NCBI GenBank assembly: GCA_050173015.1
Contig: JBFXLE010000029.1
Location: forward strand, 1-43,650
Reading direction: 5' to 3'
DNA length: 43,650 bases
From: Calditrichaceae bacterium
Lineage (GTDB): Bacteria > Calditrichota > Calditrichia > Calditrichales > JBFXGD01
Part shown: one piece after another, positions 1 through 43,650 of the stretch
How the letters are laid out: each line of letters opens with the position of its first letter
Numbering within the stretch: the stretch's first letter is position 1
Notes under the pieces: model-generated
What the model was told of the DNA's origin: nothing
Database searches by the model: none
The model's input: the letters and a program-made list of their open reading frames with translations, nothing else
Position numbers and translations under genes: made by a program

Positions 1-221
1 CAGATTCAAATAGTTGCTTTTTCCATTTGTACAACATGTTAGGGTTGATATGATACCGACGAGATAGCTCGCTCAACGGAACCTGGTTTTCCAAATGTTC
101 ACGTAGGATTTCAACTTTCTTTTCTGCCGAATAACTCGTGCGTTGTTTGGACATGATAGACTCCTTTTTAATTAGTTAAACTTAAACTAGTATGGAGTCC
201 ATTTCCAACTGATTCAATACA
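1..221 (-). mobile_element. IS3-family insertion sequence, left end (truncated by window edge)
   Basis: Minus strand begins TGTATTGAATCAGTTGGAAATGGACTCC at 221 (5'-TG end typical of IS3 family), followed by an AGGAG RBS and an HTH-type OrfA; the sequence switches abruptly to the tandem repeat at 222. Confidence 0.8.
2..154 (-). CDS. IS3-family transposase OrfA (HTH), partial
   Basis: Manual translation from ATG at 154: MSKQRTSYSAEKKVEILREHLENQVPLSELSRRYHINPNMLYKWKKQLFES, an HTH_Tnp_1-like pattern; not in the ORF track because it runs off the window. Confidence 0.85.
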   Translation of the reverse strand, partial: MSKQRTSYSAEKKVEILREHLENQVPLSELSRRYHINPNMLYKWKKQLFES

Positions 222-1281
222 GGCACCTTTACTCTTAACTCTTAACTCTTTTCTCTTAACGCTCTTAAATTCTTACTTCCTACTTCCTACTTCCTACTTC
301 TTACTTTTCTTCGCTTCCCAAGCCAGCAGAAGATCCTTCCAGGATGACCGATTTGTGAGTGTCATCGGACAACTCAAATATGTCCCGTATGTCACTCGGG
401 CACCTTTACTCTTAACTCTTTTCTCTTAACGCTCTTAAATTCTTACTTCCTACTTCCTACTTCTTACTTTTCTTATCTTCCCAAGCCAGCAGAAGATCCT
501 TCCAGGATGACCGATTTGTGAGTATCATCGGGCAACTCAAATATGTCCTGAATGTCACTCGTGCACCTTTACTCTTAACTCTTAACTCTTTTCTCTTAAC
601 GCTCTTAAATTCTTACTTCCTACTTCCTACTTCCTACTTCTTACTTTTCTTCGCTTCCCAAGCCAGCAGAAGATCCTTCCAGGATGACCGATTTGTGAGT
701 GTCATCGGACAACTCAAATATGTCCCGTATGTCACTCGGGCACCTTTACTCTTAACTCTTTTCTCTTAACGCTCTTAAATTCTTACTTCCTACTTCCTAC
801 TTCCTACTTCTTACTTTTCTTATCTTCCCAAGCCAGCAGAAGATCCCTCCTGGATGACCGATTAGTGAGTGTCATCGGACAACTCAAATATGTCCTGAAT
901 GTCACTCGGGCACCTTTACTCTTAACTCTTAACTCTTTTCTCTTAACGCTCTTAAATTCTTACTTCCTACTTCCTACTTCTTACTTTTCTTATCTTCCCA
1001 AGCCAGCAGAAGATCCCTCCTGGATGACCGATTTGTGAGTGTCATCGGGCACCTTTACTCTTAACTCTTTTCACTTAACGCTCTTAAATTCTTACTTCCT
1101 ACTTCCTACTTCTTACTTTTCTTATCTTCCCAAGCCAGCAGAAGATCCCTCCTGGATGACCGATTTGTGAGTGTCATCGGACAACTCAAATATGTCCCGT
1201 ATGTCACTCGGGCACCTTTACTCTTAACTCTTAACTCTTTTCTCTTAACGCTCTTAAATTCTTACTTCCTACTTCCTACTT
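222..1281. repeat. Tandem array of ~170-bp units (6 units plus a partial 7th), each a heptamer tract plus a structured core
   Basis: Units start at 222, 399, 562, 739, 909, 1048, 1211 (lengths 177, 163, 177, 170, 139, 163). Lengths differ by copy number of CTCTTAA (1-2) and CTTCCTA (2-3); unit 5 has a 31-bp deletion. Confidence 0.97.
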
Positions 1282-2035
1282 CTCCCAACGCGTATCTAAA
1301 TATCCGCGCCAGCAAAAAATCTCCCCCGATTATTTCTTTATACGACATTGTCTTCAATCTGTCATGCATCATTTTATTATAGAGCATCACGCCAATGGTG
1401 GAATCGTCAACATAATCCGATGGATATTTGTCTGATGAGAAAAAGGTTTCCCATTCGTTCCATTCGAGCGGGGCGAATGTTTTAAACGGATGATGATAAT
1501 AAGGATAATTTTCCGAAAAAGGCCAGAGGATGTCATAACCGATACCGGACCAGGGGTAGGTGTACTGAAATTTCAGATGACGCGGCGAAAATGATTTTTT
1601 AACAGAGTCGTAGATGGTTTTATCCATTTTTTCAATCCATTGACCGATGAGCGGACTCCCTTTCCGGGATGCCATAAACCAGATGGAGGGATGTCCTTTT
1701 TCCTTGCCGCAGCCCACAAAATCATATTTTTCAATAAATGGATCCACGGCGTCCGATATGCTTTTTAACAGGATGGCATCACTGTCGAGCCATATGCCCC
1801 CGTATTCATAAAGCAATCGCGCCCGGATATAATCGGCTTTGTGCGCCAATTTCTCTGTTTTTTGAATGATATCGGGGATTGTAATATAATCCTGAACGGA
1901 TTTTTCATCGAGTAGGATAAGCTCTGTGGCCCCTCTGTTTTTCCTTATTGTTTCCAAACAAAGATTCAAATATTCCGGTTTGGACGATCCTTTTTTGTTT
2001 TCCCAATACATCCAGGTTTCCAATTTATTCTCCAT
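1262..2035 (-). CDS. Capsular polysaccharide synthesis protein / GT32-like DXD glycosyltransferase
   Basis: Motifs WMYWE, ADYIRARLLYEYGGIWLDSD (DXD), WFMASRKGSPLI; ATG at 2035 preferred over the track start at 2047. Confidence 0.85.
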   Translation of the reverse strand: MENKLETWMYWENKKGSSKPEYLNLCLETIRKNRGATELILLDEKSVQDYITIPDIIQKTEKLAHKADYIRARLLYEYGGIWLDSDAILLKSISDAVDPFIEKYDFVGCGKEKGHPSIWFMASRKGSPLIGQWIEKMDKTIYDSVKKSFSPRHLKFQYTYPWSGIGYDILWPFSENYPYYHHPFKTFAPLEWNEWETFFSSDKYPSDYVDDSTIGVMLYNKMMHDRLKTMSYKEIIGGDFLLARIFRYALGEVGSRK

Positions 2036-2280
2036 TAGAATTATCAAACGTGAATAAAATGAGCAACTTCATGATAATCATGCGTAAATATATTATTTGT
2101 TTGTAAGAATACGGTCATAATTAGACGAAATGAAATTACTATTCTATAAATATCTATGCAAGAAGAATAATGCAAAAATTTAAAAATTATTGATAAAAGT
2201 TTAAAATTTAAAACTATGTATTAAAACCAGGTAAATCAAAATAAATTTACAATTTATCTGGAAATAGTTTAATCTAAATT

Positions 2281-2326
2281 AAACATCGTCTATATTCTGT
2301 TGTGCCGAACAATATAGACGATGTTT
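2281..2326 (-). terminator. 16-bp-stem hairpin downstream of the PLAT gene
   Basis: AAACATCGTCTATATT (2281-2296) and AATATAGACGATGTTT (2311-2326) form a perfect inverted repeat just after the stop at 2340; U-tract is weak. Confidence 0.65.
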
Positions 2327-2339
2327 TGTTCTTTATCAA

Positions 2340-3470
2340 TTAATAAATTACTCCATTCCACTCAATATTTGTTTTTAGATTGGGATCCGTCCAATAATAG
2401 CCTCCGTCATCACCGATCTGTACATCTAAATTGTCTCTATAATATACAATCTTATCATTCATTAGGACGACCACAGTTCTAAATGTCCAATCATCGGCAC
2501 TAGGCAAATAAAACTGAACCTGGTTATTATCACCGATAAAACCACCAGAAGTAATTCCAGGAAAATATTCTGTGCGTCCTATAACAAAATCATCAAAAGT
2601 TGTATCTAACAGATAATAAGATCCAGCCTTTAATTTTATATACACGCGTGAGTCCGTACCGGAATGTGATAAATTACTTGTGGTAGTAATAACTTCTAGT
2701 TTATTTAAATAATCAGTCTCGTTAAGTTTTTTGACTTCACCTGGTCCCAAAAATTCTATATTTTCTGTTATACTATAACTTCTACTCGGGATATCATCTT
2801 GATCAAGCCAATGATAAATATTCATATTGCTAAAAACAACAAAAGTCCTATTAATTATTATTATTGCTCCTTTAACTTTCCAGCCATCTGTACTTGCATT
2901 AGTGAGTTGGAATCTCGTTAAATCTTTTATTTTATATTGATGATTTTCGGGGGATAGACTAAACCTATCTGCTCTATTTCTTTCATAATCATCAAATTGA
3001 GTATCTATCTGCTTGCCATAAAGCCCTAGATCATTTGTCAACAATGGGACATCATTTGTTCCATACATTTGAAAATAAATTTTACCATCAGTATCTGCCC
3101 AAGGATCACTAGAGGTAATAACTATGAGATCGATTCTATCTATTGTTGTGTTTTCGCGATCCAAATAGCTAACAGTTTCAACTGAAAATATTTTATCTAA
3201 TTCCAAATTATCTATTGAATTGCCAATTGTTTCATATTTTCCATAAAATATTGCATCATCCTCATTAATATTATAATTAGATTTGAAATAAATGATGCTG
3301 TCGATTTCAACGTTTTGCCATCTGTCAATTGGTATTTGTTCTTTCAAATCTTCATATGTAATATTTTCGGATTTATTTAAATCATTTGAATCATAATCAG
3401 TAGACGATAATGAACAAGAACTTATTAAATAAAATGTAAAAAGTAGTGAAAATATTAATATATTTTTCAT
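2340..3470 (-). CDS. Lipoprotein with two PLAT/LH2-like domains
   Basis: Lipobox LISSC after a hydrophobic leader; two repeats of the PLAT pattern (VITSSDPWADTDGKIYFQMYG..DYERNRADRF..DGWKVK and ITTTSNLSHSGTDSRVYIKL..DFVIGRTEYF..DDWTFR); GAGG RBS before ATG 3470; AT-rich. Confidence 0.7.
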   Translation of the reverse strand: MKNILIFSLLFTFYLISSCSLSSTDYDSNDLNKSENITYEDLKEQIPIDRWQNVEIDSIIYFKSNYNINEDDAIFYGKYETIGNSIDNLELDKIFSVETVSYLDRENTTIDRIDLIVITSSDPWADTDGKIYFQMYGTNDVPLLTNDLGLYGKQIDTQFDDYERNRADRFSLSPENHQYKIKDLTRFQLTNASTDGWKVKGAIIIINRTFVVFSNMNIYHWLDQDDIPSRSYSITENIEFLGPGEVKKLNETDYLNKLEVITTTSNLSHSGTDSRVYIKLKAGSYYLLDTTFDDFVIGRTEYFPGITSGGFIGDNNQVQFYLPSADDWTFRTVVVLMNDKIVYYRDNLDVQIGDDGGYYWTDPNLKTNIEWNGVIY

Positions 3471-3910
3471 TTTAGCCTCTCTCAATTTAAATAATATATG
3501 GTGTAATTTTTGTTAAGACTTATCAGACAATTCTTAAGGTGCCCTAATGCTCATTCTATATTGAATCTGTTGGCCCATTGCATCTTGCATTCTCAATGTT
3601 CTATCTCCGGTCTTGTTGGAATTTAAGACAAATTTTGTACTATGTAATTATGATAAACTTGTCAGAGAAAATTACTATCTGTAATAGGACAATCTTTCTG
3701 TATGTGTTTTTAATTGACATTTGGATGATGCAATATATATCTATAATGAATTAGAATATTTTATAAACTAGACTTCTATAGAGATAATTGAATTGTATTG
3801 AATCTTATATTTGCTAAAATTATTCTGATTCAAAATTAACCGGTAAAAAATTCGAATTCAATAATAAATACTTTTTTTTAGATATATTTTTTACATTCTT
3901 AACGCCATAT

Positions 3911-4279
3911 TTACGTTTGTGATATTAATTCCTCAAGCTCCTTCAGTGATTTACCGATGTTCTTACGGTTGACAATCCTTTTCTTTAGATAATTTTGCTG
4001 ATTCAGCTCTTTGACAAGGCTTTTATCCGCTCTGAATCTGATCTGAATGGTGCCGTCCAGTTTGATGGTTGGAGTAAAGATTCCGATTCCTTCGAGCCTG
4101 AGCGGTACACCATCTTCCAGGTAGTGGAGAAGACAATCCCGCAACTGATAAATCATAGCCACGATATCACTGGCCACCAATCCGGACGACCCAACGATAT
4201 ACCTGATAAGGTCTCTCTGCTCAACCGGGCTTTTAAGTTTGATCCGCGGTAATTGTGGATTTACATCTGTCATGGCCAT
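3911..4279 (-). CDS. HU/IHF-like (histone-like) DNA-binding protein
   Basis: 122 aa basic protein with LEDGVPLRLEGIGIFTPTI and IRFRADKSL, matching the HU-fold G..V.L.G.G.F pattern. Confidence 0.8.
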   Translation of the reverse strand: MAMTDVNPQLPRIKLKSPVEQRDLIRYIVGSSGLVASDIVAMIYQLRDCLLHYLEDGVPLRLEGIGIFTPTIKLDGTIQIRFRADKSLVKELNQQNYLKKRIVNRKNIGKSLKELEELISQT

Positions 4280-4379
4280 AGTATTGTCCTTTCATCCTTG
4301 TGATAGATTGATCTGATGCGCGTCATCCGGTAAAATGATGCTGAAGATTAGGCTAAATGATGCTGATTGTTTAGAATTT

Positions 4380-4484
4380 TCTCGTCGGGATAAAAAATTA
4401 TCTCGCCGAAAAAAAATACTATCCCGGTGAGAAAAAATATTTTCTTATTGAGATAATAAATTATCCCAGTGAAATAACTTATAA
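4380..4484. repeat. Five degenerate 21-bp tandem units with palindromic core TCYC-NNN-GAGA
   Basis: Units at 4380, 4401, 4422, 4443, 4464: tctcgtcgggataaaaaatta / tctcgccgaaaaaaaatacta / tcccggtgagaaaaaatattt / tcttattgagataataaatta / tcccagtgaaataacttataa. Confidence 0.75.
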
Positions 4485-5372
4485 AGTTCCGCGTCATTTC
4501 GCACTTTCACCAGCATGATTTATCGCTGAGACGAGCATCATTTTTAGAAAATTTTGTCATTAGACGCGTCCGGTATAATACTTATATTCCTGAAAGCCAT
4601 ATTTAGCTGACATAGCCGATGCCATCAATAGGATGTATCTTAGCCTTTAATTCCCCGAAATTATTATTTTGCGAAGATAGTATTGTATGAATTTAACCGA
4701 TCTATACAGGCCTGATGATATGATAATTTAAAAATAAATGATGACAATTCAAGAAAAAAGTGGCTAACGGTAGGTTGGCATGTCGGCGGAGTAAAAAAAA
4801 TTGAGCTTAGACAAAATCCGGCTTGAATCTTAAATTTTTGTTCTTATATTAAAAACGTTTTGAATTTAATACATGGCGTAATCTTTGAATTAATTGGGGC
4901 ACAATTAAATATAAATTACGTTATTTTTAATCGCGCGTTTTCGCGCTCCGGAATGGCGGTCCCCCCCGGCCGCGAAATGGTGGTTTACATTTCCCGGAGC
5001 GTGTTTATTGTAAACTCCCGCGGGTTTTGACTGATCTATCCGCAAGATACACACACAGATCTGCTGCTCTCCCGATATTCACTTTTTTATAGTAAATTCT
5101 GTCCGTCGTGGTGATTGGGCGTCCACGCATAGTCATCAGGATTACAAAAAACTCGTCAGCTATTCACCGTTTAGTTATTGAGCAATAAATTCTTGAGTTT
5201 GCGGTCAAATTATGATAAATTCCTACCGGTTATTTAATAAAGTAATACCGTTTTAATCCGTAAGGCCGAAAAGACTTTTACCGGATCGGTTATTCCTGAT
5301 TGAGAAATTCAAGGGAGTAATTAGGTGGAATTGGCCGGATGACCGCGGCCATCAAACAGGAAGTTTATCTGA

Positions 5373-5798
5373 ATGAAGATGACAAAGAAGATACTGCAAA
5401 CCTGGTTAAGCGTACTTATTCTGATTCAAACCAGTTTGCTGCAGATTGCTCTTCCTGAGCTGGTGATTTGTTTCGGTGAAGACGGCCATGTGGCCATTGA
5501 AAGAGATGATCGCCCGGATTGCGGTCACCCTCTGAACGCCACGGAGGAAGTCGCGCTAACCGGCAAATATGATGATCAGCACCATTTTGGCTGCACGGAT
5601 CTCTCGCTGGATTTGCTTAACGGAACTCCGCTGACGAAAACCAAACAAAATCACTCTGACGCGCAGGCAACAATACACTTTTATACCGTCCTGAACTTCG
5701 ACGCGCTTCAAAAATATGATCTGACCGGGTTCACGCAACCAGTGTCATTTGAGCATCCAATATTAAATTCCATCCGGGCAACCACCCTGCTTATTTGA
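5373..5798 (+). CDS. Small exported Cys/His-containing protein preceding the czc operon (CzcI-like position)
   Basis: Signal/TM segment, VICFGEDGHVAIE, CGH and HHFGCTD motifs, C-terminal IRATTLLI; immediately upstream of the TolC gene. Confidence 0.6.
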   Translation: MKMTKKILQTWLSVLILIQTSLLQIALPELVICFGEDGHVAIERDDRPDCGHPLNATEEVALTGKYDDQHHFGCTDLSLDLLNGTPLTKTKQNHSDAQATIHFYTVLNFDALQKYDLTGFTQPVSFEHPILNSIRATTLLI

Positions 5799-5937
5799 TA
5801 TCCTAAAACATACCTCGCTAGTTAAATCAATTATTCCTGTCCGGCTTTACAATAAGGCTTGAAGGACCGGAATGTTCAATATTTCAATCTGTTATTGTCA
5901 TGATTTCATCATGTCGATCATTTTGTATGAGGAGACT

Positions 5938-7260
5938 ATGAATAGAAAAAGGATTTTTATGCTCGCGCTGACAGGTGTGTGCATCCTGTTGCTTATCGGG
6001 AACGCGATGGCGCAATCAGATTTACAAAACCATAGAATAAATTCAGCGGATCCGACGGCGGCGAATAAAATACTCGCCTACGGGGAGGCCGTAAAGATGG
6101 CTTTGGAAAATCATCCGGAATTGGCTGCCCTGGAAAAGGAAATTCGCGCCAGGCAAGCCCATACCGTTCAGGAGGGAGTCTGGCCAAATCCGGTCCTGGA
6201 TATGGAACTGGAAAACTTCGCCGGCAGCGGCGCGCTTGATGGAGTGGATGAATCGGAACTGACGATTAGCGCCGGGCAATTAATCGAGCTTGGCGGCAAA
6301 CGCTCAAAACGAAGAAGTATCGCGGTTCTGGAAAGCCGGATGGCCGAAGCAGAATTACAAATCAAAAAGCTGGAGATCATGACTCAGGTCAAAAGAGCGT
6401 ATATTTCCGTGCTTCATGTTCAGAACAGAAAAGAGCTGCGTGAAAACGCGCTTGATCTGTCGCAAAAAATGCTTGGAGCGGTCACTACGCGTGTGGAAGC
6501 TGGAAATTTATCCCGGGCGGAAATACACCGGGCCAACGTCCAACTGGCCGAATCCAAGGTTCAACTGGAGCGCGTTAACCGTCAGTTGCTAACGGCGAGA
6601 ATTAATCTCGCGTTGGCCGTAGGAGTAAATTCTCTTAACGGATACAATTTCGCCGCTGATACGGGACACATTCCGAAACTTCCGGATTTCGCTTTACTGG
6701 ACAGCCAGCTCCGGCAAAATCCGCGTTTTTTATTAGCGGGAATAGAGAATCAGAGAAGGCAGAAGATAGTGGAACTGGAGAAGGCCAATCGATTGCCTGA
6801 TCCCACTTTGGCTGTCGGTTACCGCCGTTTAAATGAATTAGATGACAATGCGTTTTTGGCCGGACTGAGTATTCCGCTGCCCTTATCAGACCGTAATCAG
6901 GGTGCCAGGGAAGAGGCGGTTATTCGCAGGGGGATAGCCGAGGATGAACAAAGAAATCTCTCCCTGCGCATGGAAGCGCGTCTGAATGAATTTTATATAC
7001 AGGCCGAAGGTCTGCGGAACGAATTAAATATACTGGAGACACAGACACTGCCCGGCGCGAATCAGGCATTTGAAATCATGGGCGAGAGATACGGACAAGG
7101 CAGATCATCCTATCTTGAAGTGCTGGACGCGCAGCGCACACTCATTGATAACCGGGAAAACTATTTGCAGGATCTGACAGAATATTATCTGATTCTGAGT
7201 GAACTCGAACAATTGACCGGTCAGACCATTCTCACATTTCATCAAACCATATCGAATTAA
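5938..7260 (+). CDS. czcC: TolC-family outer-membrane efflux protein (CzcC-like)
   Basis: WPNPVL, QLIELGGKRSKR, GLSIPLPLSDRNQG, SYLEVLDAQR motifs; GAGGAG RBS before ATG 5938. Confidence 0.9.
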   Translation: MNRKRIFMLALTGVCILLLIGNAMAQSDLQNHRINSADPTAANKILAYGEAVKMALENHPELAALEKEIRARQAHTVQEGVWPNPVLDMELENFAGSGALDGVDESELTISAGQLIELGGKRSKRRSIAVLESRMAEAELQIKKLEIMTQVKRAYISVLHVQNRKELRENALDLSQKMLGAVTTRVEAGNLSRAEIHRANVQLAESKVQLERVNRQLLTARINLALAVGVNSLNGYNFAADTGHIPKLPDFALLDSQLRQNPRFLLAGIENQRRQKIVELEKANRLPDPTLAVGYRRLNELDDNAFLAGLSIPLPLSDRNQGAREEAVIRRGIAEDEQRNLSLRMEARLNEFYIQAEGLRNELNILETQTLPGANQAFEIMGERYGQGRSSYLEVLDAQRTLIDNRENYLQDLTEYYLILSELEQLTGQTILTFHQTISN

Positions 7261-7275
7261 GAGGAAACATTAAGG

Positions 7276-8229
7276 ATGAACTACATAAAAATATTATTAA
7301 TAACGGCGCTTGTCATCATCGGACTCATCATCGCGGGCTGCGGAGCGATCGAACAGGAAAAACACGAAACGAATCTCGCGGAGCATGATGAATCGGCTCA
7401 TGGCGAAGAAATTGTGCGGCTAAATGACGAGGAATTGTCTGAATTTGGTATCGAAGTATCCATTGCCGGTCCGGGTAAACTTGAACGATACGCCAATCTG
7501 ACGGGAGAAATTGTTATCGATCCTGAACGCCTGGCCCATCTGCATCCGCGTTTTCCGGGTCTGGTAAAGCGCGTCAATAAAAAGATTGGTGACCGCGTGA
7601 ATAAAGGCGAAGTACTGGCGGTGATTGAAGGGAATGAAAGCCTGGCTCCCTATGAGCTCAAATCCTTGTTAGACGGCACGGTCATCGATATGCATCTGAC
7701 GCCCGGCGAAGTGGTGGATGACGGAATTCATAATATCATTATAGCCGATTTGAGCAAAGTCTGGGCAAATTTAAGCATTTATCAAAAAGACCTCGGGAAT
7801 ATCCGCGCGGGACAAAAAGTGTATATCTCCGCCGGTCCGAATACGGAAGAAACGATCGGGAAGATTTCCTATATCAGCCCGGTCGTTGATGAGCGGACCC
7901 GCACGGCGACGGCGCGGGTAGTTCTTGAAAATCCATCGGGTAACTGGCGTCCGGGTTTGTTTGTGAATGCCCGAGTGATCACCGGGGATGAAACGGTGCC
8001 GATCCATGTTCCCAAAACCGCGCTGGAAAAATTTGAAAATCAAACTGTGATTTTTATACGCGATGAAGACGGATTTGAGCCACGGCCGGTTACTATCGGA
8101 CGGACAAACACCACGACGGTAGAGATTACCGCCGGAATTCAGGCGGGACAATCCTATGTTTCCGCGGGGGGATTTCATCTGAAGGCAGAGCTGCAAAAGG
8201 ATGCTTTTGGTGACGGACACGGACATTAA
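7276..8229 (+). CDS. czcB: RND periplasmic adaptor (CzcB-like), lipoprotein
   Basis: Lipobox IAGC, His/Glu-rich N-terminus, ADLSKVWA, ISPVVDERTRTATARV, WRPGLFV, C-terminal GDGHGH. Confidence 0.9.
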   Translation: MNYIKILLITALVIIGLIIAGCGAIEQEKHETNLAEHDESAHGEEIVRLNDEELSEFGIEVSIAGPGKLERYANLTGEIVIDPERLAHLHPRFPGLVKRVNKKIGDRVNKGEVLAVIEGNESLAPYELKSLLDGTVIDMHLTPGEVVDDGIHNIIIADLSKVWANLSIYQKDLGNIRAGQKVYISAGPNTEETIGKISYISPVVDERTRTATARVVLENPSGNWRPGLFVNARVITGDETVPIHVPKTALEKFENQTVIFIRDEDGFEPRPVTIGRTNTTTVEITAGIQAGQSYVSAGGFHLKAELQKDAFGDGHGH

Positions 8230-8244
8230 AAAAGGATTTGGAAA

Positions 8245-11200
8245 ATGAATAAAATGGTGCAGTTTGTCTTAAAAAACCGCCTGCTGATGATTGTTCTCGG
8301 TTTTCTGGTGATGGCCGGCGGTTATTATAGTTATCAAAAATTACCCATAGACGCTTTTCCGGATGTTTCGCCTTCCCTTGTTCAGGTCTTTACCCTAACT
8401 GAGGGGCTGGCTCCGGAGGAAATTGAAAAATACGTGACATTTCCCGTGGAAGTGGCCATGAATGGTTTGCCGGAGCTTGAAAAAATACGCTCGGTGTCCA
8501 ATTTCGGCTTGTCCGTCGTAAATATTTACTTCAAAGACGGCACCGATATCTATTTTGCCCGGCAGCTGGTGAATGAAAGGCTCCAGGAAGCCCGTGAACA
8601 GATACCGCCGGGATTCGGTGAGCCGGAGATGGGACCCATCTCGACGGGCATGGGTTTGATTATGTTTTATTATCTCGAAGATACAACCGGTCAGCTTTCA
8701 CTTACCGAACTCCGATCCATTCAGGATTGGCTGATCAAGTACCAGCTACAGACGGTTCCCGGTGTGACGGAGGTTCTGGGCATCGGGGGATGGGAGAAAC
8801 AGTATCATGTGATATTGAATCCCAATGATATGTTACGCTATAATTTGGTGGCCAATGAAATCATCGATAAAATAAAGGCCAACAATCTGAATGTGGGCGC
8901 CCAGTTTATCGAGAAAAACGCGGAAGAATATATCATCCGTTCCGTCGGGCTGGCGGGTAATATCGAAGATCTTGAAAATATTGTTTTAATATCCGAGGGA
9001 GGCATTCCGGTTTATCTGAAGCAGGTCGCGCATATCGAAACCGGTGGCGCGATCCGCCGGGGAGTACAGACCCGCAACGGAGTTGAAGAAGTGGTATCCG
9101 GTCAGGTTGTAAAACTGTACGGAACGAACTCATCGACCGTCATTGGCCAGGTGGAAGAAAAACTGGCAGAGATCAACAAAATACTCCCGGAGGGCGTGCG
9201 TCTTGTGCCCTATTATGAACAGAAAACCCTTGTGGAAGCGGCCATCAGCACGGTGTCATCCGCCTTGCTGCAGGGTATTTTGCTCGTAACTCTTGTACTG
9301 CTGCTTTTTATGGGATCGCTCCGGCCGACCATTGTGGTGGCTGTTTCCATCCCGTTTTCCATATTCTTCGCCATGATCGGTATGTACTATTTTGGTATAT
9401 CGGTCAATCTCATGTCTTTTGGCGGACTGGCGATCGCTATTGGTATGTTGGTGGACGGCACCATAGTCATGGTGGAGAATGTGGACCGGATGCTCCGGAC
9501 GGCCCCACCGGAAGAATCAAAACTACATGTGGTGGCCAGGGCGTTCAGGGAAGTGGCCCGGCCTATACTGTTTGCCATCACCATTATCATTGTGGTTTTC
9601 TTACCCTTGTTCTCACTTCAGGGTGTGGAGGGAAAAACATTCCGTCCGCTCGCTTATACCATCGCGATGGCCATGCTGGGTTCGCTCATCTTTGCCATCT
9701 TCCTGGCTCCCGTATTCGCGGGCACATTGATGCGCAAACCAAAGGACGGTGAGGCGGGCAAGCCCCAAAAAGAAATTTATGTGATTCGTCTGCTGCAGGA
9801 CTTTTACCGTCCGCTGATAACGTTTTTTGTACGGAAACGACATATGGCGTTAGTGCTGGCCGTAGCGCTTATGGCTCTGGGAGCCGCTATTTTTCCGCGT
9901 CTGGGTACGGAATTTACGCCGACCCTTAAGGAAGGAACGATCGTGCTCAGATTGACCATGGCGCCATCTATTTCGCTTAATCAGAGCATAAAAACCACAC
10001 AAATTGTAGAACGCCGGGTCATGAAAGTACCGGAAGTTACCGAAGTGGTCACACGAATCGGCCGTGGCGAGGTCGGGGCTCATACCGATCCCATCAACAG
10101 CGCCGAAATGTATATCCTTTTAAAGGACAAATCGGAATGGCGTACAGCGGAAAATCAGTCCGATCTGGAAGAAGTCATACGTGACGCTGTGGGAAATATC
10201 CCAGGTGTAAGGGCAAATTTCACGCAGCCGATTCAGATGACGGTTGATGAACTTCTTGAAGGGGTGCGGGCCGAACTGGCGGTCAAATTATTCGGAGATG
10301 ATCTCGATGAACTGAAACACAAGGCGAACGAAATAGCGTCAGTTATCCGGAAGGTTCCGGGCGCGGCGGATGTCCAGCCCGATCAGATCAGCGGTATGCC
10401 GCAGTTGCTGATTAAAATTGACCGCCACGCGATCGCCCGTTACGGCATCAATGTAGAGGATGTCCAGCAGGTTATTCACGCGGCGGTCGGCGGGGAGTCC
10501 GCGGGACAGATATTTGAAGGTGTAAAAAGATTTGATATTCTGGTGCGATTTGCTCAGGACTACCGTGACACGCCGGAAGCGATCGGGCAGATTTTAATAA
10601 AAGCGCCGGGTGGAAACCATGTTCCACTGAGTCAGCTCGCGACCATCGAAGAAATAACCGGACCGCGGCAGATTACCCGTGAAAACAGTCAGCGATTCAT
10701 CACTATTCAGTGCAATGTGGTTGGTCGTGATATCGGTTCCTTTGTAAAGGAAGGGCAGAAAGCGATTGAAGCCGGTGTCAGTCTTCCCGCGGGATATCTG
10801 GTAACGTGGGGCGGACAGTTCCGTTTACAGCAGGAAGCGAATAAAAGGCTGGCGGTAGTGATTCCCGCCACGTTGCTGGTGATCTTTCTTCTGCTGTTTT
10901 CCAGCTTTAATTCAATTAAAAACACGCTGTTAATACTATTCAATATACCACTCGCGCTGGTTGGAGGGGTTGTGGCGCTCTGGGTTGGAGGAGAGAATTT
11001 GTCGGTACCGGCATCGGTCGGATTTATCGCTTTGTTCGGTATCGCTCTTGAGAACGGGATGGTTTTGGTGACCTATCTGAATCAGCTGGTGAAAGACGGA
11101 ATCCCGTTGGACGAGGCCTCGGTAACGGGAGCGATTCTCCGATTCAGGCCTGTTTTGATGACGGCCCTGACCACGGCGCTCGGGCTTATTCCGCTGCTCC

Positions 11201-11352
11201 TTGCCACCGGTGTCGGTAGCGAAGTTCAGCGTCCCCTGGCGACCGTCGTTCTTGGCGGATTGTTCACATCGACATTATTGACATTGTTGGTTATCCCGGC
11301 GATCTACAAATGGTTTGCCGTTGAGGTAAAAGTTGAAGCTCAGTTAGATTAA
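8245..11352 (+). CDS. czcA: Heavy-metal efflux RND transporter (CzcA/CusA family)
   Basis: 1035 aa; LPIDAFPDV, IGMLVDGTIVMVEN, GVEGKTFRPLA, RFRPVLMTA, GSEVQRPLATVVLGGL. Confidence 0.93.
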   Translation: MNKMVQFVLKNRLLMIVLGFLVMAGGYYSYQKLPIDAFPDVSPSLVQVFTLTEGLAPEEIEKYVTFPVEVAMNGLPELEKIRSVSNFGLSVVNIYFKDGTDIYFARQLVNERLQEAREQIPPGFGEPEMGPISTGMGLIMFYYLEDTTGQLSLTELRSIQDWLIKYQLQTVPGVTEVLGIGGWEKQYHVILNPNDMLRYNLVANEIIDKIKANNLNVGAQFIEKNAEEYIIRSVGLAGNIEDLENIVLISEGGIPVYLKQVAHIETGGAIRRGVQTRNGVEEVVSGQVVKLYGTNSSTVIGQVEEKLAEINKILPEGVRLVPYYEQKTLVEAAISTVSSALLQGILLVTLVLLLFMGSLRPTIVVAVSIPFSIFFAMIGMYYFGISVNLMSFGGLAIAIGMLVDGTIVMVENVDRMLRTAPPEESKLHVVARAFREVARPILFAITIIIVVFLPLFSLQGVEGKTFRPLAYTIAMAMLGSLIFAIFLAPVFAGTLMRKPKDGEAGKPQKEIYVIRLLQDFYRPLITFFVRKRHMALVLAVALMALGAAIFPRLGTEFTPTLKEGTIVLRLTMAPSISLNQSIKTTQIVERRVMKVPEVTEVVTRIGRGEVGAHTDPINSAEMYILLKDKSEWRTAENQSDLEEVIRDAVGNIPGVRANFTQPIQMTVDELLEGVRAELAVKLFGDDLDELKHKANEIASVIRKVPGAADVQPDQISGMPQLLIKIDRHAIARYGINVEDVQQVIHAAVGGESAGQIFEGVKRFDILVRFAQDYRDTPEAIGQILIKAPGGNHVPLSQLATIEEITGPRQITRENSQRFITIQCNVVGRDIGSFVKEGQKAIEAGVSLPAGYLVTWGGQFRLQQEANKRLAVVIPATLLVIFLLLFSSFNSIKNTLLILFNIPLALVGGVVALWVGGENLSVPASVGFIALFGIALENGMVLVTYLNQLVKDGIPLDEASVTGAILRFRPVLMTALTTALGLIPLLLATGVGSEVQRPLATVVLGGLFTSTLLTLLVIPAIYKWFAVEVKVEAQLD

Positions 11353-11363
11353 ATCAACTATCC

Positions 11364-11390
11364 GCGGATTCCGGAAATTCCGGGATTCGC
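11364..11390. terminator. Hairpin between convergent czcA and the downstream membrane-protein gene
   Basis: GCGGATTCCGGA-aat-TCCGGGATTCGC imperfect stem; no clear U-tract. Confidence 0.4.
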
Positions 11391-11431
11391 ATTCTATAAA
11401 TTTCCTTTAGTTGGATGGGATGATCAACCGG

Positions 11432-11866
11432 TCATTCGGCGCTAAACCTGTGTTGCCAGAAAACATGGCTGCTTAAGAGCAGAGCGGTGGCAATGGCGAA
11501 ATCTATCACCGCCACTGCCAGCAAAAAAATGAAATTGCCGTGAGCCGCTCTCGATAGAGATGCCCCGGCGAGTATCATCAGAAAAAGCGCCGCGAAAAAT
11601 CCTGCTCTGAAAAATTGCCAAATTCGCGGTCGCGCAAGGGATTCAATCCGGTTCAGATTTTTATGGCAGCTTTTATTAAACAGAAATTTCGCTTTAATGA
11701 TACCGATAAGCAATCCGGCAGATAGAACAATCCATGTCCACCATGTGCCGGGATGAATGGAATTTGCTTCAGCCAGCAGCCGGCCGCCTTTTAAAAGCAT
11801 CATCATTCCGCCAATAAACCAGATCAGTCCGGCAAGAATTTTTAAAGTCTGTTTTGAGACAATCAC
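11432..11866 (-). CDS. Hypothetical membrane protein (about 4 TM)
   Basis: 144 aa, four hydrophobic segments, GTG start with purine-rich AAGGAAG upstream. Confidence 0.75.
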   Translation of the reverse strand: MIVSKQTLKILAGLIWFIGGMMMLLKGGRLLAEANSIHPGTWWTWIVLSAGLLIGIIKAKFLFNKSCHKNLNRIESLARPRIWQFFRAGFFAALFLMILAGASLSRAAHGNFIFLLAVAVIDFAIATALLLSSHVFWQHRFSAE

Positions 11867-12002
11867 AACTACGGTGCTTCCTTTTGTTAATCAAATAATT
11901 TGAACCGTATATAATTTATGTAGGCAGGAGTTTAGAAAAACTTACCTGTTGATTCAAGTGCGGGTTGCAGAAAGTTGGGAGTTTTTGTAAAAATAGGGAA
12001 GA

Positions 12003-12910
12003 GGTAAGTAGGAATTAGGAAATAAGAAGTAGGAAGTGGGAAGTAGGAAGTAAGAAGTTTAAGAAAAAAGATAAAAGATAAAAGAAAAAAGATGGTCTGA
12101 ACTCGGATTAAAATGATTAAATGATGTGCATGATTAAGAAAATGGATATCAGAGTAATCATTTAATCAGGCGGATCATGGTTCAGACAATGTGGAAAGTA
12201 AGAATTAAAGAGCGTTAAGAGTTAAGAGTAGGGTCGTCCGAGTGACATACAGGACTTATTTGAGTTGTCCGATGACACTCACAAATCGGTCATCCAGGAG
12301 GGATCTTCTGCTTGCTAGGGAAGTGAAGAAAAGTAAGAAGTAGGAAGTAGGAAGTAGGAAGTAAGACGTTTAAGAAAAAAGATAAAAGATAAAAGATAAA
12401 AGAAAAAAGATGGTCTGAACTCGGATTAAAATGATTAAATGATGTGCATGATTAAGAAAATGGATATCAGAGTAATCATTTAATCAGGCGAACCCGCCAT
12501 AGGCGGGCAGGTCAGAGTTCAGACAATGTGGAAAGTAAGAATTAAAGAGCGTTAAGAGAAAAGAGTTATGAGTTAAGAGTAGGAAGGGCCAAAAAAAATT
12601 GATTCCCTAATCCCGAAGGGATGAAATTTTTGTAGAAAAACAGACCCCGCAACATCCCGCGGCCCCGTAGGGGTCGAACAAATACAGCGGGAATCCCTGT
12701 TCTGCCAGCCTGGATAATCTTGTTTTTAATCCCAAATCAATCGTTTGGATTCTTCTGGGCGAATTTTCTGTCCGAGTGATAAATTTAGAAAAGCAGATTA
12801 AAGTAACACGAGTTAAAATTCGCCAGGGCTTTTTGCTACTTTTTGGCCATTCAAAAAGTAGGAAGGAAGAAAAAGAGAGAAGTAGGAATTAAGAAGTAAG
12901 AAGTAAGAAT
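12003..12910. repeat. Mosaic of palindromic repeat modules separated by purine-rich heptamer tracts (AGTAGGA/AGTAAGA/GATAAAA)
   Basis: Contains an inverted copy of the 222-1281 unit (12198-12366), two GTCTGAAC...GTTCAGAC modules (12095-12187, 12413-12524), a twin-hairpin module (12610-12675) and inverted repeats at 12758-12824 and 12837-12860; no ORF in the track. Confidence 0.92.
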
Positions 12911-13057
12911 TGTTAAGATTTGATGTCTCAGAAGCTGTTTGGATGGCAGAGATTTGTAAAGCAAATCATTCTTTTTATTTCATTGATCACCATTAGTATA
13001 TTACATAAATTTGATGCATTCTTTTTTTAGTAAATTATCAATCAACCTGGGGGTAGT

Positions 13058-13720
13058 ATGTTAAGTCGTTTATTTATGGTCATATTTCTGGCCGTCGCGA
13101 TGTTCGCCTTTTCGGGATGCGGGAAAACACAAGAAGAGAAAATGGCGGAACAGGCGGCCAAACAGATGGAAGAGGCTGCCAAAAAAATGGCCGAAAATGC
13201 TGATGATATGTCAAAAGCAATGGAGAAAATGGGTGAGGCGTTCTCGGGAGGCGAAAGCGTGGAGCCGGTGTCCTTTAAGGATCTAAAAGCGTTGTTGCCC
13301 GAGAGTCTGCCCGGAATGGAACGGACCAGCGCAACGGGCGAGAAAACCTCAGCGATGGGTATCAAAGTGTCAGAAGCCAATGGTGAATACCAGAGTGATG
13401 ACGGAAGTCTGATTGAAATTAAGATCATGGACATGGGTTCCATGAGCGGTTTCGCGGCCATGGCCACATATGCCTGGACCATGACGGAATTTGAACGTGA
13501 ATCAGATACCGGTTATGAACGGACTACAAAAATTTCCGGTTACAAGGCGTTTGAGGAATATAATTCTGATGACAAGTATGGTAAAATTCAAATTCTAGTC
13601 GGAGACCGTTTTATCGTTGAAATCGAAGGCAATGGTGTCGAAATGGAAGCGCTTAAGGAAGCGGCCAAAAAAATTAATCTTGGTAAGTTGTTTGATATGC
13701 GCACAGAGGGCATATCTTAA
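13058..13720 (+). CDS. Hypothetical lipoprotein
   Basis: Lipobox FSGC, helical EEAAKKM linker, then a globular domain; GGGG RBS and downstream terminator. Confidence 0.8.
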   Translation: MLSRLFMVIFLAVAMFAFSGCGKTQEEKMAEQAAKQMEEAAKKMAENADDMSKAMEKMGEAFSGGESVEPVSFKDLKALLPESLPGMERTSATGEKTSAMGIKVSEANGEYQSDDGSLIEIKIMDMGSMSGFAAMATYAWTMTEFERESDTGYERTTKISGYKAFEEYNSDDKYGKIQILVGDRFIVEIEGNGVEMEALKEAAKKINLGKLFDMRTEGIS

Positions 13721-13743
13721 CATTTAATTTTGTGATTCAGTTC

Positions 13744-13771
13744 AAAAAGCCTCCGCCGGGAGGCTTTTTTT
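13744..13771 (+). terminator. Rho-independent terminator
   Basis: AAAAAGCCTCC-gccg-GGAGGCTTTTTTT. Confidence 0.9.
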
Positions 13772-13842
13772 ATGGAATTATCCCTGAAATGTTTTATTTT
13801 TGATACGTCACACACATAAAAACAGGAGTTTGGACGTTTCTG

Positions 13843-14478
13843 ATGAAGTTCAGGATGATAGAAGAAAGCTATCGGTTTGACTGTACCACGTGCGGTAATT
13901 GCTGCACGGGAGATATGAAAATCAATCTCAATCTTTTCGATCTTTACAAAATGGCCCGGTTCAAAAAATTTAGTGATACGGGGGAATTATTCAGGCAGAA
14001 TCTGGTCACGCTTGTGAAAGGCCAGTATAATGTCTGGATGCCGAGAATCCGTTTTAAGACCAAACCGGAGGTATTTTGTCCGTTCCTGATTAATGAACTT
14101 GATGAACATGGGGGGATCAAAGGATTGTGCAGTATGCATCCTCATCACAAGCCGTTGATCTGTTCGCTCGCGCCGGCGGGAAGAATCATAGATTTTGATC
14201 ATGGGCATATTAATTATGTCTATGTCAAACCCGCGCCTGACTGCGAAGGAGTAAACAGCGGCAAACTAAATTATCTTAGTGATATAGAAAAAGAATATAA
14301 AGTTGAACTGGAATATCAATACCGCTTTTACAAAATACTTGAAAATATCAAGTCACACGCCATCTCCCGTGAAACGATGATGAATGAGTTGTACGCGTTT
14401 AGAGTTGATTCTGATTTTGAAGACATATTGGCGGAGAGAGAAGAGCGTCTTTTGGTTGAAGATCTGAATCTTATATAA
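13843..14478 (+). CDS. YkgJ-family cysteine-cluster (CxxCxxCC) protein
   Basis: FDCTTCGNCC, CPFL, CSMHPHHKPLICSLAP, CEG; AGGAG upstream. Confidence 0.88.
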   Translation: MKFRMIEESYRFDCTTCGNCCTGDMKINLNLFDLYKMARFKKFSDTGELFRQNLVTLVKGQYNVWMPRIRFKTKPEVFCPFLINELDEHGGIKGLCSMHPHHKPLICSLAPAGRIIDFDHGHINYVYVKPAPDCEGVNSGKLNYLSDIEKEYKVELEYQYRFYKILENIKSHAISRETMMNELYAFRVDSDFEDILAEREERLLVEDLNLI

Positions 14479-14559
14479 CAAGCATCCTTCACGGCTTTCT
14501 TAAGGGAATTTGCCATTTTTCACCGAGAAATTCGGGTTCGAAACGACATGCCCCGTTTT

Positions 14560-14670
14560 CACTTCTTACTTCCAACTTCGAAATACAGACGCATGATCAT
14601 GCGTCTGTACTTACATCTCACTTCTTAATTCTTACTTCTTACTTCCCACTTCCTACTTCTCACTTCTCCT
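14560..14670. repeat. Heptamer tract carrying a perfect 26-bp REP-like palindrome
   Basis: TACAGACGCATGATCATGCGTCTGTA at 14584-14609, flanked by ACTTCTT/ACTTCCT/ACTTCTC heptamers. Confidence 0.88.
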
Positions 14671-14679
14671 CCCATCCAT

Positions 14680-14714
14680 TATCAAAAAACTGATACCCCA
14701 TCAGAAATCTGATA
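14680..14714. promoter_or_regulatory. Candidate tandem upstream activator sites (ATCA-N6-TGAT x2)
   Basis: tATCAaaaaacTGATa (14680-14695) and cATCAgaaatcTGATa (14699-14714), 19 bp apart, about 90-125 bp upstream of the -24/-12 element. Confidence 0.55.
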
Positions 14715-14804
14715 ATAAATAATCAGTATAAGGGATATGTTTTAATTGATCTAAGTTTAATATTATCAGGGTAATAATCCTTTATTATATCAAAGCGCAT
14801 TAAA

Positions 14805-14820
14805 TGGCATGATAATTGTC
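14805..14820 (+). promoter_or_regulatory. Candidate sigma54 (-24/-12) promoter of the serpin operon
   Basis: TGGCAT-GATAA-TTGT versus consensus TGGCAC-N5-TTGC, correct spacing, 40 bp before the serpin ATG; an NtrC-family activator is encoded downstream in the same gene run. Confidence 0.65.
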
Positions 14821-14859
14821 CTATTTAATGGCATACACATTTTAACCGGAGGTTTCATC

Positions 14860-16095
14860 ATGAAAATAAACAGCACTTTGCTATTTATTACCGTCTGTTT
14901 ATTCCTCGTTTCTGCCTGCGCGGATTCCAATTTACCGGCGGATCCTCAGCCGATTCGTGAACTAAACGATCAGGAGAAGCAACTGGCCGAAGCGGATAAT
15001 GTATTCAGCTTGAAATTATTCCGGGGTGTAAATGCCGTGGACGGAGAGAAAGATGTTTTTATATCCCCCTTAAGTGTATCTTTCGCGCTGGGTATGACCT
15101 TAAACGGAGCGGCAGATGAAACATATCAGGCCATACGCCGGACACTGGAGTTTAATAATCTTGATCCTGAGAAGATCAACGCCACTTATAAAAGCCTGAT
15201 TGCGTATCTGACTGAAATCGATCCGAAGGTTGCTGTACAAATAGCCAACTCGATCTGGTATCGCCTGGGATTTGACGTAAAGGATGATTTTCTTCAGACC
15301 AATCAATTCTACTTCAACGCGGAAATTGCCGCGCTCGACTTTGGGGATCCTCAGGCGGTAGTTACTATCAACGACTGGGTTGATAAAAATACCAACGGAA
15401 AAATTACAAAGATAGTCGATTCCATAAATGATGAAATCGTGATGTTTCTGATCAATGCCGTCTATTTTAAAGGTGACTGGATGTATGAATTTGATCCTGA
15501 TGATACATACGACGGAACGTTTTATCTGCAGGATGGCTCGGCGGAACAATGCGGTATGATGCCACAGGAAAACACATTTGATTACTTCCGCAACGACTTT
15601 TTTCAGGCCATTGATCTACCCTATGGCAACGGCGCTTACGCCATGACTGTATTTCTTCCCGCGATGGGAACCGATATCAATCAACTTATCGAACAAATGG
15701 ACGGGACCGCGTGGGAAAGATGGACAAACGGATTCTCTCAAAAAGAGGGAAGGATTGTTTTGCCAAAATTCACAAAGGAATATGAGATTAGTCTGAATGA
15801 AATTTTAAAATCACTGGGTATGGAAATCGCTTTCAACGCGGGAGAAGCGGATTTCTCAAATATCAATGAGACGGCAGAGCTGTTTATCAGCGAAGTAAAG
15901 CATAAAACCTTTGTTGAAGTTGATGAAAAAGGCACGGAAGCCGCCGCGGTAACCTCTGTAGAGATGGGAGTAACGTCGGTTAATCCGGATTATTTTGTCA
16001 TGGAAGTGAACCGGCCGTTCTTTTTTGTAATCAGGGAAAGTCACTCCGGCACCATCCTGTTTATAGGCAAAATTCTTAATCCAAATAATAAATAA
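14860..16095 (+). CDS. Serpin-family protease inhibitor, lipoprotein
   Basis: FISPLSV, INDWVDKNTNGKI, LINAVYFKGDW, hinge EKGTEAAAVT, VNRPFFFVIRE, ILFIGKI; lipobox VSAC; GGAGG RBS before ATG 14860. Confidence 0.96.
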   Translation: MKINSTLLFITVCLFLVSACADSNLPADPQPIRELNDQEKQLAEADNVFSLKLFRGVNAVDGEKDVFISPLSVSFALGMTLNGAADETYQAIRRTLEFNNLDPEKINATYKSLIAYLTEIDPKVAVQIANSIWYRLGFDVKDDFLQTNQFYFNAEIAALDFGDPQAVVTINDWVDKNTNGKITKIVDSINDEIVMFLINAVYFKGDWMYEFDPDDTYDGTFYLQDGSAEQCGMMPQENTFDYFRNDFFQAIDLPYGNGAYAMTVFLPAMGTDINQLIEQMDGTAWERWTNGFSQKEGRIVLPKFTKEYEISLNEILKSLGMEIAFNAGEADFSNINETAELFISEVKHKTFVEVDEKGTEAAAVTSVEMGVTSVNPDYFVMEVNRPFFFVIRESHSGTILFIGKILNPNNK

Positions 16096-16110
16096 TCACT
16101 TGGAGCGGAT

Positions 16111-17916
16111 ATGAGAAATACAATTTTAATCCTGTTGTTTCCCGCGGTTGTACTGGCTCAATACTGGGGGGAGCGCGCGAATGAAAAGAGTTTTGAACAA
16201 TCGTCGCTTTATTTCAACAGCTACTATTTAAATACGTTTGGTATTTATCAGTTCAGGGATGTCGCCGTGGGATTAATTGATGATCCGTTTTTGAATATGC
16301 ATCTAAATCCGGCCCGTTTTAAATCAGATACCCTCGCCAACACTCTGATGTACATGGATTTCCGTGGAGACCGGAAAGTCATAGAAGCGACTCAATATTA
16401 TCCCTATCCGTTGTATTATGATGATTATTATTACAGGAATTATATTATTGATCCGCGCTGGTACACGACTACACGCTCGGAACCGGAACCGGTATTTTCA
16501 TTCGGAATGATCACCTTCCCGGCCGGAAAGAATCTTTATATCGGCGGATCATATCAGTTGATCTACAAAAAAGAGCCTTACTATCAGGTGCCGACCTGGA
16601 TCTATAACACGAGGTATGGTTACGACGCGTTTGGCGAAAAAGTAGATACCGGAACGGAAATTCCGGTCGTTGACAGGTACGCGGGAGAAGATGAAATGCT
16701 GACTACGGCGCATATGATTTCGGGAAGCATTGGTTACCGGTTGTCAGAAGCGATTAGATTAGGTATCAATGTGAATTCCGTCGCGCATGACAGGGATGGC
16801 CTATATTTAAATGTTAATTCTGATGAGTATTCAACTTCTGGCGGCAGCGACTGGTATAATGCTTATTCTACCGATCGTGATCAGGAGTACAGTCATATTG
16901 ATATCAATGGAGGTCTTCTCTATCAATTATCGCCGAAAGTTAATATTGGAATAAAAGCCGGAATTTTGGACGGAAATGTAAAACAGAGTTTGAACAGGAC
17001 CGATTCGTCACATTATAATTACGACTATACTTATGACGACAGAACAGATTTTTCAAACAGTTTCAGCAGTGGGATAACAAGTCAGAACTGGGAACACGAC
17101 GGACAAAGCAAATACGGAAATATTAGCCTTAATTATGAAATGACTCCCGGAAACCATCTGAAAATCTATTATCAGCACGAAAACAAAGACATTGATTTAA
17201 CAAATAGCTCGGTCATCAATGATACTTCCTTTTATGCCAGCTCTTATTCCTGGGATACTACGAGGGTAACCAATCTCTACTGGTCATCCGTAAAAGACAT
17301 CCGCGACGCGACCGGCAAAAATGATATCACAATAAACCGGGGGATGTTTTCGTTTAGCCTGAAGGCAAGTCCCAAAAGCACTGTTTCCTTCGGATTTTAT
17401 TTTTCAAACACAGAATCGAGAACAAACACCGTCGAACCGGTTTCTGTAATCAGAGACTCCGAGAGTAAATATTATTATACCTATAATGAGTTATTTACAC
17501 CTGATACGTCACATTATATTTACTATGTGGAAGAAGATAAGCGGCTAACGTGGAAATACGAATCCAGTCTTAAAACCATGCAAATACCGGTTGTTCTCAA
17601 TTATATGATCGCGGAAAACTGGAATTTGATGCTTGGAGTAAACAGGATTTTAAACAGTTGGGAGATTAAAGAAGAAACCATCGCCTATTTTAACCTGCGG
17701 AAGAAAAATGAGAACGGAATCACCGGAGAAGAAACAAATTTTATAGAACGTTACAGGGAACCGACAAAAAATTATACGGAGAATGAAACGGATTTTATGG
17801 CGGGATTGAATGTAAAGGTTTCACCGAAGTTTACGATAAATATTCTCGTGGATCCGGAATCGGAGCCCGATTGGCGTATTTCACAATGGTGGCTGAGTTT
17901 TAGCGCAAAATTGTAA
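16111..17916 (+). CDS. Predicted outer-membrane beta-barrel protein, unknown function
   Basis: Signal peptide (..AVVLA/QY), Tyr/Ser/Asn-rich alternating strands, C-terminal amphipathic strand WWLSFSAKL. Confidence 0.65.
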   Translation: MRNTILILLFPAVVLAQYWGERANEKSFEQSSLYFNSYYLNTFGIYQFRDVAVGLIDDPFLNMHLNPARFKSDTLANTLMYMDFRGDRKVIEATQYYPYPLYYDDYYYRNYIIDPRWYTTTRSEPEPVFSFGMITFPAGKNLYIGGSYQLIYKKEPYYQVPTWIYNTRYGYDAFGEKVDTGTEIPVVDRYAGEDEMLTTAHMISGSIGYRLSEAIRLGINVNSVAHDRDGLYLNVNSDEYSTSGGSDWYNAYSTDRDQEYSHIDINGGLLYQLSPKVNIGIKAGILDGNVKQSLNRTDSSHYNYDYTYDDRTDFSNSFSSGITSQNWEHDGQSKYGNISLNYEMTPGNHLKIYYQHENKDIDLTNSSVINDTSFYASSYSWDTTRVTNLYWSSVKDIRDATGKNDITINRGMFSFSLKASPKSTVSFGFYFSNTESRTNTVEPVSVIRDSESKYYYTYNELFTPDTSHYIYYVEEDKRLTWKYESSLKTMQIPVVLNYMIAENWNLMLGVNRILNSWEIKEETIAYFNLRKKNENGITGEETNFIERYREPTKNYTENETDFMAGLNVKVSPKFTINILVDPESEPDWRISQWWLSFSAKL

Positions 17917-17949
17917 CTTAGGTTTTTAAATAAACCGGTGGAAACAAGC

Positions 17950-18402
17950 ATGAAGATGATAAAATACACCCTGTTAATCATTCTCCTGGTTGCGGGATGC
18001 GACGACCCCGTTTCACCTTCTTTGGATTATTCAGAAATGGAAATACATTATCAGAAGTCCGGAGGGTGGATTCCCGTAACCAATCTGTCGGTAAACGGCG
18101 CGGACGCGATCATAACCGGTTTTGAAATCAGTCAACAAGGGCAGTCGTCAGATACGCTTCGTCAAGATGCGGATCAGGCCGAATTAAACTTTCTGGCGGA
18201 GATTTTCTACAATTTTGATCAATATAAAGATTATTATGAGCCGGTTGATTTTTATACCGACGCGAATTATTATCAGACGGTGCTGATTTATAAAGGAAAA
18301 AGGGATACAGTGACGGTATATGACCTTGCCAGAGTGAATCTGCCTAAGGGTTTGAAGCGTATAATTGATGAGATGGAAAAAATATCAGACAGGTTATTTT
18401 AA
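17950..18402 (+). CDS. Lipoprotein, emfourin (protealysin-inhibitor)/DUF6438-like
   Basis: Lipobox VAGC; IHYQKSGGW ... TDANYYQTVL ... DTVTVYD ... LPKGLKRII resembles the emfourin-family pattern (by eye). Confidence 0.55.
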   Translation: MKMIKYTLLIILLVAGCDDPVSPSLDYSEMEIHYQKSGGWIPVTNLSVNGADAIITGFEISQQGQSSDTLRQDADQAELNFLAEIFYNFDQYKDYYEPVDFYTDANYYQTVLIYKGKRDTVTVYDLARVNLPKGLKRIIDEMEKISDRLF

Positions 18403-18416
18403 CCGGGAGAAAAAAG

Positions 18417-18848
18417 TTGAAAAAATTGTCATTTATTCCGGTTTTGATTATGATTCTTGCCTTTTTCTGGAATTGCGGTGATGATGAATTAACCGCTACA
18501 GGGAAATTGCTGAAAATGGCAAGTGATACCATTGAAGTTGCCTATGGCGATACCGTATATGCTCCGGGAGGGTATGATCGTATCACATTTGATTCCCTGC
18601 TCCAGGAAAGCCGCTGTCCCACAGGCGTTGTCTGTGTTTGGGAAGGAAACGGTTCCATTCAGATGTCACTGCTCACTGAATCAAAGAAAGTTTCATTCAT
18701 TCTGAATACGCATCCGGACTTCACTAACGATACCACAACGGTTGGTTATTATATTTCGTTGGTTGAATTAAATCCGTATCCACATATAGACAGTACGTAC
18801 ACAGAGAAAGATTACCGCGCGGTTATACTTGTAAGAACCGAGATTTGA
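18417..18848 (+). CDS. Lipoprotein with SRCP..VVCVWEG disulfide loop
   Basis: Leader ending FWNC then GDDE; ESRCPTGVVCVWEGN and LNPYP motifs; TTG start with GGGAG RBS. Confidence 0.8.
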   Translation: MKKLSFIPVLIMILAFFWNCGDDELTATGKLLKMASDTIEVAYGDTVYAPGGYDRITFDSLLQESRCPTGVVCVWEGNGSIQMSLLTESKKVSFILNTHPDFTNDTTTVGYYISLVELNPYPHIDSTYTEKDYRAVILVRTEI

Positions 18849-18885
18849 TCAGTTTATTATTCAATATTTTATCAGGGGACAAGAT

Positions 18886-19365
18886 ATGAAATCACTAATT
18901 TTTATTCTCACTTTAATAATTGTTTTTCTGACCGCGTGCAGGGAAGATGATCAGGTCACGGATTTTTCGCTTCGCGCGGTATCGGGTTCGAATGTTATAA
19001 TTATTGGCAATATTGACAGCGTGCAGATATTTGAAGATTATGTTTCTCTCGAGGATGTCAGCATGAGCGGGGATACGCTGATTTTGAATGTTGCTTATTC
19101 CGGCGGATGCAAAGAACATGAATTTTCACTTTTCGCGTCAACAGATTTTGCGGAATCATATCCTGTGCAGGCATCCATTTATCTTTCGCATAATTCGAAT
19201 GATGACCGGTGTAAGGCATTGATCAAAGAAGATCTGCGTTTCAATTTATCCATATTAAAAGACGAATACAGGAAATTGTATAATGACAACGGGCCGATTG
19301 ATCTGAACCTGTTCGCGCCGGGGGTATCTGATGCGCGTAAACCCCTTATCAGATATTCATTTTAA
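18886..19365 (+). CDS. Lipoprotein with NigD-C-like domain
   Basis: Lipobox LTAC; YSGGCKEHEF, ESYPVQ, HNSNDDRCKA, FNLS pattern. Confidence 0.7.
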   Translation: MKSLIFILTLIIVFLTACREDDQVTDFSLRAVSGSNVIIIGNIDSVQIFEDYVSLEDVSMSGDTLILNVAYSGGCKEHEFSLFASTDFAESYPVQASIYLSHNSNDDRCKALIKEDLRFNLSILKDEYRKLYNDNGPIDLNLFAPGVSDARKPLIRYSF

Positions 19366-19455
19366 GTATGGTGATTAATATTTTTCTTTCGGGAGTACAT
19401 CTGAAAAGGTATATTGAAATAAATTCAATTCAGGAAGTTTCACTAACAAGATAAT

Positions 19456-19848
19456 TTGATGGTTACAAATATGACCTTTTCATTCATGATTCTTTTATTC
19501 GCGGGCGGATGTATTTCCGGCGGACAGGATGATAATTACATCATCAGTCAGGTATATTCAATCGATTCGGTAAAAATCATAAAATCGGCAGATCTTGAAT
19601 ATTCCGCGCGTATCAAAGCCGCGGTGCCAAATCCCTGTCACGAGTATTCTCACATCGATCTGGTAAGGGAAGGTAACGACATACAGGTGCTTGTATATTC
19701 GAAGATCAGAAAGGATGTGACGTGCATTCAGGTTCTGGGTTCGATAGAAGCCGAAATATCGTTCAAAGTTGAATCGGCCGGGGACTATAAGATCCACTTC
19801 AAGGGAAGAAGCCGCGTGTTGGATGTCGAAGCGGAAATCAAAGATTAG
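19456..19848 (+). CDS. Small lipoprotein with paired cysteines (Ig-like)
   Basis: Lipobox AGGC; PNPCHEY ... DVTCIQVL ... GDYKIHF; exact start uncertain. Confidence 0.7.
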   Translation: MMVTNMTFSFMILLFAGGCISGGQDDNYIISQVYSIDSVKIIKSADLEYSARIKAAVPNPCHEYSHIDLVREGNDIQVLVYSKIRKDVTCIQVLGSIEAEISFKVESAGDYKIHFKGRSRVLDVEAEIKD

Positions 19849-19928
19849 CCCGGGGGTGAAAGTCAGAATCTATGGAGGTTACGTCCACAACTGCACAATT
19901 CTGATTTCGCGCCGAACCATGGGAATTA

Positions 19929-21341
19929 ATGGACTATCATCGAGATCGAATGAACCGGATTTTCAACATATCATTCAAAACGAGAATCATTTTAATATTC
20001 AGCCTGATTCTGATTCTGCTCGTCGGTTTAATGGCCAGGGTCAGCTATGTCTTTGTCAGTGAAATTTACCAGCGACAGCTCGAAGAACAGGTATTGCTGT
20101 TAAACGAACTTACAGCGGATGGACTGGACGAAAAATATCTGGATTATATCGAACCAGCGGCTGATAATTTTGCCTACGAATTTTATAAAAATATTTTGGC
20201 GGATAACGTTAAGCGTATGCGGATCAGCAACGCGTTTTTGTTTAACGATAATATGCAGATTCTGATCAGTGTCAATCAGGAAATTTCCGATGCAAGACTG
20301 CTCCTCAACCGGAGTGAGATCAGCGAATTAACTTCGGGTAAAGGCATCATATCCACGCCTTTCAAGGCACAAGATGGTCAATGGTATCTGTGGGGATTTT
20401 ACCGGTTAAATGATCACTATTATCTCGGAATCCAGGAGAGCGCCACGCGTCTTGCCCGGCTGGATGAATTATCACTCATGTTTCTGGTCATTGGTATCGC
20501 GGGAATCGTTATCGTGGTCGGAGGAAGCTGGTTTGTAGCGCGCGCCATCATCAGCCCGATTAATAAACTGGCCAATTTCAGTTCAGACATAGGAAGCGGG
20601 CATTTTAAAACGGAGATTCCGGAAAATATAACAGGTGAATTGGCGGTATTAAGAGACGCGCTTGTAAAAATGAGAGACGACCTTGAGCAAATGCAGAAGG
20701 ATAAGGAGAATATTTTCGCTGAAATCGCCCATGAGATCAGAAACCCGCTCGGGGGGATAGAGCTTCTTGCCGGCCTTGTCCGGGAAGAAACCGACCCATC
20801 GAGTAAAAATAATGTTTATCTGAATAAAATCCTGGAAGAAGTCCAGTCACTAAAATCCCAGATCACCGCGTATCTGGATTACAGCCGCCCCCTGACACCT
20901 GAGCCGCAAGAGATAAACCTGGATCAATTATGCGGTGAATTAAACGGCCTGTTTCTGAATCAAATGGAAGAAAAAAAGATCCGACTTGAATACCGGAATC
21001 GTTTGGATACGATCAGGTTTGACAAACAGCACCTCAGGCAGATACTCATAAATCTTGTAGCGAACAGCATTGAAGCGATAGGCCGGGAAGGGATAGTTAC
21101 CATAGAGTCTTACCAAAAAACTGATCATTCATATATTACGGTAAGCGACAGCGGACACGGTATCAAAAAAGAAGATTTGGCAAATTTGTTTAAACCGTTT
21201 TTTACGACAAGAAAAAAAGGCACCGGTCTTGGATTGTCGGTTTGCAAAAAACTTTGCGGTGAAAACAATGCCGAGATTTCTGTGCTGAACAATGCCGATA
21301 AAGGCTGCACATTTCAGATCATGATGAAAAATGAAATTTAA
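19929..21341 (+). CDS. Sensor histidine kinase (2 TM, periplasmic sensor, HAMP, HisKA, HATPase)
   Basis: AEIAHEIRNPL H-box, ILINLVANSIEA N-box, DSGHGI, FKPFFTT, GTGLGL; alternative start at 19950. Confidence 0.95.
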   Translation: MDYHRDRMNRIFNISFKTRIILIFSLILILLVGLMARVSYVFVSEIYQRQLEEQVLLLNELTADGLDEKYLDYIEPAADNFAYEFYKNILADNVKRMRISNAFLFNDNMQILISVNQEISDARLLLNRSEISELTSGKGIISTPFKAQDGQWYLWGFYRLNDHYYLGIQESATRLARLDELSLMFLVIGIAGIVIVVGGSWFVARAIISPINKLANFSSDIGSGHFKTEIPENITGELAVLRDALVKMRDDLEQMQKDKENIFAEIAHEIRNPLGGIELLAGLVREETDPSSKNNVYLNKILEEVQSLKSQITAYLDYSRPLTPEPQEINLDQLCGELNGLFLNQMEEKKIRLEYRNRLDTIRFDKQHLRQILINLVANSIEAIGREGIVTIESYQKTDHSYITVSDSGHGIKKEDLANLFKPFFTTRKKGTGLGLSVCKKLCGENNAEISVLNNADKGCTFQIMMKNEI

Positions 21342-21363
21342 AATGGCGGAATGAGATAAGATA

Positions 21364-22734
21364 ATGCATACTGATCAGATTATCATCGTTGAGGATAACG
21401 ATTCAATGAGAATGGGGATGGCGGAAAGTCTCCGGCGTGAGGGTTATCCGGTATTTGAGTTCACGGAAGGCGCTCACGCGCTGGAACATATGAAATCCCA
21501 TCCGGCGGCGCTCGTCATAACCGATCTAAAAATGGAGCCGATGGATGGTCTGGCGGTGTTAAAGAAGGTCAGGGAGAAACACCCCGATACAGAGGTTTTA
21601 ATGGTCTCTGCGTATGGGACGGTGAATGTTGCCGTAGACGCGATGCGCATGGGCGCCGTTGATTTTATGACCAAGCCATTTTCCAATGACGAGTTGCGGA
21701 TCCGGGTTAAAAATATCCTACAGAAAGTGGAAAAAGACCGCTTGATTAACCGGCTGCGGGACGTGAATGAGTACCTTTTGGATGAAATTTCATCTGAGTA
21801 TGAACAAATCATCGGAAGTTCTCCTCCCATGCTGGAAATATTCAGATTGATTGATAAAATAGCCAAAGAGGAAAGTGTCATACTGATTGAAGGGGAGAGC
21901 GGCACGGGAAAGGAACTTGTGGCAAGGGCGATACACAGAAAAAGTAAACGGTCTGATCAGTCATTTGTGCGGGTAAATTGCGGCGCGTTAAATGATAATC
22001 TGCTCGAGAGTGAGTTGTTCGGCCATGAAAAAGGCGCGTTCACCGGAGCAGTGCGCAGGAAAAAAGGCAGATTTGAACTGGCGGACGGCGGGACGCTCTT
22101 TCTGGATGAGATTGGTGATATTTCTCCCAATATGCAGGTAAAATTACTGCGCGCGATTCAGGAAAAGGAATTTGAGCGGGTCGGCGGTGAAAAAACACTA
22201 AAAGTCAATGTCCGGATCATTGCCGCCACCAATAAAAATCTTCAAAAATTAATCGCTGCCGGTAAATTCAGAGAGGACCTTTTCTACCGTTTGAGCGTGA
22301 TCCCGGTAAAGCTTCCGGCATTGAGACAGAGGAAAGATGATATACCGCTCCTTATTGACCATTTTTTAGAAAAACAGGGTAATAAAGGTTCACTAAAGAA
22401 AACGTTTTCATCACGCTCAATTTCGCTTCTGCAGGATTATTCCTGGCCCGGAAATATCCGCGAGCTGGAAAATCTGATCGAACGGCTCTGCGTGATATCA
22501 CAGGAGTCCGAGATTGAAGCGGAGACGGTCGCGTCATACATATCCGGTTTTCGCGGCGCGGTACCGGATCAGGTTGGTCTCCCGCTGGAAGAAGCGCTTT
22601 ATTCATTTGAGAAGAATCTGATCCAGCAGGCCATGAAAAACGCAGATGGTGTAAAAAACCAGGCGGCAAAGCTGCTGGGTATTCGTACGAGCACGCTTTA
22701 TTATAAACTTGAAAAATTTGGAATGATCGAATGA
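21364..22734 (+). CDS. NtrC-family sigma54-dependent response regulator
   Basis: Receiver (VEDND, TDLKM, KPF), [38 protein letters not shown]-terminal Fis-type HTH. Confidence 0.97.
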
Positions 22735-23684
22735 GAATGATGATTTTGGCTATATTACTCTTTTTCTCAACTCTGACGGCGCAATCGTTATCAGATGAAG
22801 AACAGAAAATGATGTCTCTTGAGAAAAAAGAGCAGCTGCAAAACATGAAGATTGATTCCTTAAGAAAGAATTATGAGACAGCGCTTGACAAGATTGATCA
22901 AAAAAAATCAGCGAAGGAGGCAGATTCAAAAGAAATCGCATCCATGATGGCCGGCGCGTTTGATATTTCAAAAAAAATCGAAAAAGAAGAGGCGGTCTTA
23001 AAAAGCATTCATGATAATCTTCAGACGGTAAAATTAACCATTTATAAAATCTGTACCCAAAAGATTGATTCTCTGCAGAATAAAACCGGGAAAAAAAGCA
23101 ATGATTCTGAAAAGAAAAAAATAGAGCAGGAAATATTGAGACTTGCCGAAAAACGGATGCTGGCCTTGCCCGTACTCACGGATCTGAAATTCGATCCGCG
23201 GAAAATCCGGGATATTGACCTGAAAAGCGCTTCCGAGGGTATCGAAGAGTCCATATTCAAAGATTATCTCGCTAAGGCGCTGGCTGAAATCGATTCTCAC
23301 CTGACTGCGATCCGGCAAAGACGCGGCGATCTTGATGAAATGAAAAGGCTGGAGGCAAAAGCGGAGATTTTTCTGGCCGACGCGCAGGACAGCAGAATTT
23401 TTGAATTCTATCCTCAATCCCAGGATGATCTATCAACCAGACCGGCTGAAACTTCAGATTACCAGTATGATTATAATAAAAGCGGCCAGATTGACGCGTT
23501 CCGGACCATGATTTTACAATTATATGAAGTCGGGCCCGAAATAGGCATCAATTCTCAAAACAAAAATATTTTATCGGAGGATAAGTCGCTGAGCAGAGAT
23601 CAGTATCTTGAGTTAATAAAAACCACCCAAAAGTATCTTGAGCTATATCGGAAACTGATATTAAAAAAAATGGAAAACCGATAG
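22731..23684 (+). CDS. Exported helical/coiled-coil protein, unknown function
   Basis: Signal peptide (..STLTA/QS), Lys/Glu-rich helical composition; ATGA overlap with the regulator. Confidence 0.75.
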   Translation: MRMMILAILLFFSTLTAQSLSDEEQKMMSLEKKEQLQNMKIDSLRKNYETALDKIDQKKSAKEADSKEIASMMAGAFDISKKIEKEEAVLKSIHDNLQTVKLTIYKICTQKIDSLQNKTGKKSNDSEKKKIEQEILRLAEKRMLALPVLTDLKFDPRKIRDIDLKSASEGIEESIFKDYLAKALAEIDSHLTAIRQRRGDLDEMKRLEAKAEIFLADAQDSRIFEFYPQSQDDLSTRPAETSDYQYDYNKSGQIDAFRTMILQLYEVGPEIGINSQNKNILSEDKSLSRDQYLELIKTTQKYLELYRKLILKKMENR

Positions 23685-23701
23685 GATTGATGCCGTTCTG
23701 A

Positions 23702-24712
23702 ATGAGATCACAGATGAAAATTCAAATAATCGCGCCGCTGCTTTTCTTTATTATCGCGTTTACGGACGCTGCTGAAAAAATCCAGTTTCAACTGGGGGCG
23801 GAAGCCGGTGGGTATCGCTCGGAATACGTGGATGGTAGATTTGTGTCCAGAATCTTCGGGCGTTTTGATTATCAAAATCAATTTAACAATAATTATGTGC
23901 AGTTAAAGGCCCGTGTATTTCCCGAACGCTACGGATTTGAAAACAGCGTAAACGCGCTGAAATTTTCAGGAGATCTGACGTTTGGCAAATCTCATGAGAC
24001 ATTTAACTGGCAGTTACGTCTGTATGATAAGCGTTATTTTTATTTCAGTGATATTTTTGACAACATTTCATTCGATGTGTTTCTTCTTGGCGGACAGATT
24101 TCTAAATTCGTCAGCCCGTTGACTGTTTTAAGATTGGCTCTGGACTATACCTACCGTGACCTGTCGGAACAACCCCGCAACCGCCTGGACAGTTTTACAA
24201 GCGCGCTGGCCCTGTCACACCGGATTCAGCGCAACAGTTTGATAAGTTTTGTGATCGGCGCCGAAAACTATGAGATACAGTTCGATAGCATAGAACCGGA
24301 ACCTGCCCGAAACAACGGCTGGAGAATTGGGCCCGGGATCAGCTATCACCATAAATCTGTTTATTTATTTGATTTTTCCTATCAGTTTATTCTGGAATCA
24401 TCTGACCTATCGGAAGAATCTTCCCGGGAGCATCAGATAAAAATTTTATGGGGCCGATTTTTGAGTAAAAAATGGTCTCTGTTCCTTTACGGAGATTACC
24501 GATATTTTAGTGATAAAGTAAAAGATATACCCGCGGATCTCTCATATACGCCGGTAAATAACGAAAACTGGTATTATATCAAACTGGGCTATGATATTGA
24601 TATAAAGAGAGAAATCTACTTAAAGACAGGATATTCAAAAGAAGACCTGATCTACAGCAGCCGCTCTCTGTCCGGCTGGCAGGGTCTGCTGGGATTTAAT
24701 TTAGCTCTGTAG
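23702..24712 (+). CDS. Predicted outer-membrane beta-barrel protein, unknown function
   Basis: Signal peptide, aromatic-rich alternating strands, C-terminal strand WQGLLGFNLAL. Confidence 0.65.
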   Translation: MRSQMKIQIIAPLLFFIIAFTDAAEKIQFQLGAEAGGYRSEYVDGRFVSRIFGRFDYQNQFNNNYVQLKARVFPERYGFENSVNALKFSGDLTFGKSHETFNWQLRLYDKRYFYFSDIFDNISFDVFLLGGQISKFVSPLTVLRLALDYTYRDLSEQPRNRLDSFTSALALSHRIQRNSLISFVIGAENYEIQFDSIEPEPARNNGWRIGPGISYHHKSVYLFDFSYQFILESSDLSEESSREHQIKILWGRFLSKKWSLFLYGDYRYFSDKVKDIPADLSYTPVNNENWYYIKLGYDIDIKREIYLKTGYSKEDLIYSSRSLSGWQGLLGFNLAL

Positions 24713-24843
24713 GTATTACTCCCGCCTCAATTTCATCTTTTGATATGATTAAATAATTCCGAAAATTATTCATTGATAAGAATATTCTGTTGAAGAATCG
24801 GGTTTGTATCTTTGGCAATAAAAATAACAGACGGAGAAGTGAT

Positions 24844-25944
24844 ATGCTGGGTCATCGTTTTACAAAATATGTGCCCGGAAATACTGATGAACCTTCATTT
24901 GAGTCTCTGCTTGAAGTCTTTTTACAGCTGATCACATATACCGGCGGGAATGTGTCTGAAGCATTAAGCTGGATGAATCAGTTAGATCAAAAATATAATA
25001 TGACTGATGACAGTTATGGGATGGGCAATTTCATCGATGATCTTAAAGAGAAGGGATTCATAGAGGAAAGCTCGTCAGAATCGGGTGTATTTGCCGTAAC
25101 ATCAAAGGCGGGGCAGACTATTCGCCGTCGCGCCCTTGAAGAAATTTTCGGAAAGCTCAAAAAAGCGGGAAGGGGCAATCACCGGACCCCAAAGGCCGGA
25201 TTTGGCGATGAAACCAACGGAGAGCGCAGAAATTATGAATTCGGCGACTACATGGATCAGATTGATACAACGACATCGATTAGAAACGCACAGATTAATC
25301 ACGGTATTGACGAATTTAAACTAACCGAAAGGGATCTTGTCGTTGAAGAGCAGGAATATAAAACGCAAACATCGACGGTGTTGATGATTGACATATCGCA
25401 TTCTATGGTGCTTTATGGTGAAGACCGCATTACACCCGCGAAGAAGGTGGCAATGGCATTATCCGAGCTGATCATTACCCGTTATCCGAAAGACACGCTT
25501 GATATCATCGCCTTCGGTAATGATGCCTGGCCGATCGAAGTGAAGGATCTCCCATATCTGCAGGTGGGACCATATCACACGAATACTTATGACGGGCTGG
25601 GGCTTGGGATGGATATCCTGCGCCGCAGGAAAACAAACAATAAACAGATTTTTATGATCACCGATGGTAAACCGACCTGTCTCAGGGAAGGAAATAAATA
25701 TTACAAAAACAGTTTTGGTCTGGATCGTAAAATTATAAATAAAACCTTAAATCAGGCCGCGCGCTGCAGGCGATTAAATATTCCGATTACAACATTTATG
25801 ATCGCTAAAGATCCGTATTTACAGAAATTTGTCAGGGAATTTACCAGGATTAATAACGGCCGCGCTTTTTACAGCAGCCTTACCGGTTTGGGGGATTATA
25901 TTTTTGAAGATTATATCCGGAACCGCAGAAAGCGGGTTCGCTAG
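24844..25944 (+). CDS. VWA-domain protein
   Basis: MIDAS motif MIDISHS, HTNT, MITDG; GGAG before ATG 24844. Confidence 0.88.
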   Translation: MLGHRFTKYVPGNTDEPSFESLLEVFLQLITYTGGNVSEALSWMNQLDQKYNMTDDSYGMGNFIDDLKEKGFIEESSSESGVFAVTSKAGQTIRRRALEEIFGKLKKAGRGNHRTPKAGFGDETNGERRNYEFGDYMDQIDTTTSIRNAQINHGIDEFKLTERDLVVEEQEYKTQTSTVLMIDISHSMVLYGEDRITPAKKVAMALSELIITRYPKDTLDIIAFGNDAWPIEVKDLPYLQVGPYHTNTYDGLGLGMDILRRRKTNNKQIFMITDGKPTCLREGNKYYKNSFGLDRKIINKTLNQAARCRRLNIPITTFMIAKDPYLQKFVREFTRINNGRAFYSSLTGLGDYIFEDYIRNRRKRVR

Positions 25945-25969
25945 TTAGATCAAAAAAGGAGTTGTTAGC

Positions 25970-27478
25970 ATGATCAGGAACCATATTAATATAAAGACGC
26001 TTGGTGAGTTAAAAAAATCCGGTTACAAAACGCAGTCCATAAAAGATGAGCTGCGTAATAATCTGATACGTCTGCTTAATCAAAAAGAGAATCCGTTTCC
26101 CGGAATAATAGGTTTTGATGATTCGGTAATTCCGGATATTCAAAGGGCTATCCTTTCCAGGCACAATATCATTCTTCTCGGATTACGCGGGCAGGCAAAA
26201 ACCCGTCTGGCCCGGCTGATGGTAAATCTGCTTGATGAGTATATCCCGGTAGTAAAAGGCTCAGAGTTAAATGATGATCCCTTTTCGCCCCTTTCCCGTT
26301 TCGCAAAAGATCTTGTGTCTGAAAAAGGAGACGAGACTCCGGTGGAGTGGGTTCACCAATCTGAGAGATATACTGAGAAATTGGCCACTCCGGATGTTTC
26401 CATAGCTGATTTAATCGGTGATGTTGATCCCATCAAAGCGGCCGCTTTAAAATTACCTTATACCGATGAGCGGGTCATTCATTTCGGCTTAATACCGCGT
26501 TCGCACCGGTGTATCTTTGTAATAAACGAATTACCCGATCTTCAGGCCAGGATTCAGGTGGCCTTATTCAACATTCTCCAGGAGGAGGATGTCCAGATTA
26601 GAGGGTTTAAGCTTCGACTGCCGCTTGATATTCATTTTGTTTTTACCGCCAATCCCGAAGATTATACAAACCGCGGGGCAATTGTTACCCCTCTGAAGGA
26701 TCGTATCGATAGCCAGATACTGACACACTATCCAAAATCCCTCGATATTTCAAAACTGATCACCCGTCAGGAGGCAAAGCTGACTCCGGAGCAGGTCAAA
26801 AAGATTCATATTCCTGAACTGGTTGAAAATCTGGTTGAACAGATCGCCTTTGAAGCGCGCCAGAGTGAATATGTTGATTCCAACAGCGGTGTATCCGCAA
26901 GGCTGACAATCTCAGCTTATGAAAATCTGATGAGCACAGCTGAGCGTCGTATTATACTTAATGGTCAGAATGATACATGTTTAAGAATTTCAGATATCTA
27001 CGGGGTTATCCCCTCTATAACCGGTAAAGTTGAACTCGTTTATGAGGGAGAGCAGGAAGGTCCCAGTAAAATTGCCCATATCCTGATCAGCAAAGCAATC
27101 CGCAATCAGTTTATTCACTTCTTCCCAAATCCGGAGAAGCTCAAAAAAACAGAGGAAACCAATCCATATCAGGAAACTACAACCTGGTTTTCACAGGGAA
27201 ATGAAGTCGATCTGCTCATGAATACATCAGATGCCGAACACCGGAAAGCAATCTTCTCAATCCCCGGGCTTGAAAAATTAGTCGATCGGTATCATCCGGA
27301 AATGAGTCCGGATAAAAAATTATTGTTAATGGAGTTTGCTCTTCACGGTTTGGCGGAATTCTCATTTTTAAGCAAACACAGGCTGGATACGGGAATCCAG
27401 TTCAAGGATATGCTCAGCAGTATGTTATCGGAAAAAGAACTGGATGATGAGGATGATATATATACAGGGACTTTTTAA
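25970..27478 (+). CDS. AAA+ ATPase, Mg-chelatase/MoxR-related
   Basis: Walker A variant GLRGQAKT, ADLIGDVDP, Walker B variant FVINELPDL, ANPEDYTNRG, PLKDR. Confidence 0.88.
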   Translation: MIRNHINIKTLGELKKSGYKTQSIKDELRNNLIRLLNQKENPFPGIIGFDDSVIPDIQRAILSRHNIILLGLRGQAKTRLARLMVNLLDEYIPVVKGSELNDDPFSPLSRFAKDLVSEKGDETPVEWVHQSERYTEKLATPDVSIADLIGDVDPIKAAALKLPYTDERVIHFGLIPRSHRCIFVINELPDLQARIQVALFNILQEEDVQIRGFKLRLPLDIHFVFTANPEDYTNRGAIVTPLKDRIDSQILTHYPKSLDISKLITRQEAKLTPEQVKKIHIPELVENLVEQIAFEARQSEYVDSNSGVSARLTISAYENLMSTAERRIILNGQNDTCLRISDIYGVIPSITGKVELVYEGEQEGPSKIAHILISKAIRNQFIHFFPNPEKLKKTEETNPYQETTTWFSQGNEVDLLMNTSDAEHRKAIFSIPGLEKLVDRYHPEMSPDKKLLLMEFALHGLAEFSFLSKHRLDTGIQFKDMLSSMLSEKELDDEDDIYTGTF

Positions 27479-27504
27479 ATTTTTTAAAAAATAATAAAAC
27501 TAAA

Positions 27505-27531
27505 GGCAACTTTATCGCCTTTTATAACGTA
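27505..27531 (+). promoter_or_regulatory. Candidate ECF-sigma promoter
   Basis: GGCAAC-N17-CGTA upstream of the 54-aa ORF; matches the AAC/CGT pattern of ECF promoters. Confidence 0.4.
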
Positions 27532-27563
27532 TGACCATACTAAAAAGGGAATAGGAGATTGGC

Positions 27564-27728
27564 ATGACAAAGGAAATAATCAAAGCATTGGTTGTACTGA
27601 TAATCGCGACGCCTTTTATCTATATGGCTTTTGATGTGACAATGGATTTGGGGAAAAAATTATACATTTATTATAATAAAAAAGCCAGACCTGTCTTAAT
27701 AAACGCGGTAAATTCATTCATGAATTAA
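27564..27728 (+). CDS. Small 54-aa single-TM protein (below the ORF-track cutoff)
   Basis: MTKEIIKALVVLIIATPFIYMAFDVTMDLGKKLYIYYNKKARPVLINAVNSFMN*; AGGAG RBS and a terminator right after. Confidence 0.72.
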   Translation: MTKEIIKALVVLIIATPFIYMAFDVTMDLGKKLYIYYNKKARPVLINAVNSFMN

Positions 27729-27757
27729 TACAGATATCAGAACATCCTACTACACCC

Positions 27758-27799
27758 AAAAAAGACGCTTCAGATTTTTATCGGAAGCGTCTTTTTTTT
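27758..27799. terminator. Bidirectional rho-independent terminator
   Basis: AAAAAAGACGCTTC...GAAGCGTCTTTTTTTT between convergent genes. Confidence 0.9.
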
Positions 27800-27803
27800 G
27801 AGT

Positions 27804-28961
27804 TTAATCGTTCAAAAAATTGATGGCCTGTTGTATCATTTCCGTACTGCACGCGAAGGCGAATCGAATTGTTTTTTTGTCATCGTGGAAAGCTTCTCCG
27901 GGCACACAACCGATGGCAAAATCATCAATCAAATGATTCACAAAATCCATTACCGAGCCCTGCCAGGAATCTGTTATTTCAGGATACAGATAAAAAGTAC
28001 CTTTTGGCGCATGCTGGCATTTTAGATAAGATGTTTTATTTACTCCGTTAAATATCAAATCGCGTCTCTCCCGGTAGATGTCACGCATCTTACCCACATG
28101 ATCTTGCGGACCTTCCAGAGCGGCTAATCCGGCGTACTGAGAAGGAGTTGAAACGCCGTTTATCGTATAAAGAATCATTTTTTTGAGATTTTCAATCAGC
28201 TTCATATTGCTGCTGGCCAGGTAACCGAGTCGCCAACCTGTCATAGCGTAACTTTTTGAGAAAGTATAAACTGAAATAATTTTATCCTGAACATTTTTTG
28301 GAAATTCTTTGGCGAGCGCGGCGATGCTGTGATGTTCGCCTTCATAGATAATGTCCTCGTAGGCTTCATCCGATACGATATACAGGTTATGTTTTTCAGC
28401 AATCGTCAGAAGATGAAGTAAATCTTTTTTCTCCATGATCCCGCCGGTAGGATTATGCGGGCTGTTAATCAGTATAGCTTTGGTAGAATCGGTAATACCG
28501 GCAGATAATTCATCAGGGTCCCAACGGTAATCCAGTTCAGCTTTGAGCGGAATTTGTTTTATTTTTCCACCCGCCAACAGAATATTCCAGGTACTCGCTG
28601 TCCAGTTGGGTTGAGGGACGATCACTTCATCACCGGCATTTAGGATGGTGTTCCAAGCGATGTATAAGGCATGCATGCCGCCGTTGGTGACCAAAATGTT
28701 TTCCGTACCGTTTATATTAGTGATGCGGTTTTTGGTTTCTAATTTCCTGAGAATGGATTCCCGAAGCGGTTTGATTCCCACAGACGCGGCATAATGTGTC
28801 TGATTATCCCGAAGCGCTTTAACCATTGCTTCTTTAATATGGTCCGGTGTTGAAAAATCAGGATCACCGGATTCCATGCGGATAGGATTCGGATGCTGCA
28901 GAAGACGGTCTCGGATGGTCACAATACCGGAAAATTGAATATCTGGCAGATGTTTGTTCAT
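27804..28961 (-). CDS. PLP-dependent aminotransferase class I/II (aspartate aminotransferase-like)
   Basis: GDPDFSTP, NSPHNPTG, SDEAYE, FSKSYAMTGWRLG (PLP lysine). Confidence 0.93.
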   Translation of the reverse strand: MNKHLPDIQFSGIVTIRDRLLQHPNPIRMESGDPDFSTPDHIKEAMVKALRDNQTHYAASVGIKPLRESILRKLETKNRITNINGTENILVTNGGMHALYIAWNTILNAGDEVIVPQPNWTASTWNILLAGGKIKQIPLKAELDYRWDPDELSAGITDSTKAILINSPHNPTGGIMEKKDLLHLLTIAEKHNLYIVSDEAYEDIIYEGEHHSIAALAKEFPKNVQDKIISVYTFSKSYAMTGWRLGYLASSNMKLIENLKKMILYTINGVSTPSQYAGLAALEGPQDHVGKMRDIYRERRDLIFNGVNKTSYLKCQHAPKGTFYLYPEITDSWQGSVMDFVNHLIDDFAIGCVPGEAFHDDKKTIRFAFACSTEMIQQAINFLND

Positions 28962-29086
28962 GGGACCCCCCTAAAAAGGTAGGATGTTTTTTTCTATCTT
29001 ACAATAAAATAATAGTGAAATAAAGGCCATTATTTTGGATGATCTGAAAAAGATGCTTGAATATGGTCTAACGGCAGTCTAATTTT

Positions 29087-29686
29087 ATGTCCATGATTAC
29101 TATTATAAGCGCGCTAAAAGAAGAAATCAGGCCGCTTCTGGAGACTCTGACCGTAAAACAGAAACTAAAGACCGGGAGCGGCACTTTATATGTAACGGAT
29201 GAATATCATTTCCTTCGAACCGGAGTCGGGTTAAGGCATGCTGAAGATGTACTTAATTCCTATTTGTCATCCTATGAGCCGTCGGAGATTATAAATATCG
29301 GAACGGCAGGAAGTCTCAAGCATGATCATCGCTCCGGCGATATTTTCTATATTGGTAAAATATATTATAAAACTCGTGGACAGTTTATTGATTTACCTTC
29401 AGAACTGAACAAAACGGAGAAGGCCCCCGCCGTACTTCTGACGGTTGATCAGCCGGTCATGAATAAATCAGATCGTGAAGCGTCGCGGAAACGATTCAAC
29501 GCGGGACTGGTGGATATGGAAGCATACGCTTTGGCAAAAATCTGCTTCAAAAATAATATAAAATTCACCAGCTATAAGATCGTTTCAGATCTGGCTGATG
29601 AAAACACAGAAGGTGAATTTATGGCAAATTACAAAGTACTTTCAAAAAAGCTCGCGGAATATATTCTAAAAATTCTCAGGATCTGA
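29087..29686 (+). CDS. MTA/SAH nucleosidase-like phosphorylase-family protein
   Basis: ISALKEEI, TGVG, NIGTAG, VDMEAYA, KIVSDLAD. Confidence 0.8.
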   Translation: MSMITIISALKEEIRPLLETLTVKQKLKTGSGTLYVTDEYHFLRTGVGLRHAEDVLNSYLSSYEPSEIINIGTAGSLKHDHRSGDIFYIGKIYYKTRGQFIDLPSELNKTEKAPAVLLTVDQPVMNKSDREASRKRFNAGLVDMEAYALAKICFKNNIKFTSYKIVSDLADENTEGEFMANYKVLSKKLAEYILKILRI

Positions 29687-29696
29687 ATTTAGTACT

Positions 29697-30344
29697 TTAG
29701 GTTTTTTCCGGTTTGGCCAGAAATTGTTTTAAAAATACCATTAAACCCAATGTCATTCCCACGGAGAAAAGCCACCATGGGAAGTTTACCGGCTGATGAC
29801 CTCCAAGGACAGAGCCTGTTTCCCATAAAAAAGACCATAAAATAATGAGAGCTGATGTAATTTCAACAAACCAGCCATTCCGGCTGAGGATGGCGGGTAA
29901 AAAGCGTTCGGGGTAACGCAAAATCAATATTGAAGAAAAAATAAATCCCGCGCTGACAATGGCCGGAGCCAACCAGGGGGCAAACCAGGGGACAGGGATG
30001 AGAAACAAAACATCCCATTCCAGCCATTCTCCGGGCCAGTTTAACAGCAATTTCAGCCATCCATAATAGAAAAGATCCCAAACACCGAACGAGAAAATAA
30101 AAAGAGAGAATTTTTCTTTAAAATTCTTCGAACCAATCTTCGCTACAAACCAGAGCATGATGATGGTTGCCGCTTCCCGTCCCAACTCTATAATCGCGAC
30201 ATCTTCCGGAATGATTTTGAGAGGGAAGCGAAATCCCCCGGGATAATACAGCAGCCGGAGATAAACCACAACCGCTGCCTCCAGATAAGCCATCGCCGCG
30301 CCGAAAATCAGATATGCGGAGAGTTTGAATTTCAAACTTTTCAA
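29697..30344 (-). CDS. Conserved-looking hypothetical membrane protein
   Basis: About 6 TM; YLEAAVVVYLR, ELGREAATIIML, WDLFYY, LFLIPVPW motifs. Confidence 0.8.
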   Translation of the reverse strand: MKSLKFKLSAYLIFGAAMAYLEAAVVVYLRLLYYPGGFRFPLKIIPEDVAIIELGREAATIIMLWFVAKIGSKNFKEKFSLFIFSFGVWDLFYYGWLKLLLNWPGEWLEWDVLFLIPVPWFAPWLAPAIVSAGFIFSSILILRYPERFLPAILSRNGWFVEITSALIILWSFLWETGSVLGGHQPVNFPWWLFSVGMTLGLMVFLKQFLAKPEKT

Positions 30345-30406
30345 ATATCAATTCCGTTTTTTTTGGAAAATTATATGAATAAATGGAGAAGATGCAATGA
30401 AGAAAT

Positions 30407-30440
30407 AAAAAAACGGGGCTGAAAAAACGACCCCGTTTTT
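30407..30440 (-). terminator. alaS terminator
   Basis: AAAAAAACGGGG...CCCCGTTTTT inverted repeat just downstream of the alaS stop. Confidence 0.85.
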
Positions 30441-30461
30441 AAAATGATATTATAACCATTG

Positions 30462-33077
30462 TTACTGAGATGAAACCATCGCCCTGAATTTTTTAAAAGC
30501 CTCATCCAGTTTGCTGATATCCTTACCGCCGGCTGTGGCGAGGTGAGGACGTCCACCGCCCCCTCCACCGGCGATTTTTGCCACTTCGCGAATCAGATCA
30601 CCGGCTTTTAATTTGCGTTCTTTGATCAGATCATCGGTGACCACGCAAACAAAATTTATTTTATCTTCATTCTTTGTGGCAAAAAGGGCAGCGGTCATTT
30701 TTGATTTTTCCCGAATTGTATCACCCAGGTCTTTTAACTGGTCCATCTGAACGTCTGGTATCTCCCTGATAATGACCGAAATACCGTTTATTTCTTCTGA
30801 TTGCTGAATAAGATTGTCCACATTGGAAAGCATTCTCGCGCTCGACTCTTTTACCAGTTCTTTTTCCATATTCTTTCGCTGTTCGATCAGTCCGGCAACT
30901 TTTTCAGGGATCTCATCATCTTTGGCGTTTAATAAGTTATTAAGCTGTTGCATATTTGAACGGAGTTTTTGAATATATTGGACGGCTTTTTCTCCGGTTA
31001 TAGCTTCTATCCGGCGCACGCCTGAAGCGATTCCGCCCTCATTGGTGATAATAAAGGTTCCTATTTCGCCGGTACTGCGAACATGAGTTCCTCCGCATAA
31101 TTCCAGGCTAAAATCACCAATTTTCACCGTACGGACAATGTCGCCGTATTTTTCACCAAACAAAGCCATAGCCCCTTTTTTCTGGGCATCAGAATATTTT
31201 TCCTGCGCGATTTCAAGCGTTGTGGCTTCCTGAATCTTCCCGTTCACTATTCTTTCAATTTCCAGTAATTGTTTTTGGTTTATTTTTTCAAAATGAGTAA
31301 AATCGAACCTAAGTCTGTCGGGGTCAACAAGGGAACCGGCCTGATGCACATGATTTCCGAGCACGTTTCTCAGAGCGGCATGCATTAAATGAGTGGCGGT
31401 ATGATTTTTAATTGTTTTTCGTCTGTCAGATGAAGTGACTTCCGCTACCACCTTATCGGATTCCGGTTTAAAATTCTTTAAAGGTTGACAAAAATGTACG
31501 ATATGATCTCCGTCCTTTTGTGTATCAAGCACTTTGAGTTCGAATCCTTCACCGGAGATATGTCCCTTATCACCAACCTGTCCGCCGGATTCCGCGTAAA
31601 AAGGAGTTTCACGAAGAATCACACGAATCTCTTTTTCACCGGAATGATACCTCATGATACGTGTTTCAATCGCCAAATCCGTATATCCGTAGAATTTAGA
31701 ATCTGTTCCTTCATTTAAATTCACCCAATCATCTTCAGTGATATCATCTGTCCCGAATTTTGCCGCGGCGCGCGCCCGTTCACGCTGTGCTTCCATCTCC
31801 TGTTCAAATCCGGGCATATCCAAACTCAAATTATCTTCATCAGCTAAAATTCTGGTTAAATCAACAGGGAAACCATAGGTATCATACAATCTGAATACTT
31901 CTGTTCCGGGAATGACAATTTCTTTTCGGTTCCGCAGCTCTTCTTTTATACGGTCAAAAATTTCAAGACCTCGGTCAAGCGTTCTGTTAAAATGTTCTTC
32001 TTCCGCTTTAATAACGGATGCCACGTGTTTGGAACGCTCTTTAATTTCCGGGAACGCGTCACCCATAATTTTTACTACCGTCGGAACCAGTTTATATATG
32101 AAGGGATCACTCATATTCAGTTTCCTGCCATACCTCGCCGCCCGTCTGAGAATGCGTCTCATGACATAACCGCGGCCCTCATTGGAAGGCAACCCGCCGT
32201 CGGTGATTGAGAATGTCAGCATTCTTACATGATCGGCAATAACACGGAAAGCCATCTTTTCCGTTGAATCTTCATATTTTGTGCCTATAAGCTCGCCAAT
32301 ATGCTTCAGTATCGGTGTAAACAGGTCAGTGTCATAATTGGATTTTTTGTTTTGAAGAACGGAAACAATACGCTCAAATCCCATTCCTGTATCGACATGT
32401 TTTTTGGGAAGCGGATGAAGATCCCCTTTTTCATCCCGGTTGTACTGAATGAATACCAGATTCCAAAGTTCGATATATCTCCCGCAATCGCCGTTGACAC
32501 CACAGGTATGATCATCTCCTTTTTTATCGCATTGGTCTTGTCCAAGATCAATATGAATTTCTGAACAGGGACCGCATGGTCCCGTATTACCCATTTCCCA
32601 GAAATTGTCCTTTTCTCCAAATCTGAGAATGTGATTGGGGGAGATGTCGGTATGTTCTTTCCAAATGTTTTCAGCCTCATCATCCGATTTATAAACAGTC
32701 GCGTATAACTTGTTTTTTTGAAGTTTCCAAACTTCCGTCATAAGTTCCCAGGCCCATTTGATGGCTTCCTCCTTGTAGTAATCACCAAAGGACCAGTTTC
32801 CGAGCATTTCAAAAAATGTATGATGATAGGTGTCATGCCCGACTTCTTCAAGATCATTGTGTTTTCCGCTCACGCGGATACATTTTTGTGAATTGACCGC
32901 GCGGGTATAATCTCTTTTTCCTTTGTCAAGAAAAACATCTTTAAACTGATTCATTCCGGCATTAGTGAAGAGAAGGGTAGGGTCATCCTGAGGCACAACC
33001 GGCGCGCTCTGCACAAAGGTGTGAAGTTTATCAGCGAAATAGTCAATGAATTTTTGCCTGATGTCTTTGGAAGTCAT
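30462..33077 (-). CDS. alaS: Alanine--tRNA ligase
   Basis: DPTLLFTNAGMNQFK, HHTFFEMLGNWSFGDY, DTGMGFER, HTATHL, ELCGGTHV, GGGGGRP. Confidence 0.99.
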   Translation of the reverse strand: MTSKDIRQKFIDYFADKLHTFVQSAPVVPQDDPTLLFTNAGMNQFKDVFLDKGKRDYTRAVNSQKCIRVSGKHNDLEEVGHDTYHHTFFEMLGNWSFGDYYKEEAIKWAWELMTEVWKLQKNKLYATVYKSDDEAENIWKEHTDISPNHILRFGEKDNFWEMGNTGPCGPCSEIHIDLGQDQCDKKGDDHTCGVNGDCGRYIELWNLVFIQYNRDEKGDLHPLPKKHVDTGMGFERIVSVLQNKKSNYDTDLFTPILKHIGELIGTKYEDSTEKMAFRVIADHVRMLTFSITDGGLPSNEGRGYVMRRILRRAARYGRKLNMSDPFIYKLVPTVVKIMGDAFPEIKERSKHVASVIKAEEEHFNRTLDRGLEIFDRIKEELRNRKEIVIPGTEVFRLYDTYGFPVDLTRILADEDNLSLDMPGFEQEMEAQRERARAAAKFGTDDITEDDWVNLNEGTDSKFYGYTDLAIETRIMRYHSGEKEIRVILRETPFYAESGGQVGDKGHISGEGFELKVLDTQKDGDHIVHFCQPLKNFKPESDKVVAEVTSSDRRKTIKNHTATHLMHAALRNVLGNHVHQAGSLVDPDRLRFDFTHFEKINQKQLLEIERIVNGKIQEATTLEIAQEKYSDAQKKGAMALFGEKYGDIVRTVKIGDFSLELCGGTHVRSTGEIGTFIITNEGGIASGVRRIEAITGEKAVQYIQKLRSNMQQLNNLLNAKDDEIPEKVAGLIEQRKNMEKELVKESSARMLSNVDNLIQQSEEINGISVIIREIPDVQMDQLKDLGDTIREKSKMTAALFATKNEDKINFVCVVTDDLIKERKLKAGDLIREVAKIAGGGGGGRPHLATAGGKDISKLDEAFKKFRAMVSSQ

Positions 33078-33327
33078 ATATTTCCTCTTTTATTTTTGCT
33101 TCTGAAGTCTTAAATTCATAAATCTATCATTAAAGGCTTCAAATATAAGGTAATTCCTATTTTGCTTAAAGAAAAAATTGTTAAAAAAAATCATTTATTG
33201 CAGAAAACAGGTTCATCGGGCGTACTTATTTCAATATTACATGATGAAATTAAGAAAACCTGCTGTTCGTTATCAAATAAACCGGGCAATTAATTCAAGT
33301 TAATATAATTAAATTCAGGCCGCAAAA

Positions 33328-33693
33328 TTGAAACATATTCTCTATGTTGATGATGACGCTCATTCAGGCGTACTCCTGAAAATATATCTGGAAAAAGCCG
33401 GATTTAGAGTTTCTGTATGCAGGGATACCGGTAAAGCCAGAAATATTTTAGCCGGAAACAAGATCGATTGTATTATCACGGATGTTGGCCTGCCGGGTGA
33501 ATCCGGGCTCGGATTTTATGAATGGTTGCAAAATTCGGATTTCAAATCCATACCGGTTCTGATCGTATCCGCTCATGCCATTGGCTTTGATCATATTCTT
33601 GTTGAACATAAGGATATTTTTTTGGAAAAGCCCATTCTTTTCCCGCTGCTGATCGATCGGCTGAATAAGATCTTCGGAAAAAAGAAAGACTAA
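33328..33693 (+). CDS. Single-domain response regulator (CheY-like)
   Basis: YVDDD, ITDVGLPG, VSAH, EKP; TTG start. Confidence 0.9.
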   Translation: MKHILYVDDDAHSGVLLKIYLEKAGFRVSVCRDTGKARNILAGNKIDCIITDVGLPGESGLGFYEWLQNSDFKSIPVLIVSAHAIGFDHILVEHKDIFLEKPILFPLLIDRLNKIFGKKKD

Positions 33694-34349
33694 TAGCCAT
33701 CTTGCTCATTTTCAAGATCAGACAGTGGAAGCTGCTGTAATGCGTGACCGATTGCCTGCCATCTAAATCCTTTTTGCTGAAGGAAACGTATTATTTTTTG
33801 TTTAAATTTTTGCGGATCAGGATCAGCATATTTTGCCGCTTTTTTTTCCATCAATAGGGAGGCGTTTTTACATTCCAGTTTATCCGAGTAGAGTTTGGAT
33901 ATAATTTCATCAACCTCTACCGGGGAGGCGCCTTTATCGAGTAATTTTTTTTTAATCAATAAAGGCCCGGACCATTTGTTATTTACCTCATCTTTAAAAA
34001 ATAAACGAATAAATTCTAAATCATTGATATAATTTTTATCCTGCAGAATTTGCAGCACTTTTTCAATTACGGAGTCTGTATAAGATTTTTGCAACAGCTT
34101 GCGTCTGAGTTCCGAATATAAATGAGGACGGCGGCTTAAATATCTGTATGCCTGCTGAAGCCCTCTTGTCACCAGATCATGATTTAATATTTTTTCTAAC
34201 TCACTGTCCCGGTATAATTTATCCTTACTGATACCGAAATGAACCAGTGTGTCTTCGGTTATCTCAAAGAGAAAAACATCTTCGGAATATAGACTGTAAA
34301 GGCGGTTGTTTTTTCCCTTGACTTCAATTTTTGTGATACGAATGTTCAT
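33690..34349 (-). CDS. recX: Regulatory protein RecX
   Basis: YLSRRPH..ELRRKL, YINDLEF, GPLLIKKKL, RFLQQKGF; directly downstream of recA. Confidence 0.9.
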   Translation of the reverse strand: MNIRITKIEVKGKNNRLYSLYSEDVFLFEITEDTLVHFGISKDKLYRDSELEKILNHDLVTRGLQQAYRYLSRRPHLYSELRRKLLQKSYTDSVIEKVLQILQDKNYINDLEFIRLFFKDEVNNKWSGPLLIKKKLLDKGASPVEVDEIISKLYSDKLECKNASLLMEKKAAKYADPDPQKFKQKIIRFLQQKGFRWQAIGHALQQLPLSDLENEQDGY

Positions 34350-34371
34350 GACTCCTGTTTGTCAAACAAAA

Positions 34372-34405
34372 AAACCCTGTATTATCTGATTAAAATACAG
34401 GGTTT
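34372..34405 (-). terminator. Terminator/attenuator between recA and recX
   Basis: AAACCCTGTATT / AATACAGGGTTT stem followed by a U-run on the minus strand. Confidence 0.8.
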
Positions 34406-34429
34406 GGATCGATTATTTATCATTTCTCT

Positions 34430-35455
34430 CTAAGAGTTTGAATCGTCATCTGAAGATGGTACACCGAACCCAAGTTTACCACGGACTTGTTCCGCGACTT
34501 CTTCAAGAAGTTCTTTGTTTTCTTTGAGAAAACGCTTTGCATTTTCTCTTCCTTGTCCTAATCGTGTTTCGTTGTAGGAAAACCATGTCCCGGATTTTTG
34601 AACAATCTGGTGATTCACGCCCTGGTCAAGAATATCTCCCTCTCTTGAGATACCTTCGGAATACATAATATCAAACTCAGCTTCACGGAACGGAGGAGCA
34701 AGCTTATTCTTAACTACTTTTACTTTCGTCCTGTTTCCGATCATTTCATTGGCTTCTTTGATCGTAGCGATTCTCCGTATATCCAGACGGATAGATGTAT
34801 AAAATTTAAGAGCCCTGCCGCCTGTAGTCGTTTCAGGGTTACCGAACATGACCCCGATTTTCTCGCGTATCTGATTAATAAAAATTACACAGGAATTTGA
34901 TTTACTGACAGTTCCCGTAAGTTTTCTCAGTGCCTGTGACATTAATCGGGCCTGCAATCCCATATGCGAGTCGCCCATTTCGCCTTCGATTTCCGCCTTT
35001 GGAACAAGCGCCGCTACAGAATCCACTACAATGATGTCCAACGCTCCGCTTCTCACGAGGGTTTCTACAATTTCCAGGGCTTGTTCGCCGTTATCCGGCT
35101 GACTGACCAGTAAATTGACGGTATCGACTCCCAGTTTTTTTGCATAGGTAGGATCCAGAGCGTGCTCGGCATCCACAAAAGCAGCAAGTCCTCCTATTCT
35201 CTGAGCTTCCGCTATTATATGTAACGCCAGTGTCGTTTTTCCGGAAGATTCCGGTCCATATATCTCAGAAATGCGGCCTCGGGGCATGCCACCTACGCCG
35301 AGAGCGGCATCTAATGAAATAGATCCGGTGGGTATTACATCTACATTAACTTTAGCGCGGTCGCCCAAACGCATGATTGATCCTTTACCGAATTGCCTCT
35401 CGATTTGGGTGAGAGCAATATCTGCAGCTTTCATCTTATCTTGATTTATTTCCAT
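34430..35455 (-). CDS. recA: Recombinase RecA
   Basis: [53 protein letters not shown]. Confidence 0.99.
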
Positions 35456-35500
35456 CAGTTCTCCGGATTTTGGTACAAAAGATAAAGTAATATAATAAAT

Positions 35501-36073
35501 TTATTCTTGCAAAGTATATTTTTGCAATGGCCGGTATTCAGCTCCGGTTGGTTTAAGATTGCTTCTCATTAAGACAAATTCGGTAACTCTGAAGTCAAAG
35601 ATATTAAATGGATTGTGATCCAGATACTCCCATATGGCAACCGGATCGGGTTTCTCTTTTAATCTCCCTAAGGTCAGATGTGGTGAGAAAGCCCTTTGTT
35701 CCCGTTCAAAGCCGAGCATCGACATACGATTATCAATCCATTGATGCAGAGAAAGGAGGGACTCCTGTGGAACACCGGTCAGTCCAAGCCAGATAATCCG
35801 CGGGGTTCGGCGATTAGGAAACGAACCAAAGTTCGTGATTTTAAGGCTAAATGGCGGAAACGATTTTCCGGTATCCATCAGACTTAAAACAACCCTGTTC
35901 ACCATATCCGGCTGCAGATTCCCCAAAAATTTAAGTGTCAAATGCATGGACTCGCTCCGGACCCAGTTTACATTCGGAGCGATGCCTCTTAATGCCTTCA
36001 GATAAACATCGATCTGCGATTTCAGCTCTGGGGGTAATTCGATCGCAATAAATGAACGGATCAGATCAGTCAT
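35501..36073 (-). CDS. thpR: RNA 2',3'-cyclic phosphodiesterase (2H family)
   Basis: RSFIAI, HLTLKFLG and PHLTLGR (two HxT motifs); ATG at 36073 preferred. Confidence 0.93.
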   Translation of the reverse strand: MTDLIRSFIAIELPPELKSQIDVYLKALRGIAPNVNWVRSESMHLTLKFLGNLQPDMVNRVVLSLMDTGKSFPPFSLKITNFGSFPNRRTPRIIWLGLTGVPQESLLSLHQWIDNRMSMLGFEREQRAFSPHLTLGRLKEKPDPVAIWEYLDHNPFNIFDFRVTEFVLMRSNLKPTGAEYRPLQKYTLQE

Positions 36074-36280
36074 ATTAATATTCCGTCTAAATGTTAAAGG
36101 TCTCATATCATCAGTGGAAGGAATAAATACTTATTTGAAAAAATAGCAAGCTTTTCTTGACTATATAAAAAATAAAAAAAAATTACTCTATTGCAACAAA
36201 AAAAGATTTTGGTATCGGACCGTTTTAATTTCACATGGAAAGCTTTATGCGAAAAAGAGTAAGCCAATATAAATTTTATG

Positions 36281-37528
36281 CTAATTGATTTCCAAAAGGA
36301 GCCTTCTCAACATCTCAAGACCGGCAATGGCGCCCCTCATTTTATTTATCTTGCGGTCTTTTCCAAAATGGAACTCTCTAACCGCAATATTTTTGCCGGA
36401 TATGGCGGATATATAACATAGTCCAACCGGTTTTTGAGAAGTCGCGCCCCCGGGGCCCGCGATCCCGGTGGTGGCAATCGCGCAATCTGAGTTGAATGAT
36501 TTTTGAACTCCCCGCGCCATTTCCAGAGCGGTTTCTTTACTGACAGCGCCATGCTTATTAATCGTATCAGGCGAGACCCCGAGATATTTTATTTTACTTT
36601 TGTTGTTATAGGTAATATGTCCGCCTAAATAATATTCCGAACTGCCGGGGATATTAGTGATCCAGTCCGATAAAAGCCCGCCCGTAAAACTCTCTGCTGT
36701 GGCCAGGGATAATTTTTTTTCTTTTAGTATTTCACCAAGTTTTTCCTCAAGATCCATATCACGATCAGTAAAAACGTATTTGTGGATTGTTTTGTGGGTT
36801 TCAGCGACAAATTTTTGAAATGCATCCACAGTCCCTCCTTCATCCGAAATTAGGTGGAATCGAAGATCCACTCCGATATGTCTGGGCAGGAAGGCGACCT
36901 GACACTCAGGGTTTTCTGACATTAATTCCTTAAGCATTTCATATAAGCGGGATTCAGCGATCCCCGTCGTTCTTAATAATCGTGTATGAACGGTGGGCAA
37001 TTCCATGTGGTCCGACAAATAGGGCAAAATATGCTCGGTGATCAGAAATTTCATTTCTCTTGGCACTCCGGGAGTGAAGAAAAAGAGTGTATTATCCTTA
37101 TTTAATAACAAACCGGGCGCTGTACCGACTGAATTTCGTAAAATTTCCGCGGATGCGGGAACCAAAGCCTGAGCACGATTTGATTCGAGCAGTGATAATC
37201 CCCGGTTAGCTAAAAATTTTTCAACATCCCGCAATATTTGCTTGTTCTCGACAAGATAGGTGTCAAAATACTGACAGACACTGTTTTTTGTTATATCATC
37301 CGGAGTGGGTCCAAGGCCACCGGTTATTATCACCGCGTCAGCTCTTTTGTTGGCCAGCGTTAGAGCGTTGATAATTTCATCGTGTTCATCACTTATGGTC
37401 GTGACCCACCTGACAGGTAACCCTATGCTGAGCAGATTCTGCGAGATATAGGAAGCATTGGTATTTATTGTGTAACCGGCAAGAAGTTCGTTTCCGATTG
37501 AGATTATTTCCGCCCGGTATTTTTTCAT
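36281..37528 (-). CDS. cinA: Competence/damage-inducible protein CinA (MoCF-like domain + NMN deamidase)
   Basis: IGNELL, TGGLGPTPDDIT, PGVPREM, TAESFTGG, GAVS, TGIAGP. Confidence 0.95.
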   Translation of the reverse strand: MKKYRAEIISIGNELLAGYTINTNASYISQNLLSIGLPVRWVTTISDEHDEIINALTLANKRADAVIITGGLGPTPDDITKNSVCQYFDTYLVENKQILRDVEKFLANRGLSLLESNRAQALVPASAEILRNSVGTAPGLLLNKDNTLFFFTPGVPREMKFLITEHILPYLSDHMELPTVHTRLLRTTGIAESRLYEMLKELMSENPECQVAFLPRHIGVDLRFHLISDEGGTVDAFQKFVAETHKTIHKYVFTDRDMDLEEKLGEILKEKKLSLATAESFTGGLLSDWITNIPGSSEYYLGGHITYNNKSKIKYLGVSPDTINKHGAVSKETALEMARGVQKSFNSDCAIATTGIAGPGGATSQKPVGLCYISAISGKNIAVREFHFGKDRKINKMRGAIAGLEMLRRLLLEIN

Positions 37529-37986
37529 CCTAAAATTCCCGTATAAACTATTATTTGGAGTAATATATTTGAGTAAACACCGGCAATGACATCATCAATC
37601 ATAATTCCCCAGCCGGCTTTTAGATTCTGTGCCCGGTTCGCGGGGGCCGGTTTCCAAATATCAAAAATCCGAAATAACAAAAACCCCAGAATGAATACAG
37701 GAATGGTTTTTGGTAAATAAATAAGCGATATCCAGATTCCGGCCACTTCGTCAATGACAACAAGACCGGGATCGGTTCCGTGATTTTTTTCGATTTCGGT
37801 TGATGTCCATACTCCGACAAAAAATACGAAAGTAATTATTCCAAGCCAGGCTTCCGGAGAAACAGGTAGCAAATAAAACACTAAAAGTCCAACAAAGCTT
37901 CCGGCTGTACCGGGGGCAAAAGGCGCGTATCCGCTGCCGGCTCCGGTACCGATAAAGTATATCAGAAAATTCTTCAGTTTGAGCAA
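37525..37986 (-). CDS. pgpA: Phosphatidylglycerophosphatase A
   Basis: APGTAGS, DPGLVVIDEVAG, FRIFDIWKP, GIMIDDVIAG. Confidence 0.95.
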   Translation of the reverse strand: MLKLKNFLIYFIGTGAGSGYAPFAPGTAGSFVGLLVFYLLPVSPEAWLGIITFVFFVGVWTSTEIEKNHGTDPGLVVIDEVAGIWISLIYLPKTIPVFILGFLLFRIFDIWKPAPANRAQNLKAGWGIMIDDVIAGVYSNILLQIIVYTGILG

Positions 37987-37989
37987 CTG

Positions 37990-38601
37990 TTACTCCTTGT
38001 AAAAGACAGAACGTGAAAATCTACGCCATAATTCTATTGTATGTGACCGGTTGACTATCAGATAATGAATACCACTGATCGCGGTGAGCAGAACAACAAA
38101 AGAGAGGGAAAGCGTTGTCCACAATAAAAAGGGATTTACTGTTTGATTTAAATGAATATCTGGTAATTGAGGAAAATTGATATAGATCATCAGCGCGATA
38201 ATGAACACCATCTGGAAAAATGTTTTCCATTTTGCAAAATTACTGGTGATGATCGCCTTTCCTCTGTAAAGCGCGTAACTTCTCAGAAATGTGATTAGAA
38301 AATCCCTGAATACGATAACAATAACCATCCACCAGTATATATAATTCAGATAGGCAAATGCTCCCAGTGCCGTTGAAACCAGAATCTTATCGGCAAAAGG
38401 ATCCATAAATTGTCCCCAGCGGGAGGTCAAATTCAATCTTCGCGCGATATAACCGTCATACCAGTCTGTCAGGGCGGCAAACATGAATATCAAACTTGCA
38501 AGAAGGATCAAACTCTGATCAGGCTGTATAATGAAATACAGAAAAACCGGAGTTAGAATGATTCTAATTATTGTCAACTGATTTGGTATGGTTAATTTCA
38601 T
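37990..38601 (-). CDS. pgsA: CDP-diacylglycerol--glycerol-3-phosphate 3-phosphatidyltransferase
   Basis: IPNQLTIIRI, TDWYDGYIARR...GQFMDPFADK CDP-alcohol motif, AKWKT. Confidence 0.93.
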   Translation of the reverse strand: MKLTIPNQLTIIRIILTPVFLYFIIQPDQSLILLASLIFMFAALTDWYDGYIARRLNLTSRWGQFMDPFADKILVSTALGAFAYLNYIYWWMVIVIVFRDFLITFLRSYALYRGKAIITSNFAKWKTFFQMVFIIALMIYINFPQLPDIHLNQTVNPFLLWTTLSLSFVVLLTAISGIHYLIVNRSHTIELWRRFSRSVFYKE

Positions 38602-38931
38602 AAGAAGCAAATCTACTTATCGCGATTTATAAAAACCGGACATTTTTGTTGGTTTTTGTTAATTAAAATTAAAATACCAAATTTATCTTAAAATATAAAA
38701 TAATTCAAGTCACATAATCATCTGTTTATTTTAGCTTTTTAATGAAAGAAAAAATAAAAAGAAGTAAAATATTTATTTTGTATGAGTAGAATAATTTTAT
38801 TAGATTGCATTTTTAAAAAAAATATTGTGAATGTAATCATTAGATGGAGTAGTTTAAAACAATATTACTAAAATAATTGATAAAATTACTTATAATTGTA
38901 GCAGAAACCAAAGGGTAAAATAGGATCTGTT

Positions 38932-40296
38932 ATGGCGGAATTTAAATTAAAAAAGGGCTATGATATTAAAATAGCCGGCAAGACGGAGCTTATATTAAAC
39001 GAGTTGTCAGAGCCTGATCTGATTGCGCTGCAGCCGAATGAGTTCCGGGGTGTAAAAGCGCGTTTGATGGTTGACGTCGGGGATGAAGTGAAGATCGGTA
39101 CACTTCTTTTTGTTGACAAAACCAATCCTGAAGTCAAATTTGTTTCTCCGGTAAGCGGAAAAGTTTCACAGATTAACCGGGGGGAACGGCGGATGCTGAT
39201 GGAGGTTGTGATCGAAAACGATCACAAGAATACTCCTGAAACATTTGAAAAATGGACTGCTGATAATGTAAAAAAACTCAGTCGGGAGCAAATAATCGCT
39301 CACTTGCTGAACAGTGGCATGTGGCCTTATCTCAGACAGCGTCCATTCAATAAAATCGCGAATCACAGCGATGCTCCCAGGGATATCTTTATCTCGGCGA
39401 TGGATACAGCGCCTTTGGCGGCTGATCCTTCTTTTCTTCTTAATGGTGAAGAATCGCATTTTCAGGTGGGGCTGGAATTGTTGAGCAAGTTGACGGATGG
39501 CAAGGTCTATCTGTCCCTGGACGGCAGTAAACAAACGCAGATTCCTGCTTTTGAAAAAGCGACAGGAGTTGAGAAAAATACGTTTTCCGGTCCTCATCCG
39601 GCCGGGAATGTAGGCGTACATATTCATCACATCAAGCCGATCAGAACCGGGGATATAATCTGGTATGTTCAGCCCTACATTGTAGCGCTCATCGGTAAGC
39701 TTTTTACTACTGGTATTTTCCCGTCAGAAAGAATTGTTGCCACAGCAGGCTCTTCGATCAAGAAAAGGAGCTATTATAAGACCATCTTGGGCGCTCCTAT
39801 CTCATCTTTGATTCCCGGTGATACGGTAGTTGATAAAGATGCTAGATTCCTTCTTGGCAATGTGCTTACCGGACGAAAAATTTCACCGGCCGGATACGTT
39901 GGATTCTATGATAATCTGATTACGGTGATTCCGGAAGGTGATAAAAAGAGACGATTGATGGGATGGTTCTTCCCGGGATCCGATATGCTCAGTTTCTCAA
40001 AATCATTTCTGTCATCATGGCTTCCTTCCAAAGATTTTGTTCTGGATACAAAAGCTTTCGGCGGTAAGCGAGCATTCATTCAGACCGGTGACTACGAAAA
40101 AGTTCTCCCAATGGATATTTTGCCGGTTCACCTGGCAAAAAGTATCATGGCCGGGGACTTTGTTGAAATGGAAGGGCTCGGAATTCTTGAATGTGATGAA
40201 GAAGATTTGGCTTTGTGCAGCTATATTTGTCCTTCTAAGAACGATTTTGGTGAAATTCTCAGACAGGGGCTGGATTTCATGGAACGCGAAGGTTAA
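38932..40296 (+). CDS. nqrA: Na+-translocating NADH:quinone reductase subunit A
   Basis: KKGYDIKIAG, FSGPHPAGNVGVHIH, YEKVLPMDILP, EEDLALCSYICPSK. Confidence 0.96.
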   Translation: MAEFKLKKGYDIKIAGKTELILNELSEPDLIALQPNEFRGVKARLMVDVGDEVKIGTLLFVDKTNPEVKFVSPVSGKVSQINRGERRMLMEVVIENDHKNTPETFEKWTADNVKKLSREQIIAHLLNSGMWPYLRQRPFNKIANHSDAPRDIFISAMDTAPLAADPSFLLNGEESHFQVGLELLSKLTDGKVYLSLDGSKQTQIPAFEKATGVEKNTFSGPHPAGNVGVHIHHIKPIRTGDIIWYVQPYIVALIGKLFTTGIFPSERIVATAGSSIKKRSYYKTILGAPISSLIPGDTVVDKDARFLLGNVLTGRKISPAGYVGFYDNLITVIPEGDKKRRLMGWFFPGSDMLSFSKSFLSSWLPSKDFVLDTKAFGGKRAFIQTGDYEKVLPMDILPVHLAKSIMAGDFVEMEGLGILECDEEDLALCSYICPSKNDFGEILRQGLDFMEREG

Positions 40297-40340
40297 TTGA
40301 TGTTCATATGTCAAGTAATATAACAAGAAGGTGAACAAAA

Positions 40341-41528
40341 TTGAAAGCATTGCAGAAATTATTAGAGAAAAATAAACCGTTGTTCGAGAAGGGCGGAAAA
40401 TTTGAAAAATATTTTCCACTTTTTGAAGCGATGGATACAATTTTATTCTGGACAAGCGAACGTACTAAAAAAGGTCCGCATGTCAGAGACGCTTTGGATA
40501 TTAAAAGATTTATGATGGTGGTTGTGATCGCGTTATTACCAGCGATTTTGGTCGGCGCGTATAATATCGGCTTTCAGCATTTTAACGCGATTGGTATGGA
40601 ATCAACGATATGGGATGCTTTCTTGCACGGACTGCTGAAAATGATGCCGATTATTCTTGTTTCCTACGCGGTTGGCGGTTTTTGGGAAGTTCTGTTCGCC
40701 ATTATCCGTAAACATGAGATTAATGAAGGATTTCTGGTTACCGGTATTCTTTTTCCGCTAACGCTTCCTCCGACTATTCCCTTGTGGGAAGTGGCCGTCG
40801 CGATCACATTTGGTGTGGTTATCGGTAAAGAAGTATTTGGCGGAACCGGTATGAATATCCTTAATCCGGCATTGACAGCGCGGGCATTTGTATTCTTTGC
40901 CTATCCGGGAAAGATTTCGGGCGACAAGGTCTGGACCGCGATCGATCTGGCTAAAGACAAGGTGATTGATGGTTTCTCCGGAGCAACACCGTTACTGGTT
41001 GCCGCCGGAACTGAACCGGGCGAATCAGCGGTCAAAAGCGTGACAGACGCGGGGTTTAGTTTCTATGATATGTTTATAGGGTTGATACCCGGTAGTATCG
41101 GAGAAACTTCAACACTGGCTATTCTGATTGGCGCTCTGATTTTGATTGTTACCGGTGTGGGAAGCTGGCGGATTATGGTTTCGGTGTTTGTCGGCGGCGG
41201 TTTGACGGCATTTCTGATGAATAGTGTCGCCGGGGCTGCATCAACGGGAATGTTTACCCTGCCTTCATATTATCATCTTGTAATGGGCGGTTTCGCGTTT
41301 GGCGCGGTTTTCATGGCGACTGATCCGGTTTCAGCGTCACAAACCAATCTTGGAAAATGGATTTATGGTTTGCTGATTGGCGCGCTCGCGATATTAATTC
41401 GTACGGTGAATCCGGCATATCCCGAGGGTATGATGCTGGCTATATTATTTATGAATATCTTTTCACCCTTGATCGACTATTTTGTCGTGAAGGCAAATAT
41501 AAAGAGGAGGTTAAGCCGTGCATACTAA
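40341..41528 (+). CDS. nqrB: Na+-NQR subunit B
   Basis: HVRDALDIKR, KEVFGGTGMN, FMN-attachment SGAT, MATDPVS, NPAYPEG. Confidence 0.97.
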   Translation: MKALQKLLEKNKPLFEKGGKFEKYFPLFEAMDTILFWTSERTKKGPHVRDALDIKRFMMVVVIALLPAILVGAYNIGFQHFNAIGMESTIWDAFLHGLLKMMPIILVSYAVGGFWEVLFAIIRKHEINEGFLVTGILFPLTLPPTIPLWEVAVAITFGVVIGKEVFGGTGMNILNPALTARAFVFFAYPGKISGDKVWTAIDLAKDKVIDGFSGATPLLVAAGTEPGESAVKSVTDAGFSFYDMFIGLIPGSIGETSTLAILIGALILIVTGVGSWRIMVSVFVGGGLTAFLMNSVAGAASTGMFTLPSYYHLVMGGFAFGAVFMATDPVSASQTNLGKWIYGLLIGALAILIRTVNPAYPEGMMLAILFMNIFSPLIDYFVVKANIKRRLSRAY

Positions 41529-42249
41529 TGCTTATACCTTTCGTTTTGCGGCCATAGTCACTCTGGTATGCAGTGTTTTGCTGGCGAGCGCCGCCACACT
41601 GCTGAAGAGCCGGCAGGCCGAGAACGAGGTTTTAGATATAAAGAAAAATATTCTTATTTCGGTTGGTGTTCAACCGGATAATGGTGAAGCTTTTACAAGA
41701 TCAGAAATTCAAAAAAAATATACGGAGAATATCAACGAATCCGTTATCGATGAAAATGGAAATATCGTTGAAGGGAAAAAGCCTGAAAACTTAAATCCAA
41801 AAGTGGATTTAAATCAATATCCGCTATATGAGCATGTTGATAACGGTCAGGTTCTCGCTTATATCATTCCAATCTCCGGAAAAGGATTGTGGTCCACAAT
41901 TTACGGTTACCTCGCGATTGATATTGACGGTGTCACGATTCACGGAATTACATTCTACAAGCATGGTGAAACTCCCGGGCTTGGAGGTGAAATTGATAAA
42001 ACCTGGTTTACCGATAATTTTAAGGGTAAGAGAATTGCGGATGACAATGGCAACCTGGTTTCGATAGGCGTGGTTAAGGGAAAAGTGACGGATAAAATTC
42101 CGGAAGAAGATGCTTACCACTATGTTGACGGAATCAGCGGAGCGACATTGACCGGCAGGGGAGTAGAACAATTCTTAAAAAAAGATTTAAAGACCTATGA
42201 ACCCTTCTTTAATAAAGTTAAAGAAAGAAAACAGGAGGGCGTGATATAA
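41518..42249 (+). CDS. nqrC: Na+-NQR subunit C
   Basis: GKGLWSTIYGY, HGETPGLGGEI, VDGISGATLT. Confidence 0.96.
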   Translation: MHTNAYTFRFAAIVTLVCSVLLASAATLLKSRQAENEVLDIKKNILISVGVQPDNGEAFTRSEIQKKYTENINESVIDENGNIVEGKKPENLNPKVDLNQYPLYEHVDNGQVLAYIIPISGKGLWSTIYGYLAIDIDGVTIHGITFYKHGETPGLGGEIDKTWFTDNFKGKRIADDNGNLVSIGVVKGKVTDKIPEEDAYHYVDGISGATLTGRGVEQFLKKDLKTYEPFFNKVKERKQEGVI

Positions 42250-42924
42250 ATGGCAAATCAAACAGCAGAAACAGCCGTTCAGGTAAAACAACCTAAAGAA
42301 AAGCTGTTTTCGAAAAAGAATATGCGGGTTCTCCGTGAACCTCTGAGTGATAATAATCCGATTACTTTTCAGGTTCTCGGAATTTGTTCCGCGCTGGCGG
42401 TCACGGTACAGATGAAAACAGCTCTTGTCATGTCGCTGGCGGTGATGTTCGTACTCACATTATCCAACGTCAGTATTTCGTTCTTACGCAAATTCATTCC
42501 TTCAAAAATAAGAATTATTATAGAGTTGGCTGTAATTTCTACTCTTGTGATCCTTGTCGATCAGGTACTGAAGGCATATCTTTATGATATCAGTAAACAG
42601 CTAAGCGTATTTGTTGGCCTAATTATTACCAATTGTATTATCATGGGCCGTGCGGAAGCGTTTGCTCTGCAGAACAAACCATGGCCTTCCTTCCTCGACG
42701 GATTGGGAAATGCCCTGGGCTACGGCTGGATTCTGATGGTTATCGCCACCGGAAGGGAAATACTAGGAAGCGGCAGCTTTATGGGCTTTCAAATAATTCC
42801 TGATGCCGTTTATGCGGCCGGATATGAAAATATGGGATTGATGGTTCTCGCTCCCGGCGCATTTATTCTGTTGGGCCTGCTGGTCTGGGTTCAGCGCACT
42901 GTCACCAAAACGGTTCATGAATAA
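42250..42924 (+). CDS. nqrD: Na+-NQR subunit D
   Basis: [35 protein letters not shown]. Confidence 0.97.
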
Positions 42925-42941
42925 GGGAAGGGGCTGAAAGT

Positions 42942-43553
42942 ATGTTAGAGCATTATTTAAGTTTATTTGTCAAAGCGGTATTTGTCGAGAATATACTTCT
43001 CGCGTTCTTCCTTGGGATGTGTTCTTTCCTGGCTGTTTCAAAAAAGGTGGAAACATCCATTGGATTGGGTCTGGCCGTCACATTTGTCCTGACCATAACC
43101 ACACCGGTAAACTGGCTTCTTCAGCAGTATGTGCTTAAAGACGGCGCGCTGGCCTGGGCAGGTTTCGCTGATGTCGATTTGAGTTTTTTAGGATTTATCA
43201 CATTTATCGCGACAATCGCGGCGATGGTTCAGTTGGTTGAAATGATACTTGACCGGTATTCCCCGAAGCTATATGCGGCGCTGGGTATATTTTTGCCACT
43301 AATTGCGGTTAATTGCGCAATTTTAGGCGCGTCTCTGTTTATGGTTGAAAGAGAATATACTATCGGTGAATCTGCCGTGTTTGGTTTTGGATCCGGAATC
43401 GGATGGTTCCTGGCTATCGTAGCCATGGCCTCAATTCGTCATAAAATTCGTTATTCCAATGTTCCGAGTGGTCTAAAAGGTTTGGGTATCACCATGTTAA
43501 TTACCGGATTGATGTCAATGGCCTTTATGATTTTTTCAGGCATTCAACTTTAA
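42942..43553 (+). CDS. nqrE: Na+-NQR subunit E
   Basis: [33 protein letters not shown]. Confidence 0.97.
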
Positions 43554-43568
43554 AAAACGGAGTAGGTT

Positions 43569-43650
43569 TTGAATACATTAGGTATTTTAGCACTAAGTGC
43601 CGGAGTATTTACATCTACCATACTTATTTTGGTAGCTGCCTTAACTTATG
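43569..43650 (+). CDS. nqrF: Na+-NQR subunit F, N-terminal membrane anchor (truncated by window edge)
   Basis: GGAG then TTG: MNTLGILALSAGVFTSTILILVAALTY...; hydrophobic and in the canonical position after nqrE. Confidence 0.75.
   Translation, partial: MNTLGILALSAGVFTSTILILVAALTY

Follow-up and report, generated by a model that had tools for sequence, protein, structure and literature searches.

A conserved sigma54-type gene cassette of Calditrichota encodes a possible trans-envelope relay built on an outer-membrane barrel and its predicted lumen-inserted partner

Background

In this study, we report that ten genes in a 43,650-nucleotide window (the whole stretch of DNA analysed) of a Calditrichota genome are part of a cassette conserved in this phylum, and propose, at a probability of roughly 0.4, that it encodes a four-component, autoregulated sigma54 trans-envelope relay, J-I-G-H, which would control surface-protective proteins and would most likely be tripped by proteolysis of a loop in protein I. 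This reading is supported because the G-H-I-J order is fixed, the modelled I-J complex scores high and the enhancer tracks J-bearing genomes; because a locus lacking kinase and activator keeps only the J-binding part of I; and because minimal cassettes keep the enhancer with the core, and the enhancer is also retained at serpins and barrels that lie apart from the cassette. A preliminary description had interpreted the region as an inducible envelope anti-protease module directed at several protease classes. Its synteny, sigma54 control, serpin and a signalling role for barrel J, the last as a model suggests, are retained here, and inhibition of several protease classes by the small lipoproteins is not.

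Results and discussion

Organisation and conservation of the cassette

The ten ORFs all lie on the + strand at the positions originally assigned to them, with intergenic distances from -4 bp up to roughly 100 bp, as expected of the co-oriented, tightly spaced operon first described (Table 1). Five signal peptides, read off the sequence, end in a lipobox-like Cys (VSAC, VAGC, FWNC, LTAC and AGGC), in line with the five lipoproteins counted earlier, and the models of B and J both fold as barrels, as foreseen. The predicted histidine kinase/NtrC pair was likewise recovered, with His268 in kinase G (alternative start 19929) and Asp54, Walker A and an intact GAFTGA in activator H. Terminator-like matches on the + strand were few and all within ORFs, with none between genes; the Rfam search of the window returned 0 matches, and Pfam assigned a protease domain to none of the ten genes. 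The literature search, including a term search of PMC12316311, covered openly readable main texts and found no description of the cassette; the preliminary description likewise did not recognise the combination as a described system.

Table 1 Features of the cassette (positions in the window)
Feature	Position	Strand	Basis
Enhancer site 1, TATCAAAAAACTGATA (consensus TATCAGATATCTGATA)	14680..14695	.	palindrome, conserved in relatives
Enhancer site 2, repeated at a 19-bp period after site 1	14699..14714	.	palindrome, conserved in relatives
Sigma54-type -24/-12 promoter, TGGCA-N6-TTGT variant	14805..14819	+	motif and conservation; sigma54 gene in genome
A, lipoprotein serpin, miropin-like, intact hinge, predicted P1-P1' Thr-Ser	14860..16095	+	Pfam Serpin, E 4e-113
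B, 601-aa plugged 16-stranded barrel, tall extracellular wall, PopA-like fold	16111..17916	+	model
C, small lipoprotein, variable cargo, weak DUF6438 likeness	17950..18402	+	E 0.004, below cut-off
D, small lipoprotein, variable cargo, invariant RCP-x4-CxWxG two-Cys motif	18417..18848	+	conservation in relatives, fusions
E, small lipoprotein, variable cargo, NigD-C-like beta-sandwich	18886..19365	+	NF051862 E 1.3e-6, below cut-off; NigD_C weak
F, small lipoprotein, variable cargo, conserved Cys pair (PxPC ... CIQV)	19459..19848	+	conservation
G, core sensor kinase, HAMP-HisKA-HATPase, conserved periplasmic domain of ~140 aa with no assigned family	19950..21341	+	domain search
H, core NtrC-family sigma54 activator, receiver-AAA+-HTH, GAFTGA intact	21364..22734	+	domain search
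I, core secreted all-helical 317-aa protein, N-terminal coiled coil, undescribed family	22731..23684	+	261 representatives
I, predicted lumen-inserted helix, mature 186-206	23337-23399	+	I-J model
I, hypervariable loop, mature 207-235	23400-23486	+	alignment
J, core unplugged 16-stranded outer-membrane barrel, undescribed family, conserved basic lumen residues	23702..24712	+	model

Conservation was assessed in a phylum sample of 86 genomes, of which 54 bear J (the core-bearing genomes) and 32 do not. The core consists of kinase G, activator H, I and J, whose order was fixed in 40/40 fetched loci holding all four, with an I-J gap of -58 to 254 bp that was mostly below 40; the synteny anticipated by the preliminary description is thereby confirmed. 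I was directly upstream of J in 19/20 J-centred loci. Minimal cassettes (L119 and L125) comprise the enhancer and G-H-I-J, and where the regulon is split (L119, L120 and L125) I-J stay with G-H and not with the cargo. The paralogous locus L132 has the order B-I'-J, with no kinase or activator and no enhancer found, and its I' is reduced to the C-terminal portion that binds J (profile 181-311); locus L118 carries J alone. I and J can therefore persist without a linked kinase (L132, L118), which counts against the relay. The genome-collection scan used a single B sequence and yielded one locus, so gene context outside Calditrichota comes from unassigned metagenome loci and Atlas cluster taxa; a plasmid search gave no J or B2 match.

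Enhancer, promoter and regulon

Within the window alone, the promoter motif occurs at chance level (1 match vs 0.69 expected) and the palindrome is mildly enriched (5 vs 1.6; 3/100 shuffles). The -24/-12-like element and twin palindromes noted earlier were accepted as real because they are conserved in relatives. The composite site of the cassette was the best in the genome, scoring 59.2 against 18.7 for the next independent site and a maximum of 16.4 in the reversed genome, and a search of this genome for a wider regulon found no other strong site. Across the phylum the tandem palindromic enhancer was present in 42/86 genomes, typically with a -24/-12 site downstream, and in 0 of the control; the exact pair occurred in 38/54 J-bearing genomes, 4/32 others and 0 control. 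A -24/-12 promoter with upstream paired sites, expected at a distance of about 80-170 bp, was found in 37 of the 46 training loci at a spacing of 78-167 bp. No clean helical phasing of this spacing was seen (best R 0.50 at 12 bp). At -12 the sequence departs from the canonical TTGC, which occurs in only 1/37 loci; it reads TTGT here and mostly TTGA, TTGT or TTGG elsewhere.

Sequence features expected of a sigma54 enhancer-binding-protein operon were found: an AAA+ activator of the GAFTGA type that also carries a receiver and an HTH, a sigma54 gene in the source genome, and a -24/-12 promoter with paired upstream sites. Among H orthologues (n = 43) the motif reads GAFTGA in 32, GSFTGA in 10 and GAFSGA in one. 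The genome gave 25 tblastn matches to NtrC-like genes, H included (about two dozen others), and the assignment of H to the enhancer therefore rests on linkage. Sequence and conservation suggest that the cassette is probably autoregulated from a sigma54-type promoter with a dedicated enhancer, as proposed earlier for a self-driving NtrC operon. Serpins unlinked to the cassette often retain the same enhancer (loci L086, L087, L094, L099, L101 and L112), as do unlinked barrels, and the genes behind it in the loci surveyed encode barrels, serpins, small lipoproteins and type IX-signal proteins.

Serpin A and barrel B

Serpin A is predicted to be an intact, inhibitory-type, miropin-like serpin, as was first suggested. 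Its Pfam score was 378.8 bits against a cut-off of 27, its nearest PDB entry was 5ncs (E 1.8e-84), whose cleaved forms are named miropin, and its hinge is of the small-residue type (EKGTEAAAVT, with P17 E, P15 G, P14 T and P12-P10 AAA; P17-P1 at 15925-15975), with similar hinges in relatives. The start was placed at ATG 14860, ATG 14809 being rejected because it lies inside the promoter. A neighbourhood search had been expected to find the serpin co-occurring with the cassette families; synteny was indeed conserved, but the serpin is optional and dispensable, since 20/54 core-bearing genomes, several of them nearly complete, carry none. It was present in 34/54 core-bearing genomes and in 16/32 without the core, a distribution that counts against a relay with the serpin as output.

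The most constant output of the regulon is a large barrel, either B or the alternative B2 (assigned from position and sequence pattern), in 50/54 core-bearing genomes. The model of B (pLDDT 80, pTM 0.81) suggests the shape of the PopA superfamily, with 16 strands counted from DSSP, a tight plug and a high outer wall, and its top structural match was PopA itself (9gf0: Z 21.1, rmsd 3.7, 302 aligned). As described for this Bdellovibrio superfamily (PMC12228718), the two have in common the number of 16 strands, the helical plug at the N-terminus, the tall wall and strands that are short on one side; they differ in sequence (9% identity) and length (586 residues in B vs 331 in PopA), and the B gene is under two-component control. 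Sequence searches of the PDB matched neither B nor B2, and their profiles gave no significant match to each other (probability 1.3%). A TonB-dependent transporter was ruled out for B, which does not combine 22 strands with a large plug (TM at most 0.29).

The barrel also bears on a reading of the cassette as a foraging locus, in which peptides or nutrients would be sensed, B or B2 would serve uptake or adhesion together with binding lipoproteins, and the serpin would shield the barrel and these lipoproteins from the cell's own proteases. Utilisation loci do resemble a barrel with variable lipoproteins and a dedicated regulator, and, while the family search of the G sensor domain gave no significant match, a faint dCache_1 match appeared in 2/22 such domains (E 0.026). 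The foraging reading is nevertheless quite improbable, as B falls outside the 22-stranded TonB-dependent transporters, I is no substrate-binding protein, and hydrolases are near-absent (one sulfatase/nucleotidase among 95 cargo proteins scanned, plus flanking read-through genes). A precedent is PahS-PahP-PahK-PahR of Cycloclasticus, an outer-membrane-to-kinase nutrient relay with the cassette-like order of outer-membrane barrel, periplasmic protein, kinase and regulator (PMC10570129, in part); the cassette differs from its 22-stranded TonB-dependent receptor, substrate-binding protein carrying a small ligand and GacA-type regulator.

The cargo slot

The slot occupied by C-F is hypervariable, the 129 ORFs collected (a set including some spurious or read-through ORFs) falling into 64 sequence clusters with no domain common to all. 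By a crude pattern, 68/109 small cargo ORFs were lipoprotein-like against 110/977 background ORFs. The preliminary description had assigned the four small lipoproteins to the inhibition of several protease classes, a claim not borne out as stated: the slot is hypervariable, and HMM comparison of C-F with the PDB gave only chance matches at E<=5 and matched no solved inhibitor.

The literal version of that claim, compatible with the relay, would have C, D, E and F act against different classes of protease in the manner of potempins. Miropin, the nearest solved relative of serpin A, and the potempins both belong to Tannerella forsythia; potempins are small outer-membrane lipoprotein inhibitors, and the reactive loop of PotC is disulfide-anchored (accessible part of PMC9890683), which finds an echo in the cassette's small lipoproteins and in the conserved Cys pairs of D, E and F. 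In 99 longer relatives, the D domain was fused to a serpin (2), Kazal (1), META (1), E-type (3) or F-type (2) domain, and it was also joined with DUF6174; one relative unites D, DUF6438 and a serpin. The serpin (2/99) and Kazal (1/99) fusions are the sole positive hint of inhibition by C-F. Potempin-like function is doubtful, as the scanned cargo held no Pfam inhibitor family beyond serpin, the D and F families also occur in genomes without J, and no cognate protease gene is adjacent, unlike in potempins, which adjoin their proteases. Potempins have OB or 8-stranded barrel folds, and no sequence match links C-F to PotA-E. Profile comparisons of E with F and D with F gave no alignment, and no longer relatives of F were found, which is weak evidence.

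The predicted I-J complex

The 317-aa gene I, left uninterpreted in the preliminary description, is a core component. Its product is non-lipidated, and the family numbers 261 representatives at E<=0.001, the best 150 all being 230-353 aa. Searches of Pfam and NCBIfam with I and J gave nothing beyond generic coiled-coil or barrel noise, and a word-indexed search with J found only 4 proteins. The J model scored pLDDT 91 and pTM 0.84. The I-J complex reached an ipSAE of 0.65 vs 0.00 for the best of 3 controls, a mark attained in benchmarking by 116/157 solved pairs and 2/215 mismatched pairs; model runs agreed in at least 40% of contacts, with a partner pLDDT of at least 69. In the model, a conserved helix of I fills the J lumen from periplasmic rim to outer mouth with contacts on ten strands, invariant Phe197 packs against Phe237, Tyr239 and Lys270 of J, and the conserved FLEE tip faces conserved Lys/Arg residues of J. 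Binding of I to J via the lumen helix is supported by this model, as is a signalling role for J; the earlier suggestion that the barrels act in display or signalling thus stands for one barrel only.

The loop that follows the helix is 23-53 residues long, Gly/Pro/Ser/Thr-rich and devoid of Cys. Its mean pairwise identity is 9% against 26-33% in the helical segments (144 sequences), and its dN/dS in 4 close pairs is 0.36 against 0.11-0.30 in other segments; positive selection, sought by dN/dS, was not found. The loop appears to evolve under relaxed constraint and so may be a plain linker. Its surface exposure is read only from the helix end, because I residues 207-270 have no confident position in the model.

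Alternatively, I-J could be a device for export, assembly or display of lipoproteins or B, a split Slam-like unit and not a sensor. Slam has 14 strands plus N-terminal TPRs. By language-model features J lies near SlipAM- and BBP2-containing clusters (0.96-0.97; SlipAM in 19-50% of members), and both the excess of lipoprotein-like cargo and the kinase-less L132 locus would suit such a device. It is improbable all the same, given that the J lumen is occupied by the I helix in the model, that I-J accompany G-H rather than cargo in split regulons, and that the cargo shares no domain. A Slam/type XI lipoprotein exporter was itself ruled out for J, which has 16 strands and no TPR, with 0/23 J alignment members matching SlipAM. 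Omp85/TpsB was also ruled out, J being a barrel only, without POTRA domains; a CdiB match covers the barrel alone.

Proposed mechanism and known relays

In the relay that we favour, I would dock one conserved helix in the empty lumen of J, placing the hypervariable loop at the cell surface or pore mouth, and its N-terminal coiled coil would reach the periplasmic domain of G. An extracellular protease, most likely the signal, would clip the exposed loop in the manner of a bait region, and altered or released I would switch G on. G would then phosphorylate H, which, judging from family knowledge and the conserved footprint, would bind the tandem palindrome and fire the sigma54 promoter about 120 bp downstream. 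The outputs would be B (or B2), the miropin-like serpin, lineage-specific small lipoproteins and more sensor; through the serpin, the circuit would feed back negatively on itself. The full protease tripwire, with a bait loop threaded through its own barrel, cleavage relayed to the kinase, and induction of the serpin and a rotating lipoprotein arsenal that includes some new inhibitor families, is put forward tentatively. Caldithrix abyssi, which grows on proteins and encodes more than 150 peptidases (PMC5317091), argues in favour of the relay.

The same relay and regulon could instead respond to outer-membrane state, to barrel assembly or to a helix-displacing ligand, with the serpin an optional protective passenger; were barrel assembly sensed, uncaptured I would accumulate and touch G. 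The I-J model and the G-H-I-J architecture fit this reading equally well, and the constant output is a barrel (50/54), not the serpin (34/54). Classical envelope-stress regulons include chaperone, DegP, BAM or LPS genes, and the scan of 95 + 50 proteins behind the enhancer turned up none of them, which argues against the membrane-state reading. Precedents come from RcsF, which is threaded through OMPs and senses LPS state (PMC4942254, in part), and from QseG, which activates a sigma54 kinase by contact (PMC6075780, in part). We regard this membrane-state reading as possible but unlikely.

Both precedents also bear on the favoured relay. In RcsF/OMP-IgaA-RcsCDB, a protein threaded in a barrel lumen informs across the outer membrane, as is proposed here for I in J; RcsF, however, is a lipoprotein that uses general porins, whereas I, a helical protein lacking a lipid anchor, has a dedicated barrel encoded in its own operon. 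The cassette has no IgaA-like gene and its output runs via sigma54; no family match to RcsF, IgaA or RcsB was found among its genes. QseE-QseG-QseF of E. coli, like the cassette, joins a kinase, a sigma54 activator and a co-encoded envelope protein governing the kinase, but QseG is an inner-leaflet lipoprotein without a partner barrel, and qseEGF is not autoregulated (PMC6075780). The I profile matched no QseG-type family. A serpin-linked two-component system is also found in Bifidobacterium breve, and we take it to be SerRK. It is protease-induced and adjoins the serpin operon (accessible part of PMC8012564), as the two-component genes and serpin lie together here; its host is monoderm, with no outer-membrane barrel or threaded partner, whereas the present regulator is a sigma54 activator with barrels and lipoproteins in its regulon.

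Conclusions

Little is known of how diderms sense proteases or other macromolecular threats beyond the outer membrane, and descriptions of barrel-threaded sensors are few. I and J are two undescribed, co-conserved families with a specific predicted interface, and the cassette offers a precise enhancer and promoter together with a core of four genes, compact enough for reconstruction alongside a reporter. The cargo slot supplies a focused set of uncharacterised surface lipoproteins in which to look for new protease inhibitors. A regulon is hereby defined for a protein-degrading phylum with almost no described regulatory biology. If true, the protease tripwire would give prokaryotes an equivalent of the bait and decoy protease sensors of eukaryotic immunity, present across most of the phylum.

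Gene content of the cassette and its flanks

All features listed in the preliminary description were found in the window, which spans an entire contig, and only A, G and H among the ten cassette genes scored above the Pfam cut-off. The barrel is 85% identical in a same-genus relative of the window genome. Since the cassette flanks in three loci (L102, L109, L122) carry the same neighbour genes as in the window, the shared flanks probably mark an ancestral insertion site.

The efflux operon has a GC content of about 0.47-0.52, above that of the cassette. In the intergenic repeats, 7-bp units (TTCCTAC/CTTAACT type) sit within repeated elements of 132-170 bp, and a short array of such units lies immediately upstream of the enhancer, the tandem palindrome preceding A.

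Coordinates and products of the cassette and of related features
Feature	Location	Description
Cassette	14860-24712	ten co-oriented genes
A		serpin, first gene
B		601 aa, second gene
C-F		four small lipoproteins, between B and G
G		kinase
H		NtrC-type activator
I		317 aa, cassette end
J		336 aa, cassette end
Upstream flank	13058-14478	unannotated lipoprotein and CxxCxxCC gene
Downstream flank	24790-27478	vWA and AAA/Mg-chelatase-like pair
RND efflux operon	5373-11352	OEP, HlyD, AcrB-type
Intergenic repeats	222-1282, 11997-12909, 14610-14668	composite
B2	L102:11454-12902, L122:7936-9399, others	unannotated, well conserved, 470-540 aa
J alone	L118:14809-15834 (G057:C2)	separate from G-H-I
Paralogous locus	L132:13271-17163 (G075:C50)	divergent B, N-terminally shortened I, J paralogue
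Apparent decayed cassette	G039:C26:16418-18118	serpin, then J fragments with stops
Apparent decayed cassette	G040:C6:69055-71871	serpin and B2 without core
f5	L129:959-2449, L130:1448-2932, L131:1314-2804, L133:4591-6117	unannotated secreted protein, about 500 aa, after J in family f5

Conservation of the core genes

DNA was fetched around matches to B, serpins, J and enhancer sites, and 20 further loci were reached through J. The core genes G, H, I and J were all present in 40 loci, in the order G-H-I-J in 40/40, and the synteny of the cassette is conserved in relatives; another 18 partial loci with G, I or J lay mostly at contig or fetch ends. After removal of five near-duplicates, at least 28 of 35 full-core loci also carried B or its alternative B2, a predicted barrel, and at least 18 a serpin, these being lower bounds as contigs are incomplete. 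Matches to J occurred in 56 of the 86 phylum genomes, and 54 were counted as J-bearing, leaving out one broken copy with stops (G039) and one weak partial match (G068). B or B2 was found in 50/54 J-bearing genomes versus 7/32 others, the serpin in 34/54 versus 16/32, and the exact enhancer pair described below in 38/54 versus 4/32, counts given without a significance test because the genomes are kin. Judged by the taxa of Atlas clusters alone, relatives of B occur in Ignavibacteriota and look-alikes of J in Myxococcota, Gemmatimonadota and others. On sequence comparison, the cassette is a fixed core with variable cargo.

Real exceptions to the core order were two, L118 and L132. In the genome of L118, G-H-I lie on another contig behind an enhancer (L149); a third contig carries B, which has a separate enhancer there (L041). 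L132 lacks kinase, activator and enhancer, and the same genome also has a normal cassette. Some serpins of core-less genomes may be remnants. The H gene is in two ORFs in L074, L109 and L123, either by assembly error or by inactivation. B2 occurs in 24/86 genomes, in place of B or alongside it, and the secreted protein after J in family f5 may be an extra member there.

Enhancer and sigma54 promoter

Within the window alone, the -24/-12-like motif occurred at chance level and the palindrome was weakly enriched. Relatives keep two palindromes upstream of the first gene, with a 19-bp period and the consensus TATCAGATATCTGATA, and TGGCAY-N5-TTG follows 78-167 bp past them in 37/46 training loci; the element and twin palindromes proposed earlier are present in the window and kept in relatives. 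When both the window and the same-genus relative were left out of the matrix training, the window site scored 59.2; the next independent genome site reached 18.7, and no score in the reversed genome, used as control, exceeded 16.4. The exact paired pattern, derived from the same lineages in which it was counted, was present in 42/86 genomes and had no occurrence in the reversed control. Enhancer and promoter are retained by unlinked serpins in split cassettes (e.g. L094, L099, L101) and by unlinked B or B2 genes (L041, L044, L147, L148). Comparison among relatives shows this enhancer-promoter footprint. The genome encodes sigma54, and the linkage suggests that H binds the enhancer.

A few enhancer sites precede genes for type IX-signal proteins, with unlinked enhancer-promoters at L140, L141 and L146, a CotH/LTD protein among them.

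Serpin and lipoprotein cargo

The nearest solved relative of A is miropin; a loop survey found intact hinges, P1 mostly Thr and P2 variable. The lipoprotein slot holds 129 ORFs in 64 clusters, some ORFs being spurious or read-through. Pfam scans of 95 + 50 cargo, regulon and flanking proteins returned META, DUF6174, NigD-like and type IX-signal domains and no inhibitor family other than the serpin. The proposal that C-F inhibit several protease classes was not supported as stated: C-F matched no solved structure, and fusions of the D domain are suggestive only. Among 99 longer relatives of D, 13 had tandem repeats, two serpin fusions (one also with DUF6438, a weak match of C) and one Kazal domains; others were joined to META, DUF6174, E- or F-type domains. 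In these fusions the domains travel together and with inhibitors.

The D-type two-Cys domain joins serpins (in one case together with DUF6438) and Kazal domains in P0233, P0238 and P0194; BP74_N occurs in many other D relatives.

Barrel proteins and the I-J pair

B and J were modelled as barrels. The B model (pLDDT 80) has an N-terminal helical plug and, by our own count, 16 strands, of which 1-5 and 15-16 are short and 6-14 very long. Its best fold match was PopA (Z 21.1, rmsd 3.7, 302 aligned), followed by other barrels including FadL (Z 15-18); PMC12228718 describes PopA with such asymmetry and a plug. The J model (pLDDT 91) has 16 strands without a plug and matched generic 16-stranded barrels.

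Protein I, secreted and helical, belongs to a compact family with 261 representatives, the best 150 of which are free of fusions; its signal peptide ends before Gln, and the window copy lacks a lipobox. Complex prediction supported I-J binding, with a score of 0.65 against 0.00 for the best of three controls, at least 40% of contacts shared between runs and partner pLDDT of at least 69. The score mark was reached by 116/157 solved pairs versus 2/215 mismatched pairs, counts only rough for alignments made here. Modelled contacts join I residues 186-206 to ten J strands: 186-190 to the periplasmic rim (J 198, 228, 229, 235) and 197 to J 237, 239 and 270. Strands 2-4 and 14-16 of J add further contacts in their outer halves. 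From these positions, we read the I helix as crossing the J lumen outward. This helix holds the conserved motif L-x-x-K-x-x-x-FLEE, and Lys/Arg is kept in the J lumen at 6, 26, 47, 63, 270 and 284. The loop immediately after it (144 sequences) spans 23-53 residues with 9% pairwise identity; Gly, Pro, Thr and Ser are abundant in it, and Cys is absent. For this loop, dN/dS was 0.36 across four close pairs, and its constraint is relaxed, not adaptive. Kinase-less L132 retains only the C-terminal, J-contacting side of I, a single example that agrees with the N-terminal coiled coil connecting I to G.

Proposed signalling model and comparison with known systems

Protein I, with one helix predicted to lie in the J lumen, would contact G, which would pass a signal to H, and such a trans-envelope relay is our main reading (probability about 0.7). 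Protease cleavage of the I loop may be the signal, at somewhat under even odds; the full protease-tripwire reading, in which a surface protease thereby switches on serpin and lipoproteins, is a tentative extension and somewhat less probable. The loop is bait-like, as in alpha-2-macroglobulin and eukaryotic decoy sensors, and the serpin stays under the enhancer even when unlinked, both of which favour proteolysis. So do the protease-induced two-component system beside a serpin operon of B. breve (PMC8012564) and the proteolytic lifestyle that PMC5317091 describes for Caldithrix. The protease reading is weakened by core-bearing genomes without serpin and by the lack of detected selection on the loop, and the same relay could instead sense membrane state or a ligand, at slightly lower odds than proteolysis. 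That the I-J pair serves export or display appears unlikely, and that the locus serves foraging is improbable.

In its proposed working, the cassette resembles a blend of RcsF/OMP (PMC4942254), QseEGF (PMC6075780) and PahSPKR (PMC10570129). On the features tested, the cassette does not belong to any of these three systems, to Slam or Omp85, or to the potempins (PMC9890683). Literature searches found no account of the cassette, in agreement with the earlier impression that the combination was not a described one. The cassette is real, conserved and, as far as searched, undescribed, and we regard it as a variant form of trans-envelope two-component signalling.
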